Assembly: GCA_016193335.1 (NCBI GenBank)
Contig: JACPSK010000001.1
Span: 279,424 to 343,423 of the forward strand
Direction: 5' to 3'
Source of the DNA: Candidatus Magasanikiibacteriota bacterium
GTDB lineage: Bacteria > Patescibacteriota > Patescibacteriia > Magasanikbacterales > UBA922
Length of the DNA stretch: 64,000 bases
How positions within the stretch are numbered: position 1 is the first letter of the stretch; every line of letters begins with the position of its first letter. Shown piece after piece: positions 1 to 64,000 of the stretch. The notes below the pieces were generated by a model that saw only the letters and a list, made by a program, of their open reading frames with translations, was not told the origin of the DNA and did no database searches. The position numbers were made by a program, and so were the translations under genes.

Positions 1-176
1 GCGGAGCGTCTTAAAAAAGCGCGGAAGCAGGCTGAAAAACAAACAGTCTAAAAGACTGCTTTCATCGCAGGTTCTTGTCAATCTATCGCGGGGACCTGCA
101 ATTTCACGACAAAATCGGGATTAGAGCATCACGACTCAGTCGGGAAAGTCGCGGATTCGCGTTTACACTATTCTTT

Positions 177-250
177 GGACCGGTAGTTCAACTGGTTAGA
201 GCACCGCCCTGTCACGGCGGAAGTTGCGGGTTCGAGTCCCGTCCGGTCCG
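177..250 (+). tRNA. tRNA-Asp (anticodon GTC), CCA not encoded
   Basis: Cloverleaf read directly. Acceptor ggaccgg/ccggtcc, D arm gttc-aactggtta-gagc, anticodon stem ccgcc/ggcgg with loop ctGTCac, T arm gcggg-ttcgagt-cccgt, discriminator g. The minus-strand ORF 168..371 is the usual tRNA-shadow translation. Confidence 0.85.
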
Positions 251-258
251 CATAAATT

Positions 259-285
259 AAAACTCCCCCGAAGGGAGTTTTAATT
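259..285 (+). terminator. Hairpin (aaaactccc-ccgaa-gggagtttt) plus T-rich tail immediately 3' of tRNA-Asp
   Basis: Perfect 9-bp stem followed by ttaatttt. Seen in sequence. Confidence 0.5.
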
Positions 286-428
286 TTGCGAGAACGGAAG
301 CGACACAATAGTTTGTGTCGCGTCGGGACGAGAAGGCCGGAGCGATGTTTTGTGAGCTTGCCGGCGAGCAAAACCGCGAGGCCAGCCTGAATCCGAACGA
401 GTGGAAACGAATGAGAGGTGAAGGCGAA

Positions 429-444
429 TCCCGTCCGGTCCGCA
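429..444 (+). repeat. Direct repeat of the tRNA-Asp 3' end (tcccgtccggtccgca, 16/16 nt identical to 234-249); att-like scar
   Basis: Exact match to the T-arm/acceptor 3' half of the tRNA at 177-250. Followed at 451-479 by a second hairpin plus T7 (aactccgct-tgttt-tagcggagttttttt). Confidence 0.6.
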
Positions 445-504
445 AAATTAACTCCGCTTGTTTTAGCGGAGTTTTTTTGTTGGAAAAAATGAGTTTGTAA
501 TTAC

Positions 505-1185
505 CTAGTTGAGATGTAGGATCTTCCGCAAAAGCGCCGGAACTTCTTTTTTGAAAAAAGACTTCACTTGGGGCCATGTAGCTTTGAAATAAATCTCCGG
601 TTCCGGGTCACTTTCCGCGTCCACAAAATACACCAAACTTTTCAGAATATGATGAAAATCGTGAGCAACAGACGGATACTGAATTTTTAATCTCTTAACG
701 GTATTTTCCAATGACTCAAGATGATTGGCGCACCAGTACAAATCAAAAAAATCTCTTTTCCTGCCACGCTGCGAGATAGCGACAATTTTCATGACCGCTA
801 TGTCCAGCGGATCCAAAATCCTTACTGTACCATGCCAGTGTGGTTTTTGTTTGGGAACAAAAAAGGGATAAGCGATAAAGCTAACCTTGGCTTTGAACAG
901 CTCACCGTAGATGGTATTTTCATCCTCGACTTGTATTGTCCAATCAGGGTTATCCAAAAATTTTGATAATAATCTCTTCATGTCAAAACTCTTTTTTTCA
1001 GTAAAAAAATCCAAATCAACAGATCTTCTATTCCCCGAATGGAGCGCAAGAGCAGTGCCTCCGGCCAAGTACCATTTAGACTTTTTAAGCCAATCTTGCT
1101 TTGACAAAAAATCAAAAGCTTTTTTGGTTTCTTTTGGTAATGTTTCAAAATGAAATGCTGCTAGCTGTGTGTTAGTAACTGCCAT
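505..1185 (-). CDS. Nucleotidyltransferase toxin, AbiEii/AbiGii family (type IV TA / abortive infection)
   Basis: 226 aa. Motif KWYLAGGTALALHSGNRRSVDLDFF is the pol-beta-type NTase signature typical of the AbiEii/DUF1814 family. Overlaps the upstream small ORF by 25 nt. Confidence 0.65.
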   Translation of the reverse strand: MAVTNTQLAAFHFETLPKETKKAFDFLSKQDWLKKSKWYLAGGTALALHSGNRRSVDLDFFTEKKSFDMKRLLSKFLDNPDWTIQVEDENTIYGELFKAKVSFIAYPFFVPKQKPHWHGTVRILDPLDIAVMKIVAISQRGRKRDFFDLYWCANHLESLENTVKRLKIQYPSVAHDFHHILKSLVYFVDAESDPEPEIYFKATWPQVKSFFKKEVPALLRKILHLN

Positions 1186-1385
1186 AATTGTTTAGTTTTG
1201 GGTCGCAAACAGCGAGATTTACCAACTACTTTTTTTAAGTGTTTTTTATCGTAAAAATTCCACATCCACCTTACTTCCTTGTCATTGCCAAAATCCAAAA
1301 TTCGCTCGATAACATATTGAGCGTTTTTACGCGGATCTATGTTCTTTGGATTGGTATCCCAAAATAATGCTTGTCTGAATTTCAT
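1161..1385 (-). CDS. Small protein upstream of and overlapping the AbiEii gene; putative cognate antitoxin/regulator
   Basis: 74 aa ORF whose stop overlaps the toxin start (operon coupling). Function inferred from position only. Confidence 0.35.
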   Translation of the reverse strand: MKFRQALFWDTNPKNIDPRKNAQYVIERILDFGNDKEVRWMWNFYDKKHLKKVVGKSRCLRPKTKQLWQLLTHS

Positions 1386-1450
1386 ACCCTAATTATATCA
1401 AAAAATAGAGCATTCGGCAACCGCATTTATAATCGGATTTCATGAAAAAA

Positions 1451-1478
1451 GTTCTAATCCCGTCTCGTCGGTCCCGCA
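1451..1478 (+). repeat. Third, degenerate copy of a tRNA-Asp-like 3' end (gttctaatcccgtctcgtcggtcccgca), followed by hairpin plus T6 (1480-1512)
   Basis: Shares the T-loop/acceptor-3' pattern with 222-250 and 429-444. No 5' half of a tRNA is present. Followed by aaaaactctgctg-aataca-gcagagtttttt. Confidence 0.45.
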
Positions 1479-1693
1479 TAAAAAACTCTGCTGAATACAG
1501 CAGAGTTTTTTATTGACAACGGATGGGATTGTAGTAGAAAAAAAAGCAACCCATTCATGAGTCACTAATAATTTTGAGCCGGGTTCTAGTGACATAAACG
1601 AAAATGATGTCGAATAAACATCTTTGACGAGCGGCATCAGATTGACAAGAGCTCTCCAAACCGCTATAATAGCGGCCACTTTACTGATTATCT

Positions 1694-3166
1694 ATGTCCA
1701 CAGGGAATGTCATTATCCGTTTCGACAATGTTTCGTTTCAGTACACCGAAGACAAACCGATTTTGGAAGAAGTAAATTTTTCGATACGCGAAGACGCCAA
1801 AATCACCATTATGGGCCAAAACGGAGCGGGCAAGAGCACGATTCTGAAACTGATCTGCGGAGCCGCGCATGTGAACATGGTTGAAACGCTCAAGCCGCGA
1901 GAAGGCTCAGTGCACATTCGCGACCAGGCTTCTATTGGCATCGCGCTCCAGGTCATGCCAAAACATTTTTTTGATCATAACATTACAGACTATTTTGCCA
2001 CTGCCTTTAGCGAACAAAAATATAATTTGGAAAAATTGATCACCGATGTCTTGAAAGTCGTTGATCTCTCCATTCCGCTTACTAAAAAAGTAAAAGAATT
2101 GTCCGGAGGCCAGCAAGCCCGCTTACTTTTGGCCTACGCCCTTATACAGAAGCCGGACATTTTGCTCCTCGACGAACCAACCAATAATCTGGACGCGGAC
2201 GGAATCGCGCATCTGACCGGATTCCTTATGATATACGAAAAAACCGTGATCGTCATTTCCCATGACGCGAATTTTCTGAACGCGTTCACAGACGGTGTTT
2301 TGAACGTGGATCTTCATACCAAAAAAGTGGAACAATACCTGGGCAATTATTTTAACGTCGTAGAACAAATCACGGCGCAAATCGAACGTGAAGAAAAAAA
2401 GAACGCACAGCTTAGACGAAATATCCAAGACCGCAAAGATAAAGTGAATTTTTTCGCGCACAAAGGCGGCAAGATGCGCAAACTTGCGAGCAAACTCAGA
2501 GAAGAAGTGGCTGAGGACGAAGAAAACATGGTAGAGGTGAAACGCGATGACAAAACAATCCGCGAATTCAGCATTCCGGCCCAAGCCTGCTCTGACGTGG
2601 TGGTGAAAATTTCCTCGGTCGGAATTATCAAAAATCATGAAGTGACGGAAAAACCCGTTTCCGTTAGCTTGTGGAAAAAGGATCGCTTGCAAATTGTAGG
2701 GCCGAACGGCATTGGCAAAAGCACGCTCCTTAGGACCTTGGCGCTTGGAGAATCAAACGGCGCAAAAATTGAGAGCGGAATAAAAGTCGGCTATTATCGC
2801 CAAGACTTTTCCGGGCTCGATTTCTCTAAAACCGTGTACGAATCACTCGCGGAAATGATGGACACGCCTGACAATCAAAGCATCTACGCCACCGGAGCCT
2901 CGTTTTTGCTTACGGCCGAACTCATAAAAAATTCCGTTGGCTCGCTTTCTGAAGGCCAAAAAGGATTGCTCTGCTACGCGCGTTTTGTGTTGCAAAAACC
3001 CGGTCTCCTAATTTTGGATGAACCTACCAATCACATTAATTTCCGTCATTTGCCCATTATCGCCAAAGCAATTGATGAATTCGGCGGCGCGGTTATTTTG
3101 GTGTCTCACATGCCCGAATTTATGGAGCAAATTAAGATTACGCAGGAACTGGATTTGGCACGCTAG
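1694..3166 (+). CDS. ABC-F family ATPase (two tandem ABC domains, no TMD)
   Basis: 490 aa. Walker A GQNGAGKST and GPNGIGKSTLL, signatures LSGGQQARL and LSEGQKGLL, Walker B LLLDEPTNNLD and LILDEPTNHIN, charged inter-domain linker. Confidence 0.85.
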   Translation: MSTGNVIIRFDNVSFQYTEDKPILEEVNFSIREDAKITIMGQNGAGKSTILKLICGAAHVNMVETLKPREGSVHIRDQASIGIALQVMPKHFFDHNITDYFATAFSEQKYNLEKLITDVLKVVDLSIPLTKKVKELSGGQQARLLLAYALIQKPDILLLDEPTNNLDADGIAHLTGFLMIYEKTVIVISHDANFLNAFTDGVLNVDLHTKKVEQYLGNYFNVVEQITAQIEREEKKNAQLRRNIQDRKDKVNFFAHKGGKMRKLASKLREEVAEDEENMVEVKRDDKTIREFSIPAQACSDVVVKISSVGIIKNHEVTEKPVSVSLWKKDRLQIVGPNGIGKSTLLRTLALGESNGAKIESGIKVGYYRQDFSGLDFSKTVYESLAEMMDTPDNQSIYATGASFLLTAELIKNSVGSLSEGQKGLLCYARFVLQKPGLLILDEPTNHINFRHLPIIAKAIDEFGGAVILVSHMPEFMEQIKITQELDLAR

Positions 3167-3251
3167 AATCCAAGGAAAAAATCAAAGCATATTCAAAAAA
3201 ACTGGCGAATGAGGCCAGTTTTTTCGTTTATGAAAAATTATCCAAAGTGTC

Positions 3252-6200
3252 TTATTCTCCGATATCCTCCGCGTCACAAACTTTCCATCCTTCAGGCACG
3301 GCGCAAGGCGTGGAAAAAATTTGGCACTGCACGCCCGCGCCGCTTTCCTTGGCATAGGTTATCATCTGAGCGCAGAGTCTTTTTTCTCGAACATCCCAAT
3401 GATTATAAACCGGCTTAGTATCAGTTTCAGGATTCTGTAATTTTATACCGGAGAGAAGCGAACCCCAATCCTCGCTCTTTACGTTTATTTCCAAAATGCC
3501 GCCTTCTTCGTCCAAAGGAACTTCCAAAATTATTAAGCGAGGCTCATCGCCAGGAATCCGATACAATTTTGAAGCTATATTTTGATAGAGAAAATCCTCT
3601 TTTTGAGAATCGGGAATAGGGTGAACGAGCAATTGCTTGAATATACTCAAGTATCCGCTCCCATCTTCGCTATTGATTGTCAGTCCTCCGTTCCATTGCT
3701 CCAAAGTCCAGGAACTGGGATACTCCATTTCGAAATTCGCGAAGGTATTATTTTTTATCAATGAACGCTGGGCTTTGAGCTCTTGGTCTTTCTGTTGCAA
3801 AACTTTTTCAACCGCCCGCTCTCGAATGCTCGCCGGTGTAATGTTCAATTCCGAACCGCGAGGAAAAGAACCTGCGGGATTCAAGACATCGGCGCAGCCG
3901 GCACCCAAGCTCATGAAACCGGCACTAAGGACGCCAAGAGCAAGCACCAAACTCACAAAAGCCTTATTGGTTCTTCTTCCTGTCTTTCCCAAGGTTTTTT
4001 CCGCGTACGCTACGCGCTCTCTCACACCGAGCACCGTATCCGGATTAAGAGAAATGCTGTCTATCCCCTGCTGAACCAAAAATTCAGCGAATTCAGGATT
4101 ATCGCTTGGCGCTTGGCCGCAAATCCCCACGGTTTTTTTGTATTTGTGAGCACTTTTTATTACCTGTTTAATGAGTGTCTTGACCGATTCGTCATCTTCG
4201 CTGTAGAGAGAACTTAAACGATCCGAATCACGATCAACGCCCAAAACCAATTGGGTGAGGTCATTGGAACCTATGCTGAATCCATCAAAAAGTTTCGCGT
4301 ATTCTTCGGCCAAAATGACATTCGAAGGAATTTCACACATCACAAATACTTTGAGCCCCTTCTGTCCTTGTTTAAGTCCATACTCTTCCATGGTCTTGAG
4401 GACTTTTTGACCTTCTTCCGGCGTGCGGCAAAAAGGAACCATCACAACAATATTGTCGAGACCCCATTCTTCGCGCGCTTTTTGTATGGCCTGGCATTCC
4501 AATTTGAAAGCAGGCTTGTAAGCCTTGGAATAATATCTGCTTGCTCCTCTCCAGCCGAGCATTGGATTTTCTTCTTTTGGTTCAAACTCAGCTCCTCCCA
4601 CCAGCGTGGCGTATTCATTGGTTTTGAAATCGCTCAGGCGCACCACCACTTCTTTGGGATAAGACGAAACGGCAATCCGCGCTATACCTTCCGCCAATTT
4701 ATCCACGCAATAATCCGTTTTCTTGGAATATCCCAAGGTGAGTTCGGCTATTTTTTTCTTTGCTTTTTTGTCTTTTAGTTTTGCGTAATGAACCAAAGCC
4801 AAAGGATGAATTCTTATAAAATTGCTGAAAATAAATTCAAGACGCGCCAATCCGATTCCATCATTGGGCAAAAAAGACAGAGAAAAAGCGTTATGGGGAT
4901 CTCCCATATTCATCATTATCTTTGTCTTGGTAGACGGAATATTTTGGATGGTAGAACGCTTGAGTTCGTAAGGCAGGATCCCTTTATAAATTCTGCCTTC
5001 TTCCCCTTCAGCGCAGCTCACGGTTATATTTGTTCCATCTTTAAGCACTTTTGTGGCGTTCTCTACTCCCACCACGCAAGGTACTCCCAATTCTCTCGAA
5101 ACAATCGCGGCATGGCTGGTCTTTCCGCCTTTTTCCGTTACAATCGCGCCGGCGATTCGCATGATGGGTTCCCAATCAGGATCTGTAACATGAGTTACCA
5201 AAACTTCGCCTTTTTTAAGAGACTTCATTTCTGAAGGTTTTTGTATGACACGCACTTTGCCCGCTCCGATTTTTTGCCCCACGGCCACTCCGGACAAAAG
5301 CAATTCGCCCTTATGTTTTAAACGATAGACCTCAAGAAAAGCATGATCTGAAAGGCTTTTTACGGTTTCCGGTCTTGCCTGCACAATAAAAAATTCACCC
5401 GTTTCTCCATCTTTGGCCCATTCTATGTCTTGCGGCTTCCCATAGTGCTCTTCTATAAGAAGAGCCCACTGCGCGAGCTGTAATGCTTCAGCTTCGTTCA
5501 GACAAAAACGATGTTGGTCTTTGGCAGACACCACCTGCTGTTTTGTCCCCGCGCTTTTCCCCGATACGAGTTTGATGTCTTTTTTGCCCAAAATCTTACT
5601 GATGAGAGCTTTTTTACCTTTTCTGAGTCCTTCTTTGAAAATATAATATTGGTCCGGATTTACTTTTCCTTTTACCACGTATTCTCCAAGACCATAGGAA
5701 GCGTCTATAAGCACCACACCCTGAAATCCGGATTCAGTATCCAAAGTAAACATAACGCCGCTGACTCCATTTTCCGCTCGGACCATGCGTTGTACTGCCA
5801 CAGAAAGAGCGACTTCCAAATGATCATAGCCTTTTGTTTCCCTATACGAGAGCGCTCGATCGGTAAAAAGTGATGCCATGCATTTGTGCACCGCTGATAG
5901 AACGGCTTTTTCTCCTCGTATGTTTAAAAAAGATTCTTGCTGACCCGCGAAACTGGCGGCTGGCAGATCTTCTGCCGTGGCGCTGGAACGGACCGCCACC
6001 AGACCGGGATCTCCGGACTTGGCGAGCGTTTTGTAAGCAAGAACTATTTCTTTTTGCAGAGTAAGAGGCAAAGAAGTGCTCATGATGAGTTTGCGCGCGG
6101 ATGAAGCCACGCGTTTCAATTGGCCAATATCGCGAACATCCACATTTTTGAGCAAAATTTTCAGCTTCTTTTTAAGCCCGGTGGATTCCAAAAAATCGCG

Positions 6201-6398
6201 GTATGCCCTTGCCGTGACCGCAAAACCGTCTGGCACGCGGATACCTTTTCTGCCGAGTTTGCCATACATTTCTCCCAGAGACGCGGTTTTGCCGCCAACC
6301 AAAGGAACATCTTGTATGGAGATGTCTTTGAACCAGAGAATACGCTGAAGTTCTCTTGAATCTGATTTCATGGCAAAAATAAGGTCTGAATGAGACAA
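3252..6398 (-). CDS. ppsA: Phosphoenolpyruvate synthase (PpsA-like; ATP-grasp plus PEP-utilising His domain plus TIM barrel) with an unusual ~255-aa C-terminal extension carrying a lipoprotein-type signal/TM and an extracytoplasmic domain
   Basis: 1048 aa. N-terminal RVPDGFAVTARAYRDF, mobile His domain GGKTSHAAIVSRELGVPCVVG, C-terminal PEP-utilising TIM barrel GSNDLTQLVLGVDRD. After the canonical end (...VAYAEK) the frame continues without a stop through RRTNKAFVSLVLALGVLSAGFMSLGAGC (lipobox LGAGC) and ~220 more residues. Confidence 0.8.
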   Translation of the reverse strand: MSHSDLIFAMKSDSRELQRILWFKDISIQDVPLVGGKTASLGEMYGKLGRKGIRVPDGFAVTARAYRDFLESTGLKKKLKILLKNVDVRDIGQLKRVASSARKLIMSTSLPLTLQKEIVLAYKTLAKSGDPGLVAVRSSATAEDLPAASFAGQQESFLNIRGEKAVLSAVHKCMASLFTDRALSYRETKGYDHLEVALSVAVQRMVRAENGVSGVMFTLDTESGFQGVVLIDASYGLGEYVVKGKVNPDQYYIFKEGLRKGKKALISKILGKKDIKLVSGKSAGTKQQVVSAKDQHRFCLNEAEALQLAQWALLIEEHYGKPQDIEWAKDGETGEFFIVQARPETVKSLSDHAFLEVYRLKHKGELLLSGVAVGQKIGAGKVRVIQKPSEMKSLKKGEVLVTHVTDPDWEPIMRIAGAIVTEKGGKTSHAAIVSRELGVPCVVGVENATKVLKDGTNITVSCAEGEEGRIYKGILPYELKRSTIQNIPSTKTKIMMNMGDPHNAFSLSFLPNDGIGLARLEFIFSNFIRIHPLALVHYAKLKDKKAKKKIAELTLGYSKKTDYCVDKLAEGIARIAVSSYPKEVVVRLSDFKTNEYATLVGGAEFEPKEENPMLGWRGASRYYSKAYKPAFKLECQAIQKAREEWGLDNIVVMVPFCRTPEEGQKVLKTMEEYGLKQGQKGLKVFVMCEIPSNVILAEEYAKLFDGFSIGSNDLTQLVLGVDRDSDRLSSLYSEDDESVKTLIKQVIKSAHKYKKTVGICGQAPSDNPEFAEFLVQQGIDSISLNPDTVLGVRERVAYAEKTLGKTGRRTNKAFVSLVLALGVLSAGFMSLGAGCADVLNPAGSFPRGSELNITPASIRERAVEKVLQQKDQELKAQRSLIKNNTFANFEMEYPSSWTLEQWNGGLTINSEDGSGYLSIFKQLLVHPIPDSQKEDFLYQNIASKLYRIPGDEPRLIILEVPLDEEGGILEINVKSEDWGSLLSGIKLQNPETDTKPVYNHWDVREKRLCAQMITYAKESGAGVQCQIFSTPCAVPEGWKVCDAEDIGE

Positions 6399-6436
6399 AA
6401 ATCAGTATAACACAAAAAGCAGTTAAAAAACAAAAA

Positions 6437-7873
6437 TCAAACCTCTCTCACTTCGAGGACATTCACATGCCCGGATTCCCCCACCGGCTCTCCGGCGACC
6501 ACAATGATCTTGTCGCCCTTTTTTACTTGTTTATGTTTTTTTAGATAAACCATTGAACGCTCCACCAACTCTTCTATGGTTCTGCAAGGCGGGAGGACAA
6601 AAGGCGCCAGACCCCAAGACAAATTTAGCTGACGTTCTGTCCGCTCTGAATTGGTAGCCACCACGACCGGAAACTCAGGCCTGTTGCGGCTGATGAGCCG
6701 GCCTGTTTCTCCGCTGATGGAAGCGGCCAAAATAAGTTTTGCCCCAAGATCTTCGGCCGCCATCCGCGACATACGACTGATCACTTCATCCACAGAATGT
6801 TTTTTATGCGGGTTCTCCCGCGGGTGCAAGTCATCATAAGCGGATTCTTCGGTTTTCTCTATGATTTCCGACATGGTCTGGACAGTCTCCACCGGGTATT
6901 TTCCCGTGGCGGTTTCGTTGGAAAGCATTACCGCGTCCGCGTGGTCTATCACCGCGTTTGCCACGTCCGAGACTTCGGCTCTGGTAGGACGAGGATTATT
7001 TTGCATGGAATCGAGCATCTGTGTCGCCACGATAACCGGCTTTGCGTGATCAAGAGCCAAATCTATCAATTTTTTTTGCGTGAGTGGGACTTCGGCGGCC
7101 GGAATTTCTATGCCCAAGTCTCCGCGAGCCACCATGATGCCATCCACTACTTCGAGAATTTCGAGTATGTTCTGAACAGCTTTGCCTCGTTCTATTTTTG
7201 CGATTATTCTAATCGGCTGATCGGACACGATACCGCATTCTTTCTCATATTCTTTTATAAGATAACGTAAATCCAATATATCTTTGGCGCTGGTAACGAA
7301 GGAGAGCGCCATCAGGTCTACCTTCTGTTCGACTCCAAAACGCGCGTCCTTTTTGTCTTTTTCCGTAAGCGAGCTTACACTCAGATGCGAATCCGGTATA
7401 TTGATACCTTTGTGCGAGGTGATGGAACCGGAATTCAAAACCTTTGCGCTGATCCGAGTTCCTTCGACGCTTTCAATTTTTGTGCCCGTACGTCCATCAT
7501 TGAGCAGAAGCCGTTCTCCGCTCTGTACATGGGTATGCAATTCTTTGTAATCAACCGGAATCGCGGCGCCTTTATAGCTGTCTATGCTGGTGTCAAAAAT
7601 CACCGTGTCTCCTTCTTTTAATTCTATCCCCTCACCAGGCAAGACTCCAACTCTGATTTTAGGCCCTTGAAGATCTTGAAGCACGGCTATGGGTTCTCCG
7701 GTCTTTTTTCCAACCGAGCGAATATGTTCTATGAGCATCTGATGATTTTCATAGGTTCCATGTGAAAAATTCAAGCGAGCGATATTCATGCCGGCTTTAA
7801 CCATGGCGGTTATTTTCTCTATATTTTCGCAAGCAGGACCGATGGTACACACTATTTTCGTTCTTTTTTTCAT
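6437..7873 (-). CDS. pyk: Pyruvate kinase
   Basis: 478 aa. N-terminus MKKRTKIVCTIGPACENIEKI...NIARLNFSHGTYENHQ is the classic PK signature. Barrel and C-terminal regulatory domain present. Confidence 0.9.
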   Translation of the reverse strand: MKKRTKIVCTIGPACENIEKITAMVKAGMNIARLNFSHGTYENHQMLIEHIRSVGKKTGEPIAVLQDLQGPKIRVGVLPGEGIELKEGDTVIFDTSIDSYKGAAIPVDYKELHTHVQSGERLLLNDGRTGTKIESVEGTRISAKVLNSGSITSHKGINIPDSHLSVSSLTEKDKKDARFGVEQKVDLMALSFVTSAKDILDLRYLIKEYEKECGIVSDQPIRIIAKIERGKAVQNILEILEVVDGIMVARGDLGIEIPAAEVPLTQKKLIDLALDHAKPVIVATQMLDSMQNNPRPTRAEVSDVANAVIDHADAVMLSNETATGKYPVETVQTMSEIIEKTEESAYDDLHPRENPHKKHSVDEVISRMSRMAAEDLGAKLILAASISGETGRLISRNRPEFPVVVATNSERTERQLNLSWGLAPFVLPPCRTIEELVERSMVYLKKHKQVKKGDKIIVVAGEPVGESGHVNVLEVREV

Positions 7874-7956
7874 AAACAGCGTTTCGTATGATTAATAACC
7901 GGACAAGACTAAATAAAAAATTCAAGAGGAGCCGACCCCGCGTAGGGATATTAATT

Positions 7957-8424
7957 TTATTGAGGGTTTGGAGATTTTCCCGAGTATTGGTCGGGTCTTC
8001 CCACGTTCATTTGTTTGGATTCCAAAAAACGATCCACAGAAACTCCGGGAGGCAAAAACTGTTCTATGATAGAGCCGATATCACCCAAGGGAAGGCCCGC
8101 TGAAGAAGATCCGACAAACTGACTGTAAGTCTTTGTGAATTCGCGTATGAGAGGCGGCAAATAAATGGCGCCGAGAATAAAGGGGGCCAGGAACAAACAT
8201 AACTTGATATAATCTCCCACCGCTATGACCGTGAGCCGCCGTTTTATTTTTTTATTTTGCTGATAGATAAGCTCAGACCATTTGATATTTTTTTCCACTA
8301 ATTCCCGAAGCGACCCGTCAATATCCGGCGTATCTTGGATAGGCTTTTCCACTTTAGCCCTATCTTCATGAAGGGTGGTCATATTAGGTATGTGAAGTAT
8401 AAAAATTTTTGCGAATAATCTCAA
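7957..8424 (-). CDS. Hypothetical single-pass membrane protein, immediately downstream of nrdR
   Basis: 155 aa ORF, one hydrophobic segment (LCLFLAPFILGAIYL), 1-nt gap to nrdR. No recognisable domain. Confidence 0.45.
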   Translation of the reverse strand: MRLFAKIFILHIPNMTTLHEDRAKVEKPIQDTPDIDGSLRELVEKNIKWSELIYQQNKKIKRRLTVIAVGDYIKLCLFLAPFILGAIYLPPLIREFTKTYSQFVGSSSAGLPLGDIGSIIEQFLPPGVSVDRFLESKQMNVGRPDQYSGKSPNPQ

Positions 8425-8425
8425 C

Positions 8426-8905
8426 TCAGAAATTTTTTTCTATATGATTTTTCTTCCCGCGTTTCAAAGATTTAATTTCATTTTCAAAAGTATGCACATC
8501 TTCAAAAGCCCGATAAATGGAAGCAAAACGTATATAAGCCACTTTATCAAAATGCTTCAAGTGTTTCATCACTGATTCACCGATCTCAGAACTGGTGATT
8601 TCGCGACGCTTCTTTTTTTGGAGATCGCGCTCTATGGCATACATGAGCCGATCGAACTTCTCCCCTGTATAGGGACGTTTGGTGAGGGATTGCAAAATAC
8701 CGTTTTGCAATTTCCCCCTGCTATAGGCTTCCCGACGTCCGTCGTTTTTTACGACCGTGATATCGAGAACCTCCATTTGCTCCACCGTTGAAAAACGATA
8801 CGAACACTTTACGCATTCCCGACGCCTCCTCACCGACATTCCGTCCTGGGTTATGCGAGAATCTATAACCTTGGTTTCTCGGGATCTACAGACCGGACAG
8901 TTCAT
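8426..8905 (-). CDS. nrdR: Transcriptional repressor NrdR (zinc ribbon plus ATP-cone)
   Basis: 159 aa. MNCPVCRSRETKVIDSR...RRRRECVKCSYRFSTVE, ATP-cone, C-terminal KVAYIRFASIYRAFEDV. Near-textbook NrdR. Confidence 0.85.
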   Translation of the reverse strand: MNCPVCRSRETKVIDSRITQDGMSVRRRRECVKCSYRFSTVEQMEVLDITVVKNDGRREAYSRGKLQNGILQSLTKRPYTGEKFDRLMYAIERDLQKKKRREITSSEIGESVMKHLKHFDKVAYIRFASIYRAFEDVHTFENEIKSLKRGKKNHIEKNF

Positions 8906-9074
8906 ATAGCTTGCAAATAGTATTCAATAAAATGCCTCTCTGTAAAGGCTCAAAAAACATTATAAATATATCACATTAAAAATGCCCTGCAAAGCAGGAC
9001 ATTGTTTCAAATTTAACTGATCCGAAACTGGCTCAAAATTATTTTCGAGATAGACTCCAGATAAACAACAAAAT

Positions 9075-10352
9075 CTACATCCCCATCTTCTTTCGCAAAA
9101 AAGCGGGAATCTCCAAGTCTTCCTCAGGGTCTACCGAACTTTTGGAGTCTTCATGAGAAGAGGCACTTTTGGAAGGCAAGATGTCTTCCATGTCCATGAT
9201 CTTTTTGGTAAATTGAGGTTTTGGCTTGGCCGCGATCTCTTCTTCTTGGAGTTGTTGAGCCGAGTCTTGTTTCTTTTTTGTAAAAATTGCCGATCTGAAA
9301 CTGTTGCGTCTGGCCGGGTAAGAAGATTCAAATTCTCCGCCCGTATTGTAAGAGCCTTGTTCAGAAGATGATGAAAAAGCCCGTTCAGGTTCCCGCTTGT
9401 CGAAGCCAGTGGCGATAACCGTGATTCTGATATCTTCTCCCATCTGTTCGTCAATAACCGCTCCAAAAATAACTTTGGCATTGTCATCGGCTGAACTTGT
9501 AATAATTTTTGCGGCTTCCGCCACCTCTTGCATCCCAAGGCCACTGCCACCGGTTATGGTAAACAATATGCCCCGCGCCCCGTCTATGGAAATTTCCAAG
9601 AGAGGACTAGAGATGGCGGATTTGGCCGCTTCCACCGCACGGTTTTCGCCACTCCCTGTGCCGATGCCCATAAGCGCTGAACCGGTATCGCTCATTATCG
9701 TTTTTACGTCGGCGAAATCCACATTTATAAGACCCGGTACGGTAATCAATTCCGAAATACCCTGCACGCCTTGACGCAGAACGTCATCCACGATTTTGAA
9801 AGCTTCGAGTAAAGATGTTTTCTTGTCTATGATTTGTAAAATCCGATCATTATGTATGGTTATGATTGTGTCTACCTGTCCTGACAATTCTTCATAAGCC
9901 CGTTCGGCGATGTCTTTTCTTTGAGGTCCTTCAAAAGAAAACGGCTTCGTAACCACGGCAACGGTAAGTATCCCCATGTCCCTCGCTATTTCAGCGATGA
10001 CAGGACTGGCGCCAGAACCCGTGCCTCCGCCAAGACCGCAGGTGATAAAAACCATGTCAGTGTCTTTGAGCATTTCACGAACTTCGTTTTGAGTTTCCTC
10101 GGCGCTTCGCTTGCCCACTTCGGGATTCATGCCAGCCCCAAGACCCCTGGTAACGGTTTTGCCTATGTGCAATTTGTGAGGCGCGCTGTTGTGATGCAAA
10201 GCCTGCACGTCTGTATTCATGGCAATAAAATCAACTCCGCGTATGCCGCTCTTTACCATGCGGTCAACGGCAGAACCGCCGGAACCGCCTACTCCAATCA
10301 CTTTTATTTTTGCGAAGGTTTCGATTTCTGGTTTCACTTGTGGCATAAACAT
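9075..10352 (-). CDS. ftsZ: Cell division GTPase FtsZ
   Basis: 425 aa. [12 protein letters not shown], tubulin signature [13 protein letters not shown], disordered C-terminal tail. Confidence 0.9.
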
Positions 10353-10488
10353 TGGCTCAAATATTACTCCGAGTAAAAAAGGTATTCAATAAAAGATCGG
10401 AATTTACTCTTTGTATAAAATCTATATACAGTTTAGAGCTTTCACCCTATAGTGTCAAGAATGCAAGACGTGAGTGTGAATAAGTAAT

Positions 10489-10594
10489 AGGCCTATCCCT
10501 TCATAACACAATTTAAAAATCCCGAGGACGAGCGCGAGAACGAAGCCGGCTGACTCCGCAGACTTGCTAAAATATATTATGAATGGACAGGCTT
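10489..10594. repeat. Conserved ~105-nt palindromic element, locus A (imperfect long stem around 38-nt GC-rich core gaggacgagcgcgagaacgaagccggctgactccgca)
   Basis: Core is ~85% identical to 58090-58127. Flanking arms (aggcctatcccttcataacacaatttaaaaatccc / ...ttatgaatggacaggctt) are inverted repeats. ftsA-ftsZ intergenic. Confidence 0.5.
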
Positions 10595-10602
10595 GAATAC
10601 GT

Positions 10603-10647
10603 AAAAAATCAGGACTCTGCCAGAAAGCTGGCAGAGTCCTGATTTTG
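10603..10647. terminator. Bidirectional rho-independent terminator between ftsA and ftsZ (17-bp perfect stem flanked by A6 / T4)
   Basis: aaaaaa-tcaggactctgccag-aaag-ctggcagagtcctga-tttt. On the minus strand it is followed by U6, so it terminates ftsA transcripts. Confidence 0.6.
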
Positions 10648-10709
10648 ATATTTCGCAGAGCCCATCTCGAAAATAATTTGAGATGGGCTCTGGTTAAAAA
10701 AATTGGATC

Positions 10710-11987
10710 CTACGGTATTAAAGATTTAAATATTTTATGAAAACGATCTCTGACCCCGTGGGTTAGTTTTAATGAAAAACGCTTTTTATTACCGGCCCGA
10801 TGAACCGAACTCCCCCATTTAACGAGACCGATGACAGGCGCAAAGGCGGCATCATTTATTTTGCTGGTAATGCCCTGAATACCAAATAATTGTCCTTGGC
10901 GAGCGGGCAGGGAAAGTTGTTCTTTGGACAGATCTACCAAACCGCCGATTTTAGAACCTCCACCGACAAAAGAAACACCGGCGGGCAAAAGACCCGCCCT
11001 GTCTATGGCGATAAGTTCTTGGTCTATTTTTTCCAAAATTTCTGCGGCACGGGCTTCTACGATTTCCGAAATATAATGAAAGTGAACAAGCTCGCTATGT
11101 TCAGCGCCAAGATCAGCCAGATCTATGGTTTCTTTCTTGCCCACAGACTTGCTGAGACAATGGCCATAGCGTATTTTAACTTTTTCCGCTATATCGATAG
11201 AAGTTTTGAGCCCCAAGGCCAAATCATTGGTAATGTGAGAAGAACCTATTGGTATAGCGGCAGTATGCATGATATCGCCTTCTTCGTAAACTACCAAAGT
11301 AGTGCTTGGCCCTCCGATATTCACTATCAAAACTCCAAGTTCCTTTTGCTTTGAATCGGCAACCACTTCTCCGGCGGCAAGAATTGAAAGTACAAAATCG
11401 TCGATATCCACGCCGGCGCGATACACCGCTTTTGTGATATTTTTCATGTGTGAGCTCAGCCCATAAATGATTTTTGTATCAACCTCCAGCCTTATGCCGG
11501 TCATGCCGACCGGATCTTTGATATGAGTTTGGCCATCAACACTATAACCCCTCGGCAACACATGAAGCACTTCATAATTCAAAGGACTGGCTATAGTGCG
11601 CGCGGCTTCCACCACTCGTTCCACATCATCGTCTGATATTTCGCCGTCAGAACGGCCCACGGCCACCACGCCTCTGCTTTCTTGAACGATAATTTTTGCG
11701 CCGCTTACCCCTACCCATACATGTTCAAGAGGCATGCCGACTACCCTTTCAGCCTGCTCGAGCGCGTTTGAGATTACTGAAACGGTGTCTTCGATACTCG
11801 TGATAAGACCTTTTTGTAAGCCTTCTGAGGGGACTTCTATAGCCGCGATGATCTGGAGAGAGCCTGGCTGGTCTGTATGGTAGACATATTGGCCCACAGC
11901 CAAACGAACAGAAGTAGATCCTATATCAAGACCTGTAATCAATTCCACTTTGTCTTTTCCGCGCGCCATGCCCATAGTTTGATTCAT
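10710..11987 (-). CDS. ftsA: Cell division protein FtsA (actin-like ATPase)
   Basis: 425 aa. ITGLDIGSTSVRLAVGQ N-terminal phosphate-1 motif, IVNIGGPSTTLVVYEEG, actin-fold layout. Confidence 0.9.
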   Translation of the reverse strand: MNQTMGMARGKDKVELITGLDIGSTSVRLAVGQYVYHTDQPGSLQIIAAIEVPSEGLQKGLITSIEDTVSVISNALEQAERVVGMPLEHVWVGVSGAKIIVQESRGVVAVGRSDGEISDDDVERVVEAARTIASPLNYEVLHVLPRGYSVDGQTHIKDPVGMTGIRLEVDTKIIYGLSSHMKNITKAVYRAGVDIDDFVLSILAAGEVVADSKQKELGVLIVNIGGPSTTLVVYEEGDIMHTAAIPIGSSHITNDLALGLKTSIDIAEKVKIRYGHCLSKSVGKKETIDLADLGAEHSELVHFHYISEIVEARAAEILEKIDQELIAIDRAGLLPAGVSFVGGGSKIGGLVDLSKEQLSLPARQGQLFGIQGITSKINDAAFAPVIGLVKWGSSVHRAGNKKRFSLKLTHGVRDRFHKIFKSLIP

Positions 11988-12013
11988 TTTTTGATGACGG
12001 TACTATTGTAACA

Positions 12014-12382
12014 CTATTTATCGAGCCACTCAATAAGGTAAGGGGAAAAAAGTATTATCCCTGCCAAGGCAGACCCCAATGAAGCGCAGAGCACCGCGGC
12101 CGCCATGCAATCTTTTATCCGTTTTACATGCTCGCTGAGCCGAGGTTTCGCCACATCCAACAAAATTTCCACCGCTGTATTAATTAATTCCAAAGCCCAC
12201 ACAAAAGCTATGAGTATTATGATGATGATCCATTCGATTGGGGATATCTTAAAGACAAAGGCAAAACACAGGGCGATGAGAGCGAAAAGGGCGTGAATTT
12301 TAAAATTACGTTCACGTCTGAACGTAAGCACAATACCCCCCAAAGCTCTGCGCACACTATGCAAAAATGTATTTTTATTCAT
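12014..12382 (-). CDS. dgkA: Diacylglycerol/undecaprenol kinase (DgkA family), 3-TM
   Basis: 122 aa, three hydrophobic helices. Conserved ALELINTAVEILLD region typical of prokaryotic DAGK. Confidence 0.7.
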   Translation of the reverse strand: MNKNTFLHSVRRALGGIVLTFRRERNFKIHALFALIALCFAFVFKISPIEWIIIIILIAFVWALELINTAVEILLDVAKPRLSEHVKRIKDCMAAAVLCASLGSALAGIILFSPYLIEWLDK

Positions 12383-12423
12383 ACATGCTCAAAATCTCTT
12401 CTAGCTCCACTCGCCAAGCCGTA

Positions 12424-12861
12424 TCAAAAATGTTCAACAGCCTTCCTCAAAAATCGTTCTTGTAGCTCAAACATTTTTTTGGCTTGCCACTCTTCTTTGT
12501 GATCATAGCCCATATTGTGCAGTACACCATGTATAAGCATTCGCGTCAATTCTTCTTTGTAGGGCACAGACCAACAGGCCGCCTGCCTGCGAATATAAGG
12601 AACTGAAATAAAAATATCTCCCAGGTCTGAATGTTTCAAAGGGACGGCGCTTCCTTCTTGAGCGGAAAATGAAAGCACGTCAGTGGACCTATGGATACCA
12701 CGGTGCTCGGCGTTAAGATTGCGCATCTTGCGATCCCCGATAAAGTGTACACTGAGCTCTCCGTCTTTCCGCAAACCCTTGAGCAGATATGCTATGGTTT
12801 TTTTGACAAAGATTTTTGAAACTCCTATCTCTTTGACACTCTGATATATATTGCATTCCAT
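12424..12861 (-). CDS. ybeY: rRNA maturation endoribonuclease YbeY
   Basis: 145 aa. HGVLHNMGYDH zinc-binding H3xH5xH motif. Classic ybeY-dgkA neighbourhood. Confidence 0.85.
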   Translation of the reverse strand: MECNIYQSVKEIGVSKIFVKKTIAYLLKGLRKDGELSVHFIGDRKMRNLNAEHRGIHRSTDVLSFSAQEGSAVPLKHSDLGDIFISVPYIRRQAACWSVPYKEELTRMLIHGVLHNMGYDHKEEWQAKKMFELQERFLRKAVEHF

Positions 12862-12867
12862 AGAGTG

Positions 12868-14130
12868 CTATTGCGGCCCCAAAACTCCGGACGGGGATGT
12901 GGAAGCGGAACTGTCCGTAAAGTCTGACGTGATCCCGTCTTCTGAAATGCCCGGAGTAGAGGTATTTGTTATATCCAAATCAGAAGATTCAACTCCGGGG
13001 ACAGACGCGGGAGAAACTTGTTCCGGCAGTTCCTTGCCGGCTGAAGCCGGCCTAAAACTTTGGATCATCATGTTCATAACATTCTTAAAAACCGCCGGAC
13101 CGACATTCCCCGGACGATACACCATGATATATACCATCCCCTTGCTTGGAAAGTAAGCCACCATGCTGTCTCGGCGCTTCCATCCTTCCACTTCAAAACG
13201 GTTGGTAAATTGAAGAAGATCCGTAATATTTTGATTGGCGGCGTGTTGCTCAAACCATGCCGTAAAATCACGCTTGTCATCCTTGGCCGCGCGCACTTCG
13301 ATATAATCGCCGCTCACCGCGCTCAATAATACTTGTTTCCCCGATTTGTCGACTTCACCCACTTGCCAATCTTTGGGGTAATACAGTCTGTAGTCAAAAA
13401 TTAAATTGATATATTGTTTTATAAGCCCTGAATCAATAAGGCGGACCGGAGCGAAACCTTTTGGATTATAAAGATTAAAGACTTCTTGCCCATCGTAATA
13501 GCCATCGGCATCAGAGTCCCAAGAGCCCGAATCAGTGTCAAAAATCTCTTCTTCTTTATCACTGAGCTGGTCTTTGTCTATGTCCGTAGCTTCGGATGAA
13601 CTGAACGGCGGAAATTTTATATTCAATTTTTCGGCGTCTGATTCGGAAAGAGACGCATCTTCTGGGATAAGATCCGTGGAGCTAGAGACAAATTTTTCAG
13701 AGCTCGTGGAAGATACAACAGAACTCTTCTGTGGTTCAATAGCCCGGGTGCTGGTTCCGCTCTGCGTGGCGGCTTGAGGCGCGTTACTTTGTTTGGCTGC
13801 CTCTGTCTCAAGCCGGAGAATGGAACGAGCTTGAAAATAACCCCGAAGGTAATAAACGCCTATAAGCGAAACCACACCAAACAAGGCGGCAGAAATAAAC
13901 CACACAGGTTTTTTATTCGATAAAAACAGGAGCTTATGTTTCTCCCCTGAACCCACGGCTTGCTTTCCCAAAAAATTTTTATTCGGATTCTGTGTATTTT
14001 GAGTTGAATCCTGTACCGTTTTTTGATGATACAAAATCGGATCTTTGCCGCCATAAAAGAGATCCGGAATGGTGTGCACTTGCAAACGTTGAGAATCCTC
14101 TTCTGTTTGTTCTTTTTTCCTTCCAAACAT
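12868..14130 (-). CDS. Bitopic surface protein with acidic Dx[DN]xDG (thrombospondin type-3-like) Ca-binding repeat ending LYNPKGF, plus extra C-terminal domain
   Basis: 420 aa. Cytoplasmic N-terminus, TM WFISAALFGVVSLIGVYYL. Repeat DTDSGSWDSDADGYYDGQEVFNLYNPKGF at ~aa 195-225. Paralogous repeat in the two downstream genes. Confidence 0.55.
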   Translation of the reverse strand: MFGRKKEQTEEDSQRLQVHTIPDLFYGGKDPILYHQKTVQDSTQNTQNPNKNFLGKQAVGSGEKHKLLFLSNKKPVWFISAALFGVVSLIGVYYLRGYFQARSILRLETEAAKQSNAPQAATQSGTSTRAIEPQKSSVVSSTSSEKFVSSSTDLIPEDASLSESDAEKLNIKFPPFSSSEATDIDKDQLSDKEEEIFDTDSGSWDSDADGYYDGQEVFNLYNPKGFAPVRLIDSGLIKQYINLIFDYRLYYPKDWQVGEVDKSGKQVLLSAVSGDYIEVRAAKDDKRDFTAWFEQHAANQNITDLLQFTNRFEVEGWKRRDSMVAYFPSKGMVYIMVYRPGNVGPAVFKNVMNMMIQSFRPASAGKELPEQVSPASVPGVESSDLDITNTSTPGISEDGITSDFTDSSASTSPSGVLGPQ

Positions 14131-14183
14131 AAAATATAGCTGAGAGAAATCAGAAAAAATCGATTCTTAACGGCAGACTTGAT

Positions 14184-15158
14184 TTATTGAGCGCTAGTAG
14201 TGGTTGGGGGCTCAAAAATTTTGCCCGGCCCGGCCGGGTTATAACCGTTCTTTACTTCTGTACCATCCTCATACGTGTCTCCATCAGTGTCAGGATCAAG
14301 CGGATTGGTCTTCCAGATAATGAGTTCGTCTCCGTCGCTGAGCTCATCTCCGTCGCTATCCCAGTTCAGCGGATCTGTGTTTGTTTCGGTCTCCCTGATA
14401 TCATCAAGGCCGTCCGCGTCAGTATCTAAAACCGAATCCCCGAATAACACACTCTCATCCACGGTCCCTGCGGTATCTTTGCCCTTGTCCTTTGTTCCAG
14501 CACCGACGGTCGGAGTTTTGTTTACCGGAGCTTGCTCAACATTATCTAGAAAGGGGTCCTCAGAATCTTTACCTTCGACAGAAGAAGCCGGAAACTGTGA
14601 ATTGGAACTTTCGATAAGGCGGTTATTGTCCGCCGTGCGAATGACTGAAAGATAAATCCAAGTCCCGCCCACCCCAATCACCAGCAAAAAAATTACAATA
14701 ATAATAATTGCTATCGTTTTTCTCTTGCCAATAGGCTCTCTCATCATATCGATGCCAGGCGCAGCTTCTTGCATTCTTTCGGACATCATGGAAGTGCTTT
14801 GAGACATACTCGGTGGAGCCATATTTGGCGCTGTTTTGTACCTTTCTTGCCGAAATTCTGGCTCTTGAGCTTGAGAATCTTTCTGCCGACGATTTTGGAT
14901 ATTATAAGGATCCGCCGGCTGAGGCTGGACCTTGGGGCGGAGTATACCGGCGCCCAAGGCCGTAGTCGGGCTTGGCGTCTCCGGGGCCGGAGAATTCTGC
15001 GAAGCAAAATCAGCATTTTCGGTCGCAGAAATTCCCGGACCCGACTCGGGCTGAGAGAGGGCAGATTCATCGGTTGAAGCAAAAATATCTTCCGGTTCTC
15101 CTATCGGAAGATTTGAAGGCGTAGTCCCTGGATTCAGTGCTTGTTGGTCATCAAACAT
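14184..15158 (-). CDS. Bitopic surface protein: disordered P/Q/S-rich cytoplasmic N-terminus, one TM, extracellular TSP3-like DxDxDG repeats ending GYNPAGPG
   Basis: 324 aa. TM IAIIIIVIFLLVIGVGGTWIYLSVI. C-terminal LDTDADGLDDIRETETNTDPLNWDSDGDELSDGDELIIWKTNPLDPDTDGDTYEDGTEVKNGYNPAGPG. Confidence 0.55.
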   Translation of the reverse strand: MFDDQQALNPGTTPSNLPIGEPEDIFASTDESALSQPESGPGISATENADFASQNSPAPETPSPTTALGAGILRPKVQPQPADPYNIQNRRQKDSQAQEPEFRQERYKTAPNMAPPSMSQSTSMMSERMQEAAPGIDMMREPIGKRKTIAIIIIVIFLLVIGVGGTWIYLSVIRTADNNRLIESSNSQFPASSVEGKDSEDPFLDNVEQAPVNKTPTVGAGTKDKGKDTAGTVDESVLFGDSVLDTDADGLDDIRETETNTDPLNWDSDGDELSDGDELIIWKTNPLDPDTDGDTYEDGTEVKNGYNPAGPGKIFEPPTTTSAQ

Positions 15159-15179
15159 AGTATAAGATAATTATAGATG

Positions 15180-16199
15180 CTAATTGCCCGTTTGCAAAAG
15201 ACCCGCGCCTTTGGGGTTATACCCTTTTATTACTTCGAGTCCGTCTCTAAAACCGTCTCCGTCCGTGTCCGCGTTGAGCGGATCTGTACCCCAAATTTCC
15301 ACTTCAGCGGAATCACTTAACGCGTCATTGTCTGTATCAAAACTCCGAATGCTGGTTCCATAATTCGGTTCTTCGCTGTCTTCCAGACCGTCTCCGTCTT
15401 GATCGTTTGAAATGTCCAATTCAGCCGGAGGGATTTGCACAAGCCCACCAAGCAAACCCGCGCTTACCATACCGCCAAGACTCTGCAATGTCTCATTCGC
15501 CGTGTTTGCCGAAGCTTGCAAGGCGGCTCCCTTTTCCGCATCCATTCTCAGCGCAGAAGCAAGAAATTCGTTTCTTTTCTGAATATGCAAATCTATGTCT
15601 GACAAAAATCTTTTAAAAAGCGTTTCATCCTGAAAAGCTCCTGTCCATCTATTGCTCGTGCTTTGGACTTTGCGGATAAAGGCGTTCGCGGATGCCATGG
15701 CTTTCGCGGCCCCTTCATAATCTTTATTTTGCCTTACCATGAGAGAGGCAAGTTCCATGCTCTCTTGAGCATATTTCAAGGCCTTCTGAGCCTTGTCAAC
15801 CGGATTGAAGGTAAAAAATAAGTTGGCTTTTTTTACCACATCCCCCAGATATTGGCCTGCCCGTGAGGGTACGTTTTGTGGAGATTCAACCTCTATAATC
15901 TGAAAAGTCCGAGAAGCGTCACCGCCAGTCGTCACCAGAACCAAGCTACCACCTCCCACGCTGTCTTCTGCCTGTGCATTGCCTGAGAGAAGAAGCCCGA
16001 CAAAAACAAGTACAGCCATACAGAATCTGAAAGTATTCTTAATGTTTCCCCGCGGGTCTCCGTTCGCAATTTTGCCGGAACAGAAAAAAAAGAAAGAGGG
16101 ATGGGACGAAAAAACGGCCCCAGAATGTGAATTAAGGGTTTGCTCTACATTTAACGAAAAAATATCAGATCTCTGAATCATAGACACAGTATAGCACAT
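15180..16199 (-). CDS. Secreted/anchored protein with helical N-domain and C-terminal TSP3-like DxDxDG repeats ending GYNPKGAG. True start probably at internal Met (~16019)
   Basis: 339 aa as called. Signal-like MAVLVFVGLLLSGNAQA begins at aa 61. C-terminal DISNDQDGDGLEDSEEPNYGTSIRSFDTDNDALSDSAEVEIWGTDPLNADTDGDGFRDGLEVIKGYNPKGAG. Confidence 0.5.
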   Translation of the reverse strand: MCYTVSMIQRSDIFSLNVEQTLNSHSGAVFSSHPSFFFFCSGKIANGDPRGNIKNTFRFCMAVLVFVGLLLSGNAQAEDSVGGGSLVLVTTGGDASRTFQIIEVESPQNVPSRAGQYLGDVVKKANLFFTFNPVDKAQKALKYAQESMELASLMVRQNKDYEGAAKAMASANAFIRKVQSTSNRWTGAFQDETLFKRFLSDIDLHIQKRNEFLASALRMDAEKGAALQASANTANETLQSLGGMVSAGLLGGLVQIPPAELDISNDQDGDGLEDSEEPNYGTSIRSFDTDNDALSDSAEVEIWGTDPLNADTDGDGFRDGLEVIKGYNPKGAGLLQTGN

Positions 16200-16200
16200 T

Positions 16201-19200
16201 TTAAAGCGAACATTTTTCTTCGGGTGGCAGAGGCATATTTTCTTTTATCTGACAGATATCTGTTTCTATAGTCTCAACAGGCTCTATACCATAACTGTAC
16301 GTGCCATCAGCCGAGGGACTTACCAAAAAATTAAAGACATGCCAGTACGGAGCCAAAGAATTACTGCTGGAATCGGCCGCGTCTTTTATATTAAAAGAAT
16401 AATCAGGCTGATACAAAGAATAGAGCGGCACTTGTCCTTCGTGGTAAGAATACACATCAACTTGAAGATTGCTATTTGTGTATGAGCCGAGAACATCATC
16501 CACCGCTTCCACGAAAAACCCATAAGAATGCGGCTGAGCAGTAACGATTATTGACGGGTCTATGGTAAAGGATTGGATAAAAGTCTTAGCGGCTCCCGCG
16601 ATTTCATGAACAAACACGCCGTTTGTTCCTGTGCAGCCACTTCCATTCAATGGAGCCGGCATCCAATACTCCTCGCTAACCGACCCCTCATCTGTTTGCA
16701 CGGTCTTATCGGTTTTTACCATAAATTTGCATAATTTTTGCAAGGGGTTAACAGCAGATTTCGCGTCAGCATAACGAATGAGCGCTTTCGTGGGATCTCC
16801 GCCGGAAAATTTCGCCAAACGAGAACTGTACAAGCCGCCGGAAAATATGCCGCCTTTCTTGTTTTCTTCGTCAGTCCAGCGAAGCACTACGCGAACGACA
16901 CCCTCAGGCACTGCCGGCGAAACAACCAATTCATTGACTATTTTTTCTTTTTCTCCATTCACCGGATAATCGAAGAAATGTTTCTTTTTGGCTTTGTATT
17001 GAAGCATTGAACCGCTTATGCCGGTGGCGGTCTGTATTCCAAGCCTGTTAAACGATAAAGCATATTCTTCTTTGCATAAAAGGTTTGCTTCTATATTACT
17101 TTCAGAGGTTATGAAGAAAGGATTTGAAGGAGTTTTAACAGTAATTAATGAAACATCATCGGGTTCCAGACTGAAGAAAGCACCCAAACCACCCTCTGTC
17201 TTAAGCTGTTTCCTGCCAAGAGACAAATCATAATCCGCCAGTTTCGCCCAATTCAAACCGGAACCCAGACTCTGTGTGTCTCCCCCTGTCAAAGGATCCA
17301 CCATTGGGTTGAGCAGAGCTAAAAGAGGCTCCGGGCCAAAGGTCTTTACGCCGCAGGCCACGCATTTGTTCTCCGGCTCTCCCAGACAATCGGAGGAACA
17401 AACCCAAGACCCTTTGTTTGTATAGTCCGGCCCCGCGTCGCAGACCAGCTGTTTTGAGTTGGCTTGTGATTTCTCCGCGACACAAGAGTCATAAGCCGCC
17501 ACGCAATCTTGTTTGCATTGAACATCGGAAACCAAAACTTTTTCCATAAAGGCGTCCGCGTCCGGGTTGTCTTCCCACGGTATTAATTCAAAAGGCAAGG
17601 GCTGGGCCGAGGTCCCATATAGCTTATTGCAGAGTTCTTTTGCCGGATCAGTGTATTGATCCCATTTTGTATAAGAAGAAAAGGAAACATTTACCCCACT
17701 GTTGATCCCTCCGATGGGAAAACCATAATAAGTATCAGGCACACCCTCTGGCGCATGGCCATAGGCCACGCGTATCCGATTTTGTGGATTGGCCGTGTTT
17801 TTGCAAATGTAGCCATCCAGGGTTTCTTTGCCGTATTTCCAAGGGCTTTGAAAATGATCCTCGCAATCGTTCTCGCAAGTCTGCACCTGAGTTTCGGCAA
17901 GACAAATATCCTGGACCTCGGCCAAGGTTTGGGGAATCAAAATAGCAGTACTACTAAAGGGCTCGCATTGCTCCGGACCGCTAATGAGCCCGTCTCCGCA
18001 AAATTCTCCCGAATCAATCGTCAAGATATTTTTACAATCCAATGAACAGTAATTGCAGGACTTGCCATAGACCGGACTGCATTTTACGCCGTTTTTGTCT
18101 TTTCCAAGATCACAGGCTTCTCCAATGTCTTGTTCAATTTTCCCATTGCCGCACTCTGCTTTGGCGATTTCCACGGTGCAAGACGAGGAACAACCGTCAC
18201 CGTCTTTTTTGTTGCCATCGTCGCAAGCCTCTGTCCCTTCTTTTTTTCCATTCCCGCAGAGAAGCGTTACCTCTTCAACTTCACAATAAGTATTACAGCC
18301 ATCGCCGTTTGTTTTGTTGCCATCGTCGCAAGCCTCGTATTCATGTTGGATTGATCCGTCTCCGCAATAATTGCCCACGGCCTTGCAATTCGCGGCGCAG
18401 CTGAATTCAGAAGAAAAATGATAGCTTGGATCTTTTAAGCAAGTATCAACGCAGTCTGAATTCTGGGAACAAGAAAGCCCCAGCGCCTTGCCGTTTGAAT
18501 TGTAGCAGGCGCCGTTCGTGCAAACCAAATTGAAATTACATTCATTCACCGCGCCACAAAGCGTATTCGCGTATTTGCAATATCCCGGTTTCTGCGCGTA
18601 TTTTGCTTCAGCTATATCACAGACTTCTTTGCCCGCTTGCACCAAACCATCTCCGCAATAAGCGGGATGCAGACCCTGGCAGGCCCCGACTTTGCTTCCG
18701 TCCGATAGAGCGCTCTTGCTGTCCGCGCAATGTCCATAGGTTCCATTCAAAGCTCCGTCATCGCATTTTTCTCCTGATTCTACCACGCCATTGCCGCAGG
18801 TATATGAAGCCGTGCAAAGGCCATACTCCCATGTTTTGCAATCTTGGCTACATATACTTTTAGCGAAATTACCCGTGGGGCATTGACCCAAGCCGCCCTG
18901 AATCGCGCCCACACATTGATCAAACTCCCAAGTAACACTCTTGGCGCAAGTAAGCGTCTGCTGATTTATTGCAACATATTGATTGAAGCCATCTTGGTTT
19001 AAAATATTCGGATTCGCATTGTCTAAATCGACAATACCGAATGAAGTGGCATCGTAATACGAGGCTGTTCTGCATTCACTGTCAGAGGAACAACCAAAGG
19101 CAACAAGTTTCAAACCGCCAGGCTCCCAAGTGGAGACAAGCTGATCATAAATTATCTCTTGAGCATTAGAGGACTTCGAATTGATACAGACTCCCTCTTT

Positions 19201-22200
19201 ATTTGTAAGCAAAATTCCGGCTCCATCCAAGTCTACATATTTTGGACAGTCTACTGATGCATTTAAGCAGGCTATGCCCGGGCTGAGGACGCAAGACCCT
19301 TCTTTTTGAGCGATATTCCCTATCTTTGAATACAAAAGCTGCCCCGGCGGATCGCATTCTTCCGCAGGACCCACGATTCCATTCCCGCAAGTTTCGTCAA
19401 AAGGATTCACGGGCAGAGGTAAGGCGGACTGACACCATTGTTCATCAGTAAAAGACTGAGTATCTATGAGGCCGCTTACGATTTCATCGTCAAGATTGAA
19501 AAATTCCAGATTTCCATGCAACACATAGCCTTGAGTGTCCTTTTGATATTCATACTCATACACGCTCGAAAAAGCCGGACACATGTACAGTGACTTGCTT
19601 TCATTCCAACAAGTATTGGGGTCCTGCAAGACGCAAGAATCATTTTCACCGGGGCAATCTTGATCTGAAGCGCAACCCAGAAAAACGCCTTGCTCTTCGG
19701 AACTGCCGCCCAAACACAATCCGCAAGAAGACCAACGGTTGATAGGATCCACCGGCAAACCACCCACCGAGGCGGCCAAAGTAGCACTCCAGGAAGGCCA
19801 TTTTGAGACCGTGTAACCCGGGACGAAAGTGCCGGACTTAAGATCTCCTTTAAAAGTCGGCAGACCTTCATTGGTGCTGAAATGGGTATTTATGTTTTTG
19901 AGAGCTTGCTGAATGCCGGGCAAACGCGCCCAATCTCTGAAAAACTTTGTTTTTGCGTTGGAACAAACACCGCTCGTCGTCGGGAGACCTTGGGCATCAA
20001 CCAGAGGCGAACCGCCGGCATCTCTGCAGTCAAAATCCGTTTCACAGGTTTTATCGGTTATATCATTGGCGTCTTCGCCAAAACGAATATCAAAAGATCC
20101 GTCTGCCATGCAATATTTGTGATCGCTCAAATTTGTATTGAACTCAAGTGAAGATACGAGCTGTTCCAATACGTCTTTTGTAGAAGAATCAGCGTCCGGA
20201 TTGATACTCAATAAATATATGTTATTAAATATGTCGCTTCCCGCTCCGTCCTCCACGAAATTCAAGGCGTTGACATAATAATTGGTATTGTCGCTGAGAG
20301 CTTCATAATTCGCGACGTTTTTCTCTTGCATAGTCCCCAAATCTTCAAATTTTTCAGCGTACCAGGCGCCCAAGGATTTCGCTTTCCCTTCTTCATCCAT
20401 GTTTTTAAAAATTTGCAGTCCGACCACATCTTTATTTTCCGGTTTATCATTGAAAAAGAGAATTTTGCGCAAAACATCTTGAGCCAACAATTTTTTGCCT
20501 TCATCCACTTCAAAAGAAATATCAACGCAAGAATCCGTCACTTTCCAAGCGACAGAAGCGTTAACGCAACTTTCATTCTGAGCCTGGTCACAATCCGCGC
20601 TTGCGGAGCAAGATATATATGTTGAACCATAAAGCGGCGGATATTGTATATTCCCGTTCGCGTCCGTTTTTCTGCAAAATTTTTCCGTGGGCAATGACGT
20701 CAACTTGCAACCATTTGTTTTTAACTCGACGGCGCTCAATTCCAGCTTGCACTCAGGAGTATACATAGGATAGCCCGGACTCGTGTTGACAGCGGGAAGA
20801 TTATACAAAGGAACGCATTGGCTGTCTTCCAAGCAAGAAGTTCCGGGTGCCAGCAAACAATTCCCCGGAACTTTAATTTGGACGTCTTGTTCATTTTGGA
20901 TCTCAAATATATTGTTCAAAAACGGCAAGTCGTCCGAGGTGTCACCGGCGTTACCGGCGTCCGCGCAATAACTCATGCTAAAATTGTACTTCTCGTCTTT
21001 CCACGGCGACCATGAACCATCGGCTTCAAAAGCCGGCCAAGGGTTTTCACAAAAATTCGCGGTCAAATCCATGATTTCGGTAAATTTAAAGCCCTCTTGG
21101 CTGTCTTCGCCCTTGTCGGTTATGATTTCAGCCGCGACAATACCATTGATATGGCCCTCCACGTCTTTGGAGCTAATCGTATTGTCGGGTTTGTTGATAT
21201 CCGGAATATCAAAAATGATATTGTTCACCGGATCCCATTTCCAAACCCAATCATAGACATCTTTAATGGGCACGATAAACTGTCCGTTCGCGCTCTCCGC
21301 TTTTACATTGAAATCCTTTCCTTGGCCGGGTTTATTGAACAAATAGGAATCCGGATCCACTTGAATATCTTTTATCTTGCAAATTTCATTTCCTGTTTTG
21401 AAAACCCAAATATCATCTCGAACCAGCAAGAAAGAATCCGCACTTTTAATGCCCACCCCGTCAATATCTCGTATGCCGGTTAAGCCACCATTCAAGAGGA
21501 CGCCATAAATACTGTTTTCATCCAAAAGCTTTCCTATATATATGGAAACAAGAGAAGCTTTAAGCGGCGTCTCACCGGCTACTGTTATTGTTTTGGCTTC
21601 AAAAGAAACCGGGATTTCACCCGCGCACCAGGTTTGTATATCGGTTAAATCTTTGATTTCAAAATAAGAAAGCGCGAAAGCTATCTTATTGAACAGCATC
21701 ACGAAAAAGTCTTTTATTTGTTTCCACATTTGATAAAAAAATCCGCCGTCGCTCTTGAGAACCAAAGTATTTATACCCATGGCATCCTGAACTTTTTCAG
21801 TAATGTCGTATCCGCCCGAACTTGCACAGTCATAGCCGGCCTCGGGATGTGCTTTTACTATGACTATATTATTATTGAGCGAGTCAACTTCAATTTCTTT
21901 GTTAAAACGCGCTTCTATATATGTGTTTCTGCATACGGCATTGTCAGGATCTCCGATCCCTGCTTGACCGGGAGGGTACTCTTCATATCTCAAAGGCCGA
22001 AGAGCACAGCAAGAATTATAAGCCACACCATAGAGATTGCCCCCATTCCCCCCGTTCACTACGCAATCATTATATTGTTCACTGACATCCTGAACTTTAA
22101 ATTCGGTGTACCCGCATTGAAGCGTATAATCTCCTGAACCGGAAGCATCATTGGGGATGCCAGGATTGCCATCTAACTTCACAGTGATGTCCGTGTTTTG

Positions 22201-25200
22201 CTTTCCATCCGTGACTGTGCCTTTCCCTATGGCGGTCACTACCTGCACCGGGCTACTGCTCGTAAAGTTGAAATTCAAAGTTTCCGCCGCTTTCTCGCAT
22301 TGACCATACTCTCCAAGACCAACTTTTCCTCCTGTTGCAAGTCCGTCGCCGCAAATTGATGAAGAAAAATATTTGGGTGAAGAACCAAGGAGCTGACATT
22401 CATCAGAGCAGCCTTCTAAACCTTTTTGACAACGGAAACCATTTTGTTGCGCGCTTGAATATTCGGGTATATTGGTGGAACAAATGTTTCCTTGGAGAAG
22501 ACAACGGGATCCACAGGCCGCTTTCGCCGCGTTTGTCTCTATCATAACATTTTCAGCGTAGTTACCGGCCACGTACACTTTGTTATTAATGACTTCGCAT
22601 TCTTCTCCATCCTCTATAACCGCATTGCCACAGATACTGAGGGATTCTTGACAGGCTTCTGCTTCTTCTTTGCTTTTGTTTGTTTTTTGTTCGCACCAGT
22701 AAGTAGCCAGCTGGGTGCCTATGTGTAAGCAGGTATCAGTACAAAATATATTTGACTGAGATTTATCCGTAGCGTCTTCGTAACTCAAGGCCATGTCACA
22801 GGCCTCGCCAAGACCCACCTCTCCGTCCCCGCACCACGATTGCCCCACCAACTCTGAATTGAACTGGCTGTAAGGCAGAGAACCTGTCAGCGCAGCGCCT
22901 TCTGGCGTGCTGGAACTGAATAGACAGTGCGTATCGCAGACACCCTCAGCCCATTTCAAGGTTCCGTCAGCGTTCTTTTCATTCAAATCACAATCTTCAC
23001 CCGGATCTTTTACGCCATTCCCGCAGAGAGGAAATGTTAATAAGACCGCGTTCGATAAATCACTGCCTTTCGGCAAACATAAAGGAGAACAAAAATCAGA
23101 CCATCCGAAACCGGTATGAAAATTGCTCACTGAAGCGACACTATTCCCATCCAGTTCATCTTTGTCTTCCGGGGTATACCAATCATACCCATAGTCCCAT
23201 TTATTCAATTTTTGTCCGTATTTGCTACATTCGTTTGGAGAACTGTAAGGAACAACGCCGTATTTTGTCTTCTCTCCTATGTTATAGGCAGTAAATGGAT
23301 CCGGTTCTACTTTGAGATCATTGGCCGCGCAAGGCGTGGCATCATTTTTTGTCTTAAATATCCATTCAAAAGGCTGGAGAGCTTTCCCTTGTTTAAAACT
23401 TCCATCCCCATTGATGAAATCAATGGAACGAATGGCAGAACTGAGACTCACCTTGTAATAGGTATTTTTGTCCAGAGAATCCGGATCCACCACCAATTTT
23501 AATTTGTTACTGCTATCAATATCATAAGCAGTGTTTGATATCTGCGTGGGATTGACGCAATTCGCGTTGTCACATTTGAACAAAACGAAACCCGCCTCAT
23601 AGGTGGACGGATCCATGTGTCTGTTGAAATGCGCGGCAATACTCGCGTTGATGCAAGATTCTGAACAATTTGGTTCCCAATAGATAACTTTCGGATCCCC
23701 AAGTTGGATATTAAGCAGACTGTAAGGCGACAAAAGCGTAGTAAGAGCTCCGGCCCCTTCTGTGGCTTCTTTGATAACAATTTCAGCCTCTGCTTCGATA
23801 TGAACAGGGGTAATGGCTGTATCTTCTTTTGCTCTGGCGATCCCTCTCGTATCTGTGTATTGAGGCGGATTTGGCCAATTATGAGCCGTAGCTTTGACAA
23901 GATCAGAACTGTCCCACACCCAACCTTTGCCGTCCACCGGAAGGACCGAACATTCCTGATCTCCATACCCGTTGATGAAATAATGCAAAGGATTAGTCGG
24001 AACCGCGAATATATCTTCCATATCTTGAACCGGATACTTGGGGTCCTGAACAGTACCCAGTTTGTCGGTGCTGTATTGAATGGGATTAACACCGGCATTG
24101 CTCAATACGCATAATTTATCATTGGTTTTGAAAGCGAAACAATAGGCAGTGCCTTCGCCGCAGGGTCTGGTTTCCTTGAGTGAACCGCTCTGGATCACCG
24201 ATTCGCCGAGAAGCTGAACGGTTTCCTGTGATTTGATATCTTTGGAAAGTTCAACATTGTACCAAGTATTGGGCGATAAATACGTCTCAGGGCTGTCATT
24301 TTCTTTTATAATCAAGATCTCATTCTCCAATTTCAAATCAAGGTTTGTTAGCTGTTCTTTTTTTGCGGCGCAATCCATGGCTCCGTCTTCAGCAGTATCG
24401 CAGACATAGACCTTCACATTATTGGAAGTGAGGGTGCCCGTATCCATGGACATACTGAAACGAACCGCGATACTCGCGTTTTTGCAGGAAGCTTCTCCCA
24501 ATTTCAGATTCTGTTCCCAAGGAGTTGGAGATGGAAATTCCTGCTGAATGTCAAGTTTATTCCAATTCGCCACATTACAATCCTCAATCACATAAGGACG
24601 GTTGGGTATGAGGCCCGTGGTAAAACGCCATACATATCCCGCGTCACGGGTTTCTCCGGGGCACACATAACCATTACCTATCCATTGACCAGCCCCCGGT
24701 CCTTCGGTACAGCAGGTATATCCGGTACCCGGAGCTGTGGCTCCCGTTTCTCTGCAATCTGAAACAGTGTAGAGCACTCCGTTGCTTACTTGCTCTGAAT
24801 CTGATTTTACTTTTATAAGTCCGCTCTGCATGGAAAGACCGGTACCCACATCTACAGGAAGCAATGTCCTAACCAAGGTATCAACAGACTGCAAAATGAC
24901 ATTTTCGCCGCCGAATTTGTCTTGCTCAGAATTCAGCCAGGTGTTGAGCGTATCGGCTTGAGCCCCGTTCTGCCAATAATACACCGTTGGATCGGTGGAA
25001 AAACCATAACCTCTGATATACAAACCCTCGCTCTCTTTGGGCAAAGGAGCCGGGCCTTTATTCGGGTCGAGCAAACAGATGCTGGGTAAAGGCAGACCTT
25101 CATATACTCCAAAAGTATCCAGGCCATTTGAATGCAAAGGCCCGTCGCCTCTTTGAACAATAAGATAATAATTCCCCGCGATCATAGAATCCGGAACCTG

Positions 25201-28200
25201 CACTATAACCTGTGTGTCAGACCAGGTGTCTTTGCAATACGCAGGAAGAGTGGCGTTGGCTTGTGCACAGGTTCCGTCATCCGGACTGCATTCATGACCC
25301 TCTTCGCTTGTAAGATATACGATGCCCGTACTTTCTCCAAAATTCTTTCCAAAAATCGTTATGTAGCTCCCCGGAGTGCTTGACACCGGATCTATGCTTT
25401 CAATGATTGGAGCAAGATCTTTCAAATCTCCGGCCAAAACTTGAAAAGGAACCGCGTTGCTTGTTTTCCCTCCCACTTGCACGGTAACCGGGACCTTGCC
25501 CACGGCAGTATTAAAAGGAACGAGGGACTGTAAGAAATTATCAGTCCATTTATCTTGGTCTACTTGGGCTATGACGCCGCCAAAATCCAGGTTACTCGTC
25601 GCACCCTTTATATTGCCAAAGGATTTGCCATAGGCCTGAATGTCGGTATTCGGCAAAGCGGAAGAAAATTTGTATGAATCTGCCGTAACTACGGCGCAGA
25701 GACCGGGCCGAACGGTTTCATTTTTTATGAAATACCCCGGCTTGCCGCCTGTAATCTGGTCATATTCTTGTTTTGTCAAGTAGCCTTTCGCGGCCGCGTC
25801 CGGGTCTGGGACAGGGTTAGGCCCAAATGCATCGTCGCTTAAATCAAACAAACTCGGGTCGTCTCCCCTGCTCACGCGTATGGCGCTTATCTGGCCCAGG
25901 GCTCCATAGGATCCAAAAACTCCGGTCTGATTGAATAAAGGATTGCTTTCCTTGCTTATTTGAATCGGCGCTTTGCCGTTGACAATATTTACCGGATTTT
26001 GATCGAAAAAACGCAGATACAAGCTAGGCTCAAGAGAAAGGGCCGCGTCTTTGTAATGATCCAAACCTGCCAGAGGATCGTACAAAGCCGCTACCTGGCT
26101 ATCTGACAATGGGGATTCGTACATCAAAAATTCATCTATACTGCCCTTAAAATACAGAGGGGTGAATATAGAACGTTTGCCCAAGTTAATCCCATTTACA
26201 TTTGATTGGGTCAGAGAGCCGGCGCTGAGAGCTGTGGTCTTGAGGACTTTCCCATCAAGATACAAAGCTATTTGTCCGAGAACACTGTCAAAACTTGCCA
26301 CTACATGGTGAAAAACACTGGGAGTAGCAAAGGGAGATGAGATACGTCTGTATTTTGACACGGTCGGATCGAACATTTCGAAATTTATATGCTTCGACAA
26401 ATCAGGGAGCGTATTGAGATACAAACTCCAGCCTCCTCCCGCTTGGCTGAGCCCGCCTCCGGCTACGACTTCAAGACCAGTCTTGCTCCCCTCTCCTCTT
26501 ATCCAAGCGCTTACTGAAAAAGAAGCGGGCGCCTGCTTATATATAGGACTCGGGTTTATACTCAAAGAATCATCCACGCCATCAAAAGCAATGGCGTTAC
26601 CTTTTGGGGCGGGGTTGGGAACTTCCACCACTACAAAACTATCCTGCCAGGTGCTCTTGATCACTTCACTGCACTCCGCCAATTTTGCTTCAATCCATTC
26701 GCTATCTTCATATTCTCCGCTGTCATTTAAATCGGTGGCAAATTCAACTTTCCCGATTTTGGAACCGAAATAATTACCCAATATACTTATCCAATTCCCG
26801 GAAGCCCCGTCCTGCGGAACAATATCCGTGATTTGAGGATATTGCACGCAGGTGTTGTTCACACACTTTAGTCCGGCAGAGCAAGGAGTTGATTCATCAC
26901 AGTAGGCTCCTTCTTCCGCCCCACAAGGTCCGCCGGCGTCAACGTCAGTCTCCCCTTTATCTTTGTCAAATTCTCCGTTGGCGCAATATCCGGGATACAC
27001 GAAAAAATAGGTCTGTTTTTCTGAACTGTTGTGGTCTATATCAAACACCGCGGCTGTAACAATATACTTTGTTTTCGCCGGAATGCCTGAGCCCAAAAAT
27101 AAAGGATAGCTGAAGGTAAAAGGGTTTGCCGATTCATTTTTGTAAGGACCGTCGTAAATGTCGAACACATCTGCCCCATTCTCCGAAGCAATATACAGAT
27201 GGACGTATCCAAGACCAGAATCATCTTCAACGGTAAATTCTATCGGATATGTATTGTTGCTATAGAGCTTGATGCCAGGCTCAACGCTCGGGTTCCCGTC
27301 TGGCAATACAAACTGTATGCCCGTTTTATAAACAGGCGCGGTTTTATCATTAATCTTCTGGTTAACCCCGAAATCGACTTCTTTGAATGTCTCCACGCCG
27401 CAGACAGTACCCTCTTCCAATTTCTCGCCATTAGTCGATTCTATTTCTTTGGGAACTTCAACAAGATATTTGCTATCTGAAAGCGGCAGGCAAGTTTGTC
27501 CTTCTGTTTTGTTTTCATCCGCGCAGTTCTGCTCTTCTCCGGCGTACTTATATCGAGCCTGAATTACTTTTTTACTGTCATCAACAAAGCTGATATCAAA
27601 TAAAGTTGTTATGTCTTCTTTGGTTAATTCATTGTTCCCTCTGTATATTTTCAGAGCGTCTCCCGGAGCAGTGCCCAAGGCCTTACTAAAGACCGCGCGG
27701 ATCACGATATTATTCATGTCTGTGACATCTTGGCTCGGCGTAATGCTTTTCACCACAAAGTGCTGTTCAAAACAAGAACCATAGCCACCCCCGCCGCCAT
27801 TACACTCGGCAACCGTTTGGCAGCCCCCGCCCCCGCCTCCTCCACCTGCGCCAGTGGCCTCCGCGAGCTTGTCCAAGACAAATTGGGTGATGGCGAGAGA
27901 AGACAAAATAATAGCAAGGCCTATAGTGCCATTTATCAAAATTTTCCGCGCTTGCAAAATCTTGTCTTCACTGCCTCCGGCGGTCATGTACACATATCCG
28001 CCGTACAATATAATACCAAGGGCTATGACCCCCAAAAGCCCAAGAAAAATTCGGATTATTTTTGCCACGGTAACGCGAATATCCTGGACTTCCAAATTCA
28101 CGGTTTCGTTTATCTTGGCCACGCCAAAGGTATCGCCTTGCGCCATGGCAAAATCGCTCCACGCAAAAGAAAATAGACCATAAAATAGAAACACGAAAAA

Positions 28201-28272
28201 ACATGGTAGGCCTATTTTGTACAATATTGTGCGAAGAGCTTTGTTCATAGGTAAAACGGAAAGTTTATTCAC
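16201..28272 (-). CDS. Giant (4023 aa) cell-surface adhesin-like protein. N-terminal signal plus two-helix membrane hairpin (TrbC/VirB2-pilin-like), then LamG/ConA-like, IPT-like, Ig-like and many Myxococcus-type Cys-rich (CGDG...ECDDGN..GDGC) repeats
   Basis: Single uninterrupted 12,072-nt ORF whose start overlaps the upstream gene stop by 8 nt. Motifs read from the translation: IIRIFLGLLGVIALGIILYGGYVYMTAGGSEDK...IGLAIILSSLAI, Gly8 linker, LamG block (SFSVSAWIRG...LYLDGKVL), and tandem CGNGKKEGTEACDDGNKKDGDGCSSSC-type repeats (~18150-18420). Confidence 0.8.
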   Translation of the reverse strand: MNKLSVLPMNKALRTILYKIGLPCFFVFLFYGLFSFAWSDFAMAQGDTFGVAKINETVNLEVQDIRVTVAKIIRIFLGLLGVIALGIILYGGYVYMTAGGSEDKILQARKILINGTIGLAIILSSLAITQFVLDKLAEATGAGGGGGGGGCQTVAECNGGGGGYGSCFEQHFVVKSITPSQDVTDMNNIVIRAVFSKALGTAPGDALKIYRGNNELTKEDITTLFDISFVDDSKKVIQARYKYAGEEQNCADENKTEGQTCLPLSDSKYLVEVPKEIESTNGEKLEEGTVCGVETFKEVDFGVNQKINDKTAPVYKTGIQFVLPDGNPSVEPGIKLYSNNTYPIEFTVEDDSGLGYVHLYIASENGADVFDIYDGPYKNESANPFTFSYPLFLGSGIPAKTKYIVTAAVFDIDHNSSEKQTYFFVYPGYCANGEFDKDKGETDVDAGGPCGAEEGAYCDESTPCSAGLKCVNNTCVQYPQITDIVPQDGASGNWISILGNYFGSKIGKVEFATDLNDSGEYEDSEWIEAKLAECSEVIKSTWQDSFVVVEVPNPAPKGNAIAFDGVDDSLSINPSPIYKQAPASFSVSAWIRGEGSKTGLEVVAGGGLSQAGGGWSLYLNTLPDLSKHINFEMFDPTVSKYRRISSPFATPSVFHHVVASFDSVLGQIALYLDGKVLKTTALSAGSLTQSNVNGINLGKRSIFTPLYFKGSIDEFLMYESPLSDSQVAALYDPLAGLDHYKDAALSLEPSLYLRFFDQNPVNIVNGKAPIQISKESNPLFNQTGVFGSYGALGQISAIRVSRGDDPSLFDLSDDAFGPNPVPDPDAAAKGYLTKQEYDQITGGKPGYFIKNETVRPGLCAVVTADSYKFSSALPNTDIQAYGKSFGNIKGATSNLDFGGVIAQVDQDKWTDNFLQSLVPFNTAVGKVPVTVQVGGKTSNAVPFQVLAGDLKDLAPIIESIDPVSSTPGSYITIFGKNFGESTGIVYLTSEEGHECSPDDGTCAQANATLPAYCKDTWSDTQVIVQVPDSMIAGNYYLIVQRGDGPLHSNGLDTFGVYEGLPLPSICLLDPNKGPAPLPKESEGLYIRGYGFSTDPTVYYWQNGAQADTLNTWLNSEQDKFGGENVILQSVDTLVRTLLPVDVGTGLSMQSGLIKVKSDSEQVSNGVLYTVSDCRETGATAPGTGYTCCTEGPGAGQWIGNGYVCPGETRDAGYVWRFTTGLIPNRPYVIEDCNVANWNKLDIQQEFPSPTPWEQNLKLGEASCKNASIAVRFSMSMDTGTLTSNNVKVYVCDTAEDGAMDCAAKKEQLTNLDLKLENEILIIKENDSPETYLSPNTWYNVELSKDIKSQETVQLLGESVIQSGSLKETRPCGEGTAYCFAFKTNDKLCVLSNAGVNPIQYSTDKLGTVQDPKYPVQDMEDIFAVPTNPLHYFINGYGDQECSVLPVDGKGWVWDSSDLVKATAHNWPNPPQYTDTRGIARAKEDTAITPVHIEAEAEIVIKEATEGAGALTTLLSPYSLLNIQLGDPKVIYWEPNCSESCINASIAAHFNRHMDPSTYEAGFVLFKCDNANCVNPTQISNTAYDIDSSNKLKLVVDPDSLDKNTYYKVSLSSAIRSIDFINGDGSFKQGKALQPFEWIFKTKNDATPCAANDLKVEPDPFTAYNIGEKTKYGVVPYSSPNECSKYGQKLNKWDYGYDWYTPEDKDELDGNSVASVSNFHTGFGWSDFCSPLCLPKGSDLSNAVLLTFPLCGNGVKDPGEDCDLNEKNADGTLKWAEGVCDTHCLFSSSTPEGAALTGSLPYSQFNSELVGQSWCGDGEVGLGEACDMALSYEDATDKSQSNIFCTDTCLHIGTQLATYWCEQKTNKSKEEAEACQESLSICGNAVIEDGEECEVINNKVYVAGNYAENVMIETNAAKAACGSRCLLQGNICSTNIPEYSSAQQNGFRCQKGLEGCSDECQLLGSSPKYFSSSICGDGLATGGKVGLGEYGQCEKAAETLNFNFTSSSPVQVVTAIGKGTVTDGKQNTDITVKLDGNPGIPNDASGSGDYTLQCGYTEFKVQDVSEQYNDCVVNGGNGGNLYGVAYNSCCALRPLRYEEYPPGQAGIGDPDNAVCRNTYIEARFNKEIEVDSLNNNIVIVKAHPEAGYDCASSGGYDITEKVQDAMGINTLVLKSDGGFFYQMWKQIKDFFVMLFNKIAFALSYFEIKDLTDIQTWCAGEIPVSFEAKTITVAGETPLKASLVSIYIGKLLDENSIYGVLLNGGLTGIRDIDGVGIKSADSFLLVRDDIWVFKTGNEICKIKDIQVDPDSYLFNKPGQGKDFNVKAESANGQFIVPIKDVYDWVWKWDPVNNIIFDIPDINKPDNTISSKDVEGHINGIVAAEIITDKGEDSQEGFKFTEIMDLTANFCENPWPAFEADGSWSPWKDEKYNFSMSYCADAGNAGDTSDDLPFLNNIFEIQNEQDVQIKVPGNCLLAPGTSCLEDSQCVPLYNLPAVNTSPGYPMYTPECKLELSAVELKTNGCKLTSLPTEKFCRKTDANGNIQYPPLYGSTYISCSASADCDQAQNESCVNASVAWKVTDSCVDISFEVDEGKKLLAQDVLRKILFFNDKPENKDVVGLQIFKNMDEEGKAKSLGAWYAEKFEDLGTMQEKNVANYEALSDNTNYYVNALNFVEDGAGSDIFNNIYLLSINPDADSSTKDVLEQLVSSLEFNTNLSDHKYCMADGSFDIRFGEDANDITDKTCETDFDCRDAGGSPLVDAQGLPTTSGVCSNAKTKFFRDWARLPGIQQALKNINTHFSTNEGLPTFKGDLKSGTFVPGYTVSKWPSWSATLAASVGGLPVDPINRWSSCGLCLGGSSEEQGVFLGCASDQDCPGENDSCVLQDPNTCWNESKSLYMCPAFSSVYEYEYQKDTQGYVLHGNLEFFNLDDEIVSGLIDTQSFTDEQWCQSALPLPVNPFDETCGNGIVGPAEECDPPGQLLYSKIGNIAQKEGSCVLSPGIACLNASVDCPKYVDLDGAGILLTNKEGVCINSKSSNAQEIIYDQLVSTWEPGGLKLVAFGCSSDSECRTASYYDATSFGIVDLDNANPNILNQDGFNQYVAINQQTLTCAKSVTWEFDQCVGAIQGGLGQCPTGNFAKSICSQDCKTWEYGLCTASYTCGNGVVESGEKCDDGALNGTYGHCADSKSALSDGSKVGACQGLHPAYCGDGLVQAGKEVCDIAEAKYAQKPGYCKYANTLCGAVNECNFNLVCTNGACYNSNGKALGLSCSQNSDCVDTCLKDPSYHFSSEFSCAANCKAVGNYCGDGSIQHEYEACDDGNKTNGDGCNTYCEVEEVTLLCGNGKKEGTEACDDGNKKDGDGCSSSCTVEIAKAECGNGKIEQDIGEACDLGKDKNGVKCSPVYGKSCNYCSLDCKNILTIDSGEFCGDGLISGPEQCEPFSSTAILIPQTLAEVQDICLAETQVQTCENDCEDHFQSPWKYGKETLDGYICKNTANPQNRIRVAYGHAPEGVPDTYYGFPIGGINSGVNVSFSSYTKWDQYTDPAKELCNKLYGTSAQPLPFELIPWEDNPDADAFMEKVLVSDVQCKQDCVAAYDSCVAEKSQANSKQLVCDAGPDYTNKGSWVCSSDCLGEPENKCVACGVKTFGPEPLLALLNPMVDPLTGGDTQSLGSGLNWAKLADYDLSLGRKQLKTEGGLGAFFSLEPDDVSLITVKTPSNPFFITSESNIEANLLCKEEYALSFNRLGIQTATGISGSMLQYKAKKKHFFDYPVNGEKEKIVNELVVSPAVPEGVVRVVLRWTDEENKKGGIFSGGLYSSRLAKFSGGDPTKALIRYADAKSAVNPLQKLCKFMVKTDKTVQTDEGSVSEEYWMPAPLNGSGCTGTNGVFVHEIAGAAKTFIQSFTIDPSIIVTAQPHSYGFFVEAVDDVLGSYTNSNLQVDVYSYHEGQVPLYSLYQPDYSFNIKDAADSSSNSLAPYWHVFNFLVSPSADGTYSYGIEPVETIETDICQIKENMPLPPEEKCSL

Positions 28273-30433
28273 CTGAAACAGGGCTTACTTCTTCTGAAGA
28301 CAAAAGGTCCAGACAAACAGGGGTACTCGGCTGAGCCGTAACCGAATCATCCGTGGTAACGCAAGCAGTGTCAACCGTTCCGGTCTCAAGCACTTCGTCT
28401 TCATTTAATTGTTGAAGCTTTACATCAAAACAATCGGCCCCGGTTCCAGTGATCGGGTTCCCTTCCGTGTCTTCTTTATATGCGCATACTATGGATTCTC
28501 CTTTGGCGCCAGACTTGGGCCCCCTGCCCGGATACAAACAATTTCCATTTGAAGAAAGCACGTTTGAATCCGCATAAGGAAAATAATAAAAATCCTGATC
28601 ATTGGGACCAAAAACCCTGTGCAAAAGACTGGCTACGGTAGAGTTCGGATAATCAGGCACCGCAAGTTTCAAAGGATTATCCAGATCTTCAGATTCAGGT
28701 TTTGACCAAAATTCGAGAACTGTTCCCGGAATAGGGGTTACATTATCAGGAAACTCGCGCATTCTAATATTGTAAAGAGTTCCGAAAAGCATTCTTCTAT
28801 TGAAATACAAAGTAACCGGTTCGTCTTTGACCACGTTTTCTTTGTCAACCCCGGGAAAAACACGTTGGAGGTAGGGCGAACTCCGGTCTATTTTATTGAG
28901 GACGACAAAAGACCACCAATAGTTGTCTTCTTGAGCTCCTTCAGCCCGTCCTTTTGCCACTGCGTTTGGGGTTGGCCCGTCCAAAGCATTGCCAGACATA
29001 TCCATGACGCCGCTGAATGGTTTGCTTTCAAATGATTTGTTGTTTGTCGGATTAATTAATTCAGCCGAATGAACCACAATGCTATATTGATTTTTCGAGG
29101 TATCAGTACAAGCAGTTTCTCCGCAATCAAGGGGCAAACAATACAGCGGATTGCCGCAACTGTTTTGTCCGCAGACTTCGTCAGAATAAAATTCCACTGT
29201 TTTGTATCCATTGCTTATCTTCCATTCACCGGTTGGTACAGCCTCGCCCGCTCCATCCAATGTATTGAAAACCAAATTGTTGTGTGGGACCGCGGCTGTT
29301 GTCAAACCCTGTACCATAGTGGGATCCACGGCTTCATTGAAATGAATTTGGACATACTCATTTCGAGCCGTTTCAGTATTGGGATCTGGATTCACGGATA
29401 CCACAAAAGGAGGAGATTGGTCCAAAGTGCCGTCAGTTTGAAAATCCCACGTATAGTATTCGGCGCCAAGAAGGTCGCCGAATACCCCAATTTGTTTGCC
29501 GTTAACCGGTGTTTTTTTGAGAATACTGTTGTTCAATTTCACCGTATGCCATACTTCTTCGGCTTCTTTGCCCAGATGATCAAAGGGCTTTATAACTAAA
29601 GTATATACATTTCGAGCGTCAGCGTCCTCGTACAAAGCTTGGGCTGAGGCGTTTTTGAGCTGTTTGATTTCGGCCTGGGTATCGAAAATTCCCACGGCTT
29701 CTGTTTTGAGATGATCACAATCTTTCTCATAACTGAAATTGGGACTTTCTGTAAGGCAATCTCCATAATACGGCTCAGAAAAAACGTCATCACAAAGAAC
29801 CGGAACAGCTTCAGATCCCCAGCAGGTTTTATTAAAATTGTCCATCACTGACGCAGGGTCAATGGGTTCAAAAAAAGTAATCGCTATCTTTGTATTCCGC
29901 TTTACTCCTGTTTGGTCCCTAAACGGATAATGATCTTTCACCACCTTGCCCAAAGCCCCGCTTCCGGTGAAAGTATCAAATACCGGAGCTCCTTCGCTCT
30001 GTTTCGCGGAAGGATTTATGGCTTCGGTAAGCGCGTTGATGACCCATTGCGCTATAGCAAGAGAAGACAAAATAATGGCAAGCCCGATAACCGCGTTCCT
30101 TAAAATGGTTTTGCCGGCCGTGACTTTTTCTTCATTTCCCGCCGCGGTCATAATAGTATAACCGGCGTAGATGATAAGAATCACGGCAATAAGGCCAAGT
30201 AAACCGAGAACCGCCCGTATAATGCGCGCGGCTATCACTCGTATGTCAGCATTCGCCAATTGCACTTCTTGGCCAAATTGGCCAAGACCAAAGGTGTCTG
30301 ATTGGGCGGACACAGTGCCTCCTCCATACGCCAAACTCAGGCCCAAAAAAAGAAAAACCGCGACTCCAACTATAACGGCATGGAGCGCAGTTTTGTTACT
30401 GTACTTTCTGAATGTGAATATCCTTGGCAGCAT
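28265..30433 (-). CDS. 722-aa surface protein paralogous over its N-terminal ~135 aa (signal plus membrane hairpin module) to the giant protein, followed by Ig-like/beta-rich extracellular domains
   Basis: Conserved N-terminal region: DTFGLGQFGQEVQLANADIRVIAARIIRAVLGLLGLIAVILIIYAGYTIMTAAGNEEK...IGLAIILSSLAIAQWV versus the giant protein's DTFGVAKINETVNLEVQDIRVTVAKIIRIFLGLLGVIALGIILYGGYVYMTAGGSEDK...IGLAIILSSLAITQFV. Confidence 0.7.
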   Translation of the reverse strand: MLPRIFTFRKYSNKTALHAVIVGVAVFLFLGLSLAYGGGTVSAQSDTFGLGQFGQEVQLANADIRVIAARIIRAVLGLLGLIAVILIIYAGYTIMTAAGNEEKVTAGKTILRNAVIGLAIILSSLAIAQWVINALTEAINPSAKQSEGAPVFDTFTGSGALGKVVKDHYPFRDQTGVKRNTKIAITFFEPIDPASVMDNFNKTCWGSEAVPVLCDDVFSEPYYGDCLTESPNFSYEKDCDHLKTEAVGIFDTQAEIKQLKNASAQALYEDADARNVYTLVIKPFDHLGKEAEEVWHTVKLNNSILKKTPVNGKQIGVFGDLLGAEYYTWDFQTDGTLDQSPPFVVSVNPDPNTETARNEYVQIHFNEAVDPTMVQGLTTAAVPHNNLVFNTLDGAGEAVPTGEWKISNGYKTVEFYSDEVCGQNSCGNPLYCLPLDCGETACTDTSKNQYSIVVHSAELINPTNNKSFESKPFSGVMDMSGNALDGPTPNAVAKGRAEGAQEDNYWWSFVVLNKIDRSSPYLQRVFPGVDKENVVKDEPVTLYFNRRMLFGTLYNIRMREFPDNVTPIPGTVLEFWSKPESEDLDNPLKLAVPDYPNSTVASLLHRVFGPNDQDFYYFPYADSNVLSSNGNCLYPGRGPKSGAKGESIVCAYKEDTEGNPITGTGADCFDVKLQQLNEDEVLETGTVDTACVTTDDSVTAQPSTPVCLDLLSSEEVSPVSGE

Positions 30434-30484
30434 GGAAACCAGGGATAATGGTAATGATTATCTGATTCTCTTGTTTTTACCAAT

Positions 30485-30934
30485 CTATGTTTGGGCCAAT
30501 AATTCGGACAGCATTTTTTTTACGCGAACTCCGTCAGAACGCCCCTTTACTTCTAACATCACAGCCCCCATCGCCTTTCCCAGATCTCCAGAGCCTTTGA
30601 AAGATCCTCTATCAAGGACCGAACAAGCAATCTCTCTCAAAGCCTCATCTGAAAGTTGTTCAGGCAGATAAGCTTTCAAAATCGAAATTTCTTTTTCTGC
30701 CTTTCCACTGAGATCCGCGCGTCCCGCTTTCTCAAAATCTTGCAAGGCGTCTTGCAACTGTTTAACGAGACGAGCGAGCACCGCCTCGGTTTCCGAGTCT
30801 TCCAAAGCTCCGCCTTTTCTTATTTTTTCGTTCTTAAGAGCGGCCAAAGCCACTTGCAAAATGGACAAAGTATCCGCGTCTTGCGATTTTCTCGCCGCCA
30901 TTTGATCCTGAGAAAGCCGATCGTATAAAAACAT
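30485..30934 (-). CDS. yqeY: GatB/YqeY-domain protein
   Basis: 149 aa, helical, YqeY-like layout. Classic rpsU-yqeY pairing. Confidence 0.65.
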   Translation of the reverse strand: MFLYDRLSQDQMAARKSQDADTLSILQVALAALKNEKIRKGGALEDSETEAVLARLVKQLQDALQDFEKAGRADLSGKAEKEISILKAYLPEQLSDEALREIACSVLDRGSFKGSGDLGKAMGAVMLEVKGRSDGVRVKKMLSELLAQT

Positions 30935-30938
30935 ATTC

Positions 30939-31181
30939 TTACTTTCTTCCGTAAGGCTCCTCTTTCTGAGGCAATTTCCCTATTTTCTTCAAGTAATTTA
31001 TCTTCGAAACCTTCTTGGATTTTGCCACGGCTTGGCCGCGACGCATATTTCTGCTTGGCTGACTCTGAAAAAATTGTATTTTCCTGGCCTGCAGTAATTT
31101 TCCAGAACGTTTCCACTGGTCTTTAACTCTGCGCATGAAGCCCTCAAAAGACTCACCTTTTTTTCTTTTGATTTCTGACAC
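30939..31181 (-). CDS. rpsU: 30S ribosomal protein S21, probable GTG start with GGGAGG Shine-Dalgarno 8 nt upstream
   Basis: MSEIKRKKGESFEGFMRRVKDQWKRSG aligns with the canonical S21 N-terminus ([22 protein letters not shown]...). The longer six-frame call (to 31190) would start inside the SD. Confidence 0.7.
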   Translation of the reverse strand: MSEIKRKKGESFEGFMRRVKDQWKRSGKLLQARKIQFFQSQPSRNMRRGQAVAKSKKVSKINYLKKIGKLPQKEEPYGRK

Positions 31182-31254
31182 AATACTCACCTCCCGGTGA
31201 AATTAATGAATAATTATCATGTATAATGTAACTGAAACAACGCAAAAAGTCAAA

Positions 31255-32730
31255 TCAAAGCTGTAATAACTTTCGCAAACTGTTTTTCAGTTTTCCTTGG
31301 TCGACCACTTCTTGGATCCCTGACTCCATATCACGAATAAGAATGGTACTGTCTTGAACTTCTTTCTGGCCCAAAATCAAAGCGTGAGTAACCCCGCGTT
31401 TATTGGCACTCTCGAGCTGAGCTTTGAGAGATGATTTCGCCAAATTGTGATATACCAAGATGCCATCTCTTCTAAGCTGTTCGAGCAAATACAAAGCTCG
31501 TTTTCTCCCCTGCTCGCCCAATTGGGCAAAGAAAACAACGGGTGTGGAAGATTTTTTGGGAACCCCGGGTTGCGGTTCTTCTTGTTTTGACTTTTTTTGC
31601 AGAGCCGCGTATACCCGTTCAATTCCCATCGCGAAACCGGCGGCAGGCGTGGGAGCGCCTCCCAGCAATTCAATGAGGCCGTTGTATCTTCCACCTCCGG
31701 CCAAACTGCTCTGCGCGCTCTTTTCTACATTGTCTTCCACGATCTCGAACACGGTATCTGTATAATAATCCAAACCTCGCACCAAGCTTGGTGTCAGAAC
31801 ATAGGGTATTTCCGCGGCGTCGAGATATTCCAAAACAGACGTGAAATAACTTTTTGATTCTTCAGAAAGCCAATCCAGGATTTCGGGAGCTTCTTCAATG
31901 ATGGGCAGATCTTCTTCCTCATTTGAATCAAGAACGCGCAAAGGATTTTTGTGCATCCTCTTTTTGGATTGTTCTGACAGATAACTCCGCTTGCTCTTGA
32001 GATACCCCAACAATTCCACCACATACTGTTCTCTATCCGCGAGAGTGCCGATACTGTTGACTCTAACCGTGCTTTCAATACCCAGATCTCTGAGAGTATT
32101 GTAGGCCACGCTAATAAGTTCGGCGTCTACTACAGGGCTGTGTTCTCCTATGTGTTCACAATCAAACTGATGAAATTCGCGATAACGTCCGGCCTGGGGA
32201 CGGTTGTGGCGAAACATGGGACCCCAATTCCAGATCTTTACCGGTTGCGGCAGCGTTTGCATGCCATGCATGATGTAGGCGCGGGCAACGGCGGCTGTAA
32301 GCTCGGGACGCAAACATACTTTAGTGCCGTCAGCATCTTCAAAAATGTACATTTCTTTTTCCACCACGTCCGTTCCTTTCCCCAAAGAACGCACAAATAG
32401 TGAAGCCTGCTCCACTATGGGAGTTTCTATATATGTGTATTCATAAGCTTTGGCCACAGCCTCGGCCGTATGATATATGCGTGTCCAGAGCTCACTCTGT
32501 TGGGGCAAGAGATCTTTCATGCCGCGAATCAAGGCGAGAGAAGATGATTTCGTCGCGGCCTTTTTTTCTTTTTTATCATCTGAAGAAGACTTACCCGGAC
32601 CCTGTATGGTGGTTTTGGCCTTTGGAGCTCTAAGAGCTCCTTTCTTTTTTCTCTCCGCTTTGCCTGAATCCTTTGCCTTTCTTGGCGCAGAAGCTTTCAT
32701 TTTTGAAGATTGTTTCTTTTGGGGAGACAT
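31255..32730 (-). CDS. hisS: Histidyl-tRNA synthetase (class II) with a ~65-aa lysine-rich N-terminal extension, or a mis-called start
   Basis: LIRGMKDLLP...IETPIVEQASLF...DVVEKEMYIF aligns to the HisRS N-terminus. Motif 2 FRHNRPQAGRYREFHQFDCE, anticodon-binding C-terminal domain. Confidence 0.85.
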   Translation of the reverse strand: MSPQKKQSSKMKASAPRKAKDSGKAERKKKGALRAPKAKTTIQGPGKSSSDDKKEKKAATKSSSLALIRGMKDLLPQQSELWTRIYHTAEAVAKAYEYTYIETPIVEQASLFVRSLGKGTDVVEKEMYIFEDADGTKVCLRPELTAAVARAYIMHGMQTLPQPVKIWNWGPMFRHNRPQAGRYREFHQFDCEHIGEHSPVVDAELISVAYNTLRDLGIESTVRVNSIGTLADREQYVVELLGYLKSKRSYLSEQSKKRMHKNPLRVLDSNEEEDLPIIEEAPEILDWLSEESKSYFTSVLEYLDAAEIPYVLTPSLVRGLDYYTDTVFEIVEDNVEKSAQSSLAGGGRYNGLIELLGGAPTPAAGFAMGIERVYAALQKKSKQEEPQPGVPKKSSTPVVFFAQLGEQGRKRALYLLEQLRRDGILVYHNLAKSSLKAQLESANKRGVTHALILGQKEVQDSTILIRDMESGIQEVVDQGKLKNSLRKLLQL

Positions 32731-32759
32731 AATGAAAATTTTTAATTTATAATTTATAA

Positions 32760-32874
32760 TTTTTAAACAATTTTTATTCTCTTAATTTCTAATGAGTGAG
32801 CCCACACGGTACCTTTCGGACAAGGATATTTTGTGTAGAGGATAAAAATTACATCATTGGAAATTGTTTAAAAA
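32760..32874 (-). mobile_element. MITE-like element, copy L (14-bp TIRs tttttaaacaattt / aaattgtttaaaaa), inverted relative to copy R
   Basis: ~93-95% identical to the reverse complement of 37286-37400, with perfect terminal inverted repeats. Sits between the hisS start and the lepB stop. Confidence 0.5.
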
Positions 32875-32881
32875 TTAAAAA

Positions 32882-33481
32882 TTACAAATTGTATTCCGGA
32901 AGATTGCCGAATGAAGTGAGACGACTGAATGGCCAGCCTCTGAACACGACTCTCCCAACGATATCATTCACAGAAATAGGGCCGAAACGACGAGAATCAT
33001 AGCTCGCGTCTCTGTTGTCGCCAAGTACAAAGTACTGATCCGGACCCAAGGTAATCGAAACTGAACCGGGGGTTTGTTCTTCGAGATACGATTCTTGGAT
33101 AATAACACCCTGCGGGTATTCATTGTTATAAACCACAACTTTGTTCCCCTCCACTTTTATCCGTTCTCCGGGCAAACCTATGATACGCTTCAGATAATTG
33201 TCCGAAGCCACGGGCGCTCTGAAGACAATGATTTCTCCCCGCTCCGGCGCGCGGAAACGATAGCTGATTTCGTCTATGATCAAATAATCACGTTCATAAA
33301 AAGTGGGTTCCATCGATTGTCCTTTTACATAAAAGGGCTTGAACAAAAAGTAGCGTATAAGAACGATGGTAACGCCGGCGAGCAAAGTTACTTTGATGAG
33401 CTCCAAAAAAAAGAGCCCCAATTTATTCAGAAAACCGCGCTCCGTAATATTCACTTGTTCGCGATCATCTTCTTTTTTCAT
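32882..33481 (-). CDS. lepB: Signal peptidase I
   Basis: 199 aa. N-terminal TM, Ser box GQSMEPTF, GDNRDASYDSRRFGPI box. Confidence 0.85.
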   Translation of the reverse strand: MKKEDDREQVNITERGFLNKLGLFFLELIKVTLLAGVTIVLIRYFLFKPFYVKGQSMEPTFYERDYLIIDEISYRFRAPERGEIIVFRAPVASDNYLKRIIGLPGERIKVEGNKVVVYNNEYPQGVIIQESYLEEQTPGSVSITLGPDQYFVLGDNRDASYDSRRFGPISVNDIVGRVVFRGWPFSRLTSFGNLPEYNL

Positions 33482-33623
33482 AATAAAATGTATAACACTG
33501 ACCTCACACTATATCGTTTAACCCTAATCCAGTATACAAAAAAAAACTTCTTATTTCAATCCTGGCCAAGTCGAAACAGTAAATCTATACTCCCGCCGTT
33601 TGTTTTAGTAAAATCCTCTGTTG

Positions 33624-33697
33624 TGGGCATGCCTGGAGTCGAACCAGGGACCTCAACATTATCAGTGTTGCGCTCTAACCATCTGAGCTACATGCCC
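33624..33697 (-). tRNA. tRNA-Ile (anticodon GAT)
   Basis: Reverse complement gives gggcatg-ta-gctc-agatggtta-gagc-g-caaca-ctGATaa-tgttg-aggtc-cctgg-ttcgact-ccagg-catgccc-a. All stems pair. Confidence 0.85.
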
Positions 33698-33868
33698 GTT
33701 TTAACGCTTGGAAATTGATACGTAGAAATCAACCGGTTTATGTCTGACTCAACCGTAAGATATTTATTCTAAAAAAACGAATCACAAGGTTTAAACGTTA
33801 AAAGAGTATACCTATATATAAGTAATTCGTCAACCCTATTTCTTAAACCGCGCTCTTCTACGAGGGGC

Positions 33869-34738
33869 TTATAAAATCACACTGTCTTCATCTTCAGATT
33901 CGATTAGTTCAGGAAGTATATAGGTATCATATCCAAAGCCATCTATCCCTATATATTCGCCTTCTCCTCTTAAAATACGTTCCATGGGAAGGCAAGCGAA
34001 ACATCCATCCTCAGCTTTCGGGCATTTGAAACGCTCCAACTGACGAGCCAATTTTACGTCTCTGGCTATTTTGAGCACCCGCTCGTAAGCCTGATTCAGA
34101 TCGGGGAGTTCTTTTTCAGTCAATTCATCTTGGAATTCGAGATACCAATAACTGGCCTTTTCCACCTTGTGTTTTTGACAACGATCAACCAGCAAATAAT
34201 AGATAGGCAATTGTAAAGAAAACTCTGATTCTTCGGACTTTCCTGTTTTAAAATCAATAATATGCACGCCTTTGGTATCGGGAAGATACTCGAGCCAGTC
34301 CACACGGCCGCATAAAATAATGTTTTCTTCTTCTGAAAGCCAAAAATACGGCAGTTCTTTATTTATTTTTACTGCCAAACGTTTCAGAGGCCCTGGATGA
34401 TGGTAGACTCGCGTCATCATGGTCTGGCCGCGCTTTTTGTACGCGGATTCCTGGTTCTCGTCGGTAAAGCCCCCTTTCTTTCCTGATATATCTTCCCAAA
34501 CTTCATTAAAACGATCCATGAGCGGTTTGTCGAAGCGTTCTTCTTTTTTCAAAACAGACAAAGACTCCAAAGTATCGTGAACAGCCTGGCCCAAAGCAAG
34601 GGCCGGAGACATACGTTTTATCTTGTGGTTTGTTTTGGGATCGCGATACACATTGCGGAGATAATAAGCCCGAGGGCAAGACAAAAAATCGCTGATTGAG
34701 CTGTGCGAAACCCAGGTGGCGGTATATTTGTCGGGCAT
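33869..34738 (-). CDS. PD-(D/E)xK nuclease, Cas4/RecB-like (DUF83-type) with 4-Cys cluster, orphan (no CRISPR/cas nearby)
   Basis: 289 aa. N-terminal Cys (FLSCPRAYYL), nuclease core CGRVDWLEY...IIDFKTGK (D..D-x-K), conserved Y/Q helix, C-terminal C-x6-C-x2-C (CPKAEDGCFAC). Confidence 0.65.
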   Translation of the reverse strand: MPDKYTATWVSHSSISDFLSCPRAYYLRNVYRDPKTNHKIKRMSPALALGQAVHDTLESLSVLKKEERFDKPLMDRFNEVWEDISGKKGGFTDENQESAYKKRGQTMMTRVYHHPGPLKRLAVKINKELPYFWLSEEENIILCGRVDWLEYLPDTKGVHIIDFKTGKSEESEFSLQLPIYYLLVDRCQKHKVEKASYWYLEFQDELTEKELPDLNQAYERVLKIARDVKLARQLERFKCPKAEDGCFACLPMERILRGEGEYIGIDGFGYDTYILPELIESEDEDSVIL

Positions 34739-34750
34739 ACATTTTTAAAA

Positions 34751-34883
34751 TTTTTAAACAATTTTAATGCTTAATTTGAAATTAATTTTTGTCAGATTGA
34801 AAATATTCTCCAGTATACTTGAAAGGTTTCAATCTTCTCTGCCTGATTATTATTACATTCCCTCATTAAAAATTGTTTAAAAA
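34751..34883 (+). mobile_element. MITE-like element, third copy (same 14-bp TIRs, divergent interior)
   Basis: Starts tttttaaacaatttt and ends aaaattgtttaaaaattataaattgtaa, as in copies L and R. Interior differs. Confidence 0.4.
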
Positions 34884-34902
34884 TTATAAATTGTAATTTT
34901 AA

Positions 34903-36021
34903 CTACATATAAGACCCCATGCACACATTAAAATTTTTGATTCCTGTATTATGTATCTGTACCATCTCCCTGCTTTCCAAAACGAGAGCATTATACTCAT
35001 TAACCAAAGCATTATATTCATCCACTTTTGCGTTAAAATTTTCCCCCGGATTTGAGCTCTGCGCGTCCAGATATTGTTTGGTCTCTGATAATTTTTGATC
35101 CACTGCGTTTATTTGCGCGTTTTTACTTTGTATGTTTGTTTCAAGCGCAGCATCAGGCTCGGCGCAAAGACTTTTTGGAGCGCCAAATTCTTGCACTGCC
35201 ATCCACACTTCATTACCCTCATAAATTCCCTTTCCCACGGCTACTCCGATCTCTGTAAAACCTGCTTTCAATATGTTGGCCCTATGGCCCGGGCTGTTCA
35301 TCCAGGCGTTCACCAAATCACCGTCATTGGCAAAATCACCAAGAGCCAAATTTTCACCTACCAAAATATAGGTATAACCCGAGGCCTGCGCAAGATCTCC
35401 CGGTCCTTTACCCGAAGGAGACACATGAGCAAAATACTGCAAAGCAAACATATCATTGAGTTTTGATTGCGCGGCTTGCTCCAACTGCTTATTCGATTTT
35501 AAAATCGCCAGTCCAGCCTTAGCGCGTTCCTGATTGCTGATAATGATAACTCCATCCGCGCTTAAAGCGCTGCCGGGAGACGCGCTGGTGTTTGTTTTCA
35601 AAGGGGCGGGAGCGATAATCACCGGCTCCTGTTTTATACTTGGTTCAATCTGGGCTGTGTCTTCCTGCTTTACTGGCTCTAAGTCCTTCGCGGTCTTATT
35701 ATTTTGAATGATCTCCGACTTCTCGCTTGGTTCTTGAGAAGGGACGCGGTCTTTCTGAGGCAAAACTTCTTTTGCCGGAACTCCTTTTACTTCCGTTTTA
35801 TTGGAAGGAAATGCTGTTTCTTTCTCCGCAGGTTTTTGATATAAATCTTGGAAATTCTTAGAAACTGCCGTGCTCGTTTTTCTATCAACAGGCTCCGCAG
35901 TAAGCGATTCGTTATCGTCTGATATTGTTTCATTCTTTTTAGATATATCAAAAAATGCCGTATAGGCCAAAGCCAAAACCAACAAAGCAGAAAAACCGAA
36001 AAACCAGAGTATTTTTTTCAT
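34903..36021 (-). CDS. Secreted/anchored CAP (SCP/PR-1, YkwD-like) domain protein with C-terminal coiled-coil. Start taken at internal Met before the signal-anchor
   Basis: MKKILWFFGFSALLVLALAYTAFF anchor. CAP motifs GHRANILKAGFTEIGVAVG and EVWMAVQEFG. C-terminal heptad-rich region (NALVNEYNALV). Confidence 0.65.
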   Translation of the reverse strand: MKKILWFFGFSALLVLALAYTAFFDISKKNETISDDNESLTAEPVDRKTSTAVSKNFQDLYQKPAEKETAFPSNKTEVKGVPAKEVLPQKDRVPSQEPSEKSEIIQNNKTAKDLEPVKQEDTAQIEPSIKQEPVIIAPAPLKTNTSASPGSALSADGVIIISNQERAKAGLAILKSNKQLEQAAQSKLNDMFALQYFAHVSPSGKGPGDLAQASGYTYILVGENLALGDFANDGDLVNAWMNSPGHRANILKAGFTEIGVAVGKGIYEGNEVWMAVQEFGAPKSLCAEPDAALETNIQSKNAQINAVDQKLSETKQYLDAQSSNPGENFNAKVDEYNALVNEYNALVLESREMVQIHNTGIKNFNVCMGSYM

Positions 36022-36158
36022 ACAAAATCTTAGGACCGAAAAGACTTGTCTATATTGTAACTCAGATACCTTTATAAAACAAAACGACCCCGCCTCCATC
36101 TATAAACACAATCTTTTGTGAACATAGACAGTGTGGGGTCGTGTGAAACAAAATCTAT

Positions 36159-36584
36159 CTACTCGTAGATAGGCGCGCCGGGCCTCTTCCTCGGGGAAGG
36201 AAGCCTGCCCAAATCAGGGCTCAAGCCGGCTCCTTCAAGGAGCGAGCGAAGCGAGGCAAGCGTGCGGCCCTGCTCAGAGTCGTGCCGGAGAGCCATTGCT
36301 TTGTAGCATGCGGAGACGACTGTGGAATGGTCACGGCCCCCCAGAGTCTTCCCGATCTGGGGGAAAGACATCCGGGTATAAATCCGGAGAAGATACATGC
36401 AAAGATGCCTGGGCAAGGCTATCTGCTTGTACCTTCCTGAGCCTTGGACAGATCCAAAGGCCACATCAAAAAAACCGAGCAACGTGCCAATGACCAAACG
36501 GGCATCCCGGGCGCTGTTCGCCACCCCGACCAAACGCCCGCCATAAACCCGCGCTTGTGGGTCATTTGAAGTCGAAACGGACAT
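36159..36584 (-). CDS. Small DnaA domain-IV-like helix-turn-helix protein, encoded in a ~60% GC patch
   Basis: ALPRHLCMYLLRIYTRMSFPQIGKTLGGRDHSTVVSACYKAMA matches the DnaA C-terminal DNA-binding consensus (R..AMYL....T..S...IG..FGgRDHtTV.ha..k). Start chosen at MSVSTS, which has a GGGAGG SD 5 nt upstream. Confidence 0.55.
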   Translation of the reverse strand: MSVSTSNDPQARVYGGRLVGVANSARDARLVIGTLLGFFDVAFGSVQGSGRYKQIALPRHLCMYLLRIYTRMSFPQIGKTLGGRDHSTVVSACYKAMALRHDSEQGRTLASLRSLLEGAGLSPDLGRLPSPRKRPGAPIYE

Positions 36585-36608
36585 GATGACCTCCCTTGTT
36601 GTCTGACT

Positions 36609-36637
36609 TATATACACAAAAAAAGAGCTCTTGTCAA
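36609..36637 (-). promoter_or_regulatory. Near-consensus sigma70 promoter TTGACA-N17-TATATA driving the DnaA-C-like HTH gene
   Basis: Minus strand reads gagcTTGACAagagctctttttttgtgTATATAagtcagacaacaagGGAGGtcatcATG. Confidence 0.5.
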
Positions 36638-36665
36638 GCTCATGTATTATTCAACTTAATCTAAG

Positions 36666-37109
36666 TTAGCTTGTATTCCGAATATTCAGATATTCCTCTA
36701 CTCCTTTTAGCCAACCGCCCTCAAAATACTTCTCGGGCTGGAAAACTTGCGGGTCAATCCACAACATTTCAGTATGCCTTTCGGAAAGTCGTATAGTTCC
36801 ACTTTGCAAAATGCCTTCATAGCCTATAGCAAATATCCTCACCATAGGGTTGCCGAGGATTCGTTCAATTCTTTCATGCCTCATAAAAAGCAGCGGCCTG
36901 CCAATGCTATATTGAATATCCTCGCCCAATTCCTCGGAGATTTTTCGTTTGATGATCTGATCCAAGGAAACACCAAATTCATCCTTTTGGATTCTGCCGC
37001 CCGGCAAATCCCAATCTCCAAAACGATCTTTCAATATAAGCAAGGCGCCATCTTTTTCCAAAAATACTTTTACAGCCACGAAATAGCTGTCTTTTTGCTC
37101 ATTATTCAT
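36666..37109 (-). CDS. NUDIX hydrolase
   Basis: 147 aa. Nudix box GGRIQKDEFGVSLDQIIKRKISEELGE (G-x5-E-x7-REUxEExGU pattern). Confidence 0.7.
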   Translation of the reverse strand: MNNEQKDSYFVAVKVFLEKDGALLILKDRFGDWDLPGGRIQKDEFGVSLDQIIKRKISEELGEDIQYSIGRPLLFMRHERIERILGNPMVRIFAIGYEGILQSGTIRLSERHTEMLWIDPQVFQPEKYFEGGWLKGVEEYLNIRNTS

Positions 37110-37164
37110 AATCTAACGGCTTCGATTGGCAAATTAATATATCTTGGACAAAATCCCGACACAG

Positions 37165-37238
37165 TGGACCCAAGAGGATTCGAACCTCTGACCTCTACAA
37201 TGTCAATGTAGCGCTCTAACCAACTGAGCTATGAGTCC
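37165..37238 (-). tRNA. tRNA-Val (anticodon GAC)
   Basis: Reverse complement gives ggactca-ta-gctc-agttggtta-gagc-g-ctaca-ttGACat-tgtag-aggtc-agagg-ttcgaat-cctct-tgggtcc-a. Confidence 0.85.
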
Positions 37239-37285
37239 ACTCTATGGGGATGAGAAAACACTAATTTCTAATTTTAAATTTATGA

Positions 37286-37400
37286 TTTTTAAACAATTTC
37301 CAATGATATAATTTTTATCCTCTACACAAAATACCTTTGCCCGAAAGATACCGTGTGGGCTCATTCATTAGAAATTAAGAGAATAAAAATTGTTTAAAAA
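37286..37400 (+). mobile_element. MITE-like element, copy R (14-bp TIRs). Inverted partner of 32760-32874
   Basis: Internal ~85 bp (ccaatgatataatttttatcctctacacaaaatacctttgcccgaaagataccgtgtgggctcattcattag...) is ~93-95% identical to the reverse complement of copy L. Confidence 0.5.
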
Positions 37401-37432
37401 TTATAAATTGTAAATTAAAAATTCTCATCTTC

Positions 37433-38839
37433 TCAATCATCATACCTCTCTCCACCTATCAAGGCGGAAACTTCTTTGAATTTTTCTTTAAATAATTCCG
37501 CGGTCCCTGCTTCAAGATTCAACCGGAGCAAAGGTTCATTGGCCGAAGGCCGCACATTAAAATGCCAGTCTGGATACGACACAGACAAGCCGTCGGTCTT
37601 CTCAAGGCGAGCGTCTGGATACATCTCTTCCATTTTTTTAAAGACAGATGAAATATCAGACACTCTAAAATTCACTTCGCCGGATATATGGTACTCGCCA
37701 AGAGATGAAATAATTTCAGACAAAGGACGTTTTTCCTTCGCGAGAATCTCCATCATGATAAGCGCAGGTATAAAACCATTGTCCATGTATTTATTGGCGG
37801 AAAAATAATAATGTCCGCTCATCTCTCCGCCAAATACCGAGACGGTCTCCCGCATCTTAGGCTTTATATAGGTGTGTCCAACCCGTTCTATATACCCCTT
37901 GCCCCCGAGTTTGTCAATCCAATTTTGTACCACTTTGGAAGCCCTCAAATCATACACGATTCCAGCACCTTTTTCCTTCTTAAGAAACTGAATGGCCAAA
38001 AGAGCGGCAATAAAATCTCCATGTATAAAATCCCCTTTTTCATCAATAAAAAAACAACGATCACAATCAGCGTCCCAGGCAATACCCAGATCTGCCCTGT
38101 GTTCTCGCACTGCCGCCATAATGGCTTCTCTATTTTTGGGCACCAGAGGATTGGGATCATGGTTGGGAAAATTTCCGTCCGGTTCAAAAAAAAGTTTAAT
38201 TATCTTAATATCAAAGCCCGCAAAAACACGCTCAGCCACCAAGCCGCCCATCCCGTTTCCGGCATCCATCACTACGGTCAATCCTCGTATAAGCTTCGTG
38301 TCTGCAAAATTTCTTACAAAAGACACATAATCTTTCCACAAATCAATCTTTTTGTAAGAAGCTGTTTTAGCGGCTGCCATTCCGCCTTTTTCTCGCGAAG
38401 ACAGAACAAAGTCGTCTGAACGCGCAATAGCTTCCAACTCTTCCATGCCAAGCCCCCTGCCGATCGGGTCCAAAACGCCTTTATCGTTCAAACGCAAAAA
38501 CTTCATCCCATTGTATTTGCCCGGCATATGAGAAGCGGTTACCATGATTCCTCCATCATAGCCGCCATGCCAAACGGCGAAATACAAAACATCAGTGGAA
38601 ACCAAACCCAAATCTTCCACCGCAACCCCTAAACTGCGAAGGCCTTCTATAAGAGCCTTTGAAAGTACGGGAGAAGACAATCTGGCGTCAGACCCGATAA
38701 CTACCCGTTTCGCGCCGGAAAATCGCACAAAAGCCCTGGCTATCAAAAAAACAGTCTCTTCAGTAAGATCCAGGCCATATTCACCCCTCACATCGTAATT
38801 TTTAAACAGACTACTCTTTAGAATTGTGTCCAAAGCCAT
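37433..38839 (-). CDS. Phosphoglucomutase/phosphomannomutase family protein (possibly GlmM-type)
   Basis: 468 aa. Active-site Ser loop GGIMVTASHMPGKYNGMKF, Mg loop DADCDRCFF, sugar-binding GGEMSGHYYF. Confidence 0.8.
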   Translation of the reverse strand: MALDTILKSSLFKNYDVRGEYGLDLTEETVFLIARAFVRFSGAKRVVIGSDARLSSPVLSKALIEGLRSLGVAVEDLGLVSTDVLYFAVWHGGYDGGIMVTASHMPGKYNGMKFLRLNDKGVLDPIGRGLGMEELEAIARSDDFVLSSREKGGMAAAKTASYKKIDLWKDYVSFVRNFADTKLIRGLTVVMDAGNGMGGLVAERVFAGFDIKIIKLFFEPDGNFPNHDPNPLVPKNREAIMAAVREHRADLGIAWDADCDRCFFIDEKGDFIHGDFIAALLAIQFLKKEKGAGIVYDLRASKVVQNWIDKLGGKGYIERVGHTYIKPKMRETVSVFGGEMSGHYYFSANKYMDNGFIPALIMMEILAKEKRPLSEIISSLGEYHISGEVNFRVSDISSVFKKMEEMYPDARLEKTDGLSVSYPDWHFNVRPSANEPLLRLNLEAGTAELFKEKFKEVSALIGGERYDD

Positions 38840-38929
38840 AATTTATTGATTTTTAATCTTAAATTAGATAGAATGGAGTATATAAAATTAAGTTGATTTA
38901 GGCAAAGCTTAAGTACGGATGGTACAGCT

Positions 38930-41521
38930 TTGCAGATCTACGTCATCCGTACTACTATGAATCCTCAAAAACTTCTGGATAACTTCTCTACTCACTTAAA
39001 AAACACCATCGCCCGCGCCATTTCTTTGGCTTCATATATACAAGAAGACCAAGTAGAGCCTGTTCATCTCCTTATAGCCCTTACACAAGAAGATGGTTCG
39101 GTTGGAATGGAGATGTTAAAAAAAACCGGTCTAACACAAAAAAGTGTCACTGAATATCTCTCGACTGCGTATCATATCTCTATCCACAAAACCCAATCCC
39201 TGGACACTGCTCGCAGTCTCCCTGAACTCAGCGAAGGATCAAGAGAAGCTTTGGAACAGGCCCTGCTTTTGGCTTATGACAGAAATCATACGTATATAGG
39301 CACAGAACATCTTTTGTACGGCCTTGTGCATGGGCACGACAAAAAAATCCAAAACATTTTTATAGCTCACCGCGTTGAATTCCAAAATATAGAGGCCATG
39401 CTCGAGGCGATTCTCGAAAATACCAGCAAACTCTCCGGCTTGAATGCCGAATCAGGAGAAAACACGACAACAGAACTCGAAAGTCCTGAAACAGACACGC
39501 CGCATATGCCGCTCCCAAGCCTCATGCCTATAATGGGCCTGTCACAAAAAAAACAAAAACACCAAGCTTCGGCGCTGGAACAATTTACCGCGGATCTTAC
39601 CGGGTCTTCCTTACAAAAAAATATAGATCCTGTGATAGGACGGGAGAAGGAGCTTGAACGCATCGTTCATATTCTCTCTCGAAGAACCAAAAATAATCCT
39701 ATTCTCATAGGAGAACCCGGAGTGGGCAAGACGGCCATAGCCGAAGGTTTGGCAAAAAAAATTAACCTCCGTCAGGTCCCTGACCTCTTAAAACGAAAAA
39801 AAATACGCTCCCTTGACCTTACTTTGCTTATAGCCGGTACCATTTACCGCGGCGAATTTGAATCCCGTCTCAAACAAGTCATAGACGAACTATCCGAACG
39901 CGACGATTGCATTTTGTTTATAGACGAACTGCACAACATCATAGGAGCCGGATCAAACCAAGGAACTCTTGACGCGGCCAATATCCTCAAACCCGCCTTG
40001 GCCAGAGGCCAGTTGCGTTGTATAGGAGCGACTACGTATGATGAATACAAAAAATACATAGCCTCTGATCCTGCTCTTGAACGTCGTTTTGAACCAATCC
40101 ACGTCAAAGAACCGGATGAAGCCCAAACATACCAGATACTCGAAGGCTTGAAACCTCATTATGAACAATTCCATCATCTGCGCATAAACACAGGCGCGCT
40201 CAAGAGAGCCGTTGAGCTGAGTTCGAAATACATCAATGACAAATTCCAGCCCGACAAGAGCATAGACCTCATGGATGAAGCCGCGGCCGCGGTTCGCAGC
40301 TCTCAAAAAGACAGCCTTTCAAAACAAAAAATAGACCTTCTCCTCGACCGCAAAATTATCGGCGAAGAAAAAAAACAAAAAGCCATACAAGAAGAACGCC
40401 TCAAAGACGCTCTCCAATATAAAAAAGAAATAACACGCTTGGAAAAACAGATACAGAGCCTGGAAAAACAAGGCTTAGAAGAAAAAAAGGGTTCTGCCAA
40501 GACTCAAGTCACTGAAAAAGATGTGATTAAGGCCCTCAGTCTCAAATTAAACATTGATGCTTCTATTCTTGAACGAGACGATTGGCAAAATATCCAAACT
40601 CTGGAAAAACGCCTAAAAAACTCAATCGTAGGCCAAGACCAGGCTATCAGACAAGTAATAAATGTACTCAAAAAATCTTATATCGGCATCAAAGACGATC
40701 AAAAACCCTTCGCTTCCCTGTTGTTCGTCGGGCCGAGCGGAGTGGGCAAAACCGAGCTTGCGAAAGCATTGGCGAGAGAACTCTACCAAGACCCCAAAGC
40801 CCTGATCAGACTCGATATGAGTGAATTTGCGGAAGCGCACAGTGTTTCCAAACTCCTCGGAGCGCCGGCCGGATATTTGGGATTCAAAGAACGCAATCGT
40901 TTTTTTGAAGAAATACAAAAACGGCCTTATTCCATTGTGCTCTTCGACGAAATAGATAAAGCTCATCCTGATGTAGCCAAACTTTTGCTCCAAATTTTGG
41001 ACGAGGGCACACTCACCGACAGCAATGGAAAACGAGTATTTTTTAAACACGCGGTCATTATTTTAACGAGCAATCTGGGTTCTGATATTTTTAAATCATC
41101 AGGGATAGGTTTCGGACAAACGGTAAAAAATGGCGCTCACGACCGCAAAGCCGTTGAATCAAAAGTGAAATCTCTGCTCAAACAAGAAATAGGGAGCTCT
41201 ATACTCAGCCGTATCGGGCAAACGCTGTTATTTTATCCGCTTGGTCAACCGGAACTCAAAATTATTGTAAAACGACATATCGCTGACATCAATAAAAAAC
41301 TCAAGAAAAAAAGAAACATGACTATAAGCGCCGACGCCAAAGCTTTGCGCTCAATCATCACCGAAAGCTATGATCAAGACAGCGGAGCCAGAAACATCCA
41401 CCAAAATGTGGACAGCATACTCAATGATCTCATAGTCAACATATTGGGCAAAGATTCAACGGAAACGAGGAAAAAACGCTATGTTTTAACCCATGAAACT
41501 CAACATTTCAAATTGATCTAA
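38930..41521 (+). CDS. clpC: Clp/Hsp100 AAA+ chaperone, ClpC-like (Clp_N, two AAA modules, short middle coiled-coil). Start may be the Met at 38957
   Basis: 863 aa. Clp N-domain repeats, D1 Walker [16 protein letters not shown] and [13 protein letters not shown]2 Walker [18 protein letters not shown], sensor/SRH regions. Confidence 0.8.
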
Positions 41522-41577
41522 AAAGCAAAAAAGACAAACACCAATATACATAATCAAAAAATCGTCCCACCAAAGCT

Positions 41578-41925
41578 ATGTCCAACGCTGAAGAACGAAA
41601 ACAAGCGGCGTCTTTCCACGCCAGCAAGCGAAAATCCACGATACACGGGACAACAGATCTTATCGTCCGTGATTCTCGAATTCAGGAAGAGATGACATTT
41701 TATAAAGAAAAATTGACAAAAGCGATAAAAGACAAAGAAATCGCCGTAGCAGAATCTTGCCTGGACAAACTCATGGGATTGAGGACAAAACAACTCGCCT
41801 TCTCTGTCGCGAAACTCAAACAAACAGGCAGAAGTCTGGACAGCAAGGCCTCACAAAAACTCCTGCTCGGCTATCAGGAAGACTGCATCGCTCTGGTTTA
41901 TAGTGTAAAGACGCTGCTGTCATAA
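41578..41925 (+). CDS. Hypothetical small helical protein
   Basis: 115 aa ORF in operon-like spacing after clpC. No recognisable motif. Confidence 0.4.
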   Translation: MSNAEERKQAASFHASKRKSTIHGTTDLIVRDSRIQEEMTFYKEKLTKAIKDKEIAVAESCLDKLMGLRTKQLAFSVAKLKQTGRSLDSKASQKLLLGYQEDCIALVYSVKTLLS

Positions 41926-41935
41926 ATAAAGGATT

Positions 41936-43867
41936 ATGCCTGTCGCGCAAAGCAAACAAGAACAAGACCTGGACAATTTATTTGCCGTGCGTTTTCTTCC
42001 TCATGTAAATAAAATACTCTCTACCTTGCTCGGCGTATTGCCCGGCCCGGATATCAAACTCTTGAGAGAACAAATAACTTCGTCCCTCACTGACACAGCA
42101 AAAATTCTCTCGAGAAAAGGACTCAAAGATGAACAAAGAGCCGCGTCATTGATGAATGTCATCAAAAATTTTGGTGCTCCGCCTCAAAATCCGGATTCCC
42201 TTGAAAATGAACTGGACGATGCTTATTCGGATTTGGAAGAAGAAGACGGAAAACAGACAGAAGAAAAAACCGAACAAAAAAACGACCAGAGAGATAAAGC
42301 CGCTCAAGAACCCGAAGACAAAACACGGGCCGAGGCAGAAGACAGCGCGGGCAGAAAAAAAACAGCTAAGCCGGCTTCAAACGCAGAGAAGCCAGACAAA
42401 ACTGGAGACCAAAAGCAAGCAGAGCATGGTCTCCCCCCTGATGATGAAGCGCAGAAACCAAAACAAGAACCTCAAAATCCAAAGTCGGACACTGCCACTG
42501 AACAAAGGGCCGCGGAATCACCTGAAACCGTACCGGCGCAACAAAAACCGGGAGAAGCGGATAGAAAACCGCCTGTTCGTGAACAGCAAAAACCAAATGA
42601 CGAACAAGAACCAGACAACGAAAAAAACAAACCTGAAGAAAAAACACCGGAAACAGAAAAAAAACCGACAGAAGACAGCCCTACAAAGAAACAAGGCGAA
42701 ACAGAACAAGAATCCTCCCGCCATCCTGCCCAAACAAGCAGTCACGAAGACACGGACGTGGTTGAACAACTAAAAAAACTAGGAGATATCAAATCAGAAG
42801 GAGAAGAAAAAGCTGGGCAAGAACCCAAAGGAACCGGTGAAGAGATTCCTGAAAGAGAAACAACGGGACAAGAGCAAAAATCTCCCGGGATTTCCACAGA
42901 AGGCAAAAACGCGGGAGATCAAGCAATTGAAAATGAAAAAGGTGATGAAGGAGATCAAGAGAATAAAGACAACAGAGGAAAAGAGCCTGAAGCAGAAAAA
43001 AAAGGGCAAGACCAAAAAAAACCTGACGCGGAGGAAGACGCCAATTCGCCGGACGCGAAAGCAAATGAACCTGAAAAAAAACCCGAGGACAAAAATGCCA
43101 AACCGGAGGATGAGGAGAATAAAGACCAGGACTTGGAAAAAGAGCTCGAGGAAGCCTATAAAGACGATGGAGAAGACAAAGAACAGCAAGGCAAAGGAAT
43201 GGAACAAGACCAAGAAGGGCAAGAAAGACCGGGAGGAAAAGGCGGACCAGGCGAGCCCGAACAGAGAGAAGCGGATGAAGAGGGAGCTCAGGACCAAAAT
43301 CAGGAAACTCAGAAGAAAATGATGCAAGAGCAGAAAAAAAGAGGACAAAACACAGAAGCCAAAATACAAGCCTTGCAAAAAAAATTGACAAAAGCTCAAA
43401 AGAAAACCGAACAAATATCCAAAAAAAGAAGCAAACCTTTTGAAAGACAACGCAGCGCGCTCAAAAAACAAAAAGCGGTTTTGCAATTAGAAAAACTAAT
43501 GATATACGTCAAGATGCTTATCGCCATTTTGTGGTGGCTTCTCTTGGCTATTCTTTGGCTTCTTGTTATTATTATATCAATCCCTCTCTTATTTTTTGTA
43601 ATCGGATTCCCCATCATGGGATTCGCGGCCAGGCAGCTGGCAACTGACACCATCAACCTATTCAAAAGACTGGCCGATTACGAAATTCAAATACAGAAAA
43701 TCAACGCGCGGATAAAAACAATAAACAATGAAATCAAAATCCTTAATAAAAAAATCATGGCTATCCAAGGAACCGCGAACAGCAAGCTCAGAGGATACAG
43801 TGAACAGATCCTGCAACAAATCCAAGAACTCCAAACGAAAGGCCTACAAAACCCTTTGACGCGATAA
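41936..43867 (+). CDS. Highly charged low-complexity (K/E/D/Q/P/T-rich) protein with C-terminal multi-helix membrane anchor and coiled-coil tail
   Basis: 643 aa. ~450 aa of KEKE/PEDK-type repeats, then LIAILWWLLLAILWLLVIIISIPLLFFVIGFPIMGF and a heptad-rich end. Many antisense shadow ORFs at 42156-43486 come from the low-complexity codons. Confidence 0.55.
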   Translation: MPVAQSKQEQDLDNLFAVRFLPHVNKILSTLLGVLPGPDIKLLREQITSSLTDTAKILSRKGLKDEQRAASLMNVIKNFGAPPQNPDSLENELDDAYSDLEEEDGKQTEEKTEQKNDQRDKAAQEPEDKTRAEAEDSAGRKKTAKPASNAEKPDKTGDQKQAEHGLPPDDEAQKPKQEPQNPKSDTATEQRAAESPETVPAQQKPGEADRKPPVREQQKPNDEQEPDNEKNKPEEKTPETEKKPTEDSPTKKQGETEQESSRHPAQTSSHEDTDVVEQLKKLGDIKSEGEEKAGQEPKGTGEEIPERETTGQEQKSPGISTEGKNAGDQAIENEKGDEGDQENKDNRGKEPEAEKKGQDQKKPDAEEDANSPDAKANEPEKKPEDKNAKPEDEENKDQDLEKELEEAYKDDGEDKEQQGKGMEQDQEGQERPGGKGGPGEPEQREADEEGAQDQNQETQKKMMQEQKKRGQNTEAKIQALQKKLTKAQKKTEQISKKRSKPFERQRSALKKQKAVLQLEKLMIYVKMLIAILWWLLLAILWLLVIIISIPLLFFVIGFPIMGFAARQLATDTINLFKRLADYEIQIQKINARIKTINNEIKILNKKIMAIQGTANSKLRGYSEQILQQIQELQTKGLQNPLTR

Positions 43868-43958
43868 AACATGACATATTGTTTTTATAAACCCCACTTT
43901 GTTCTCTATTTTCCAAAACAATATGTTTGATGGAATAAATTTGATTTAGTCATCACCT

Positions 43959-45206
43959 ATGGACAGAAAACGCCTTGTCTTTGCCCTCATATTCGCCGTC
44001 ATCAGCATACTGCTCGGTTATGCCATTTATAGGGTTTTCTTTAAAAAAATTCCGGCAGAAAAACCATTGCAGACCGGCATAACAGACACAAGCGGAACTT
44101 TCCCTGCCATAGAAAGCGGCGGCCCAAAAGAAGGAAGCATCGGTCCCACAGGATTGCCCATAAGTGACACAAAAATCACTCCGACCGGACAGGAAACCGG
44201 CGAAAGCCAGCTCCGTCTGCCACGCACGGCGAGCGGAGAAGAACCGCGTCTTAAAAAAGTAGTGGAAGCCGAGGTCTTGAGCCCCTCCCCCACCAAAAAT
44301 GGCGGAGCGAAATTTTACAACCAAGAAGATGGAAAATTCTACCGCCTCAATCCCGATGGCAGCATGACACCTCTCAGCGATAAAGTATTTTTTAATGTTT
44401 CCAAAGCCACCTGGTCGCCGTCCAACAATGAAAGTATCATCGAATATCCGGATGGTGCGAACATATACTACAATTTTGACACCGGACGCCAAGTGAGCCT
44501 CCCCAAACACTGGGAAGAATTCAGTTTTTCCCCTCAAGGAGAAAAAGTGGCTGCCAAAAGCATGGGTCTTTCTCCGGACAACCGATGGCTCATCACATCA
44601 AACCCGGACAGTTCTGAAATCAAACTGGTGGAACCTATGGGAAAAAACGCGGACAAAGTTACGGTTGATTGGTCTCCAAACAAGCAAATCGTAGCCCTGT
44701 CCAGAACAGGAGATTCTCTCGGATCAGATAGACAAGAAGTGCTCCTCGTGGGCCAAAATAAAGAAAATTTCAAATCCATCGTCGTGGAAGGCAGAGGCCT
44801 AAAGACCGCCTGGTCCGCGAGCGGCGGCAAATTGCTCCACAGCGTGTACAACGCGAGAAACGATTTTAAACCTGAGCTCTGGATCGTGAATGCGGAAGGA
44901 GACAACATCGGGTCAAACCGAAAACTTTTAAACGTAAGCACTTGGGCAGATAAATGCGCCATGCCGGATGAACGCTTTGCTTATTGCGGCGTACCGACCA
45001 CTTTGCAAACCGGAGCGGGCTTCGCGCCGGATCTTGCCAACGACACGCCGGATTTGCTTTATAAAATAGACACCGTAACTGGCATAAAAACGCAGATTCC
45101 TCTTGAAGGTTTTCACGTTATAAACAAAATCATCATATCCCCCGACGCCAAGACTCTTTATTTCACGGGTAAAAATGAAACAGGCTTAAATCAGGTAAAA
45201 TTATAG
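43959..45206 (+). CDS. Membrane-anchored TolB-like (PD40/WD40-like beta-propeller) protein
   Basis: 415 aa. N-terminal TM. Repeated W/FSP..... propeller blades (WSPSNNESIIEY, FSPQGEKVAA, WSPNKQIVAL). Confidence 0.5.
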   Translation: MDRKRLVFALIFAVISILLGYAIYRVFFKKIPAEKPLQTGITDTSGTFPAIESGGPKEGSIGPTGLPISDTKITPTGQETGESQLRLPRTASGEEPRLKKVVEAEVLSPSPTKNGGAKFYNQEDGKFYRLNPDGSMTPLSDKVFFNVSKATWSPSNNESIIEYPDGANIYYNFDTGRQVSLPKHWEEFSFSPQGEKVAAKSMGLSPDNRWLITSNPDSSEIKLVEPMGKNADKVTVDWSPNKQIVALSRTGDSLGSDRQEVLLVGQNKENFKSIVVEGRGLKTAWSASGGKLLHSVYNARNDFKPELWIVNAEGDNIGSNRKLLNVSTWADKCAMPDERFAYCGVPTTLQTGAGFAPDLANDTPDLLYKIDTVTGIKTQIPLEGFHVINKIIISPDAKTLYFTGKNETGLNQVKL

Positions 45207-45352
45207 CTGTGAAATCTCTCTTTAATAAAACAGAAATGTTGAGGAGCAGGTCTAATACTCGGTTCGGCCTTCGCTCCAGTTCGCCATTTTAAGAATGTCA
45301 ATAAACCAACGGTGAAACCCCATAACCCAAAGCCACTGCGTTACAAAGCAAT

Positions 45353-46003
45353 ATGTTAAAAACTCGTCACCTCATGTTTATTTTCATACCTGCCACGCTT
45401 TTGGCCGCCGTTTTTCTTTTCGTCCGCGTGGTGCAATATCAGCCGCTCTTTCCAAAAGAAGACAAAACCGAAAATCCGGAAAGCAAAACGCTTTCAGTGC
45501 CCATATTTCCCGATGACCCAATTCTGGGAAACAAAAAAGCCGGCACAGGAATTGTGGCTTTCGAAGATTTTGGCTGTGAAGCTTGCAAAGAGCAAACGGC
45601 TATTTTTGAAGAATTGGTAAACAAATATCCTGGCGCTATAAGAATTATCTGGAAAGGCTTGCCGGTAACACAATTCCCCTACCCCACCGAGCTCGCCGAG
45701 AGCTACGGATATTGCGCGAATAAACAAGGAATGTTCGATATTTTCAAAACCTATGCTTTCAGTAACAGCGGCAATCTTTCACAAACAAGTCTTGATATCA
45801 TTTCAGAGGAAATAAAACTGAACAAAGAAAAACTGACCGAGTGTCTGGAATCTCCCGCTACCGCAAACCACATAACGCAGACAAAACAAATTGCCCGCAT
45901 ACTCAATATTCAGGCAGTACCGGCCATATTTGTGAATGGAAAGCAAATTGATCCGCCAAAGAGTCTGGAAGGCTGGGAGACGCTTTTGGGGTTATCACAA
46001 TAA
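45353..46003 (+). CDS. DsbA-like thiol:disulfide oxidoreductase (thioredoxin fold, CxxC)
   Basis: 216 aa. N-terminal TM, active site FGCEACKEQ, DsbA-type helical insertion. Confidence 0.7.
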   Translation: MLKTRHLMFIFIPATLLAAVFLFVRVVQYQPLFPKEDKTENPESKTLSVPIFPDDPILGNKKAGTGIVAFEDFGCEACKEQTAIFEELVNKYPGAIRIIWKGLPVTQFPYPTELAESYGYCANKQGMFDIFKTYAFSNSGNLSQTSLDIISEEIKLNKEKLTECLESPATANHITQTKQIARILNIQAVPAIFVNGKQIDPPKSLEGWETLLGLSQ

Positions 46004-46009
46004 GTATCT

Positions 46010-48448
46010 ATGAAATTTTTGCCGTTTTCCTTCAAATCCGCGATCATACCCATGATCGGACTTCTTTTTTTATGTCCTTTTCAAACTTCTGCCGCCGAAG
46101 TGCCCAATATTACCGTAGTAAGCTACAACATTCAGGGTGGCTGTTCGGCGCCCATGGATGAAGGCAGCTATAATTTGGACAAAACAATAGCAGAGCTGCA
46201 ATCACTAAACGCCGACATAATTTTTCTCCAAGAAGTACAAGGACAGTCTGTTTCAAAAGGAACCTGCAAAAAATCATTCAACAAAAATCAATATAGCACC
46301 ATAGCTTCCGAGCTTAAGATGAAGTCTTATTATTCCCAGCGTCTTCAAATTTTAGCGCGCAGTGATTTTAAGCTGACAGATACAAAATCAGTTCAATACA
46401 ATGCCCAAAAATCTTCAGGAACCAAACGTTATTACGCAAGAGGGCAAGTCGAGACCTCCGATGGCTTCAAATTTATTGTATACAATACCCACGCGGAACG
46501 TTTCGATCCTCTCCAACGCATAGCCCAAATAAAACAGTTGGCAGCGGACGCTGCTCAAGAAACATTCCCTGTCATAGTCGGGGGAGATTTCAATGAATGT
46601 TCAGACGAACCATTCAAAATATTCGGCCTGTCATTCAATGCCGCGCTCGGATCCACGGCCACCTTTACCCCGCTTCAGCCCAAAAGCTCAAAAACCTTGC
46701 AAGATCTCATAAAAAGTTCAAGCTGTAAATTGACGGTCTCAAATATCAATGAACGGCTTGATTATCTCTTCGGCAGCAAGACACATTGGGTTTTGACAAA
46801 CGCGACTGTGGTCACTGGTGCTGGCGCCACTTCGGATCATTATCCCATTACCACCACCTTCCAAGCCACTGAAGGAGCCATTGCTCTCTCCGGACTTGGT
46901 ACTCCCCCTCCCGCGGCACCCGCCTCGCCACCCGCCCCCCAACCCGGCAAAGGCAACTTTGGCAAAGAATGCGACACCGACGCGGATTGTCCGGTGGGGA
47001 ATGAATGCGAACAGAGCATACATCCGAATGGAAAAGAATACTGTGTTTGTGAAGAGGCGGCGCATTGCGTGGAAGAATATGGCGGAGACGTAAAAGAATG
47101 GACCTGTTCCAATGGGAGTAATGTGTCGTATGAGTTGAATTATTGTTTAAAAGGAAGCACGCCCTATTATCCGATCGGAGAAAATCCGGCGGCAAAGAAT
47201 GTAACGAGTGATGTGGGGCGAGCTTTTGATGGGGCGGCCCTCTCTGAGAGTGAAATACAAAAACTCCTCAAGAAGCCGGTGCCCAAGATCAGGATTCCGG
47301 GGTTGGAGTTTAGTGAGATTGATATAGAAAGACTGCGCGGAGATGGCGTGGACGCCTCGTATCTCTATATTCCTTTTTTAGGAGAATATATCGCGGCTGT
47401 GTACAAATTTAGCGTTATCCTTATTACCGTATTATCTACCGCGCTTCTCATTCTCGGAGGCCTGCAATGGACTCTCAAAGGAGGAGGCACAGGAAATGAA
47501 GAGGTGAAAAAACGCATTACTGGCAGTATCATAGGTCTTCTTCTTTCTCTGGGTTCTTACACAGTCCTTTATCTCGTTAATCCGAATTTACTGGAATTTA
47601 AGGCTCTAAGGGTTCAATTTATAGCTCCTGAACCCTATGCCGACTATGAGGAATTGCCGGAAACCGCTGATTTCGGATATGCGCAAGGATCAGGGCCAGT
47701 CAGCGCCGAAGCGCAAAAAACCATAGGCGGCCTAATCGGCGGGCCGAATACCCTTACGGCTTGCTCCAAAGAAGCGGCTCAAAACGCCTCCCAAAAACTA
47801 CATGACTTAAAAATTTGCACAGGGCCCTGCCATTGTGGCTATACCGCAACTAGATTCTTATCCTATATAGGATGCGGCAACAAAACGCTCAGCGGAGGCG
47901 CGAATATAAACGTTCCGTCTCTGGAACAGCAAGGATGGATTTCAGCAAAAATCAGCCAAGAAAACTACAAATCCCTCCCGGTAGGGCTCTTATGGTTTCC
48001 CGGTCACAATGGCGTTTCCATAGGCGACGGAAAACTATTCGAATCAACTCCGGGCAAAGCCTTCCAACGAGTGGCGGAGGGGACCTCTTGTCCCATCGAA
48101 ATTACCGATGTCCCGGCCGGTTCCGGCATCTGCGATGCCTGTTCAAAACTACAAGGGCACGGTCCGGCGTCCAAATTATACTTTCGGCCGCGCGATCCAC
48201 GAGCCTGCCATAGTAACCAAGGTTGGTCTCAAGGAACCCATGTAAAAGCATTCAGACTTGTGGTTTTCCCTGCTGATACTGCCCCAAACAAACCGCCGCT
48301 CGGTTGCTGCAAAATAAATAATAAAGATACTTACTTTTCTTCTGAACTTTTTTGCAAAGAATTCAGTATCAGATGGAAAAATAAGGCTTACGTCAATCTT
48401 CCGTATACTTGGGATTCTTCCATAACCGACAAAAATCTGTGTAAATAA
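46010..48448 (+). CDS. Modular secreted enzyme: signal peptide, EEP-family nuclease/phosphatase, Pro-rich linker, Cys-rich module, two-helix membrane hairpin, C-terminal papain-like (CHAP/NlpC-like) putative peptidoglycan hydrolase
   Basis: 812 aa. EEP motifs VVSYNIQGG, IFLQEVQ, GGDFNE, TSDHYPI. Cys module GKGNFGKECDTDADCPVGNECEQ...CVCEE..HCVEEYGG. Hairpin IAAVYKFSVILITVLSTALLILGGLQWTLKGGGTGNEEVKKRITGSIIGLLLSLGSY. C-terminal CHCGYTATRF...FPGHNGVSIGDG (Cys/His). Confidence 0.75.
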   Translation: MKFLPFSFKSAIIPMIGLLFLCPFQTSAAEVPNITVVSYNIQGGCSAPMDEGSYNLDKTIAELQSLNADIIFLQEVQGQSVSKGTCKKSFNKNQYSTIASELKMKSYYSQRLQILARSDFKLTDTKSVQYNAQKSSGTKRYYARGQVETSDGFKFIVYNTHAERFDPLQRIAQIKQLAADAAQETFPVIVGGDFNECSDEPFKIFGLSFNAALGSTATFTPLQPKSSKTLQDLIKSSSCKLTVSNINERLDYLFGSKTHWVLTNATVVTGAGATSDHYPITTTFQATEGAIALSGLGTPPPAAPASPPAPQPGKGNFGKECDTDADCPVGNECEQSIHPNGKEYCVCEEAAHCVEEYGGDVKEWTCSNGSNVSYELNYCLKGSTPYYPIGENPAAKNVTSDVGRAFDGAALSESEIQKLLKKPVPKIRIPGLEFSEIDIERLRGDGVDASYLYIPFLGEYIAAVYKFSVILITVLSTALLILGGLQWTLKGGGTGNEEVKKRITGSIIGLLLSLGSYTVLYLVNPNLLEFKALRVQFIAPEPYADYEELPETADFGYAQGSGPVSAEAQKTIGGLIGGPNTLTACSKEAAQNASQKLHDLKICTGPCHCGYTATRFLSYIGCGNKTLSGGANINVPSLEQQGWISAKISQENYKSLPVGLLWFPGHNGVSIGDGKLFESTPGKAFQRVAEGTSCPIEITDVPAGSGICDACSKLQGHGPASKLYFRPRDPRACHSNQGWSQGTHVKAFRLVVFPADTAPNKPPLGCCKINNKDTYFSSELFCKEFSIRWKNKAYVNLPYTWDSSITDKNLCK

Positions 48449-48463
48449 AATACGCGCCAGTCT

Positions 48464-49546
48464 TTGTCCCTGCGCTTAATTTTTATGAAACTGAATCATC
48501 TTTTATTGATTTTCGGTATTTTACTGCCTTTTTTTCTTTTTTTGACGGTAAACCACACTTTATTATCAAAAAAAAATGACATAAAATCCGTATTATTGGA
48601 AAAACCGCGAAGGATAGGATCTGACACTGTGTACTTTCCCTTTTTCGACAAAAAAGAAAACACAGTCACCTATTGGGCGTCAAAAGAAAACGCGTTAAAA
48701 ACGATCTCCTTATCAAATCCGGGGAAAACACTAAAAAAACAAAACACAAGCATCGGGGGCGACACTACAGACATACTGTGGGCACCGAACGGGATCGCGT
48801 TCGCGGAAAAAAACAACGGCGGTTTACGCGTGCGCTCTCTCGATAAAGAAGCGGCGTACCATATTGACGGAGACATAGAAAGCGCTGCATGGTCCCCGGA
48901 CAGCAAAAAACTGCTATACCAAAACTTTTCGGATAGAAACGCCACGAAAAGTTCCCTGTACATCTTCAACAGAGAAACAGGCTCAAGCAGCCTATACCTG
49001 GAACTGGGCGAGCCGGAGGCGTCTTTTTCTGAGGGCATCGTTTTACTTTCTTGGCCAGAAGAAAAAAAAATACTTTATGCTCAAGCAAGCACAGACCAAA
49101 GTCTTCCGGCTTGGTGGAACACGGATAAAGAAGCTCCTGAGAATGAATTATTAAGCGGAATACGCTTTTTGGAATTGTCGCCAGACAAAAAAAACTTGCT
49201 CACTGAAGTGGAAAAACCGGGCAATCAACAGTATACTGTGTATGCCGTACAAAATATGTTAACCGGCGAAGAGGCCCCCACGGATATATCGCCGCAAGAA
49301 TCCTTATGCGCTTGGAAAACGAACACCGCTTTGTTGTGCGTGAGCGCGAAAATAAGTTCTGACGTCGTCTATATCGGGAGTGTCAATCTTCAAGATGGTG
49401 AATACACCCTGCATGGAGCAGTCCGTTCTGAGGACATGGATATCAATCAAAATTCAGAATACATGCATATAGTGGGGAACAATTTCTTTTATATTTCGTC
49501 TTTTGACCAAGGACTATATTCTATAAAGTTGAAAAATACACAATAA
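48464..49546 (+). CDS. Membrane-anchored beta-propeller (TolB/PD40-like) protein, paralogous in style to 43959-45206
   Basis: 360 aa. N-terminal TM. WAPNGIAFAE and WSPDSKKLLYQ blade motifs. Confidence 0.5.
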   Translation: MSLRLIFMKLNHLLLIFGILLPFFLFLTVNHTLLSKKNDIKSVLLEKPRRIGSDTVYFPFFDKKENTVTYWASKENALKTISLSNPGKTLKKQNTSIGGDTTDILWAPNGIAFAEKNNGGLRVRSLDKEAAYHIDGDIESAAWSPDSKKLLYQNFSDRNATKSSLYIFNRETGSSSLYLELGEPEASFSEGIVLLSWPEEKKILYAQASTDQSLPAWWNTDKEAPENELLSGIRFLELSPDKKNLLTEVEKPGNQQYTVYAVQNMLTGEEAPTDISPQESLCAWKTNTALLCVSAKISSDVVYIGSVNLQDGEYTLHGAVRSEDMDINQNSEYMHIVGNNFFYISSFDQGLYSIKLKNTQ

Positions 49547-49549
49547 CAT

Positions 49550-51913
49550 ATGGAAAGGCGAAAAAAAATGACACAAATAACAAAAAACATTACAGACATA
49601 ATAGTGGCCGGCTCTTTTTTGCTATTTCTTTTCTTGCCCCAGGCAAGCCAAGCCGCCCCAAAACTCCTCAACACGGTCGGTTCAGTGGAACACTATACAT
49701 ACAGTTCCTCTTGCTCGGGAACAGGAACACAAAATCTCATCGTCAATACAACGCAGAGTTCTTACTCCAACATCTACTTTTTCTTCCACGGTCAAACCTC
49801 CCCCAGCCCAAAAGGATTCTGCGAAGGCGCTTTTCAACTTTGCTCTCGGGCAAAAGAACAGCCGTCTTCTCTCTTTGTGGGCGTTTCCATGAAAGGATCC
49901 GGCAACCAATGGGTTTCCAAAGTTGATTTTCCCTGCCTTTACAATGAAGCGAAAACACAGCTTGACGAACTTGGCATTCCCATGCCGAGCAGTGTAAACA
50001 TGGCCGCTTTCAGCTATGGCGGCAGAGCCCTTCAAAATATATTCAATCAAGGGAAACAGCAGGGAAACGTCAAAAGCACGCTTTTTTTCGATGCCTGTTT
50101 CGGAAGCTGGTGTTCTGACGTGGCAAAAAAATCTTCTTCAATCCGCGGGTCACAATATATGTACGCTTCTTCAGCCACGGACAATGACAACGGCAAAAAA
50201 AATCAAGAAGCCGCCGCTGCCGCCATCAAAGCCTCAAGCGATGCCACGCGTTATGTGCATGTGCCGGTGAACAACCATGGTCTCATACCCAACATATGTT
50301 TTTGGGATCATATAAACAGTGATCTCTGCCAGGGAAAGGGAGTCTTAAAATCTTCTTCCGATCTTCCGCAAACTCCGGCCGAGCCAGTCCAAAACCCTGC
50401 CGGCAAAGGCAACTTCGGCAAAGAATGCGACACCGACGCGGATTGTCCGGTAGGGAATGAATGCGAACAGAGCATACATCCGAATGGCAAGGAATACTGT
50501 GTTTGTGAAGAAGACGCTCATTGTGTGGAAGAATATGGCGGAGATCCAAAAGAATGGACCTGTTCCAATGGGAGCAATGCGTCGTATGAGTTGAATTATT
50601 GTTTAAAAGGAAGCACGCCTTATTATCCGATCGGAGAAAATCCGGCGGCAAAGAACGCAACGAGTGACGTAGGGCGAGCTTTTGATGGGGCGGCCCTCTC
50701 TGAGAGTGAAATACAAAAACTCCTCAAGAAGCCGGTGCCCAAGATCAGGATTCCGGGGTTGGAGTTTAGTGAGATCAGCGTGGAGGGATTAAGCTCAATG
50801 GACGCGGGAGGAAAAACTTATCTCAATATCCCCTTTCTCGGACAATACATCGCCAGCTTATACAAATATCTCATTATTCTTATTACCGTTGTTTCGACGG
50901 TATTCTTGATCATTGGCGGCATGCAGTGGATTTTGGGCGGTAGCGGATCAGGAAAAGAAGAAATAAAACAACGCATGATAAACAGCCTCATAGGCCTTAT
51001 TGTAGCACTCAGCTCTTATGTAATATTGCATACCATCAACCCTGATCTGGTGCAATTCAAAGCTCTAAAAGTCTTATACGCCCAACCAAACGAATTCTTC
51101 GCGACTCCTCCTGAAAATGATGAAGATAATCCGAATCTTCCGGCCGACACCACTATAGCCGCTAAACCAAATGCCCAGGATGAGGTGACCTCAGACCTCT
51201 TTATGGAAACCGGTATAAACGGTCCGAAAGCGAACGGTTGGCAAATCTGGCAGTCCTTTTCGGAAAATCAAAAAAAAGAAGTCCTGCCTCATCTGTTCAA
51301 ACTTATAGCGGCATGTCCTGGCGAAGGCAATCTTACGAATATCACCGGAATCCCGGGATGGAACGGCATGAAAATCAATTCCCAGGCCTTGGAACCTTTC
51401 AGAAAAGCCAATAAACTGGCCTCTGAATTGGGTTTTGTATTGTATCCCGGAGGAGTGTACAGACCCTCAGCCACACAACTTAGGCTGTGGAATACGGGTG
51501 TCGCGGCCCGCTATCAAAGAGGCCTGAGCGGATGGGAAAATAATCAAGGCAAAATCGCGAGGCCCAGCTGCAAATCCCCTCATCTGAGCGGAGGAGCGGT
51601 GGATGTGAACATGAAATATATCGCTTCCGGCAAAAAACTCGCGGCCAGCGATCCCTTCAAAATAACCAAATCCAATTACGCGACTAAATTTTTGGGGGAT
51701 CCGTATAAAATTATTCTGGAATATATTTTCAATCAAGCCGGATGGCTGCGGCTCTGTTCCGAACATTGGCATTTTGAATATGGTGTGACTGTTTCTTACG
51801 GTAGATGGGACAAGACATCACGTTGCTGGATAGGCAATGAAACATATGATCAACCCATTCCGGACAGCATGAAAGCGGAAGTAAACAAGATCGTTGGCAA
51901 AAATATTTTATAA
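49550..51913 (+). CDS. Modular secreted enzyme: signal peptide, alpha/beta-hydrolase (lipase/esterase-like), Cys-rich module, two-helix membrane hairpin, C-terminal M15 (VanY-like) peptidoglycan peptidase
   Basis: 787 aa. FFFHGQ / AAFSYGG (G-x-S-x-G) / NNHGLIP. Cys module ~96% nt-identical to that in 46010-48448. Hairpin IASLYKYLIILITVVSTVFLIIGGMQWILGGSGSGKEEIKQRMINSLIGLIVALSSY. M15 motifs SPHLSGGAVDV and SEHWHFEY. Confidence 0.75.
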   Translation: MERRKKMTQITKNITDIIVAGSFLLFLFLPQASQAAPKLLNTVGSVEHYTYSSSCSGTGTQNLIVNTTQSSYSNIYFFFHGQTSPSPKGFCEGAFQLCSRAKEQPSSLFVGVSMKGSGNQWVSKVDFPCLYNEAKTQLDELGIPMPSSVNMAAFSYGGRALQNIFNQGKQQGNVKSTLFFDACFGSWCSDVAKKSSSIRGSQYMYASSATDNDNGKKNQEAAAAAIKASSDATRYVHVPVNNHGLIPNICFWDHINSDLCQGKGVLKSSSDLPQTPAEPVQNPAGKGNFGKECDTDADCPVGNECEQSIHPNGKEYCVCEEDAHCVEEYGGDPKEWTCSNGSNASYELNYCLKGSTPYYPIGENPAAKNATSDVGRAFDGAALSESEIQKLLKKPVPKIRIPGLEFSEISVEGLSSMDAGGKTYLNIPFLGQYIASLYKYLIILITVVSTVFLIIGGMQWILGGSGSGKEEIKQRMINSLIGLIVALSSYVILHTINPDLVQFKALKVLYAQPNEFFATPPENDEDNPNLPADTTIAAKPNAQDEVTSDLFMETGINGPKANGWQIWQSFSENQKKEVLPHLFKLIAACPGEGNLTNITGIPGWNGMKINSQALEPFRKANKLASELGFVLYPGGVYRPSATQLRLWNTGVAARYQRGLSGWENNQGKIARPSCKSPHLSGGAVDVNMKYIASGKKLAASDPFKITKSNYATKFLGDPYKIILEYIFNQAGWLRLCSEHWHFEYGVTVSYGRWDKTSRCWIGNETYDQPIPDSMKAEVNKIVGKNIL

Positions 51914-51916
51914 GCT

Positions 51917-53263
51917 ATGCCGGAACCAAAAACACTCTACGTTTGCACGCATTGTGACGCGCAATTCCAAAAATGGATAGGCCGTTGTTTGGAATGCGGA
52001 ACTTGGGGTTCTTTAGAAGAAGTTTCTGCCGCGCGTATGAAACAAGAAAAAGAAAACGCGGCGATCCCCGCAAAAACGCAAGAACTTTCAGAACTAAAAA
52101 CAACTCAGACCGAACGAATCCCAAGCAAGATCAGAGAATTGGATCGAGTGCTCGGAGACGGCATAGTGCCGGGAAGCCTGATACTCCTTGGCGGAGAGCC
52201 GGGGATCGGCAAATCCACGCTCGCTTTGCAATTGGCCGCCATTGTGGACAAAACGCTGTACATTTCCGGCGAGGAATCGGCCGGTCAAATCGCAATGCGG
52301 GCTCGCCGAATTTTAAGTGAAAAATTTTCAAAAAATATCAAAGTCCTCAACGAAACAAACGTGGAAACTATTGTGTCCACTCTCAAGGTCGAATCCGCGA
52401 ACTTCGCGATCATTGATTCCATTCAAACACTCTATTCAGAAGAGGTGAGCGGAGGCGCCGGATCTCCAAATCAAATCCGCGCCTGCACGGTAAAGCTGCT
52501 CGACTGCGCGAAACAACATACCATAGCCATTTGTATCATTGGACATGTTACCAAAGATGGAGCCGTGGCCGGGCCAAAAACCTTGGAGCATTTGGTAGAC
52601 ACGGTTTTGTATCTCGAAGGAGAACCTCATCATTCGTACCGGGTCCTGCGCGCGGTAAAAAATCGTTTTGGTTCCACCGATGAAGTGGGTATTTTTGAAA
52701 TGGACGAAACCGGTCTCCGCGAAGTTCCCAATCCTTCTGAACATTTTCTCTCCGAACGTGCCGAAAAAACTTCAGGCTCTGTCATTACCTGTCTTATGGA
52801 AGGTACAAGACCTTTGCTCGTGGAAATTCAAGCTTTGGTCCAAAAAACAAGTTTCGGATACCCGGTGCGCAAAGCCAGCGGTTTTGATCTGAACCGTCTC
52901 CATGTTTTGGTGGCAGTCTTGCAGAAACGTGCTGGGCTTAATCTGGCTCAATATGATATTCACATCAATGTGGTGGGCGGACTCAAGGCGGAAGAGCCTT
53001 CCGCTGATCTCTCAATTTGTCTGGCCATAGCAAGCTCATTCAAAGACAAAATTCTTGGGCTAGATTTGGTGGTCTTTGGCGAAGTGGGACTTGGCGGGGA
53101 AATACGCGCGGTTCGGCACACGGAAAAACGTCTAAAAGAATGCGAACAGCTCGGCATGAAACGGGTCATAATGGCTCGCAACAAAAAGATAAAAGAAAAA
53201 AATACCAACAAACTTCATATTATCGGCGTTGGGAATATTGAGGAGCTGATACAGCACGCCTAA
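51917..53263 (+). CDS. radA: DNA repair protein RadA/Sms
   Basis: 448 aa. N-terminal Zn ribbon CTHCDAQFQKWIGRCLECGTWG, RecA-like Walker A GGEPGIGKSTLALQ, KNRFG motif, Lon-like C-terminal domain. Confidence 0.9.
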   Translation: MPEPKTLYVCTHCDAQFQKWIGRCLECGTWGSLEEVSAARMKQEKENAAIPAKTQELSELKTTQTERIPSKIRELDRVLGDGIVPGSLILLGGEPGIGKSTLALQLAAIVDKTLYISGEESAGQIAMRARRILSEKFSKNIKVLNETNVETIVSTLKVESANFAIIDSIQTLYSEEVSGGAGSPNQIRACTVKLLDCAKQHTIAICIIGHVTKDGAVAGPKTLEHLVDTVLYLEGEPHHSYRVLRAVKNRFGSTDEVGIFEMDETGLREVPNPSEHFLSERAEKTSGSVITCLMEGTRPLLVEIQALVQKTSFGYPVRKASGFDLNRLHVLVAVLQKRAGLNLAQYDIHINVVGGLKAEEPSADLSICLAIASSFKDKILGLDLVVFGEVGLGGEIRAVRHTEKRLKECEQLGMKRVIMARNKKIKEKNTNKLHIIGVGNIEELIQHA

Positions 53264-53362
53264 ACTTTCAGTTTCAAGAAGAGTGAGATAATTTGTGTTG
53301 TATGTACCTCAAAGCGTCTGCAGCACCCCTTTTTTCCCCCCTCCACGCTGTGTTCTCTATAT

Positions 53363-53457
53363 TTAAACCCCCTCTTACATCTCCCCCTTAGTAAAGGGGG
53401 AGAGACTGCGCAGCCACGATCCTCTCCTTTACTAAGGAGGGGATATAAGGGGTGGTT
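53363..53457 (+). repeat. Palindromic repeat units (C5/G5-armed hairpin tctcccccttagtaaagggggaga plus ~44-bp unit ccacgatcctctcctttactaaggaggggatataaggggtggtt), left flank of a GC-rich insert
   Basis: Both units recur at 54078-54206 (ccacgatcccctccttttcaaggaggggatgtaaggggtggtt; tctccccctttaaaagggggaga). Seen in sequence. Confidence 0.5.
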
Positions 53458-53652
53458 GAATGGTCTGACCTAGTCCGCAAACAAAAAAACCGACTCTTCA
53501 TCGGAATATAATTAGGATTGGGGTGGCCTTGCGCGCGTACAGCTCTATCACCCCCACTGCGATGAAAAGCATGTACAAACACACGCGGAGCTTGCCCAAA
53601 GCTCAACGCGGGCGCGCAAGGCTATAGAAAGGTGGGAGCCCGGCCTGCCGGG

Positions 53653-53940
53653 CTAGAGGTTGGCGATGTTCTTCCGGGTCGGGTCTCCGCGGACCTGGCG
53701 GCAGCCCGTCGGCAGTCGCCGCTCGGAGCCGAGCAGACCCTCCCGGCTCTGGTGGGGGCGATGGGAGACGCCCTCCACCTCGATCCCGAGCCCGAGGGCC
53801 TGCTCGATCCCCTGCTCGAACTCGGCCGTGACCTTACCGTTCCGGTACTGAACGATGAAGGCCACTCCCTCGCTGATCGCGACGGCCACCGTACCAGTCC
53901 CGCCACGGGGCGGGAAAGGACGCTTCTTGATATCCTTCAA
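53653..53940 (-). CDS. Small ORF (95 aa) inside a ~65% GC insert, function unknown
   Basis: GC3-rich codon pattern coherent in this frame only (MKDIKKRPFPPRGGTGTVAVAISEGVAFIVQYRNGKVTAEFEQGIEQALGLGIEVEG...). No family assigned. Confidence 0.3.
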   Translation of the reverse strand: MKDIKKRPFPPRGGTGTVAVAISEGVAFIVQYRNGKVTAEFEQGIEQALGLGIEVEGVSHRPHQSREGLLGSERRLPTGCRQVRGDPTRKNIANL

Positions 53941-54077
53941 AATTACCTCACCTTGCTAAGTACGCACCTCGCACCGGATGCCCATCCGATGAAAAACGCG
54001 CACAATTAGAAATAATAATAGCAGAAAAAATAGAAAAGTCAAGGCTATTTGCCCTGACCTGTAAACTCCGGAACCAG

Positions 54078-54206
54078 TCTCCCTCCTTTACCAAGGAGAG
54101 GGACATTGCATCCACGATCCCCTCCTTTTCAAGGAGGGGATGTAAGGGGTGGTTATGGATTTCTCCGATAACCCCCCCTTGCATCTCCCCCTTTAAAAGG
54201 GGGAGA
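54078..54206 (+). repeat. Palindromic repeat units, right flank of the GC-rich insert (hairpin, ~44-bp unit, hairpin)
   Basis: See 53363-53457. Hairpins tctccctcctttaccaaggagaggga and tctccccctttaaaagggggaga bracket the second copy of the ~44-bp unit. Confidence 0.5.
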
Positions 54207-54228
54207 GAAGTGATATTTATGGATTTGC

Positions 54229-55659
54229 TCACCTCACCTCTTCCAAATCATGCGCTCCGCTTTCTTTTAACCCAGCACTTGTAACGCGCAGAAACTGACA
54301 ATTTTCTTGCAGCTCGGCGATACTTCTTGAATTGGTATAACTCATTCCGGAGCGCAAACCGCCAGTGAGTTGTCCTACTATTTCCTTAAGATATCCTTTA
54401 TATGGCACTATGGCTTCCACGCCCTCGGGTGTCACTTCACTTAAGTCTCTTTTCTCCTGACCCAAGCTCCGTCTCCTCTCGGCCGTGCCAAAACTCGCGC
54501 TTCCTCGGCAGACTTTGTATTTTTTCCCATTCCTGTTCATAATAATTCCCGGACTTTCGTGAGTGCCGGCAAACATTCCGCCTATCATCACCGTATCCGC
54601 GCCCGCGCCGATAGCTTTTACTATATCACCTGATTTTTGTATCCCACCGTCAGCTATCACCGGCACGCCGTATGGCTTGGCCGCGGCGACCGCGTTCATT
54701 ACAGCCGATAGTTGCGGAACTCCACAGCCGGTTACCATCCGAGTAACGCAAATGGTCCCCGGGCCCACGCCCACCTTAATGGCATCCACCCCTGCTTCGC
54801 AAAGATCTCTGGCTCCTTGAGCAGTGGCAATGTTTCCGGCAATAAGCTGTATATCTCCACAAGATTCTCGAATGTTTTTGATTGCTTTAAACATGAGTTC
54901 CGAATGGCCATGAGCAATGTCTATTACAAGAACATCCGCCCCGGCTTCGAGCAAAGCCTGAGCTCGTTCAATATAATCTCCCTTTACACCTACAGACGCA
55001 CCTACAATAAGCCTCCCCTCCTCATCAGTATTTGCCAAAGGGTATTCCATCTGATTTTTGATATCATCACTTATGATGAGCCCGCAAATTTTGTCGTCGA
55101 GATCCACTAAGGGCAATTTTTCAACCTTGCGCTGGCCCAATATTTCTTTCGCTTCTCTAAAACTCGTGTCCGGAGAACCTACAAACAATCTTCCTCGCGG
55201 TGTCATTATTTCATGTACTCTTTGTTCATCACTTTCGGCAAACAAAATATCCCTGCTCGAAAGGATGCCGCGAAGTCGGCCATCACCATTTGCCACCAAA
55301 ATACCACCCACTCCGCAGTTTGCTATAAATTCTTTCGCCTCACGAAGCGTTTTGTCCGGCTCAATGGTATAAGGGTGCTTGATCACGAAATTCTGAGCTC
55401 TCTTTACGCGCCGTACTTCTTCCGCGTTATCTTCAATACTCATGAAACGATGCATAATGCCTATACCTCCAAGCCTGGCCAAAGCTATGGCCATCTCAGA
55501 CTCGGTTACCGTGTCCATATTCGAACTGATGATGGGAATCTTGAGATTGAGCTTTTTGGTCAATTTAGTGGAAATGTTTGCTTCCTGTCTCGAATCCAAA
55601 GAAGAACGCCGAGGCACAATCAGTACATCGTCATAAGTCAAAGCCAAAGGGATGTTCAT
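54229..55659 (-). CDS. guaB: Inosine-5'-monophosphate dehydrogenase (with CBS pair)
   Basis: 476 aa. Catalytic loop [59 protein letters not shown] insert. Confidence 0.9.
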
Positions 55660-55847
55660 AACAATAGGTTTTATAAGTCGGAAAGGAGTATACCAAAGAC
55701 AGCCGAAGTCTCAAAATATGAAACCAAACAAATAAAACAGCCGAAATCCCTTGTACCAAAGACTCGCGCATTTTGCTTCTCCCCTTTTAAAGGTTAATAT
55801 AAGAAATAATTTTTAAGATGGGCTCTAATCTGTCCGTCCCTTCTTTC

Positions 55848-57938
55848 CTATTCCAAATGCACTCTATGGTCCCATTCTTGCACCTTCTCTTTCAATAATG
55901 GATACTCACCAAAATCTATTCCTCGCGCCAATTCTCTAGCCTTTCGTATAAGTTCAGTGTCCCGCATGGTCGCCAATCTCAAATTCATCATTCCGCTCTG
56001 TGCCGTGCCGTATACATCGCCCGGACCTCGTCGTTCCAAATCATATTCCGCCAATCTAAACCCATCACTGCATTTCTCAAAAAAAGACAGCCGCTCTTTT
56101 ACTGTATCAGAACCACTGTCGCTAAACAAAAAACAATAAGACTGATGCTCGCTTCTGCCCACCCGCCCGCGAAATTGATGCAATTCCGCCAAACCGAAAT
56201 GCTCTGCGCCTTCTACAAGCATTACGCTCGCGTTTGGTATGTTTACTCCCACTTCAATGATGGAAGTTGAAACCAAGATCTGTGTTTCTCCCGCGGCAAA
56301 ACTTTTTGTTATCTTGTCTTTTTCCGCGCTCTTCATCTTCCCGTGAAGGTGGGCTATATTACAATCAGGAAAAATCGTCTCTGACAATATTTCATATTCG
56401 GCCAACACAGATTTACGATCATTTCCCTTTTCCAAATCCTCCTCAATCAAAGGACAAACAACAAAGACTTGTCTCCCCTTTTTAATTTGTTCTCGTATAA
56501 AATCATAAGCTTTTTCTCTATTATGCGGATCCACGAAACGGGTTTTGATTTCTTTTCTTCCGGCCGGCATTTCCTTGAGCACAGAAATATCCAGATCTCC
56601 ATACAAGGTCAAGGCGAATGAACGCGGTATGGGCGTGGCAGTCATGCTCAAAAAATGGGGCTCTGTGTTTCGATCTCCGGATTGCTCGCGAATTTTTTTG
56701 CGCTGTTCCACGCCAAAGCGCTGCTGTTCATCCACAATCACCAAAGCCAAATTATTGAAGCGCAGAGACTCAGAAAGTATGGCATGAGTCCCCACCAATA
56801 TATCCACAGCCCCCTCTTTGAGCAATCCGAGAAGCTCTTCCCGTTTTCCTTTTTTTGTTTTTTGGGTAAACGCGCCATTAAAAAGCTCAGACTCAGAAGC
56901 GCTTAGCAAACCGAGAACGATTTTGTCTTTATACAATCTACTCAATGACTCAAAATGCTGGCGCGCCAAAATTTCAGTTGGCGCCATAAAAGCGGCCTGC
57001 TTTTTATTCAAAGCCACTGCGTACAAAACCAAAGCCGCCACCGCGGTTTTCCCGGAGCCTACTTCACCTTCAAGCAAACGATTCATCGGCGTTTCTTTTC
57101 CCAAATCCCGTAGTATTTCCCAAGCCGCTTTTTTCTGATCCTGGGTGAGTCCGAAAGGAAGACTTGAAACAAAATCCTTTATTTCTCTTTCTTTAAAAAA
57201 AATAGACTCGGCTCGAGCTTCTTTGATTGACTGGCGTATCATCTCGGCCCGCAATTGCAAAATAAATAACTCATCAAATTTCAGCCTTGTTTCAGCTTTT
57301 TTTAAAAATGCTTCATCTTTTGGAAAATGTATCTCTTGAATAGCGACGGGAAGAAGCATCAAGCCTGTTTTGTTCATTATCATTTTCGGAAGCCAATCTT
57401 CCACGCTTTTATGTATTTTTTCTTTTAAAATTTGATGAATGAAAGAACGAAGTTGTTTTTGCGTGATGCCGTCAGTGAGATGATAAAGAGGAACAATTCT
57501 CGCCGTATGTGAAGAAACATCAGGTCTGACTTTTTCATACGCAGGTCCTACCATCTGAACCCCAAGCATATCTTCTTTTATTTTTCCGGATAGATAAACC
57601 CTATCTCCTGTCTTGATATTTTTTATGATAAAGGGCTGACCAAACCATAAAACTCTAAGTTGTTCTGTTCCATCGCTCACCAGAGCTTCGGTAAGCATGG
57701 TTCGTTTTCGATGGCTCCGTCTGTTCGCAATCAGTTCCACGGTTCCGGATATGGTTACTCGCTGTCCGTCTTTGAGTTCAGAAATGGGTAAAATCTGACG
57801 ATAATCTTCATAACGAAAGGGAAAATAAAACAAGAGATCTTTAAGAGTCTCTATGCCCAAACGCTTCAGACGCGATTCCAGAGTTTTGCCTACGCGGCTC
57901 AGATGCCGTACCGGAGTTTGGAGGTCCATAGTAGACAT
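55848..57938 (-). CDS. recG: ATP-dependent DNA helicase RecG
   Basis: 696 aa. Wedge domain, helicase motif I LLEGEVGSGKTAVA, DEAH-like VIVDEQQRFG, motif VI. Confidence 0.9.
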   Translation of the reverse strand: MSTMDLQTPVRHLSRVGKTLESRLKRLGIETLKDLLFYFPFRYEDYRQILPISELKDGQRVTISGTVELIANRRSHRKRTMLTEALVSDGTEQLRVLWFGQPFIIKNIKTGDRVYLSGKIKEDMLGVQMVGPAYEKVRPDVSSHTARIVPLYHLTDGITQKQLRSFIHQILKEKIHKSVEDWLPKMIMNKTGLMLLPVAIQEIHFPKDEAFLKKAETRLKFDELFILQLRAEMIRQSIKEARAESIFFKEREIKDFVSSLPFGLTQDQKKAAWEILRDLGKETPMNRLLEGEVGSGKTAVAALVLYAVALNKKQAAFMAPTEILARQHFESLSRLYKDKIVLGLLSASESELFNGAFTQKTKKGKREELLGLLKEGAVDILVGTHAILSESLRFNNLALVIVDEQQRFGVEQRKKIREQSGDRNTEPHFLSMTATPIPRSFALTLYGDLDISVLKEMPAGRKEIKTRFVDPHNREKAYDFIREQIKKGRQVFVVCPLIEEDLEKGNDRKSVLAEYEILSETIFPDCNIAHLHGKMKSAEKDKITKSFAAGETQILVSTSIIEVGVNIPNASVMLVEGAEHFGLAELHQFRGRVGRSEHQSYCFLFSDSGSDTVKERLSFFEKCSDGFRLAEYDLERRGPGDVYGTAQSGMMNLRLATMRDTELIRKARELARGIDFGEYPLLKEKVQEWDHRVHLE

Positions 57939-58055
57939 ATTGTAGCATATTTTGGATCTATCACTTCACGAAATACTTTAAAAATCAGAGAAGGAGAGTG
58001 AAGCAGACTGACTTCTGAGGATTCATAAAATATGTTGTCAGTGGATAAACGCAAG

Positions 58056-58160
58056 CCTATACCTTCACAACATATTAGTTTGGGAGCTGGAGGACGAGTG
58101 CGAGAGCGAAGCGGGATGACTTCCGCAAGCTCCCAAACTAATATGTTGTGAAGGTATAGG
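58056..58160. repeat. Conserved ~105-nt palindromic element, locus B (perfect 33-bp stem cctataccttcacaacatattagtttgggagct around the same GC-rich core)
   Basis: Arms are exact reverse complements. Core gaggacgagtgcgagagcgaagcgggatgacttccgca. Lies at the boundary of the high-GC island, upstream of recG. Confidence 0.55.
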
Positions 58161-58225
58161 CGTCTATAGACGTAGACATTTTGCTTTCCTCACTCGGTCC
58201 TTTACAGCAAAGACAAAGAGTTGGA

Positions 58226-58262
58226 AGCAGGGCTCGCGGATGCGATGAGCCCTGCGAGAGGC
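58226..58262 (-). terminator. Hairpin (gcagggctc-loop-gagccctgc) with U-rich tail downstream of the ALDH gene (minus-strand sense)
   Basis: 9-bp perfect GC-rich stem. The minus strand continues ttccaactctttgtcttt. Confidence 0.4.
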
Positions 58263-58291
58263 GAGAGTCCGGCTATGACCGGACGAAAGAA

Positions 58292-60673
58292 CTAGGCGCC
58301 CTTCAAGATGAAGGTGCTCGTCACCTGAGTGGCCTGGCGCAGGAATTCCAGGGACTCCCCCTGGGGTCCGGCCCAGTCAAAGGACGCATCAAGCTCGGTC
58401 CAGGTCCGCTTCATGTCTCTGGCCGAGGCTTTCTCCACGCGTGTGGCCAAAGCCCCGTCACCCCAGCACCAGACCGAGTCCACGTTCCCGTGGTTGGCCA
58501 GGTTCAAGGCGATGGCGTCCGGCTGAGACGCGGTGAGGATATTCAAGACCCCGGGAGGAAGATCCGAAGTCTGGGCGATCTCCACAAGGGTCATGGCCGT
58601 GAGCGGGTGCTTGCCAGAGACCAAGACCACGGTGTTGCCCCTGGCGAGAGCAGGCGCCAAAGAACCAATCAAACCGAGAAGCGGGAAAGCATCCGGCGCG
58701 CGAATGCCGATCACTCCGACCGGCTCGTAGCTGCTGGTCGCTTCAAAACTCGGATCAGCAAGACTCCCCACCCTGCCGGCGTGGTTCACCGCCTGAGAGG
58801 CCCAGTAGCTCAGCCGGCTGAGCGTGAGCGTGAGCTCCTCGCGCGCCTCTGCCATGCCACAGCCGGTCTGCTGAATCAGCTCGCGGATGAGACGATCTCG
58901 GCCAAGGAAGATCTTCTCCCGCATGAACAGGAGCACCTTGCGACGAAGATCCGGTCCTTTGAGAGCCCAGGAAGCCTGGGCATCGGAGGCCGCAGTGACC
59001 GCGTCTCGGACATCCTTCCTGGATGCCTCGCCGACATCGCCAAGATAAACGCCCGAAGGCGACAGCACCTCAAAGCTCCTTCCTCCGTCAGGCCGCTTCA
59101 GCGCACCGCCAATCAGGAAGCGGTGGGTCACGTCAATGACCCCAAGGCCAGAGTCATCAGCCAACGAAACACCGGCTTCTTCGGACCGCGCGCCTCGAGC
59201 CTTGGCCGGCGGATAGTCTTCCAAGGTCACATCGAGCATGCCCTCCGGACCGCCTTCGCTTCCTTTGCCGCTTCTGCGAGCACCGCTGAAAGGCAAATCG
59301 CCGTCAAAGACCTCGGCGCAGTTCACCCAGCGGGTGCCGGCCTTGATCCGGCTTGCCACATGGTGAGCCTTGTCCGTGTCGTTCGACCACACCGAGCAGG
59401 CCAGGCCGTACTCAGTGTTGCCGGCCAAGCGAATGGCATCCTCAGTGGTCGTGAACGTCATCACGGCGAGGACCGGTCCAAAGACCTCGTCCCTGGCCAC
59501 CGAGTTACTGGGGTCAACCATGAGGAGTGTGGGGCGCACAAAGAAACCGGCCTCGGGCAAGGTGCAATCGGGCTGCCAAACTTCGGCGCCTTCCTCCCTT
59601 GCGAGATGGATCATACCGGTAACTTTTTCGAACTGAGCCTTCGAGTTGAGCGGGCCCATGTCCGTGCTCTTATCGAGAGGATCTCCCACGCGAATGCGCG
59701 CGAAGCGCCTCTTGAGCCGCTCCACGAGAGACGGCATCACTGCCTCATGTACGATCAGTCGAGAGCAGGCACAGCAGACTTCTCCCTTGTTGAAGAGAAT
59801 GCTGCGCACCACAGCCTCGACCACGGCATCAAGGTCAGCGTCTTCACAGACCACCATGGGCGACTTGCCGCCCAACTCCAAAGTCAATCGCTTGCCGCTT
59901 CCGGCCGTGGCTTCGCGAATCGAAGCGCCGGCGGCCGTAGAGCCGGTGAAGCTGATCTTCCAAGGAGTCCGGTGAGCTACCACCAGCTTGCCGGTTTCCC
60001 GGTTGCCGGTAACAATGTTCAGCACACCGGGCGGCAAGCCGACGCGCCGGCAGATCCCGGCAAAATACATGGCGGTAACCGGCGTGGTATCGCCCGGTTT
60101 GATGACCATGGTATTGCCGGCCGCGAGAGCGGCCCCCACTTTCCATGCCAAAAGCATGAGGGGGAAGTTCCATGCATACACGGCTCCGACCACGCCTCCG
60201 GGCTTGCGGCCCGGGAACAGCCTCTCGAAGAGACGGGCGTATGTCGCCTGCTGTCCGAAATGCCTGGCAGTGACTGGAATGTCCGCCAGCCTGGTCTCGC
60301 GGAAAGGCTTGCCTGTGTCCAAAGCCTCGAGAACCTCGAAATCCCGACGGAACTTGAGAATCTGCCGCTCGAAAGCATACAGGTACTCGGCCCGCGCGGC
60401 ACCCGAGAGAGCGCTCCACGCAGGGAATGCGGCGGCGGCTGCAGCGTAAGCCGCGTCCACGTCTGCCGCGTTGCCCTGGGTAAAGCGAGCCAGAACCTTG
60501 CCTGTGGCAGGGTTAATGGCATCCAACATGTCGACGCCGGGGTTAGTGAACTCACCGCCGATGAAGTGGCCGAAACCACCCTCACGGCTCAGCCAGGCGA
60601 GAGCCTCTTTAGGACTCTCCGGCGCCGGACTGTACTTGAAAGGTCCGGTCAAGCTAAAAGTTCTTGCTTCCAT
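58292..60673 (-). CDS. NAD(P)-dependent aldehyde dehydrogenase with an additional C-terminal partial ALDH-like domain; high-GC (~62%) gene
   Basis: 793 aa. First ~480 aa is a full ALDH (GGKSPMVVCEDADLD, FNKGEVCCACSRLIVHE catalytic Cys, ELGGKSP). Residues ~500-793 repeat an ALDH-like N-terminal/NAD-binding fold without a clear catalytic Cys. The plus-strand 843-aa ORF 58181..60712 is an antisense artefact of high GC. Confidence 0.75.
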   Translation of the reverse strand: MEARTFSLTGPFKYSPAPESPKEALAWLSREGGFGHFIGGEFTNPGVDMLDAINPATGKVLARFTQGNAADVDAAYAAAAAAFPAWSALSGAARAEYLYAFERQILKFRRDFEVLEALDTGKPFRETRLADIPVTARHFGQQATYARLFERLFPGRKPGGVVGAVYAWNFPLMLLAWKVGAALAAGNTMVIKPGDTTPVTAMYFAGICRRVGLPPGVLNIVTGNRETGKLVVAHRTPWKISFTGSTAAGASIREATAGSGKRLTLELGGKSPMVVCEDADLDAVVEAVVRSILFNKGEVCCACSRLIVHEAVMPSLVERLKRRFARIRVGDPLDKSTDMGPLNSKAQFEKVTGMIHLAREEGAEVWQPDCTLPEAGFFVRPTLLMVDPSNSVARDEVFGPVLAVMTFTTTEDAIRLAGNTEYGLACSVWSNDTDKAHHVASRIKAGTRWVNCAEVFDGDLPFSGARRSGKGSEGGPEGMLDVTLEDYPPAKARGARSEEAGVSLADDSGLGVIDVTHRFLIGGALKRPDGGRSFEVLSPSGVYLGDVGEASRKDVRDAVTAASDAQASWALKGPDLRRKVLLFMREKIFLGRDRLIRELIQQTGCGMAEAREELTLTLSRLSYWASQAVNHAGRVGSLADPSFEATSSYEPVGVIGIRAPDAFPLLGLIGSLAPALARGNTVVLVSGKHPLTAMTLVEIAQTSDLPPGVLNILTASQPDAIALNLANHGNVDSVWCWGDGALATRVEKASARDMKRTWTELDASFDWAGPQGESLEFLRQATQVTSTFILKGA

Positions 60674-60687
60674 TTTCCTCTCTCCTA

Positions 60688-61638
60688 TCAGCCGATCGGG
60701 ATCTCGGTGTAGTCGGCGTACTTGTCGCCGCCACCGTCCGCGTTCGTGGTAAGCTGGGCGATCAAGTCGTCCAGAAGCGTACTCGCGCCGATCCTGAAGA
60801 GGCGCGGCTCGAGCCAGCTCGGGTCGAGAGTACCCAGCTCTTCGTTCATGAGGACAAACCAGGCACGAGCCTGGGCCGCCTTGCCAATGCCGCCGGCAGG
60901 TTTGAAACCCACCATACGGCCAGGGTCCACCTCGGTGTAGAACCAGCGAATCATGCGGAGCATGACCAAGCCCACCGGCAAGGTCGCGTTGACCTTCTCC
61001 ATGCCGGTTGAAGTCTTGATGAAGTCAGCCCCTGCCATCATGGCCACGCAGGCCGCCTTGGCAATGATCTGGTAGTCTGCCAAGTCACCGACCCCGAGGA
61101 TCACCTTCAGATGAGCCTGGCCACAGACCTCGCGGAAAGCCACAAGCTCGTCGTAGAGTTCCCGCCAGCGCTCGCAGAGTGCCAGCCCGCGGCGAATCAC
61201 CACGTCGATCTCAGCGGCTCCTGCCTCCACCGCTCCGCGAATCTGAGCACAGCGCTCTTCGAGCGAAGAGTTCTGCCCGTGCGGAAAGTCTGTGGACACA
61301 GCCGCCACAGGCACTCGCCCGTAGAGGGCTGCAACGGCAACGGGAACCTGCTGTCTGTACACGCAGACTCCGCCAACCGTCAGTGGCTCGTTATAGCCCA
61401 GCTTGGCCAAAACCCCGGACGGAACCGGAGCCAAAGCCTTGCGGCAGAGACGCCGCACGTTGCCGGGGGTGTCTCCACCCTTCAAGGTGGTGTCATCAAT
61501 GAGACCCACCAAACGGAGATCCGCCTCCACCTGAGAATCTCCCTTGATGCTCCGCCTGGAAACCAGGTCTGCGGCGTCTATGTCCACCTGGGGCCTGCTC
61601 GCATGAACGTGAGACAGAATCCCAGGATCCCAAACCAT
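60688..61638 (-). CDS. deoC: Deoxyribose-phosphate aldolase, long (class II-like) form. High-GC gene, start trimmed so it does not overlap tRNA-Arg
   Basis: LIDDTTLKGGDT, VCVYRQQVP, VSTDFPHGQ, Schiff-base Lys region FIKTSTGMEKVNAT, GFKPAGGI. The six-frame call to 61842 would run through the tRNA at 61785-61856, so the start was moved to Met at 61638. Confidence 0.75.
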   Translation of the reverse strand: MVWDPGILSHVHASRPQVDIDAADLVSRRSIKGDSQVEADLRLVGLIDDTTLKGGDTPGNVRRLCRKALAPVPSGVLAKLGYNEPLTVGGVCVYRQQVPVAVAALYGRVPVAAVSTDFPHGQNSSLEERCAQIRGAVEAGAAEIDVVIRRGLALCERWRELYDELVAFREVCGQAHLKVILGVGDLADYQIIAKAACVAMMAGADFIKTSTGMEKVNATLPVGLVMLRMIRWFYTEVDPGRMVGFKPAGGIGKAAQARAWFVLMNEELGTLDPSWLEPRLFRIGASTLLDDLIAQLTTNADGGGDKYADYTEIPIG

Positions 61639-61784
61639 GGGCGCAAGCACAGGGTGCCTTGCCCTTTCAACAAAACCAGTACCAGTCTGAGTATCCAAAA
61701 AACACCTCGCCTGTAGGTTGTTGCTTGCACAAATGTGCCCGCTGACTCTACTGTATTGAGGTGTTTTTGTAAAGGTATATCGTG

Positions 61785-61856
61785 TGCTCTCGGCAGGAAT
61801 CGAACCTGCATTGCCAGATCCGCAATCTGGTGTCCTATCCATTGAACGACAAGAGC
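61785..61856 (-). tRNA. tRNA-Arg (anticodon GCG)
   Basis: Reverse complement gives gctcttg-tc-gttc-aatggata-ggac-a-ccaga-ttGCGga-tctgg-caat-gcagg-ttcgatt-cctgc-cgagagc-a. All stems pair (one G-U). Confidence 0.8.
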
Positions 61857-61989
61857 TAAATAATTTTTTTGAATCGCGTTCTCTCAGCGTAAAGTTTGGC
61901 CAGTATAATAAATGACAAACAAAAAGTCAACCATTCGGCTGACGCTTTACAGACCAAAATTTTTGGAGTTACCGACAAAACTTAGCGTT

Positions 61990-62505
61990 CTAATGCATCA
62001 ACCATCTGCGCGCAAACATATCGCTAAAGGGTTCTTCTTCCCGTTCCGTGTCTTCGGGCAAAAATTCCCGCAAGGTAAAACGAATTTCACTCGGGTCTTG
62101 ATCTCCAAGAGGCACACGTATCCTCGGGCGAGCGCTTGAACGCGGTTCAAAAAATAAGGTCTTTATCTCGGGAGGATTATATATAATGTAAAAATTTTCA
62201 AGCTCAGAATATGAATAAAACCTGCTATTAATAACAATCCCCAACTCAGTGATCCGGAAAGGCAAACGCGGGGGATCTTGTTGAGACTGCAAAAATAAAA
62301 TAATGGAAAAAAGAACTATAATGAGAGCGAACAAAAAATTGCCGGTGAATAAAGCATAAGCCACGAGAGCCAAACCAATGACAAGCATGCAGGTGTACCA
62401 CAAAACGTTGCGCTTATGTTGTTCGTATTCCAAAATCGTCCATTCATGCAGGACTTCTCCGGTTAGCGTATTGCTATGGTGCACTGATTTTGGCATATAG
62501 GACAA
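61990..62505 (-). CDS. Hypothetical 2-TM membrane protein
   Basis: 171 aa. Two hydrophobic helices (WYTCMLVIGLALVAYALF, FLFALIIVLFSIILFL). No motif recognised. Confidence 0.45.
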   Translation of the reverse strand: MSYMPKSVHHSNTLTGEVLHEWTILEYEQHKRNVLWYTCMLVIGLALVAYALFTGNFLFALIIVLFSIILFLQSQQDPPRLPFRITELGIVINSRFYSYSELENFYIIYNPPEIKTLFFEPRSSARPRIRVPLGDQDPSEIRFTLREFLPEDTEREEEPFSDMFARRWLMH

Positions 62506-62614
62506 TTATAGCACAGGATTGTTCCCGGGTACAATCTACAAAAGACGCCAAGGGCGCTCAAGCCGGCCGAATTGTACAATTTCATTTTTTCCTATATACT
62601 GGCAGCGGATTATT

Positions 62615-64000
62615 ATGGAAGAACAGCACATAAATTTTGTGGAGCAAAACACCGAGGAACCGCGGGACAAAAATACCAAATGGCGCCTGGGTATTTTTTT
62701 GTTTATAACGGTACTGCTCATCTCGGGCTTCATATTGTATTCACGAACAAAAACCGAACTCCCCGCTGACCCGGGAGCCTACGATCCCGTGACTCTTGAG
62801 CCCAAAAAACCAGAAGGATTTCTTAAAAAAATATCCTATTTCGTGTTCAAAAAAGGGAATGAAACACTGGAAGGACAAAAAGACGACCAAATCAATATTT
62901 TGCTCCTCGGCATGGGGGGGCCTGGCCATGATGGACCTTTTTTGAGCGACACCATCATTATCGCCAGTCTTAAACCGAGCAGCAAACAAATTGCCCTCGT
63001 CTCAGTCCCTCGGGATCTCGGCGTCAATATCCCTGGTTATGGATTCACAAAAATAAACCATGCCAACGCGTATGGTGAAAATCAAAAAAAAGATTGGGGC
63101 GGAGCCTACGCGGCCGAGATCATAGCAGACACGCTTGACATCGAGATCCCCTATTATGTGAGGATAGACTTCAAAGCCTTTGAGGAAATTATAGACGAGA
63201 TAGACGGCGTCACGGTAGAGGTAGAACGCTCATTTACCGATGCTCTCTATCCTGCCCCTGATGATGAATACCAAACGCTGTATTTCAAATCCGGCGTGCA
63301 AACCATGAATGGCTCCACTGCTCTCAAATTCGCCCGTTCAAGACACGGAAACAACGGCGAGGGATCCGATTTCGCCCGAGCTAAAAGACAACAAAAAATC
63401 CTCCTCGCCCTCAAAGAAAAACTCTTGTCTTTTGGAACTCTCGCGAATCCGGTAAGAATCAAAAGAGTTATGGATTCTCTCGAACGACATGTAACGACAA
63501 ACATGGAATTCCCGGAAATACTTTCTTTCATAAAGTTGGCCCGAGAATTTAACACAAAAAATATTACCAGTCTTGTTCTTGATAATTCAGAAAATGGCTT
63601 CCTGCGTGAATCAATTTCCTTGGAAGGCGTCTATCTTCTAGAGCCTAAAACCGGCTCTTTCGAACAGATACACGAGGCCATAACGCATATTTTTGATAAA
63701 GAATATGTAGCGACTGACACAAGCCCCGCGCAAAAAGAGCCCAAACAAGGTGACGCAAACGTGGAGATAATAAACGCCACGTGGAGAGCCGGCTTGGCCG
63801 CTCGAGTCAGAAAACGTTTAAGCGACAAAAACTTCATCATTTCAAGCATTGGCAATGCGCAGGAAAAACCGGTCACGAAAAGTGGCATATACCGTGTTAC
63901 TAAAAAAGAAGTGCAGGACACGGTTCTTGCACTCCAACAAGAATTGAACATACCCATCATCGAACGTTTGCCAGCCATTATCGCCCCTACTTCCAGTACC
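62615..64000 (+). CDS. LytR-CpsA-Psr (LCP) family cell-envelope phosphotransferase, N-terminal TM; partial, runs off the window end
   Basis: ILLLGMGGPGHDGPFLSDTIIIASLKPSSKQIALVSVPRDLGVNIPGYGFTKINHA is the LCP core. ORF open to position 64000. Confidence 0.75.
   Translation, partial: MEEQHINFVEQNTEEPRDKNTKWRLGIFLFITVLLISGFILYSRTKTELPADPGAYDPVTLEPKKPEGFLKKISYFVFKKGNETLEGQKDDQINILLLGMGGPGHDGPFLSDTIIIASLKPSSKQIALVSVPRDLGVNIPGYGFTKINHANAYGENQKKDWGGAYAAEIIADTLDIEIPYYVRIDFKAFEEIIDEIDGVTVEVERSFTDALYPAPDDEYQTLYFKSGVQTMNGSTALKFARSRHGNNGEGSDFARAKRQQKILLALKEKLLSFGTLANPVRIKRVMDSLERHVTTNMEFPEILSFIKLAREFNTKNITSLVLDNSENGFLRESISLEGVYLLEPKTGSFEQIHEAITHIFDKEYVATDTSPAQKEPKQGDANVEIINATWRAGLAARVRKRLSDKNFIISSIGNAQEKPVTKSGIYRVTKKEVQDTVLALQQELNIPIIERLPAIIAPTSST

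Follow-up and report, generated by a model that had tools for sequence, protein, structure and literature searches.

The window, a 64,000-nucleotide stretch of DNA, encodes a PEP synthase (PpsA; pyruvate, water dikinase) that is continued in frame into a single transmembrane helix and a further C-terminal domain. We think it likely that the product is a bitopic, probably dimeric, membrane-anchored PEP synthase with a binding module outside the cell. A preliminary description of this DNA had offered, as one of two readings, an enzyme in the cytoplasm that is linked by a membrane anchor to a domain outside; this reading is supported by the in-frame fusion in about 40 full-length orthologues. A survey of the literature found no account of a membrane-anchored PpsA. 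The features of the locus are collected in Table 1.

Table 1 Features of the fusion gene and its surroundings, in window coordinates.
Feature	Position	Strand	Basis or remark
Whole ppsA::TM::outside-domain ORF	3252..6398	(-)	1048 aa; stop 3254-3252
PEP synthase module, aa 1-803	3990..6398	(-)	NF005057 and TIGR01418 above cutoff
PPDK_N, aa 32-349; mobile phospho-His domain, aa 395-465; PEP-utilizers_C, aa 487-799	within 3990..6398	(-)	
Catalytic phospho-carrier His429 in GGKTSHAA	5112..5114	(-)	motif comparison
Catalytic Cys760 in GICGQAPSD	4119..4121	(-)	motif comparison
Basic juxtamembrane motif E-K-T-[LV]-G-[KR]-x-G-K-K-T-x-K, aa 800-811	3966..4001	(-)	conservation; contains in-frame TTG
Predicted single transmembrane helix, aa 812-834	3897..3965	(-)	hydrophobicity, conservation, model
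Cys835 at outer end of helix, lipobox-like L-G-A-G-C	3894..3896	(-)	motif
Low-confidence linker, then conserved helix with (I/V)(T/S)PAxIR, aa 836-876; possible stalk	3771..3893	(-)	alignment, model
Predicted beta-sandwich, Mog1/PsbP-like fold, aa 878-989	3432..3767	(-)	AF2 model and Foldseek
Cys-rich tail HWDVRExRxC...C...PC..P..W..C, Cys 1009, 1025, 1032, 1041	3255..3401	(-)	alignment
Intrinsic terminator, 13-pair stem and T run, directly past stop	3194..3226	(-)	closes transcription unit
Pyruvate kinase gene (pyk)	6437..7873	(-)	38 nt upstream of fusion ORF, same strand
DsbA-like thioredoxin gene	45353..46003	(+)	elsewhere in window; capacity for extracytoplasmic disulfide formation

The ORF starts at a TTG at 6398 or, more likely, at an ATG at 6371. 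In an NCBIfam search of the fusion protein, both PpsA equivalog models, spanning aa 17–803, scored above cutoff: NF005057 with 1159.6 bits (cutoff 598; model positions 4–792 of 798) and TIGR01418 with 1130.3 bits (cutoff 739.75). Pfam matches followed in canonical order (PF01326, 3e-116; PF00391, 6.5e-27; PF02896, 1.3e-63), giving the three-domain PpsA architecture. All eight motif blocks checked, those of His429 and Cys760 among them, are identical to canonical PpsA, and the PEP-binding motifs WRGASRY, FCRT, MCEIPSN and GSNDLTQ are also intact. Judged by its motifs, the window PpsA is a complete and catalytically competent PEP synthase. The PpsA part is 64–75% identical among intact orthologues, which argues for strong purifying selection on the enzyme. 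Canonical PpsA (NF005057/TIGR01418; E. coli PpsA, 792 aa) shares the three domains and catalytic motifs, but is a soluble protein that stops near residue 790–800, whereas in the window protein a further 245 residues follow, with a predicted membrane helix and a domain outside the cytoplasm.

As had been noticed earlier, the frame stays open past the PpsA C-terminus (...GVRERVAYAEK, aa 791–801), running on into TLGKTGRRTNKAFVSLVLALGVLSAGFMSLGAGCADV... without a stop, in a single minus-strand ORF. From the base composition of the window, 245 stop-free codons would arise by chance with a probability of about 2.6e-6. These 245 residues beyond the PpsA models gave no match in Pfam or NCBIfam and none among PDB sequences at E ≤ 10; the outside domain measures about 210 aa. 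The current annotation of these fusion proteins, 'pyruvate, water dikinase', hides the extra 245 residues. No terminator was found at the junction between PpsA and the extension, and a strong one lies past the final stop. With no conserved internal start and no internal terminator, the fusion reads as a single unit. The order nrdR-orf-pyk-ppsA::ext is conserved in relatives, and pyk and the fusion gene form an apparent operon.

A genome scan with a profile built from a six-sequence alignment, together with metagenome data, revealed the same open frame (1033–1095 aa) in 19 species-representative genomes and about 22 metagenome contigs; about 40 independent Magasanikbacteria/Patescibacteria contigs carry the in-frame fusion. 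Identity in the extension is 35–47% among full-length orthologues, and some 50 other loci conserve the extension as protein sequence. Among the matches listed from a representative library of 1.8 billion proteins, at least 40 clusters carry the fusion; two thirds of the 150 listed matches are ordinary PpsA, because the search profile took in the PpsA C-terminus of one fusion protein (P0001). Sequence comparison confirms the fusion as a real open frame found across the lineage, not an artefact.

The enzyme part has decayed in many of these relatives, syntenic orthologues included, where the catalytic His, Cys and Arg motifs are lost and the architecture is kept. Four loci (L016, L018, L048 and L054) and about 25 listed library members have lost the PpsA motifs and show a PpsA identity of at most 24%. 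Two of these loci, L048 and L054, have a pyk at 62% identity and an extension at 33–38%, the level of intact orthologues. Since the helix and the outside domain are equally conserved despite the decay of PpsA, the tethered outside module is evidently under selection for a function of its own.

The strongest hydrophobic window of the entire 1048-aa protein falls at aa 813–831, within a hydrophobic stretch of 22 aa. A basic cluster lies N-terminal to this sole strong hydrophobic segment, and sequence-level topology prediction by the positive-inside rule points to an N-in/C-out, bitopic layout with a single transmembrane helix. The four invariant Cys of the C-terminal tail and the DsbA-like gene of the window speak for the same orientation. 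The juxtamembrane motif E-K-T-x-G-x-x-G-K-K-T is 88–96% conserved. Within the helix, small residues are conserved at positions -13, -10/-9, -5 and -3 to -1 relative to Cys835, and on one helix face their conservation reaches 84–100%. Because both the juxtamembrane motif and the small-residue face are conserved, the helix would be more than a disposable signal peptide. PpsA and PPDK dimerise via their C-terminal domain, which together with the motif spacing suggests that the tethered protein dimerises as well.

High-confidence structure models of the outside domain were obtained with AF2 (pLDDT 82.4 and 88.4) and compared by Foldseek. For both models the top matches were PsbP, Tsi3 and BT_1490, at a probability of 1.0, with DcrB, LpqN, Mtc28 and Mog1 lower in the list; at E values of 4e-4 to 1e-2, TM-scores of only 0.38–0.54 and identities of 10–15%, the likeness is at the level of the fold. 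The core is thus predicted, from modest fold matches, to be a beta-sandwich of the PsbP/Mog1/Tsi3/DcrB/LpqN kind. The window extension gave no match to the PsbP, PsbP_2 or DUF1795 sequence profiles, and a PsbP_2 Pfam match was obtained for one of 23 extension family members (E = 0.03). Word-indexed protein searches with extension profiles returned only 2–9 matches and no new stand-alone homologues, and no paralogue of the extension was found elsewhere in the 64-kb window. Mog1/PsbP-like proteins (PsbP/CyanoP, Tsi3, BT_1490, DcrB (DUF1795), LpqN/Mtc28 and Mog1) are in many cases extracytoplasmic; several of them are lipoproteins and function through binding to partner proteins. Because the fold matches are modest and a sequence-level family match is lacking, it is by analogy with these proteins that we propose the outside domain to be a binding module.

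The Cys residues of the extension are Cys835 and the four of the tail. The 'conserved Cys pairs' of the preliminary description correspond to these four tail residues, which are indeed invariant; their pairing into two disulfides is a prediction. The four-Cys tail sets the window protein apart from the PsbP, DcrB, LpqN, Tsi3 and Mog1 families, where it is absent.

The helix ends in L-G-A-G-C, and its region had been described as a textbook lipoprotein signal. It does share a basic n-region, a hydrophobic stretch and a small-small-Cys end with lipoprotein precursors (Lgt/LspA substrates), but the stretch has transmembrane length, and in a comparison with the lipobox [LVI][ASTVI][GAS]C positions -2 and -1 fit while -3 is Gly, not Leu, Val or Ile; L-G-A-G-C fits only a permissive PROSITE-style pattern. 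The signal of a lipoprotein precursor is N-terminal, with its Cys within about 15–35 residues of the start, whereas the window segment begins at about residue 800 and its Cys lies 835 residues into the ORF. Because G-[AS]-G-C satisfies permissive lipobox rules, Cys835 may be processed by Lgt/LspA and may be lipid-modified. Taken further, the gene could encode a polyprotein, in which Lgt lipidates the internal Cys835 and signal peptidase II cleaves ahead of this residue, releasing a tail-anchored (or later freed) PEP synthase and a separate PsbP-like surface lipoprotein in a 1:1 ratio; the fusion would then serve co-expression, not physical coupling. In favour of such processing, G-[AGS]-G-C immediately follows the helix in 50 of 50 distinct type-A sequences, neighbouring genes in related loci encode proteins with canonical lipoprotein signals at the N-terminus, so that the lineage probably makes lipoproteins, and the structural neighbours DcrB and LpqN are themselves lipoproteins. 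On one low-coverage contig (L026, 3x) the extension also appears to stand in an ORF by itself, which begins with a signal peptide, MAHEDKYKKTNKKYLSLVAMVGIMGAALIGLGAGC..., and whose start overlaps the PpsA stop. Against it, the sister subfamily (type B) has G-[YF]-[TGS]-C at this place, a non-lipobox sequence in which position -1 is mostly Thr (G-Y-T-C), and some of its members have no Cys there at all. A discarded signal peptide would have no need of the conserved juxtamembrane motif and helix face, and the full-length degenerate PpsA scaffolds kept ahead of the extension are hard to square with separated halves. No Lgt or LspA gene is present among the genes of the 64-kb window, an absence that is uninformative for the whole genome. 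To our knowledge there is no case of a lipoprotein signal processed some 800 residues inside a protein, nor of a cytoplasmic enzyme precursor whose C-terminal half matures into a lipoprotein. On balance we regard cleavage as unlikely and infer that the tethered protein stays uncleaved.

Two further readings are less probable still. That the PpsA module of the window acts as a pseudoenzyme with a regulatory or scaffolding role, or else as a phosphotransferase for another substrate, with the real function residing in the outside domain, is suggested by the many relatives that have lost the catalytic motifs within the same architecture, and by distant matches of the window protein to models of rifampicin phosphotransferase and prodigiosin ligase; recruitment to other substrates is known for three-domain PEP-utilising enzymes. 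We hold it to be quite improbable for the window protein itself, given its canonical motifs, scores about twice the equivalog cutoff, the purifying selection on intact PpsA and the apparent operon with pyruvate kinase. Hardly any probability attaches to two genes misread as one, in which the PpsA stop was lost by error or recent mutation and a lipoprotein starts at the in-frame TTG at 3992–3990. The TTG is there, as the preliminary description stated, and its product would resemble a lipoprotein precursor, but the codon at this position in orthologues is often not a start (CTT, TTA, CTA, GTT, GTA or ATT, besides TTG and GTG), and no Shine-Dalgarno sequence was found upstream of the equivalent position in any orthologue compared; an independent start was rejected on these two grounds. 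A sequencing error or lost stop is ruled out by the identical in-frame junction in about 40 independent assemblies with an extension as divergent as that reported above. Broken frames near the junction do occur in the low-coverage contigs L026 and L027. The latter, taken at first sight as a split gene (P0153), has 1.6x coverage, its entire ppsA in pieces and many broken genes. An apparent stand-alone domain (P0002/L002) comes from a 600-bp contig whose 5' end is an assembly hairpin, the first 24 nt being an inverted copy of nt 80–103, and three other candidate stand-alone proteins (P0154, P0157 and P0032) are uninformative, all being cut by contig ends.

In the membrane-anchored reading that we favour, one polypeptide would place a complete PEP synthase in the cytoplasm, with the basic motif EKTLGKTGRRTNK keeping the PpsA C-terminus close to the membrane on its inner side. 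A single transmembrane helix would cross, N-in/C-out, and display outside the cell a helical stalk, the beta-sandwich of PsbP/Mog1-like fold and a small module with four Cys in two disulfides. The anchor has the look of a former lipoprotein signal peptide; most likely ppsA became fused to a lipoprotein gene downstream of it, and the signal peptide of that gene was kept as a permanent anchor, which would probably dimerise, with Cys835 possibly still lipid-modified. The outside module would bind a partner at the cell surface or envelope and tie the enzyme, or only its scaffold in degenerate relatives, to that place, so that PEP/pyruvate interconversion would be localised, and possibly regulated, at the membrane. 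The protein may even be a receptor enzyme, its outside domain sensing a host- or envelope-derived cue and gating PEP/pyruvate conversion.

Parallels to parts of this arrangement exist. In MAPS, the multimeric archaeal PEP synthase of Staphylothermus marinus, PpsA likewise bears a functional extension at its C-terminus, which alters the quaternary state or location of the enzyme; that extension is a short soluble helix bundling subunits into a giant cytoplasmic complex, whereas the window extension is predicted to be a transmembrane helix and a folded outside domain. PknB-type Ser/Thr kinases with PASTA domains and ToxR/CadC-type regulators are bitopic N-in/C-out receptor proteins, and ToxR and CadC carry periplasmic disulfides. 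The window protein appears to share their layout of an N-terminal cytoplasmic module, a basic juxtamembrane segment, a single helix and a C-terminal outside binding domain, likely dimeric. Their cytoplasmic part is a kinase or DNA-binding domain, whereas here it is an enzyme of central metabolism.

PEP synthase is usually seen as a soluble housekeeping enzyme, and these fusions would represent a membrane-fixed version with a surface-exposed binding domain throughout a lineage. The lipobox-like Cys835 offers a testable case of whether the lipoprotein machinery acts on an internal signal, and the repeated catalytic loss with the tether and outside domain kept provides a natural series from enzyme to pseudoenzyme. 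The arrangement suggests that in these ultra-small, probably symbiotic CPR bacteria the PEP/pyruvate node, which serves ATP recovery from AMP, gluconeogenesis and the supply of PEP for cell-wall synthesis, may be coupled to the cell surface.

The ppsA reading frame of the window encodes a PEP synthase complete within the first 803 residues and runs on, as the preliminary description had claimed, past the normal C-terminus for 245 further codons, none of them a stop. From the window base composition, the chance of such a run is ~2.6e-6. Comparison with NCBIfam equivalogs gave scores of 1159.6 bits for NF005057 (cutoff 598) and 1130.3 bits for TIGR01418 (cutoff 739.75), with nearly the entire model covered in each case and the matches stopping at residue 801-803, and by every sequence test the protein is a member of the PpsA family. 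A 13-pair intrinsic terminator lies 3' of the final stop, and no terminator-like structure was found at the PpsA/extension junction.

Coordinates of the PEP synthase fusion and of other features of the window
Feature	Position	Strand	Remarks
ppsA::extension ORF	6398 to 3252	minus	1048 aa, single open frame
PPDK_N	aa 32-349 of window protein		Pfam
Mobile phospho-histidine domain	aa 395-465 of window protein		Pfam
PEP-utilizers_C	aa 487-799 of window protein		Pfam
155-aa ORF	7957..8424	minus	hydrophobic segment; Pfam negative; position between nrdR and pyk kept in many related loci
DsbA-like thioredoxin	45353..46003	plus	window gene
CAP (cysteine-rich secretory) domain protein	34903..36099	minus	window gene
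AbiEii-type nucleotidyltransferase toxin	505..1185	minus
Small ORF	1161..1385	minus	upstream of and overlapping the AbiEii-type toxin; could be antitoxin
Giant ORF	16201..28272	minus	4023 aa; N-terminal T4SS_pilin-like segment, then Laminin_G_3, TIG, Big_5, DUF4215; resembles CPR-type giant surface protein
ORF flanking giant ORF	28265..30433	minus	pilin-like N-terminus
ORF flanking giant ORF	49550..51913	plus	pilin-like N-terminus; with VanY
152-aa protein	36159..36617	minus	DnaA C-terminal helix-turn-helix domain only
Aldehyde dehydrogenase	58181..60712	plus	793 aa, unusually long; Aldedh 594.7 bits, two matched stretches
ORF antisense to aldehyde dehydrogenase	58292..60673	minus	843 aa; family matches none; presumably shadow ORF

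Searching proteins with the extension brought up P0001, a fragment from a metagenome that shares the junction (EKTLGKT, basic stretch, helix, LGVGC) at an extension identity of only 39%. An exhaustive profile search covering 1.84 billion cluster representatives returned, among the matches listed, many proteins of 920-1070 aa, each with one continuous match across PpsA C-terminus and extension. Scanning one genome per GTDB species revealed 23 loci, the majority labelled Candidatus Magasanikbacteria or Patescibacteria, with an open frame of 1033-1095 aa and intact catalytic His and Cys in 19. The metagenome scan added 28 more loci, of which all those not cut by a contig end are fused; the extension is thus conserved in ppsA orthologues. 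Gene order is kept (nrdR, small membrane ORF, pyruvate kinase, ppsA::extension), and intact orthologues are 64-75% identical in the PpsA part and 35-47% in the extension. The fusion is therefore common to many independent assemblies of diverged genes and not a propagated artefact, which speaks against a stop lost by mutation or sequencing error, as had been considered. These relationships place the window in a CPR bacterium of Magasanikbacteria-like type, with which its remaining genes agree.

The in-frame TTG proposed as a possible start for a separate lipoprotein is present, at 3992-3990. In orthologues the codon at this position is TTG, CTT, ATT, GTG, TTA, GTT, CTA or GTA, and no Shine-Dalgarno sequence precedes it across them (upstream bases GAA AAA AC-); an independent lipoprotein started there is, judging from these alignments, not a conserved feature. 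Apparent stand-alone forms were examined one by one. In L002, a 600-bp ENA contig, nt 1..24 are the reverse complement of nt 80..103 with one mismatch, an assembly hairpin, and the stand-alone start of its protein P0002 is false, an inverted-repeat assembly artefact at the 5' end. Three further proteins (P0154, P0157 and P0032) are truncated by contig ends, and the seemingly split gene of locus L027 lies on a contig of 1.6x coverage with the entire gene shattered. Only L026 (positions 1..60 of a contig of 3x coverage) merits note: a net 16-nt difference gives a ppsA TGA overlapping an ATG, and the ORF from this ATG, MAHEDKYKKTNKKYLSLVAMVGIMGAALIGLGAGC..., resembles a proper lipoprotein precursor. 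L026 could represent a naturally split version of the fusion, or else an error.

The extension begins with EKTLGKTGRRTNK, followed by a 22-residue hydrophobic stretch, the strongest hydrophobic window anywhere in the protein, and then LGAGC (Cys835). The basic stretch, hydrophobic core and lipobox-like motif of the proposed lipoprotein signal are thus present, and the likeness to bacterial lipoproteins holds at the motif level only. In a set of 50 distinct junction sequences, conservation of the juxtamembrane motif E-K-T-[LV]-G-[KR]-x-G-K-K-T stands at 88-96%, and the helix has small residues at positions -13 (98%), -10 (100%), -9 (84%) and -5 (68%), counted from the Cys. These residues share one helical face, and the helix closes with G-[ASG]-G-C. 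Such constraint exceeds the needs of a disposable signal peptide and fits helix-helix packing. PpsA/PPDK enzymes dimerise through their C-terminal domain, and a dimeric anchor is therefore plausible. In a sister subfamily without the Cys tail, the helix terminates in G-[YF]-[TGS]-C, a non-lipobox sequence in which -1 is usually Thr, and the Cys is missing altogether from a few members; the Cys is thus usually conserved, not always in a lipobox.

The ~210 residues after Cys835 gave zero matches to Pfam and NCBIfam, in line with the unrelated domain with conserved Cys near its end noted previously. Alignment of 23 extensions revealed eight invariant positions, four of them the tail Cys (1009, 1025, 1032 and 1041 in the window protein), and a conserved (I/V)(T/S)PAxIR helix start. 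Confident AlphaFold2 models built with family alignments (pLDDT 82.4 over the full extension and 88.4 for the domain modelled by itself) predict that the transmembrane helix is followed by a floppy linker, then by a helix of 22 residues, a beta-sandwich of nine strands and one short helix, and a small four-Cys tail module. The top Foldseek matches in the PDB were PsbP, the T6SS immunity protein Tsi3 and BT_1490, then DcrB, LpqN, Mtc28 and Mog1 (probability ~1.0, E-values ~4e-4 to 1e-2, TM-scores 0.38-0.54), and profile searches of Pfam and PDB sequences found no sequence-level relatives. The modelled domain accordingly has a predicted Mog1/PsbP-like fold, its resemblance to PsbP and DcrB being at the fold level only. 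The Cys tail is repeated in tandem within the unrelated metagenome proteins P0155 and P0156, indicating a separable disulfide module; the four-Cys tail is a mobile module. Both are high-GC predicted lipoproteins of ~335 aa with several such modules (YARDPETGxC...CDVPDGW) and weak Kazal-like matches at their C-termini.

A table of eight catalytic or substrate-binding blocks across the family revealed all eight to be canonical in the window protein, in 19 loci of the genome scan and in a small number of library members. The phospho-His, the catalytic Cys or the Arg/Asn/Asp motifs are gone from ~25 library members among the matches listed and from the genome loci L016 and L018; the metagenome loci L048 and L054, outside the table, have neither the His nor the Cys motif. 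All four loci keep the nrdR-pyk synteny upstream and are thus orthologues, not stray paralogues. Their PpsA part has fallen to 24-49% identity or is no longer detected (24% in L048, undetectable by tblastn in L054), with the frame broken inside it in L016, whereas the adjoining pyruvate kinase of L048 and L054 holds 62% identity and the extension, at 33-38%, stays at the level of catalytically intact orthologues. Helix and outside domain, with a PpsA-sized scaffold, are thus under selection of their own, independent of PEP synthase chemistry.

Three observations lead us to infer an N-in/C-out topology with two disulfides outside: the window encodes a DsbA-like protein, basic residues flank the helix on its N-terminal side, and the Cys are invariant. 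Both the DsbA-like and the CAP gene further suggest that the source organism has an active extracytoplasmic disulfide proteome. The reading we favour, and hold to be probable, is an active PpsA on a bitopic protein whose outside domain binds a partner, localising and possibly regulating the PEP/pyruvate step; the tethering of a cytoplasmic enzyme to an outside domain, raised in the preliminary description, is supported by the conserved fusion, the topology being a predicted one. The enzyme would sit at the inner face of the membrane, held there by the conserved collar of basic residues and by a helix that is probably dimeric, with the stalk, PsbP-like binding domain and disulfide knot exposed outside the cell, an arrangement like PknB/ToxR-type bitopic receptors in layout only. 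The fusion probably captured a downstream lipoprotein gene, whose signal peptide became the anchor. Like its structural relatives, the outside domain is most likely to bind a partner, which would be a protein or an envelope component.

The main alternative is that LGAGC works as an internal lipobox, so that cleavage of the protein yields a lipoprotein and leaves the enzyme tail-anchored. We regard this as unlikely: the juxtamembrane motif and helix face are constrained beyond a cleaved signal, the sister subfamily mostly has Thr at -1 or in some members no Cys, and retention of a PpsA-sized scaffold in catalytically degenerate orthologues argues against halves that share a promoter and then separate. 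A non-catalytic enzyme module in the window protein is considerably less probable still, given its canonical motif blocks. Sequencing error or independent initiation can scarcely be credited in view of the recurrent fusion and the variable TTG codon.

Full-text literature searches brought up no account of a PEP synthase that is anchored in the membrane or extended outside the cell, and the only source name found for a family member was 'pyruvate,water dikinase'; ppsA::extension is a real, conserved, unannotated architecture with a putative mechanism. In the window the fusion adjoins the pyruvate kinase gene. For other ultra-small symbionts that have PpsA and pyruvate kinase together, it has been argued that PpsA works in the direction that yields ATP, from PEP + AMP + Pi (PMC10266531), and by analogy the window PpsA may do so. 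The family offers a series from enzyme to pseudoenzyme, and L026, if real, would be a natural split form hinting at how the fusion arose.

Follow-up and report, generated by a model that had tools for sequence, protein, structure and literature searches.

The two hairpin-forming loci described here are best explained as copies of a MITE-like, non-autonomous transposable element of ~106–111 bp from Magasanikbacteria (Patescibacteria/CPR), a reading to which we assign a probability of roughly 0.6. The element would be built of terminal inverted repeats of ~34 bp around a GC-rich centre of 38 nt. The family is undescribed, yet of an ordinary kind. Exact protein matches assign the window to contig CAYOIR010000003.1 of MAG GCA_964404105.1, whose FtsZ and RecG carry the NCBI name Candidatus Magasanikbacteria. 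In the initial annotation of the window, i.e., the whole 64,000-nt stretch of DNA analysed, the loci were taken for a functional RNA or a protein-recognised cruciform, with a MITE-like repeat named as the contrary outcome; it is largely the latter that was found, with several copies, a target-site duplication, an empty site and decay. Mobile elements are considered scarce in the tiny genomes of CPR bacteria; here, a miniature transposon family would be documented with its insertion, empty site and decaying copies.

The window contains three, possibly four, copies at two or three loci. Copy A (10488–10593, plus strand, 106 bp, moderately decayed) consists of a left arm (10490–10523), a centre (10524–10560) and a right arm (10561–10593) and is located between ftsZ (9075–10352, minus strand) and ftsA (10710–11987, minus strand). 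Copy B (58053–58163, plus strand, 111 bp, pristine) has arms at 58055–58088 and 58128–58161 around a centre at 58090–58127; recG starts on one side of it (57938, minus strand), and an aldehyde-dehydrogenase gene stops on the other (58292). Both loci are present where the initial annotation had placed them. Copy C (57954–58052, plus strand), full length and heavily decayed, was recognised by alignment and by nhmmer, using a profile made from A and B alone (E = 2.4e-7, model positions 6–107). Copies C and B stand in tandem, head-to-tail, 2 nt apart. The centre of copy C carries a 7-nt deletion and many substitutions, so the centre is not protected in every copy. The intergenic segment at 43868–43945 (minus strand) is a possible fourth copy, F, falling short of an established one: it would be very decayed, with most of the centre deleted, and its local score is 36 against 17.6 ± 2.9 in shuffles, with a rough window-wide chance expectation of ~0.5. 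Profile searches revealed no further copies in ~16 kb of flanking sequence of the same genome, and nhmmer searches with centre and whole-element profiles found none in ~1 Mb of loci, including ~170 kb from Magasanikbacteria. Solo arms were looked for, and none were found. A match at 36.9 kb was rejected as a further copy, as it sits within a Nudix-like coding region. An unlisted ORF of ~140 aa at 36690–37111 (minus strand) is Nudix-hydrolase-like by eye and fills most of an apparent 545-nt gap beside tRNA-Val; it adjoins a 152-aa protein (36159–36617) with a DnaA C-terminal helix-turn-helix domain alone.

The centre common to A and B reads GAGGACGAG-Y-GCGAGA-R-CGAAGC-S-GG...TCCGCA, and its 23-nt 5' part, GAGGACGAG-Y-GCGAGA-R-CGAAGC, has exactly two occurrences in the window, where shuffles give 0.00. 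The shared centre is thus real, but the 38-nt consensus as originally written fits B only, because A is one base short; four substitutions further separate the two centres. The outer arm motif GCCTAT.CCTTCA.AACA is, as had been noticed, shared by the four arms of A and B and restricted to them in the window. Copy B is a perfect inverted repeat, with 34 of 34 arm positions complementary (33 bp had been claimed) around a centre of 38–39 nt; folded as RNA it reaches −66 kcal/mol (z = −12). The arms of copy A are imperfect, as described. When the 34 pairs of B are mapped onto A, 20 are Watson–Crick, five are A.C, six are other mismatches and three are gaps, and ~10 positions beside the centre are essentially unpaired. 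The statement that the inner stems pair with their own partners therefore holds for B and not for A. The arms of C are degraded, and the three copies stand at different stages of decay (B perfect, A moderate, C heavy).

The sequence of copy A is identical across all 10 independent assemblies covering the site. Coming from either flank, four independent k=31 assemblies made from other read sets end exactly 30 nt inside the arm of B. This is expected for a perfect repeat longer than k, so copy B is not an assembly artefact; such hairpins break k-mer assemblies of CPR genomes. An invertible switch was rejected, since the orientation is the same in 7/7 profile-searched assemblies covering A and the centre is without promoter-like sequence.

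At ftsA–ftsZ, copy A is flanked by an 11-bp direct repeat, with the left copy (TGAATAAGTAA) at 10477–10487 and the right copy (TGAATACGTAA) at 10594–10604, identical to the left at 10 of 11 positions. In the orthologous spacer of Magasanikbacteria GW2011_GWA2_56_11 (hereafter GWA2), the duplicated sequence is held once, which makes that spacer the empty site. In gene orientation, GWA2 has terminator-GATTTTT-AGTTATACA-CACAC-15 nt-TTGACA, whereas the window has terminator-GATTTT-TTACGTATTCA-[element]-TTACTTATTCA-CACTC-15 nt-TTGACA. Starting at the ftsZ promoter, the spacers can be aligned as far as the duplicated sequence, and the reconstructed empty site, GATTTTT-TACTTATTCA-CACAC, is colinear with GATTTTT-AGTTATACA-CACAC of GWA2, both lying 15 nt from TTGACA. 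Removal of the element and one repeat thus restores colinearity with the ortholog, the classical signature of transposition with an 11-bp duplication. At 363 nt, the ftsA–ftsZ spacer is longer here than in the closest relative that was available (164 nt; FtsZ 78% identical) and in GWA2 and a near-identical strain (126–184 nt); the element is absent from the orthologous spacers of these relatives. A 19-nt "arm remnant" to the left of A was rejected, as this sequence is native and also conserved in GWA2. One SRR4343435 contig (locus L116) starts exactly at 10487, the edge of the left duplication; this could reflect either an empty allele, i.e., presence–absence polymorphism in the population, or a coverage break. 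Polymorphism at A was rejected, since the assemblies covering A are all identical and a single contig break is the only hint.

The surroundings of copy A were described correctly at the outset. A strong terminator, a 19-bp perfect hairpin with an A-run and a T-run (10605–10646), lies beside the element, and the insertion point directly follows the T-run of this ftsA terminator. On the other side, ftsZ has its own promoter, TTGACA-17-TAAACT (10430–10458, minus strand), which is conserved in GWA2; copy A is 30 nt upstream of its −35 box. Copy A thus inserted just past the ftsA terminator, duplicating 11 bp of the target, and the copies occupy dead space, from a terminator or gene end to the next promoter. 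Upstream of ftsA, a 4023-aa ORF (16201–28272) is followed by a 722-aa protein (28265–30433) with T4SS-pilin and Ig-like domains; the arrangement is kept in relatives, where proteins of 4170–4325 aa carry T4SS_pilin and Laminin_G_3 domains.

Staggered cuts are what DDE-type enzymes make, and the 11-bp duplication implies such cuts. The element would be mobilised in trans, its transposase being supplied from another part of the genome. Neither a transposase or integrase nor an autonomous partner with matching ends was found in ~80 kb (the window and its ~16 kb of flanks). This counts against a MITE, as does the restriction of the clean duplication to A: at B and C, the flanking matches reach at best 7/10 or 7/11, at offset positions, and in GWA2 the best copy, L081, has no target-site duplication, while copy L041 is rearranged.

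The lack of a clear duplication at B and L081 would suit a DNA hairpin or cruciform serving as the site of a recombinase or an HUH-type single-strand transposase, rather than of a cut-and-paste DDE enzyme. The centre would then be a recognition or nicking module, one arm would template the other, and new copies would land beside an older end. The tandem of C and B, 2 nt apart, is consistent with this, as are the perfect or near-perfect arms of B and L081, the strand bias of arm mismatches discussed below, and the hexamer-like, iteron-like repeats GAGGAC GAGTGC GAGAGC GAAGCG that can be read beside a short GC hairpin. Nevertheless, this explanation is unlikely. Target-site duplication is not made by HUH-type single-strand transposition or by site-specific recombination, and copy A has both the duplication and the orthologous empty site. 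Moreover, the loop of the small hairpin, where one would look for the nick, varies more than any other part of the centre, and no HUH, recombinase or relaxase gene is located nearby. The originally proposed protein-recognised cruciform can be retained in a narrower form, as a protein-recognised DNA hairpin within a mobile element.

At the recG locus, copy B does mark the island boundary that had been claimed for it: it adjoins a two-gene block of 59–62% GC in a 45% GC genome. This block (58164–61783) encodes a 793-aa aldehyde dehydrogenase and a DeoC-like aldolase and has copy B at one edge and tRNA-Arg (61784–61856) at the other. The sequence TTGTAAAGGTATA (61767–61779), inside the tRNA-Arg end, matches the right arm of B at 12 of 13 positions in the same orientation. 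The two may form a direct repeat bracketing the GC-rich block; a match of this kind occurs in 6.5% of random windows. In two relatives (RecG 64–67% identical), there is no element upstream of recG, other genes precede it after ~73 nt, and the aldehyde-dehydrogenase/DeoC block is absent from this place. In the recG promoter (57939–57953), the −10 box is of the extended type (TATGCTACAAT), as it is in two relatives, where it is conserved. As copy C ends 4–5 nt upstream of this box, the element would have replaced the sequence at the former −35 position.

The differing arms had been interpreted as compensatory variation. In the long stem together with the small GAGA hairpin, five pairs indeed differ on both sides among A, B and C, against a mean of 1.7 in shuffles, of which 3/500 reach five, and 1–3 in slid controls. 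Two of the five separate B from A and C. With three related sequences only, selection on pairing is inseparable from descent from different master copies, and the variation is attributable to such descent or to template switching. Template switching homogenises the arms of inverted repeats and mimics compensatory substitution (PMC8794818, PMC8604942, PMC7202029). For a MITE-like element, the matched arm changes may reflect different master copies, and template switching during replication may have added homogenisation of the arms; selection on an RNA would not be required. Like the elements considered here, template-switched inverted repeats show changes in both arms and perfect long arms without selection on pairing, but template switching is a mutational mechanism and not an element family, and it leaves the dispersal and the target-site duplication unexplained.

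The remaining arm mismatches are strand-biased. On the GAGGACGAG strand, the transition mismatches of A and C comprise 10 A.C and two G.T, and the ratio becomes 11:2 with GWA2 copy L081, the extra A.C being scored by eye. Owing to these one-sided A.C mismatches, the hairpin is much more stable on the opposite strand; copy A folds at −41.7 kcal/mol there and at −24.2 kcal/mol on the GAGGACGAG strand. The bias could be due either to mutational skew or to single-strand selection. Its direction is the same as that of the G-over-C excess on the minus strand of the region, so it provides no evidence for an RNA.

Template switching can also create and extend hairpins (PMC8794818, PMC13100816), and the loci might be inert palindromes, in which a GC-rich remnant was wrapped in inverted repeats by this process and then duplicated. 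Such a remnant might stem from the final codons of a gene since lost, GAG GAC GAG YGC GAG ARC GAA GCS GGN TGA (EDECESEAG*). The three-base periodicity and in-frame TGA of the A and B centres suit this origin, as do the location of two of the four A/B substitutions at third codon positions and the decay of the copies. We consider it very unlikely. Across the copies no ORF or start codon is conserved, three of six substitutions fall at third positions, which is not significantly above one third, and neither the dispersed copies with a target-site duplication nor the conservation of the centre across species is explained by it.

The centre was searched for by exact pattern in one genome per species (185,579 species). 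The search returned ~100 chance matches in GC-rich genomes and two further true copies, both in GWA2. Among 241 million metagenome records, the centre was found only in the GWA2 lineage, and the scans gave no matches in viral contigs, phages or plasmids; since exact matches were required, diverged centres would have escaped. Several relatives are closer than GWA2, and the one available for reading has no element in ~36 kb of sequence. The family is therefore patchy and of low copy number.

Between the window and GWA2, whose FtsZ proteins are 71% identical, the first 26 nt (5') of the centre are identical at 26/26 positions in B and both GWA2 copies; across the two genomes, the arms resemble each other no better than shuffles do. 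Within the window, the arms of A, B and C are clearly homologous; in GWA2, a marginal relationship is seen between the left arms of its two copies. Copy L081 (490–590 of its locus) has ~27 bp of paired arms, and copy L041 has lost its right arm but kept an intact centre with a 7-bp closing stem. The contrast between a conserved centre and differing yet pairing arms is thus stronger across genomes than the initial annotation could know. The identity of the centre in B and the GWA2 copies and its loss in A and C indicate that active or recent copies keep the centre and old copies lose it. As only 4–6 copies are known, in two species, all statistics are weak.

This pattern is the unusual point of the family and also counts against a MITE: in typical MITEs, the termini are best conserved and the interior least, whereas here the middle is perfectly conserved between two species whose terminal repeats cannot be aligned. 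Because of this conservation, a functional RNA was kept as a rival. The centre would form a three-way junction closed by the variable long stem, with a UGC-GAGA-GCG hairpin and a GCGGG-loop-CUCCGC hairpin. Its role would be to regulate in cis, to bind a protein or to cleave itself as a ribozyme, and a mobile element might carry it. Besides the 26/26 identity between unrelated arms, the persistence of the centre of L041 on a short closing stem and the excess of two-sided changes, a GNRA-like GAGA loop within the centre points in this direction, and the order of junction lengths (9, 2–3, 1), read off the sequence, resembles that of hammerheads. Hammerhead and other three-way-junction RNAs likewise place conserved junction nucleotides within helices of free sequence; however, the hammerhead core (CUGANGA ... 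GAAA, U-H) is absent from the centre, and no ribozyme model matches it at E ≤ 10.

The remaining evidence makes a structured RNA quite unlikely. The Rfam scan suggested for these loci gave no relevant family: at the gathering threshold, the whole window yields four tRNAs only, and at E ≤ 10, copy B and the GWA2 centre match only generic microRNA-hairpin models and a 10-nt GAGA-loop entry. RNAalifold with four copies reveals no covarying pair in the two internal hairpins, both of which are broken in A, and the centre alone is no better than shuffles at conventional thresholds (z = −2.0, −1.8, −0.5 and −1.3). Relative to the neighbouring genes, the GAGGACGAG strand of A, B and C is antisense and that of both GWA2 copies is sense, i.e., its orientation to transcription is opposite in the two genomes. 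Copy A lies behind two terminators without a conserved promoter, no promoter shared by A and B was found, and the scan called no intrinsic terminator at A or B on either strand. Decay of the copies, absence from orthologous sites and the flanking duplication of A likewise argue against the functional RNA originally proposed. At A and B, the element, antisense to its neighbours, precedes the ftsZ and recG promoters, and it regulates neither the ftsA–ftsZ operon nor recG; for annotation, a false lead is removed. Other candidates were also rejected. DGR, CRISPR/TIGR, attC, parS/dif, guanidine-III and hammerhead assignments lack their defining motifs or partner genes and have no Rfam match, and a tRNA-derived centre or att site was discarded, as the centre has no significant similarity to the four tRNAs.

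For a MITE-like element, the 26/26 identity of the centre across species with unalignable arms suggests that the centre is probably a cis-acting site needed by active copies, which could bind the transposase or an architectural host protein. If so, this would be an unusual mode of transposon recognition; if the centre were an RNA, it would be a new motif. In a more ambitious version, the centre would be an undescribed functional module, either a small three-way-junction RNA, possibly self-cleaving or protein-binding, or the cis-recognition module of a transposon defined by its middle, spreading between Magasanikbacteria lineages on palindromic carriers with free arms. We regard this as improbable.

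Among known systems, the closest analogue is the Correia element of Neisseria, an inverted repeat with a conserved core that binds IHF and RNase III (PMC2649163; reviewed in PMC2229807 and PMC3184786). Correia elements (CREE/NEMIS) are also non-coding, intergenic and ~100–150 bp long, and their terminal inverted repeats enclose a conserved core; on transcription they fold into long hairpins, and they insert near promoters and terminators and vary in presence between related genomes. Their core is an IHF site, and such a role of the centre described here would be by analogy only. Unlike the present element, with its 11-bp duplication and 3–4 copies in 64 kb, they duplicate TA and reach hundreds of copies. 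There is no sequence similarity, the 26-bp Correia terminal repeat differs from the one found here, and here the termini differ completely between species while the core does not. The element is therefore outside the Correia family, and the resemblance is functional. For the host, the hairpins of the present element, when transcribed, may act as transcription barriers or RNase III substrates.

ERIC/IRU, RUP, BOX and Rickettsia palindromic elements are similar in being imperfect palindromes of ~100–130 bp, dispersed in intergenic regions in either orientation, at varied stages of decay and without an autonomous partner nearby. They differ in belonging to other phyla, in being lineage-specific and in their unrelated sequences; compared with them, the very low copy number and the cross-species centre are unusual here. 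No report of ERIC/BOX-type small palindromic repeats from Patescibacteria was found in the literature. REP/BIME sequences, mobilised by RAYT, are GC-rich palindromes of 20–40 nt with a GTAG end, high copy number and no duplication; they were rejected because the arms here are AT-rich, 34 bp long and without GTAG, copies are few and A carries a duplication. PATE derived from IS200/IS605 have no terminal inverted repeats, no duplication and a distinct subterminal hairpin at each end, and they were rejected because one long palindrome makes up the whole element here and copy A has an 11-bp duplication.

Other repeats can be noted in the window. A second palindromic family (32715–32890, 34744–34899 and 37241–37435) is AT-rich and ~150–190 bp long, with three copies in the vicinity of tRNA-Ile and tRNA-Val; conserved arms (TTTATAATTTTTAAACAATTTTT / AAAAATTGTTTAAAAATTATAAATT) surround a variable centre, the opposite of the element studied. 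A third hairpin-forming repeat (AACCCCCTCTTACATCTCCCCCTTAGTAAAGGGG...) occurs at 53363–53460 and 54170–54203, with 35-nt inverted arms in one copy. A 300-nt direct repeat, 94% identical (46944–47243 and 50400–50699), lies inside two large neighbouring genes, 46010–48448 (endonuclease/exonuclease/phosphatase family) and 49550–51913; it looks like a shared domain or recent gene conversion.

At the beginning of the window, the 3' end of tRNA-Asp (TCCCGTCCGGTCCGCA, 236–251) is directly repeated at 430–445, with a diverged copy at 1458–1479, and a separate terminator hairpin follows each of them. The sequence in between contains a GC-rich segment of ~150 nt (288–445) and an AbiEii toxin gene (505–1185, minus strand) with a DUF6922 partner. 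A match of the centre to 288–301 (p = 0.02, 24 tests) was marginal and was rejected. A permissive Rfam scan of positions 1–1750 returned tRNA only. Judging by these repeats, the region 177–1513 looks like small islands integrated at tRNA-Asp.

What the first reader, a model, noticed from the sequence alone, without database searches (positions are those of the whole stretch)
16201..30433. 4023-aa giant surface protein with Myxococcus-type Cys-rich repeats, LamG and IPT-like domains, co-transcribed with a 722-aa N-terminal paralog
A single 12-kb ORF is a large fraction of a small genome. Its N-terminus carries the membrane hairpin, then a Gly8 linker. Downstream are a LamG/ConA-like lectin domain (SFSVSAWIRG...LYLDGKVL), IPT/TIG-like and Ig-like units. 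There are many copies of the Myxococcales-type cysteine-rich repeat (CGNGxxExGEECDDGNxxxGDGCSxxC), densest around 18150-18420, where a 24-nt string (tttgttgccatcgtcgcaagcctc) is repeated in tandem. The upstream 722-aa gene overlaps its start by 8 nt and shares the anchor region. This fits a cell-cell attachment apparatus, for example host attachment by an episymbiont.
Basis: partly seen in the sequence, partly recalled or inferred. Interest (0 to 1): 0.7.

Follow-up and report, generated by a model that had tools for sequence, protein, structure and literature searches.

The report
Pilin-anchored giant surface protein cassette
A real 430-kDa, disulfide-rich cell-surface protein of a tiny Magasanikbacteria (CPR) bacterium is held in the membrane by a conjugative-pilin-like hairpin and belongs to a five-gene surface cassette conserved across the lineage; it most likely forms an adhesive fibre, though this is untested.

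Summary
The 4023-codon ORF (16201-28272, minus strand) and the 722-aa upstream gene are real. The giant's product is 100% identical to GenBank MBI2989824.1 (Candidatus Magasanikbacteria) and was assembled independently.

- **Not a mis-assembly.** Intact collinear orthologs of 3646-5017 aa occur in 11 genomes. A library search gives 235 cluster representatives at E<=1e-30.
- **Conserved gene order.** hisS, yqeY, 722-aa gene, giant, three single-pass membrane proteins (thrombospondin type-3 repeats in two, a similar stretch in the third), ybeY, dgkA, ftsA, ftsZ.
- **The anchor.** The "membrane hairpin" is a VirB2-type pilin module (PF18895). It is the best-conserved part (58% vs 30% identity) and is 36-66% identical to stand-alone 111-249-aa pilins.
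- **The ectodomain.** The scaffold of Big_5, IPT/TIG and Cys-rich repeats is conserved, with 154 Cys. LamG is a variable insert; other orthologs carry other lectin or propeller modules.
- **A split relative.** A distant relative splits the protein at about aa 2460-2600. The domain after that point is sequence-orphan: half resembles the Mog1/PsbP fold, half matches nothing.

Corrections: the 24-mer occurs twice, 105 nt apart, not in tandem. The start is probably ATG 28248, so there is no 8-nt overlap. Paralogy covers only about 150 aa.

Adhesion is plausible but untested.

The parts
28265..30433 (-). Upstream 722-aa gene: signal peptide, VirB2-type pilin hairpin (aa 66-131), then an ectodomain containing a Big_5 Ig-like domain (aa 338-400).
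   Evidence: ORF. Pfam T4SS_pilin 34.4 bits and Big_5 47.5 bits. Orthologs of 695-776 aa (one stop-to-stop frame of 1143 aa) lie directly upstream of the giant in every one of the 26 loci whose contig reaches that far.
16201..28272 (-). Giant gene: 4023 codons from the GTG start. The probable true start is ATG 28248 (M9, 4015 aa). The mature protein is about 430 kDa with pI 4.4.
   Evidence: Residues 43-4023 are 100% identical to GenBank MBI2989824.1.
28141..28248 (-). Signal peptide (aa 9-44), ending in the conserved V/A-x-A|Q site.
   Evidence: In the alignment of 13 anchors, A44 is invariant and Q45 is conserved in at least 90%. Hydropathy.
27853..28140 (-). VirB2/TrbC-type pilin hairpin (aa 45-140): two transmembrane helices joined by a short K/R-rich loop.
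   Evidence: Pfam PF18895 27.3 bits against a cut-off of 26.6, with orthologs down to 1.5e-12. Mean identity to orthologs is 0.58 against 0.30 for the rest of the protein. It is 36-66% identical to stand-alone pilins.
27772..27852 (-). Gly8 / Cys-Gly linker (aa 141-167).
   Evidence: Read directly from the translation.
27376..27768 (-). Big_5-like Ig domain 1 (aa 169-299).
   Evidence: HMM built from the family alignment; it cross-matches the Big_5-like domain at aa 1261-1355.
26614..26838 (-). IPT/TIG domain (aa 479-553).
   Evidence: Family HMM of the TIG domain, independent E-value 5e-11.
26089..26580 (-). LamG / ConA-like lectin insert (aa 565-728). It sits in a variable, gap-rich segment (aa 560-800).
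   Evidence: Pfam Laminin_G_3 3.5e-16. Present in 4 of 11 and 7 of 11 family members in two scans. About 70% gaps in orthologs across this segment.
25132..25410 (-). IPT/TIG domain (aa 955-1047).
   Evidence: Pfam TIG 6.9e-9 and family HMM.
24118..24501 (-). Big_5-like Ig domain 2 (aa 1258-1385).
   Evidence: Cross-match to the Big_5 HMM, 7.6e-17.
23050..23673 (-). Big_5 domain 3 (aa 1534-1645) plus the Ig-like domain that follows it (aa 1646-1741).
   Evidence: Pfam Big_5 1.7e-13 and family HMMs.
22288..23025 (-). First block of degenerate Cys-rich repeats, with CGxG...E.C heads at aa 1750, 1814, 1881 and 1974.
   Evidence: Regular-expression search. The Cys positions are invariant across orthologs.
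20908..21960 (-). Big_5-like domain 4 (aa 2105-2295), an Ig-like domain (aa 2296-2405) and the conserved FCENPWP...YCADAG...DDLP motif module (aa 2406-2455).
   Evidence: The same module is present in the 1903-aa relative P0004.
20476..20907 (-). Variable linker (aa 2456-2599). This is the point where the protein is split into two genes in a distant relative.
   Evidence: Gap-rich bins. In L027 a 1903-aa gene matches giant aa 25-2454 and a 1029-aa gene matches aa 2604-2896.
19423..20475 (-). Two-lobed conserved domain (aa 2600-2950) with no sequence relatives in Pfam or PDB.
17953..19389 (-). Second Cys-rich block (aa 2962-3440). It includes the three canonical Myxococcus-type repeats (aa 3303-3415, nt 18028-18366).
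   Evidence: TIGR02232 91.5 bits. HMM search and regular expression. The pair of identical 24-mers lies here.
16204..17355 (-). Conserved C-terminal (membrane-distal) domain, aa 3640-4023. Fold unknown.
   Evidence: Recovered in 114 of 155 family proteins by the region HMM. No hit in Pfam or PDB sequences.
15180..16199 (-). Downstream gene 1 (339 aa): hydrophobic N-terminal segment, weak DUF5667 match, C-terminal bacterial TSP3 (Ca-binding type) repeats. It starts 1 nt after the giant's stop codon.
   Evidence: Pfam TSP3_bac 57.8 bits. Sequence. Conserved position in the family.
14184..15158 (-). Downstream gene 2 (324 aa): a long N-terminal region before a single transmembrane helix (aa about 143-170), then TSP3 repeats.
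12868..14130 (-). Downstream gene 3 (420 aa): single transmembrane helix (aa about 76-96), a TSP3-like stretch and a C-terminal globular domain.
   Evidence: No Pfam or PDB hit. Conserved in all loci that extend far enough, and also in L027.

Best explanation
**What it is.** The giant gene and its upstream partner encode two surface proteins of a Candidatus Magasanikbacteria (Patescibacteria/CPR) cell. Each is built on a VirB2-type pilin module.

**Shown here**
- An N-terminal signal peptide is followed by a two-helix pilin hairpin and then about 3880 residues of disulfide-rich ectodomain.
- The ectodomain has 154 Cys, of which 102 are conserved.
- It is a collinear, conserved scaffold of Big_5 and other Ig-like domains, IPT/TIG domains, Cys-rich repeats and orphan domains.
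- A few hot spots carry lineage-variable ConA-like lectin or beta-propeller inserts. In this genome the insert is LamG.
- The two genes plus three single-pass membrane proteins form a five-gene cassette in the same order throughout the lineage; two carry TSP3 repeats and the third a similar stretch.
- In a distant relative the giant is two genes: a pilin-anchored 'stalk' and a separately secreted 'head'.

**Inferred**
- The protein is exported by Sec and cleaved after A-x-A.
- The hairpin sits in the membrane with its loop in the cytoplasm, as in VirB2, so the whole C-terminal part is outside.
- A DsbA-type oxidoreductase forms the disulfides.
- The molecule makes a long, acidic fibre whose variable lectin modules and distal head bind glycans or proteins on another cell or surface.
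- The 722-aa protein and the TSP3 proteins form its base.

**How likely**
- Anchored extracellular fibre: about 0.9.
- Main role is adhesion to a partner or host: about 0.5.
For: - **ORFs and domains:**
- **Topology features:**
- **Anchor is a true pilin module.** Pfam match is above the cut-off. The 120 closest of 3583 relatives (36-66% identical) are 111-249-aa proteins, several annotated as pilins and several on contigs of hundreds of kb, in arrays of 12 or more genes.
- **The gene is real.** Identical product on 4 contigs including Logan run SRR12113425. Eleven intact orthologs of 3646-5017 aa. 235 cluster representatives at E<=1e-30, mostly 3300-5300 aa.
- **Cassette synteny** in 26 loci.
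- **Conserved cysteines:**
- **Variable accessory domains.** LamG 4/11 and 7/11, BNR/sortilin propellers, LVIVD, pentaxin, Toxin_R_bind_N, CARDB. They sit in gap-rich hot spots.
- **Fission in L027:**
- **DsbA-like gene** at 45353-46003.
- **Published precedent** for giant CPR surface proteins and essential adhesins or pilins: PMC8080830, PMC10633639.
Against: - No binding, localisation or expression data exist.
- The protein evolves no faster than small housekeeping proteins: 32-39% identity against YbeY 39-51% and DAGK 35-47%. It is strictly collinear. This is unlike many host-range adhesins and fits a structural envelope role equally well.
- It is not known whether this organism is an episymbiont.
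- Most of the ectodomain, including the distal C-terminal domain, has no assigned fold or function. The one confident model (aa 2590-2960) gave no functional clue.
- The Pfam score of the anchor is only just above the cut-off in this protein (27.3 against 26.6).
Confidence: 0.6

Rival explanations
1. Mega-pilin. The giant and the 722-aa protein are minor or tip subunits that the CPR type IV secretion-like machine extracts from the membrane. They co-assemble with the stand-alone VirB2-like pilins, so the pilus displays a 430-kDa lectin-bearing adhesin. This would parallel large minor pilins at the tips of type IV pili.
For: - The hairpin is the most conserved part of the protein (0.58 against 0.30 identity) and has invariant polar residues: D64, Y90, G92, M96, T97, G100, N114. 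A passive anchor would be expected to drift.
- It is 36-66% identical to stand-alone pilins that sit in arrays of at least 12 paralogs. That is closer than the roughly 25% mean identity reported within CPR pilin arrays (10.1101/2025.01.22.634366).
- Two pilin-fusion genes lie in tandem.
- Pilin series are essential in S. epibionticum (PMC10633639).
Against: - No VirB4, VirB6 or VirD4 gene was found among the major ORFs of the 64-kb window. Only homologs of the window's genes were looked for in the flanks of the 26 related loci. The pilin array examined also has no VirB4 within 10 kb.
- The same hairpin is embedded inside a VanY peptidase and, weakly, inside a nuclease in this window. That suggests a general membrane-anchor use.
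- It is not clear how a subunit with a 3880-residue C-terminal extension could fit into a pilus other than at its tip.
Confidence: 0.17
2. Structural envelope scaffold. The cassette builds a constitutive S-layer-like or spacer layer that shapes or protects the cell envelope, perhaps coordinated with division. It would not be a host-specific adhesin.
For: - It is present in the same place, directly upstream of ybeY-dgkA-ftsA-ftsZ, in every locus that extends far enough.
- It has collinear architecture and a housekeeping-like rate of change.
- Big_5 domains are annotated in Pfam as bacterial Ig-like domains; from my own knowledge they occur in S-layer proteins.
- The partner proteins carry Ca-binding TSP3 repeats.
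Against: - From my own knowledge, S-layer proteins are usually much smaller and poor in cysteine.
- The variable lectin and propeller cassettes point to binding of an external ligand.
- No SLH or other cell-wall-binding module was found.
- Synteny with ftsAZ may be a historical accident.
Confidence: 0.2
3. Artefact. The 12-kb ORF is a chimeric assembly of repeat-containing fragments, or a decaying pseudogene.
For: It comes from a metagenome-assembled genome. GenBank annotates a shorter start (M43).
Against: - There are almost no DNA repeats: only two adjacent 105-nt units.
- The identical 3981-aa product is called on 4 contigs, including an independent Logan assembly.
- Eleven intact collinear orthologs exist, and 102 Cys positions are conserved.
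Confidence: 0.02

Closest known systems
VirB2/TrbC-type pilins of Patescibacteria (Pfam PF18895 T4SS_pilin); pilin arrays described in bioRxiv 10.1101/2025.01.22.634366 and in PMC10633639
   Same: - Signal peptide plus a two-helix hairpin.
- 36-66% sequence identity of the hairpin to stand-alone pilins of the same lineage.
- Two pilin-type genes in tandem.
   Different: - Stand-alone pilins are 111-249 aa. Here the module carries about 580 or about 3880 extra extracellular residues.
- The genes are not next to T4SS genes.
Giant membrane proteins of the CPR predator Vampirococcus lugosii (1392-4163 aa; PMC8080830)
   Same: - Very large predicted membrane or surface proteins in a tiny CPR genome.
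- Interaction or adhesion domains.
- Proposed to form a fibrous surface and to attach to the host.
   Different: - A different CPR lineage (Absconditabacteria).
- Different reported domain sets (WD40, PKD, DUF11, integrin).
- That paper, in the passages I read, mentions no pilin anchor and no conserved cassette.
- Homology to the present family was not tested.
Giant Gram-negative RTX/Bap-type adhesins (LapA, SiiE, MpIBP; from my own knowledge)
   Same: Rod-like chains of Ig-like domains, with ligand-binding lectin-type modules and calcium dependence.
   Different: - No RTX or type I secretion signal.
- No near-identical tandem repeats.
- Anchored at the N-terminus by a membrane hairpin.
- Stabilised by disulfides.
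- Collinear non-repetitive domains that are conserved across species.
Myxococcus-type cysteine-rich acidic repeat proteins (TIGR02232 / DUF4215)
   Same: Three canonical repeats score 91.5 bits against a cut-off of 20.8.
   Different: The repeats are a minor part of the protein, about 110 of 4023 residues plus degenerate copies.
Mog1/PsbP/DcrB/LpqN-like alpha-beta sandwich proteins
   Different: - Sequence identity is 7-12%.
- Foldseek is not significant.
- The C-lobe has no match.
- The match implies no function.

Membership tests
T4SS_pilin (PF18895) / VirB2-TrbC pilin | Match to the family HMM above the curated cut-off | tested here: met
   Giant 27.3 bits and 722-aa protein 34.4 bits against a cut-off of 26.6. 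All 11 members in each of two scans match, with best E-values 1.5e-12 and 2.8e-11.
T4SS_pilin (PF18895) / VirB2-TrbC pilin | Signal peptide followed by two hydrophobic helices joined by a short charged loop | tested here: met
   Hydropathy peaks at aa 12-30, 65-83 and 111-129. The loop between the helices is TAGGSEDKILQARK. The A-Q site is conserved.
T4SS_pilin (PF18895) / VirB2-TrbC pilin | Small protein (about 100-250 aa) consisting of the pilin module alone | tested here: not met
   The two proteins are 4023 and 722 aa. The 120 closest relatives of the hairpin are 111-249 aa.
T4SS_pilin (PF18895) / VirB2-TrbC pilin | Encoded beside T4SS machinery (VirB4, VirB6, VirD4) | tested here: not met
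   No such Pfam domains in the major ORFs of the 64-kb window. In the 26 related loci only homologs of the window's genes were looked for.
T4SS_pilin (PF18895) / VirB2-TrbC pilin | Polymerises into a pilus | not testable with these tools
   Needs purification or cryo-electron microscopy.
Myxococcus cysteine-rich repeat (TIGR02232) | Repeat HMM above the cut-off, in several copies | tested here: met
   91.5 bits against 20.8, in 3 stretches. The family HMM finds copies at aa 3303-3336, 3339-3369 and 3374-3415.
LamG / ConA-like lectin (PF13385) | Domain HMM above the cut-off | tested here: met
   60.1 bits against 27.6, aa 565-728. The domain is accessory: 4/11 and 7/11 family members carry it.
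RTX / type I-secreted giant adhesins | C-terminal RTX repeats or secretion signal, near-identical tandem Ig repeats, adjacent type I secretion genes | tested here: not met
   No RTX or HlyD/TolC-type hits. Tandem Repeats Finder finds no arrays.
S-layer proteins | SLH or other cell-wall-anchoring module, and self-assembly into a lattice | tested here: not met
   Only Big_5 domains were found and no SLH domain. Lattice formation cannot be tested here.
Mog1/PsbP-like fold (aa about 2600-2725) | Structural superposition with significant scores | tested here: inconclusive
Pseudopilin / T2SS-G-like head (my own guess for aa about 2770-2850) | Pfam or structural match to type IV pilin or GspG | tested here: not met

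The most novel reading that the evidence does not exclude
The giant and its 722-aa neighbour are 'mega-pilins'. These would be VirB2-type subunits that the Patescibacteria T4SS-like machine assembles together with the dozen or so stand-alone pilins. The resulting conjugative-type pilus would be tipped or decorated by a 430-kDa, lectin-bearing, disulfide-rich head. This would be a new way of building a host-contact organelle in monoderm ultrasmall bacteria. It would also give a function to the enigmatic, essential CPR pilin arrays.
Probability: 0.15. Interest if true: 0.85.

Novelty: new variant of a known kind. Interest (0 to 1): 0.55.

Why it matters
How CPR bacteria other than Saccharibacteria contact other cells is largely unknown. 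The VirB2-like pilin arrays of the group are essential in the one species tested, but their function is unexplained.

This locus shows three things:
- The pilin module is also the foot of a lineage-wide, 430-kDa surface protein, of a smaller partner protein, and even of two enzymes.
- These genes sit in a conserved five-gene cassette.
- The family is large (hundreds of 50%-identity clusters) and has swappable lectin modules.

That gives a concrete, widely distributed target for cryo-electron tomography, metaproteomics and glycan-binding work. It also supplies several orphan domains for structural study.

If the protein turns out to be an ordinary anchored adhesin, the value is mainly descriptive.

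Tried and rejected
1. Searching the 5.8-billion-protein database with the full 4023-aa query timed out. Shorter queries returned few hits because of the word index.
2. Exact look-up of the 722-aa protein found nothing on record.
3. AlphaFold2 of aa 2100-2960 with a 6-sequence alignment gave pLDDT 41.9 and was not used.
5. Sequence searches of the PDB were essentially empty. The giant gave one weak TIG hit. The family profile of aa 2590-2960, the 722-aa protein and the 420-aa protein gave nothing.
6. The promoter and terminator scan was close to chance, so it says nothing about co-transcription.
7. The AFDB fold library was unavailable.
8. A reverse transcriptase lies beside the related cassette in L027. 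No template/variable repeat pair was found, so there is no evidence of a diversity-generating retroelement.
9. A polymorphic-toxin reading was considered and dropped. No toxin domain is present, and the C-terminal domain is conserved rather than variable.

Full report

The minus strand carries an uninterrupted ORF at 16201-28272 (4023 codons from a GTG). A 722-codon ORF lies directly upstream at 28265-30433.

- Laminin_G_3, aa 565-728, 3.5e-16
- TIG, aa 955-1049
- Big_5, aa 1540-1618
- The Myxococcus cysteine-rich repeat TIGR02232, 91.5 bits, three stretches
- DUF4215, below the cut-off

The 'membrane hairpin' is a match to PF18895 T4SS_pilin, the Patescibacteria version of VirB2/TrbC. The giant scores 27.3 bits and the 722-aa protein 34.4 bits, against a cut-off of 26.6. 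The two proteins share 44% identity over their first 150 or so residues and little else.

Four details need correction:
- The 24-nt string occurs exactly twice, 105 nt apart. That is two neighbouring 35-aa repeat units, not a tandem 24-mer. The gene is otherwise almost free of DNA repeats.
- The 8-nt overlap depends on the GTG start. An alignment of 13 anchors puts the start at M9 (ATG 28248), which leaves a 16-nt spacer.
- GenBank's start at M43 cuts off the signal peptide.
- There are three canonical Cys repeats (aa 3303-3415, nt 18028-18366) plus about eight degenerate heads.

**2. Source, and whether the gene is an assembly artefact**

The product is 100% identical over 3981 residues to MBI2989824.1, annotated 'IPT/TIG domain-containing protein', from a Candidatus Magasanikbacteria genome. 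The longest contig carrying it is 686,675 bp. The identical product is called on four contigs, including an independent Logan assembly of run SRR12113425.

A scan of one genome per species found 26 loci, nearly all Magasanikbacteria. Eleven of them have intact single ORFs of 3646-5017 aa. The rest are cut by contig ends, and three are split into two frames.

An exhaustive HMMER search with aa 2100-2960 found 1132 cluster representatives at E<=1e-3 and 235 at E<=1e-30. Most of the best 150 are 3300-5300 aa long. Mis-assembly and pseudogene readings are therefore rejected.

**3. The unit is a cassette**

Wherever the contig allows, the gene order is: hisS, yqeY, the roughly 720-aa pilin-anchored gene, the giant, three small genes, ybeY, dgkA, ftsA, ftsZ.

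In the window the three small genes are:
- 15180-16199 (339 aa): TSP3_bac 57.8 bits and a weak DUF5667 match
- 14184-15158 (324 aa): TSP3_bac
- 12868-14130 (420 aa): no Pfam hit

Each has one hydrophobic segment. The second and third have a long N-terminal region before it and a thrombospondin type-3-like, presumably calcium-binding, stretch after it. The gap between the giant's stop codon and the next start is 1 nt. Co-transcription is plausible but could not be tested, because the promoter and terminator scan was at chance level.

A distant relative (L027, from P0004) has the same cassette, but the giant is in two genes:
- A 1903-aa pilin-anchored protein that matches aa 25-2454.
- A 1029-aa protein with its own signal peptide that begins with the aa 2604-2896 domain.

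The Magasanikbacteria giant is therefore a fusion of an anchored 'stalk' and a secreted 'head'. The join lies in the variable segment at aa 2456-2599.

**4. Anatomy**

| Region (aa) | Feature |
|---|---|
| 9-44 | Signal peptide |
| 45-140 | Pilin hairpin |
| 141-167 | Gly/Cys linker |
| 169-299, 1258-1385, 1534-1645, 2105-2295 | Four Big_5-like domains |
| 1646-1741, 2296-2405 | Ig-like domains following Big_5 |
| 479-553, 955-1047 | At least two IPT/TIG domains |
| 1750-1995, 2962-3440 | Two Cys-rich repeat blocks |
| 2406-2455 | Conserved FCENPWP...YCADAG...DDLP motif |
| 2600-2950 | Two-lobed orphan domain |
| 3640-4023 | Conserved C-terminal domain |

- The ectodomain has 154 cysteines, an even number, and 102 are conserved in at least 90% of orthologs. 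A DsbA-like gene lies at 45353-46003.
- The mature protein is about 430 kDa with pI 4.4.
- Conservation is collinear, at 30-45% identity in most 100-residue bins. Gap-rich hot spots lie at aa 560-800 (the LamG insert), 2480-2600, 3000-3100 and 3440-3650.
- LamG is present in only 4 of the 11 family members first scanned. Among the longest relatives, 7 of 11 have LamG. Others carry BNR/sortilin propellers, LVIVD, pentaxin, Toxin_R_bind_N or CARDB. The accessory modules are thus mostly lectin-type jelly rolls and propellers placed on a fixed scaffold.

**5. The orphan domain**

With a 22-sequence alignment, AlphaFold2 gave a confident model of aa 2590-2960 (pLDDT 85.6, pTM 0.84).
- Nothing matched the C-lobe.
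- Foldseek found nothing at E<=1e-3.
- Profile searches of PDB sequences and Pfam were empty.
- My own guess of a pseudopilin-like head is rejected.
- An earlier model of aa 2100-2960 was too poor to use.

**6. The anchor**

The hairpin is the best-conserved part of the giant, at 0.58 identity against 0.30 for the rest. It has invariant polar residues.

A profile of 13 anchors retrieved 3583 proteins at E<=1e-6. The best 120 are all 111-249 aa, 36-66% identical, and several are annotated 'pilin' in Magasanikbacteria. Some lie on short contigs and may be fragments; others lie on contigs of hundreds of kb. One of them sits in an array of at least 12 small pilin genes.

The literature reports such arrays across CPR and their essentiality in Southlakia epibionticum (10.1101/2025.01.22.634366; PMC10633639).

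Two points argue against a direct T4SS role:
- No VirB4, VirB6 or VirD4 gene was found among the window's major ORFs; the flanks of the related loci were compared only with the window's own genes.
- The same hairpin is embedded inside a VanY peptidase (49550-51913) and, weakly, inside a nuclease (46010-48448) in this window. That suggests a general anchor.

**7. Mechanism**

Best supported: Sec export and signal-peptide cleavage. The VirB2-like hairpin then inserts with its loop in the cytoplasm, so the C-terminal 3880 residues are outside. Oxidative folding produces a long acidic fibre. The 722-aa protein and the three TSP3 proteins form the base. The variable lectin modules and the distal head do the binding.

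The topology, the assembly and the binding are all inferences.

The protein changes at about the rate of YbeY, DAGK and YqeY, and more slowly than a typical fast-evolving adhesin would. A constitutive structural role is therefore a serious rival, and the mega-pilin model remains open.

**8. Comparison with known systems, and novelty**

Giant surface proteins proposed for host attachment are already described in CPR (Vampirococcus, PMC8080830). The pilin family and the individual domains are also known, and this protein is already deposited in GenBank.

I did not find the following described in the searchable literature:
- Fusion of a VirB2-type pilin module to a 430-kDa ectodomain
- The conserved five-gene cassette
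- The stalk/head fission
- The size of the family

I rate it a new variant of a known kind, of moderate interest (0.55).

Noticed in passing
window 49550-51913 (+) and 46010-48448 (+): A 787-aa VanY-type peptidase has an internal T4SS_pilin hairpin (aa 434-497). An 812-aa Exo_endo_phos nuclease has a weak internal match to the same hairpin (aa 463-525). The pilin module seems to be reused as an anchor inside enzymes. radA and recG follow; the CPR T4SS preprint mentions these two genes (as recombination genes) in a passage on co-localised genes.
   Followed up: partly
window 58000-62000: GC content jumps to 0.59-0.60 against about 0.45 elsewhere. The stretch holds a 793-aa aldehyde dehydrogenase ORF (58292-60673, minus strand) and ends at a tRNA-Arg gene (61784-61856). 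It is possibly a horizontally acquired island.
   Followed up: no
window 41936-43867 (+): A 643-aa protein, extremely rich in K, E, Q and D and apparently disordered, with one C-terminal transmembrane segment. The region has an AT skew of 0.47 and many overlapping spurious ORFs.
   Followed up: partly
window 36159-36617 (-): A 152-aa protein that consists only of the DnaA C-terminal helix-turn-helix domain (Bac_DnaA_C, 6.4e-19), with no ATPase part.
   Followed up: no
window 45353-46003 (+): A DsbA-like thioredoxin-fold protein. It is a candidate oxidase for the 154 extracellular cysteines of the giant.
   Followed up: no
window 28141-28272: The GenBank record MBI2989824.1 starts at M43 and so lacks the signal peptide that all orthologs have. 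The likely start is ATG 28248.
   Followed up: yes
L027 13216-14427: A reverse transcriptase gene (RVT_1) lies directly after the related cassette in a distant relative. No template/variable repeat pair was found in the 17-kb locus, so there is no sign of a diversity-generating retroelement aimed at the cassette.
   Followed up: partly
L027 9676-10455: The separately encoded 'head' protein of the distant relative ends in at least five tandem 120-nt (40-aa) Cys-rich repeats. These are far more repetitive at the DNA level than anything in the window's gene.
   Followed up: no
L029 5424-15060: A Magasanikbacteria genome carries an array of at least 12 small T4SS_pilin genes (68-245 aa), with no VirB4 within 10 kb.
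   Followed up: partly
window 34903-36099 (-): A 398-aa protein with a CAP (cysteine-rich secretory protein) domain. It is another likely secreted protein near the cassette.
   Followed up: no

What the first reader, a model, noticed from the sequence alone, without database searches (positions are those of the whole stretch)
27873..28077. One two-helix membrane module (TrbC/VirB2-pilin-like) used as the anchor in four different large exported proteins
The same ~65-aa module occurs in four proteins. In the 4023-aa giant it is N-terminal (27873-28077): AKIIRIFLGLLGVIALGIILYGGYVYMTAGGSEDKILQARKILINGTIGLAIILSSLAI. In the 722-aa protein it is N-terminal (30034-30241): ARIIRAVLGLLGLIAVILIIYAGYTIMTAAGNEEKVTAGKTILRNAVIGLAIILSSLAI. 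It is internal in the 812-aa protein (47372-47585) and the 787-aa protein (50831-51041). The consensus is hydrophobic helix, G-G, short G/K/E-rich loop with EEK, K/R, then IGLxIxLSS helix. The shape (long signal, two hydrophobic helices, small Gly-rich turn) recalls conjugative T-pilins of the TrbC/VirB2 family. No VirB4/VirD4-type ATPase is in this window. The module may instead be a lineage-specific membrane-insertion or display device that carries cargo from a nuclease up to a 4000-aa adhesin.
Basis: inference. Interest (0 to 1): 0.75.

Follow-up and report, generated by a model that had tools for sequence, protein, structure and literature searches.

The report
Pilin-derived membrane hairpin carrying large cargo
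In this ultrasmall Magasanikbacteria (CPR) genome, the small two-helix pilin of the lineage's type IV secretion system has been grafted onto two giant adhesin-like proteins and two secreted hydrolases, apparently as a carrier that places them outside the cell; this design is conserved across the lineage but I found no paper describing it.

Summary
Four proteins carry a signal peptide plus a two-helix hydrophobic hairpin at the stated coordinates (the first two on the minus strand), and there are no further copies in the window.

Profile searches assign the hairpin to Pfam PF18895 (T4SS_pilin, the VirB2-like pilin of Patescibacteria). The giant and the 722-aa protein score above the Pfam threshold. 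The 787- and 812-aa proteins are linked through profiles and their wider family.

There are two designs:
- **Complete pilin plus binding domains.** An N-terminal pilin, a Gly/Cys-rich linker and Ig/lectin domains make up the 722-aa and 4023-aa proteins. This tandem gene pair occurs in 50 of 79 related loci, usually near lepB and hisS.
- **Cassette plus enzymes.** A Cys-rich knot, a conserved linker and the hairpin are flanked by swappable enzymes. The cassette hits 14,276 cluster representatives. Cargo in 84 members includes amidases, DD-peptidases, transglycosylases, lipases and nucleases.

No VirB4/VirD4 ATPase was found in the window, in 10 kb on either side, or near any of the 79 related loci.

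Most likely the hairpin is a pilin-derived carrier that displays cargo on the cell surface. Whether it also enters a pilus is untested.

The source is a Candidatus Magasanikbacteria genome assembled from a metagenome. I rate it a new variant of a known kind, interest about 0.6.

The parts
16201..28272 (-). Giant 4023-aa protein: N-terminal pilin domain, Gly-rich linker, then Laminin_G_3, TIG, Big_5 and DUF4215 domains (154 Cys after residue 139).
   Evidence: Relatives align over 2,500-3,000 residues.
28141..28272 (-). Predicted Sec signal peptide of the giant (aa 1-44, ...FAMA|QGDTFG). The true start may be the ATG at 28248.
   Evidence: Read from the sequence. The A|Q site is conserved in 49 aligned giants.
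27856..28077 (-). Pilin hairpin of the giant (aa 66-139).
   Evidence: PF18895 at 32.2 bits for the fragment and 27.3 full-length, against a gathering score of 26.6.
28265..30433 (-). 722-aa protein: complete N-terminal pilin, linker, then a Big_5-containing body. It lies immediately upstream of the giant.
   Evidence: Full-length orthologues in relatives. Tandem pair in 50 of 79 loci.
30305..30433 (-). Predicted signal peptide of the 722-aa protein (aa 1-43, ...TVSA|QSDTFG).
   Evidence: Sequence reading. AF2 helix 13-36. Conserved A|Q site.
30017..30244 (-). Pilin hairpin of the 722-aa protein (aa 64-139; helices 64-95 and 101-139).
   Evidence: PF18895 at 34.4 bits. AF2 pLDDT 89-97 over most of the hairpin. 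Up to 71% identical to free 102-167-aa pilins.
32882..33481 (-). Signal peptidase I (LepB), syntenic with the pilin-fusion pair.
   Evidence: Peptidase_S26, E = 2.7e-44. Homologue present in 49 of 79 related loci.
14184..16199 (-). Two exported proteins with DUF5667 and TSP3_bac repeats directly downstream of the giant. They may belong to the same operon.
   Evidence: Homologues found in only 4-5 related loci, because the giants fill the 10-kb flanks.
46010..48448 (+). 812-aa protein: signal peptide (aa 1-28), Exo_endo_phos domain (aa 37-277), Cys-rich knot (about aa 312-395), conserved linker, hairpin, then an unassigned Cys-rich C-terminal domain (aa 545-812).
   Evidence: 100% identical to MBI2989840.1, Candidatus Magasanikbacteria.
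47372..47596 (+). Internal pilin-like hairpin of the 812-aa protein (aa 455-529).
   Evidence: PF18895 at only 12.5 bits, but hhalign, the family census and AF2 helices with pLDDT 84-95 support it.
49550..51913 (+). 787-aa protein: signal peptide (aa 1-35), unassigned N-terminal domain with an AFSYG motif (aa 36-280), Cys-rich knot (aa 285-367), linker, hairpin, then a VanY DD-peptidase domain (aa 608-744).
   Evidence: In a cluster (at least 90% identity) with a 787-aa Candidatus Magasanikbacteria protein (MBI2989842.1) that NCBI names a D-alanyl-D-alanine carboxypeptidase family protein.
50831..51055 (+). Internal pilin-like hairpin of the 787-aa protein (aa 428-502).
   Evidence: PF18895 at 24.1 bits, E = 3.8e-5. 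hhalign.
45353..46003 (+). DsbA-like thioredoxin immediately upstream of the 812-aa gene, at a conserved position. It would oxidise the Cys-rich exported parts.
   Evidence: Thioredoxin_4, E = 1.5e-21. Same position in L085, L088 and L089.
43959..45206 (+). Membrane-anchored beta-propeller-like protein (415 aa) at a conserved position upstream of dsbA.
   Evidence: Weak SGL hit in the window protein; faint PD40 hit in the L085 orthologue. Conserved in L085, L088 and L089.
48464..49546 (+). Second membrane-anchored beta-propeller-like protein (360 aa), between the two hydrolase genes.
   Evidence: A 345-aa counterpart occupies this position in L085.
46944..47319 (+). 376-nt stretch (Cys-rich knot plus linker) that is 94.9% identical to 50400-50775, with sharp borders, inside otherwise diverged paralogues.

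Best explanation
**What it is**
The module is the VirB2-like T4SS pilin of Patescibacteria (Pfam PF18895), re-used as a carrier for larger proteins.

**How it would work**
1. The Sec pathway exports the protein. Signal peptidase I cuts at a conserved A-x-A|Q site; a lepB gene sits two genes upstream of the 722/giant pair.
2. The two hydrophobic helices insert as a hairpin. The short G/N/E/K loop faces the cytoplasm and both ends face outward.
3. Everything fused to the hairpin therefore sits on the outer face of the single membrane.

**The two designs**
- In the 722-aa and 4023-aa proteins, a complete pilin is followed by a flexible Gly/Cys-rich linker and chains of Ig-like and lectin domains. 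These look like host-binding adhesins.
- In the 812- and 787-aa proteins, a derived cassette (disulfide knot, conserved linker, hairpin) carries interchangeable enzymes on one or both sides. Here they are an EEP nuclease or phosphatase plus an unassigned Cys-rich domain, and an unassigned domain (possibly an esterase) plus a VanY DD-peptidase. These would act on the host envelope or on scavenged polymers.

**Shown versus inferred**
Homology, architecture, conservation and synteny are shown. Topology and surface display are inferred. I take the hairpin to stay in the cell membrane, possibly associating with free pilins there, rather than to be built into a pilus.
For: **Homology to the pilin**
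- PF18895 hits.
- The 120 listed closest homologues of the 722 module are free-standing 102-167-aa Patescibacteria pilins; 116 of them carry PF18895. They share the signal peptide and most share the short D-x-x-G motif after it.
- hhalign between the pilin profile and the cassette.
- 47 of 84 cassette relatives hit PF18895.

**Hairpin structure**
- AF2 predicts two long helices with pLDDT about 89-97 in 722 and 84-95 in 812.

**Cargo lies outside on both sides**
- Each protein has an N-terminal signal peptide.
- The flanking domains hold 4-13 Cys each and the hairpins none.
- A DsbA gene is adjacent.
- VanY and amidase cargo act on peptidoglycan.

**Carrier logic**
- The giant and 722 share only residues 26-139.
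- 812 and 787 share only the 244-aa cassette.
- Cargo domains are shuffled among family members.
- Cargo differs at the same conserved locus in different genomes.

**Not tied to a secretion machine**
- No VirB4/VirD4 in 84 kb around the genes.
- In the 79 related loci, only 17 large non-pilin ORFs carry a Walker A motif. All 10 that were scanned are housekeeping or surface proteins.
- The loci sit among housekeeping genes: lepB-hisS-yqeY and clpB...radA-recG.
Against: - The hairpin is the best-conserved part of the 722 family: top-residue frequency 0.68 against 0.40 for the cargo. It keeps pilin motifs (LGLLG, WMTAGGNEEK, IGLAIILS) that a plain membrane anchor would not need. This points to contacts with other pilins or with a machine. 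The loci were chosen by pilin similarity, which inflates the contrast.
- At least one related genome assembly carries both the fused pair and a free-pilin array (JBDRSF01: L012 and L077). That fits a major/minor subunit arrangement.
- Topology was not tested, and the charge distribution around the helices is ambiguous.
- The rest of the source genome could not be searched for a T4SS.
Confidence: 0.5

Rival explanations
1. True modular T4SS pilins. A VirB4-type machine encoded elsewhere extracts the hairpin from the membrane and polymerises it with free small pilins. The giant adhesins and the hydrolases then ride on, or cap, a conjugative-type pilus that reaches the host cell. This would supply the adhesin that was not detected in Patescibacteria T4SS.
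For: - The fused domains are up to 71% identical to free pilins.
- The hairpin is the most conserved region of the 722 family.
- Flexible Gly-rich linkers follow the domain.
- Free-pilin arrays coexist with the fused pair in a related genome assembly.
- In F and T pili both pilin termini face the outside of the filament (my own knowledge), so a C-terminal graft is geometrically possible.
- PMC12102498 reports that no PrgB-like adhesins were detected in Patescibacteria T4SS.
- Modular type IV pilins set a precedent (PMC8179133).
Against: - No VirB4/VirD4 lies within 10 kb of any of the 79 pilin loci examined, nor in 84 kb around the window genes.
- A 3,900-aa graft could be tolerated only as a rare or tip subunit.
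- In 812 and 787 both ends of the hairpin carry bulky domains.
- No Patescibacteria T4SS pilus has yet been observed; PMC12857230 speaks only of a 'potential to elaborate conjugative pili'.
Confidence: 0.3
2. Export leader that is later removed. The pilin domain only guides membrane insertion, and the cargo is cut off in the linker and released as a soluble or wall-bound protein.
For: - Low-complexity Gly/Cys-rich linkers of variable length follow the hairpin.
- Conjugative pilins such as RP4 TrbC are C-terminally processed (my own knowledge).
Against: - No conserved cleavage motif appears in the linkers of 40 giants inspected.
- A cleavable Sec signal peptide already suffices for export.
- In 812 and 787 the N-terminal cargo would still need the hairpin as its only anchor.
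Confidence: 0.08
3. The hairpin of the 812/787 family is a convergent helical hairpin unrelated to pilins. In that case only the giant and 722 carry a pilin domain.
For: - The 812 protein scores 12.5 bits (E = 0.16) against PF18895.
- 722 vs 812 is not significant against shuffles (z = 2.2).
- The Foldseek search cannot discriminate helical hairpins.
Against: - The 787 protein scores E = 3.8e-5 against PF18895.
- hhalign gives E = 6.9e-6 across the whole hairpin.
- 47 of 84 family members hit PF18895 at E <= 1e-3, the best at 1.2e-8.
- The motifs are shared: G-G at the end of helix 1, an E-E-K/R loop, and IGL at the start of helix 2.
Confidence: 0.05
4. Holin-like or pore-forming hairpin that permeabilises a membrane to let the attached hydrolase reach its substrate.
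For: The combination of a two-TM hairpin with a peptidoglycan hydrolase superficially recalls phage holin/endolysin pairs.
Against: - No holin family matched in PHROGs at E <= 1; the few weak hits (E >= 0.11) were to families of unknown function.
- The proteins carry Sec signal peptides.
- The same domain heads adhesin-like giants.
- The genes sit in conserved chromosomal housekeeping loci, not in prophages.
Confidence: 0.02

Closest known systems
Patescibacteria VirB2-like pilins (Pfam PF18895 T4SS_pilin); pilin arrays of Southlakia epibionticum and others (PMC10633639, PMC12102498)
   Same: Same domain family, same signal peptide and short motif after it, same two-helix hairpin, same phylum.
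   Different: Known members are free-standing proteins of about 100-170 aa, often in arrays and often near virB4. Here the domain is fused to 600-4,000 aa of cargo (N-terminal, internal and, in relatives, C-terminal), and no T4SS gene is nearby.
TrbC/VirB2 conjugative T-pilins (Pfam PF04956)
   Same: Signal peptide, helical hairpin and short loop. Some close homologues of the module hit both PF18895 and PF04956.
   Different: The window proteins do not match PF04956 at E <= 1. Nothing similar was found on 72,556 plasmids by tblastn. No pilin cyclisation/maturation peptidase or T4SS operon is present.
Modular type IV pilins (S. sanguinis PilB/PilC; PMC8179133)
   Same: Same design principle: a small pilin module with a functional module (vWA, ConA-like lectin, peptidase) grafted on through a short linker. 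Also frequent in CPR lineages.
   Different: An unrelated pilin class. Type IV pilins have a class III signal peptide cut by a prepilin peptidase and a single N-terminal helix. No such motif is present here.
VirB1-like cell-wall hydrolases of Gram-positive T4SS (PrgK, TraG of pIP501, CwlT, TcpG)
   Same: Membrane-tethered, multi-domain peptidoglycan hydrolases (transglycosylase, CHAP/NlpC, M23) in monoderm bacteria.
   Different: Those use a simple N-terminal TM segment and are encoded inside T4SS operons. Here the tether is a pilin-like hairpin with a Cys-rich knot, the cargo also includes lipases and nucleases, and the locus holds no T4SS genes.
Mbov_0395 family pilin-like conjugal transfer protein of Mycoplasma integrative conjugative elements (NCBIfam NF045849)
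   Same: Weak profile match over the whole hairpin (28 bits, E = 1e-6) for the giant and 722.
   Different: The score is below the family cut-off (40 bits), and those are small stand-alone proteins of integrative conjugative elements.
Polymorphic toxin / effector architectures (constant carrier plus variable enzymatic tip; my own knowledge)
   Same: A constant cassette with shuffled enzymatic domains, and different cargo at the same locus in different genomes.
   Different: No immunity gene or dedicated secretion-system marker was recognised. The cargo is mostly cell-wall hydrolases rather than intracellular toxins.

Membership tests
PF18895 T4SS_pilin (Patescibacteria VirB2-like pilin) | Profile match at or above the Pfam gathering score (26.6 bits) | tested here: met
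   Giant: 32.2 bits for the fragment, 27.3 full-length. 722: 34.4 bits. 787: 24.1 and 812: 12.5, both below threshold individually. They are linked by hhalign (E = 6.9e-6) and by 47 of 84 relatives hitting the family.
PF18895 T4SS_pilin (Patescibacteria VirB2-like pilin) | Sec signal peptide followed by two hydrophobic helices joined by a short loop | tested here: met
   A-x-A|Q sites read from the sequence and conserved in orthologues. AF2 hairpins. Two hydropathy peaks per copy.
PF18895 T4SS_pilin (Patescibacteria VirB2-like pilin) | Small free-standing protein (about 100-170 aa) | tested here: not met
   The proteins are 722, 787, 812 and 4023 aa. The closest homologues listed are 102-167 aa.
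PF18895 T4SS_pilin (Patescibacteria VirB2-like pilin) | Encoded next to virB4 or other T4SS genes | tested here: not met
   None in the window or in 10 kb on either side. None recognised in 79 related loci. The rest of the genome could not be searched.
PF18895 T4SS_pilin (Patescibacteria VirB2-like pilin) | Polymerises into an extracellular pilus | not testable with these tools
   Needs microscopy or filament proteomics.
TrbC/VirB2 (PF04956) | Profile match to PF04956 | tested here: not met
   No PF04956 hit at E <= 1 for any of the four proteins. 13 of the 120 listed homologues carry a precomputed PF04956 hit alongside PF18895.
TrbC/VirB2 (PF04956) | C-terminal processing or cyclisation by a dedicated peptidase | not testable with these tools
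   No pilin-maturation peptidase was recognised among the window genes. The chemistry cannot be inferred from sequence.
Modular type IV pilins (T4P) | Class III signal peptide (G|F/M-T-L-x-E) cut by a prepilin peptidase | tested here: not met
   A regular-expression search of the first 80 residues of all four proteins found none.
Modular type IV pilins (T4P) | [quoted passage not shown] | tested here: met
   Pilin, Gly/Cys linker, then Ig/lectin domains. This is analogy only, not membership.
Gram-positive T4SS VirB1-like hydrolases (PrgK/TraG/CwlT) | Peptidoglycan hydrolase domain(s) on a membrane tether | tested here: met
   VanY in 787 scores 26.0 bits against a cut-off of 25. Family cargo in 84 members: Amidase_2 16, VanY/M15_4 12, SLT 4, M23 3, NlpC/P60 2.
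Gram-positive T4SS VirB1-like hydrolases (PrgK/TraG/CwlT) | Encoded inside a T4SS operon and required for its assembly | tested here: not met
   The conserved neighbours are clpB, a beta-propeller gene, dsbA, radA and recG.
Phage holins | Match to a holin family | tested here: not met
   PHROGs scan of the four modules: no annotated family at E <= 1.

The most novel reading that the evidence does not exclude
Patescibacteria of the Magasanikbacteria group build conjugative-type (VirB2-like) filaments whose subunits include 'modular pilins'. Giant adhesins and wall-, lipid- and DNA-degrading enzymes would be covalently grafted onto pilin subunits. The T4SS pilus would then act as an armed tether that binds a host cell and digests its envelope. 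This would be the T4SS counterpart of modular type IV pilins and would explain both the missing adhesin and the unknown role of the essential Patescibacteria T4SS.
Probability: 0.3. Interest if true: 0.85.

Novelty: new variant of a known kind. Interest (0 to 1): 0.6.

Why it matters
The T4SS and its pilin arrays are essential in the one genetically tractable Patescibacterium, yet their role is unknown. The literature reports that no adhesins were detected and few VirB1-type hydrolases (PMC10633639, PMC12102498, PMC12857230).

This work shows that the same pilin domain is covalently joined to conserved giant adhesin-like proteins. It is also joined to a very large family of swappable cell-wall hydrolases, lipases and nucleases.

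That gives concrete, testable candidates for how these ultrasmall epibionts hold on to and feed from host cells. It also shows that counts of 'VirB2 homologues' based on PF18895 hits may include proteins that are not simple pilins.

For annotation, NCBI names the 812-aa protein, and a 787-aa cluster mate of the second protein, by their enzyme domain only.

Tried and rejected
- **Word-index homologue search with the 812/787 cassette** found nothing. The exhaustive HMMER search then found 14,276 representatives, so the first result was a sensitivity artefact. The same tool listed only small pilins for the 722 module. That wrongly suggested fusions are rare; the genome scan showed the opposite.
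- **PDB sequence searches** with the pilin profile, the 812 C-terminal domain and the 787 N-terminal domain returned no hits.
- **Foldseek of the AF2 hairpin model against PDB** gave only generic helical hairpins, best E = 1.5. This is uninformative for or against VirB2 similarity.
- **AF2 of the whole 812-aa protein**: only the cassette was confident and the cargo domains had pLDDT below 50. No fold search was run on it.
- **tblastn of the module against 72,556 plasmids** gave no match.
- **Holin hypothesis**: no PHROG support.
- **Exact look-ups of the 722-aa and giant proteins** failed, for unknown reasons.
- **Candidate VirB4 genes in related loci** turned out to be FtsH, Mfd, GyrA, ComM-like, EngA, SMC or LamG proteins.
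- **Literature**: eight full-text searches found nothing on VirB2-like pilins fused to cargo. The library lacks most subscription journals.
Full report
**Observation**

The four proteins named in the finding exist:
- a 4023-aa ORF at 16201-28272 and a 722-aa ORF at 28265-30433, both on the minus strand;
- an 812-aa ORF at 46010-48448 and a 787-aa ORF at 49550-51913, both on the plus strand.

The quoted peptides are encoded at the stated coordinates. Shuffles that keep composition show very strong similarity within each pair (z = 29 and z = 40). Across pairs the similarity is weak to moderate (z = 2.2-7.2). An HMM built from the four copies finds no fifth copy in the window. Each copy has two hydropathy peaks 36-43 residues apart.

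**Identity of the module**

- Pfam assigns it to PF18895 (T4SS_pilin). Scores are 32.2 bits for the giant's N-terminal fragment (27.3 full-length) and 34.4 for 722, against a gathering score of 26.6. The 787 protein scores 24.1 and 812 scores 12.5.
- NCBIfam gives a sub-threshold match to the Mycoplasma Mbov_0395 pilin-like conjugal transfer family.
- PF04956 (TrbC) is not hit at E <= 1. However, 13 of the 120 listed closest homologues carry both PF18895 and PF04956.
- Those 120 homologues of the 722 module are free-standing Patescibacteria proteins of 102-167 aa, and 116 of them carry PF18895. They share a signal peptide, an A-x-A|Q cleavage site, a short D-x-x-G motif and the motifs LGLLG, WMTAAGNEEK and IGLAIILS.
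- The first roughly 140 residues of the giant and of 722 are therefore a complete pilin, not just a hairpin.
- AF2 predicts a signal helix and a confident two-helix hairpin, with pLDDT 89-97 over most of it.
- Foldseek against PDB is uninformative for such a simple fold. PHROGs shows no holin relationship.

**The internal copies**

A profile-profile comparison of 34 pilins with the 812/787 cassette gives 84.5% probability (E = 6.9e-6) over the whole hairpin. In addition, 47 of 84 relatives of 812/787 hit PF18895. I take the homology as established, though more distant.

**Two designs**

*Design 1: giant and 722.*
- The two proteins resemble each other only over residues 26-139 (54% identity).
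- After the pilin comes a Gly- or Cys-rich low-complexity linker, then the cargo. The giant carries Laminin_G_3, TIG, Big_5 and DUF4215. The 722-aa protein carries Big_5.
- A scan of one genome per GTDB species with the pilin alignment returned 588 relatives. The best 79 loci are mostly Candidatus Magasanikbacteria, with Uhrbacteria, Falkowbacteria and Parcubacteria.
- In 50 of these loci a 550-1100-aa protein with an N-terminal pilin domain is immediately followed, on the same strand, by a giant. The giants run from 1,750 to more than 3,480 aa and are often cut by the 10-kb flank. They too start with a pilin domain.
- Ten more loci show one such long gene at a contig end. Fifteen loci are arrays of small pilins.
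- The 722-aa and giant proteins align with these relatives over nearly their full lengths, so they are conserved orthologues.
- Homologues of lepB (49 loci), hisS (52) and yqeY (26) accompany the pair, as they do in the window.
- The hairpin is the most conserved segment of the 722 family. Its top-residue frequency is 0.68, against 0.40 in the cargo. The loci were selected by pilin similarity, which inflates this contrast.

*Design 2: 812 and 787.*
- The two proteins share a 244-aa central cassette (73% identity).
- The cassette runs as follows: an 8-Cys knot, a conserved linker (...PxIxIPGLxFS...YLxIPFLGEYIA), the hairpin, and a short NPxLVxF motif.
- AF2 with 84 relatives predicts the cassette with pLDDT 70-97. 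A short strand on each side of the hairpin is predicted.
- An exhaustive HMMER search of 1.84 billion cluster representatives with the cassette profile gave 14,276 hits at E <= 1e-3. Of these, 2,950 were at <= 1e-10 and 139 at <= 1e-30. Weak hits may include plain pilins.
- Among the best 150, 102 include the Cys-rich part. 144 have more than 150 residues after the cassette, and 31 have cargo on both sides.
- Pfam on 84 members shows this cargo: Amidase_2 (16), VanY/Peptidase_M15_4 (12), Peptidase_C39_2 (6), GDSL lipase (6), SLT (4), Exo_endo_phos (3), M23 (3) and NlpC/P60 (2).
- Cargo domains recombine freely. One relative, for example, combines the 812 N-terminal EEP domain with both the N- and C-terminal domains of 787.
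- The locus is conserved as pgm, clpB, x, a beta-propeller gene, dsbA, the cassette protein, radA and then recG. The cargo at that position differs between genomes: EEP here, GDSL lipase in L088, unknown in L089.
- The window has two cassette genes where three relatives have one.
- A 376-nt stretch of the two genes is 94.9% identical with sharp borders. This indicates recent duplication or gene conversion.

*A third design in relatives.* Twenty-five ORFs of at least 250 aa (up to about 590 aa) have the pilin domain at the C-terminus and sit inside small-pilin arrays. Ten were confirmed with Pfam; their N-terminal parts have no Pfam match.

**Source**

- Window 36052-58448 is 100% identical to GCA_964404105.1 contig CAYOIR010000003.1.
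- The 812-aa protein is identical to MBI2989840.1 from a Candidatus Magasanikbacteria bacterium, on a 686,675-bp contig.
- NCBI names that protein, and a 787-aa cluster mate of the second one, after their enzyme domains only.

**Link to a T4SS**

- All large ORFs in the window are housekeeping or surface proteins, and none is a VirB4/VirD4 ATPase. Ten kb beyond each end is also housekeeping.
- In the 79 related loci (up to 10 kb of flank on each side), only 17 large non-pilin ORFs carry a Walker A motif.
- The ten of these that were scanned are FtsH, Mfd, GyrA, a Mg-chelatase-like ATPase, EngA, SMC (three), a LamG protein and an amidase. The other seven match these in size and motif spacing.
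- Several small-pilin arrays lie next to solute-binding protein genes.
- The literature reports VirB2-like pilins near virB4 in 1,135 of 1,948 Patescibacteria assemblies. It also places ABY1-class T4SS loci near radA and recG (PMC12102498). Here radA and recG are present but virB4 is not within 20 genes.
- The rest of the source genome could not be searched.

**Mechanism**

*Shown:* homology to the pilin, the architectures, their conservation and the synteny.

*Inferred:* Sec export and LepB cleavage at the conserved A|Q site, then insertion of the two helices with the short loop inside and both ends outside. Four observations support this:
- each protein has a signal peptide;
- the domains on both sides are Cys-rich, while the hairpins contain no Cys;
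- a DsbA gene is adjacent;
- much of the cargo acts on peptidoglycan.

The cargo types suggest adhesion for the giant and 722. For 812, 787 and their family they suggest degradation of a partner cell's wall, lipids and nucleic acids. This fits organisms that cannot make nucleotides or lipids (PMC10633639, PMC11665869).

Whether the hairpin remains a membrane anchor or is co-assembled with free pilins into a filament is open:
- The lack of T4SS linkage and the size of the cargo favour the anchor (my preferred reading, 0.5).
- The motif-level conservation of the hairpin favours the modular-pilin reading (0.3). So does the coexistence of fused and free pilins in one related genome assembly (L012 and L077).

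**Comparison with known systems**

The closest family is the Patescibacteria VirB2-like pilin. The closest concept is the modular type IV pilin of Streptococcus sanguinis and many other bacteria (PMC8179133). That is an unrelated pilin class, and no class III signal motif is present here. Gram-positive VirB1-like hydrolases are functional analogues of the 787 family but use a different tether and a different genomic context.

Eight full-text searches found no description of VirB2-like pilins fused to cargo. The sequences themselves are public and partly annotated.

**Verdict**

This is a new variant of a known kind: a known pilin domain used as a general carrier in conserved giant adhesin-like proteins and in a very large family of modular hydrolases. 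Interest is about 0.6. It would be higher if the cargo proves to ride on a T4SS pilus.

Noticed in passing
window 46944-47319 and 50400-50775: A 376-nt segment (Cys-rich knot plus linker of the 812 and 787 genes) is 94.9% identical with sharp borders. The adjacent hairpin-coding DNA is clearly more diverged, and the rest of the genes are unrelated. This points to recent gene conversion or a cassette duplication. Related genomes have a single cassette gene at this locus.
   Followed up: partly
window 41936-43867 (+): A 643-aa protein made almost entirely of K/E/D/Q/P-rich low-complexity sequence, with a C-terminal hydrophobic segment (about aa 520-565) and a coiled-coil tail. It has no significant Pfam family. 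An unannotated gene (179 aa in L088) sits at the same position between clpB and the beta-propeller gene.
   Followed up: no
window 53264-54228 (ORF 53632-54009): A gap of about 960 nt between radA and the IMP dehydrogenase gene holds only an ORF with an odd, Ala/Arg/Gly/Leu/Pro-rich translation (125 aa, GTG start). It has no Pfam hit and no Rfam family. It is called as a gene in the public assembly but looks doubtful.
   Followed up: partly
window 177-1185: An AbiEii-type nucleotidyltransferase toxin gene (505-1185, minus strand) lies next to tRNA-Asp (177-251). No cognate AbiEi antitoxin was recognised among the ORFs examined.
   Followed up: no
window 14184-16199 (-): Two paralogous exported proteins with DUF5667 and bacterial thrombospondin type-3 (calcium-binding) repeats lie directly downstream of the giant gene. 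They may be partners of the giant.
   Followed up: partly
L036, L048, L055, L077, L081 and other small-pilin-array loci: Arrays of 6-14 small PF18895 pilins in related genomes also contain ORFs of 250 to about 590 aa whose pilin domain is at the C-terminus, after an N-terminal region with no Pfam match. Several arrays sit next to SBP_bac_1 solute-binding protein genes rather than T4SS genes.
   Followed up: partly
L020 16748-20353, L022 12377-15862, L074 15953-18277: Where the giant is of the roughly 2,260-aa type, it is followed by another ORF of more than 1,100 aa (cut by the locus end in L020, L022 and L074). The L020 copy was scanned and contains a Laminin_G_3 domain.
   Followed up: no
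L006, L007, L011, L015 and about 30 other loci (accessions CAY..., CAZ..., OZ246405.1): Many records titled 'uncultured Gammaproteobacteria bacterium' carry the Magasanikbacteria-type pilin/giant operon with the lepB-hisS synteny. They are evidently mislabelled Patescibacteria genome assemblies, and the source assembly GCA_964404105.1 belongs to the same accession series.
   Followed up: no
window 28248-28272: The giant ORF's first start codon (GTG at 28272) overlaps the end of the 722-aa gene by 8 nt. An ATG eight codons downstream (28248) would leave a 16-nt spacer instead. Either way the two genes are tightly coupled.
   Followed up: partly
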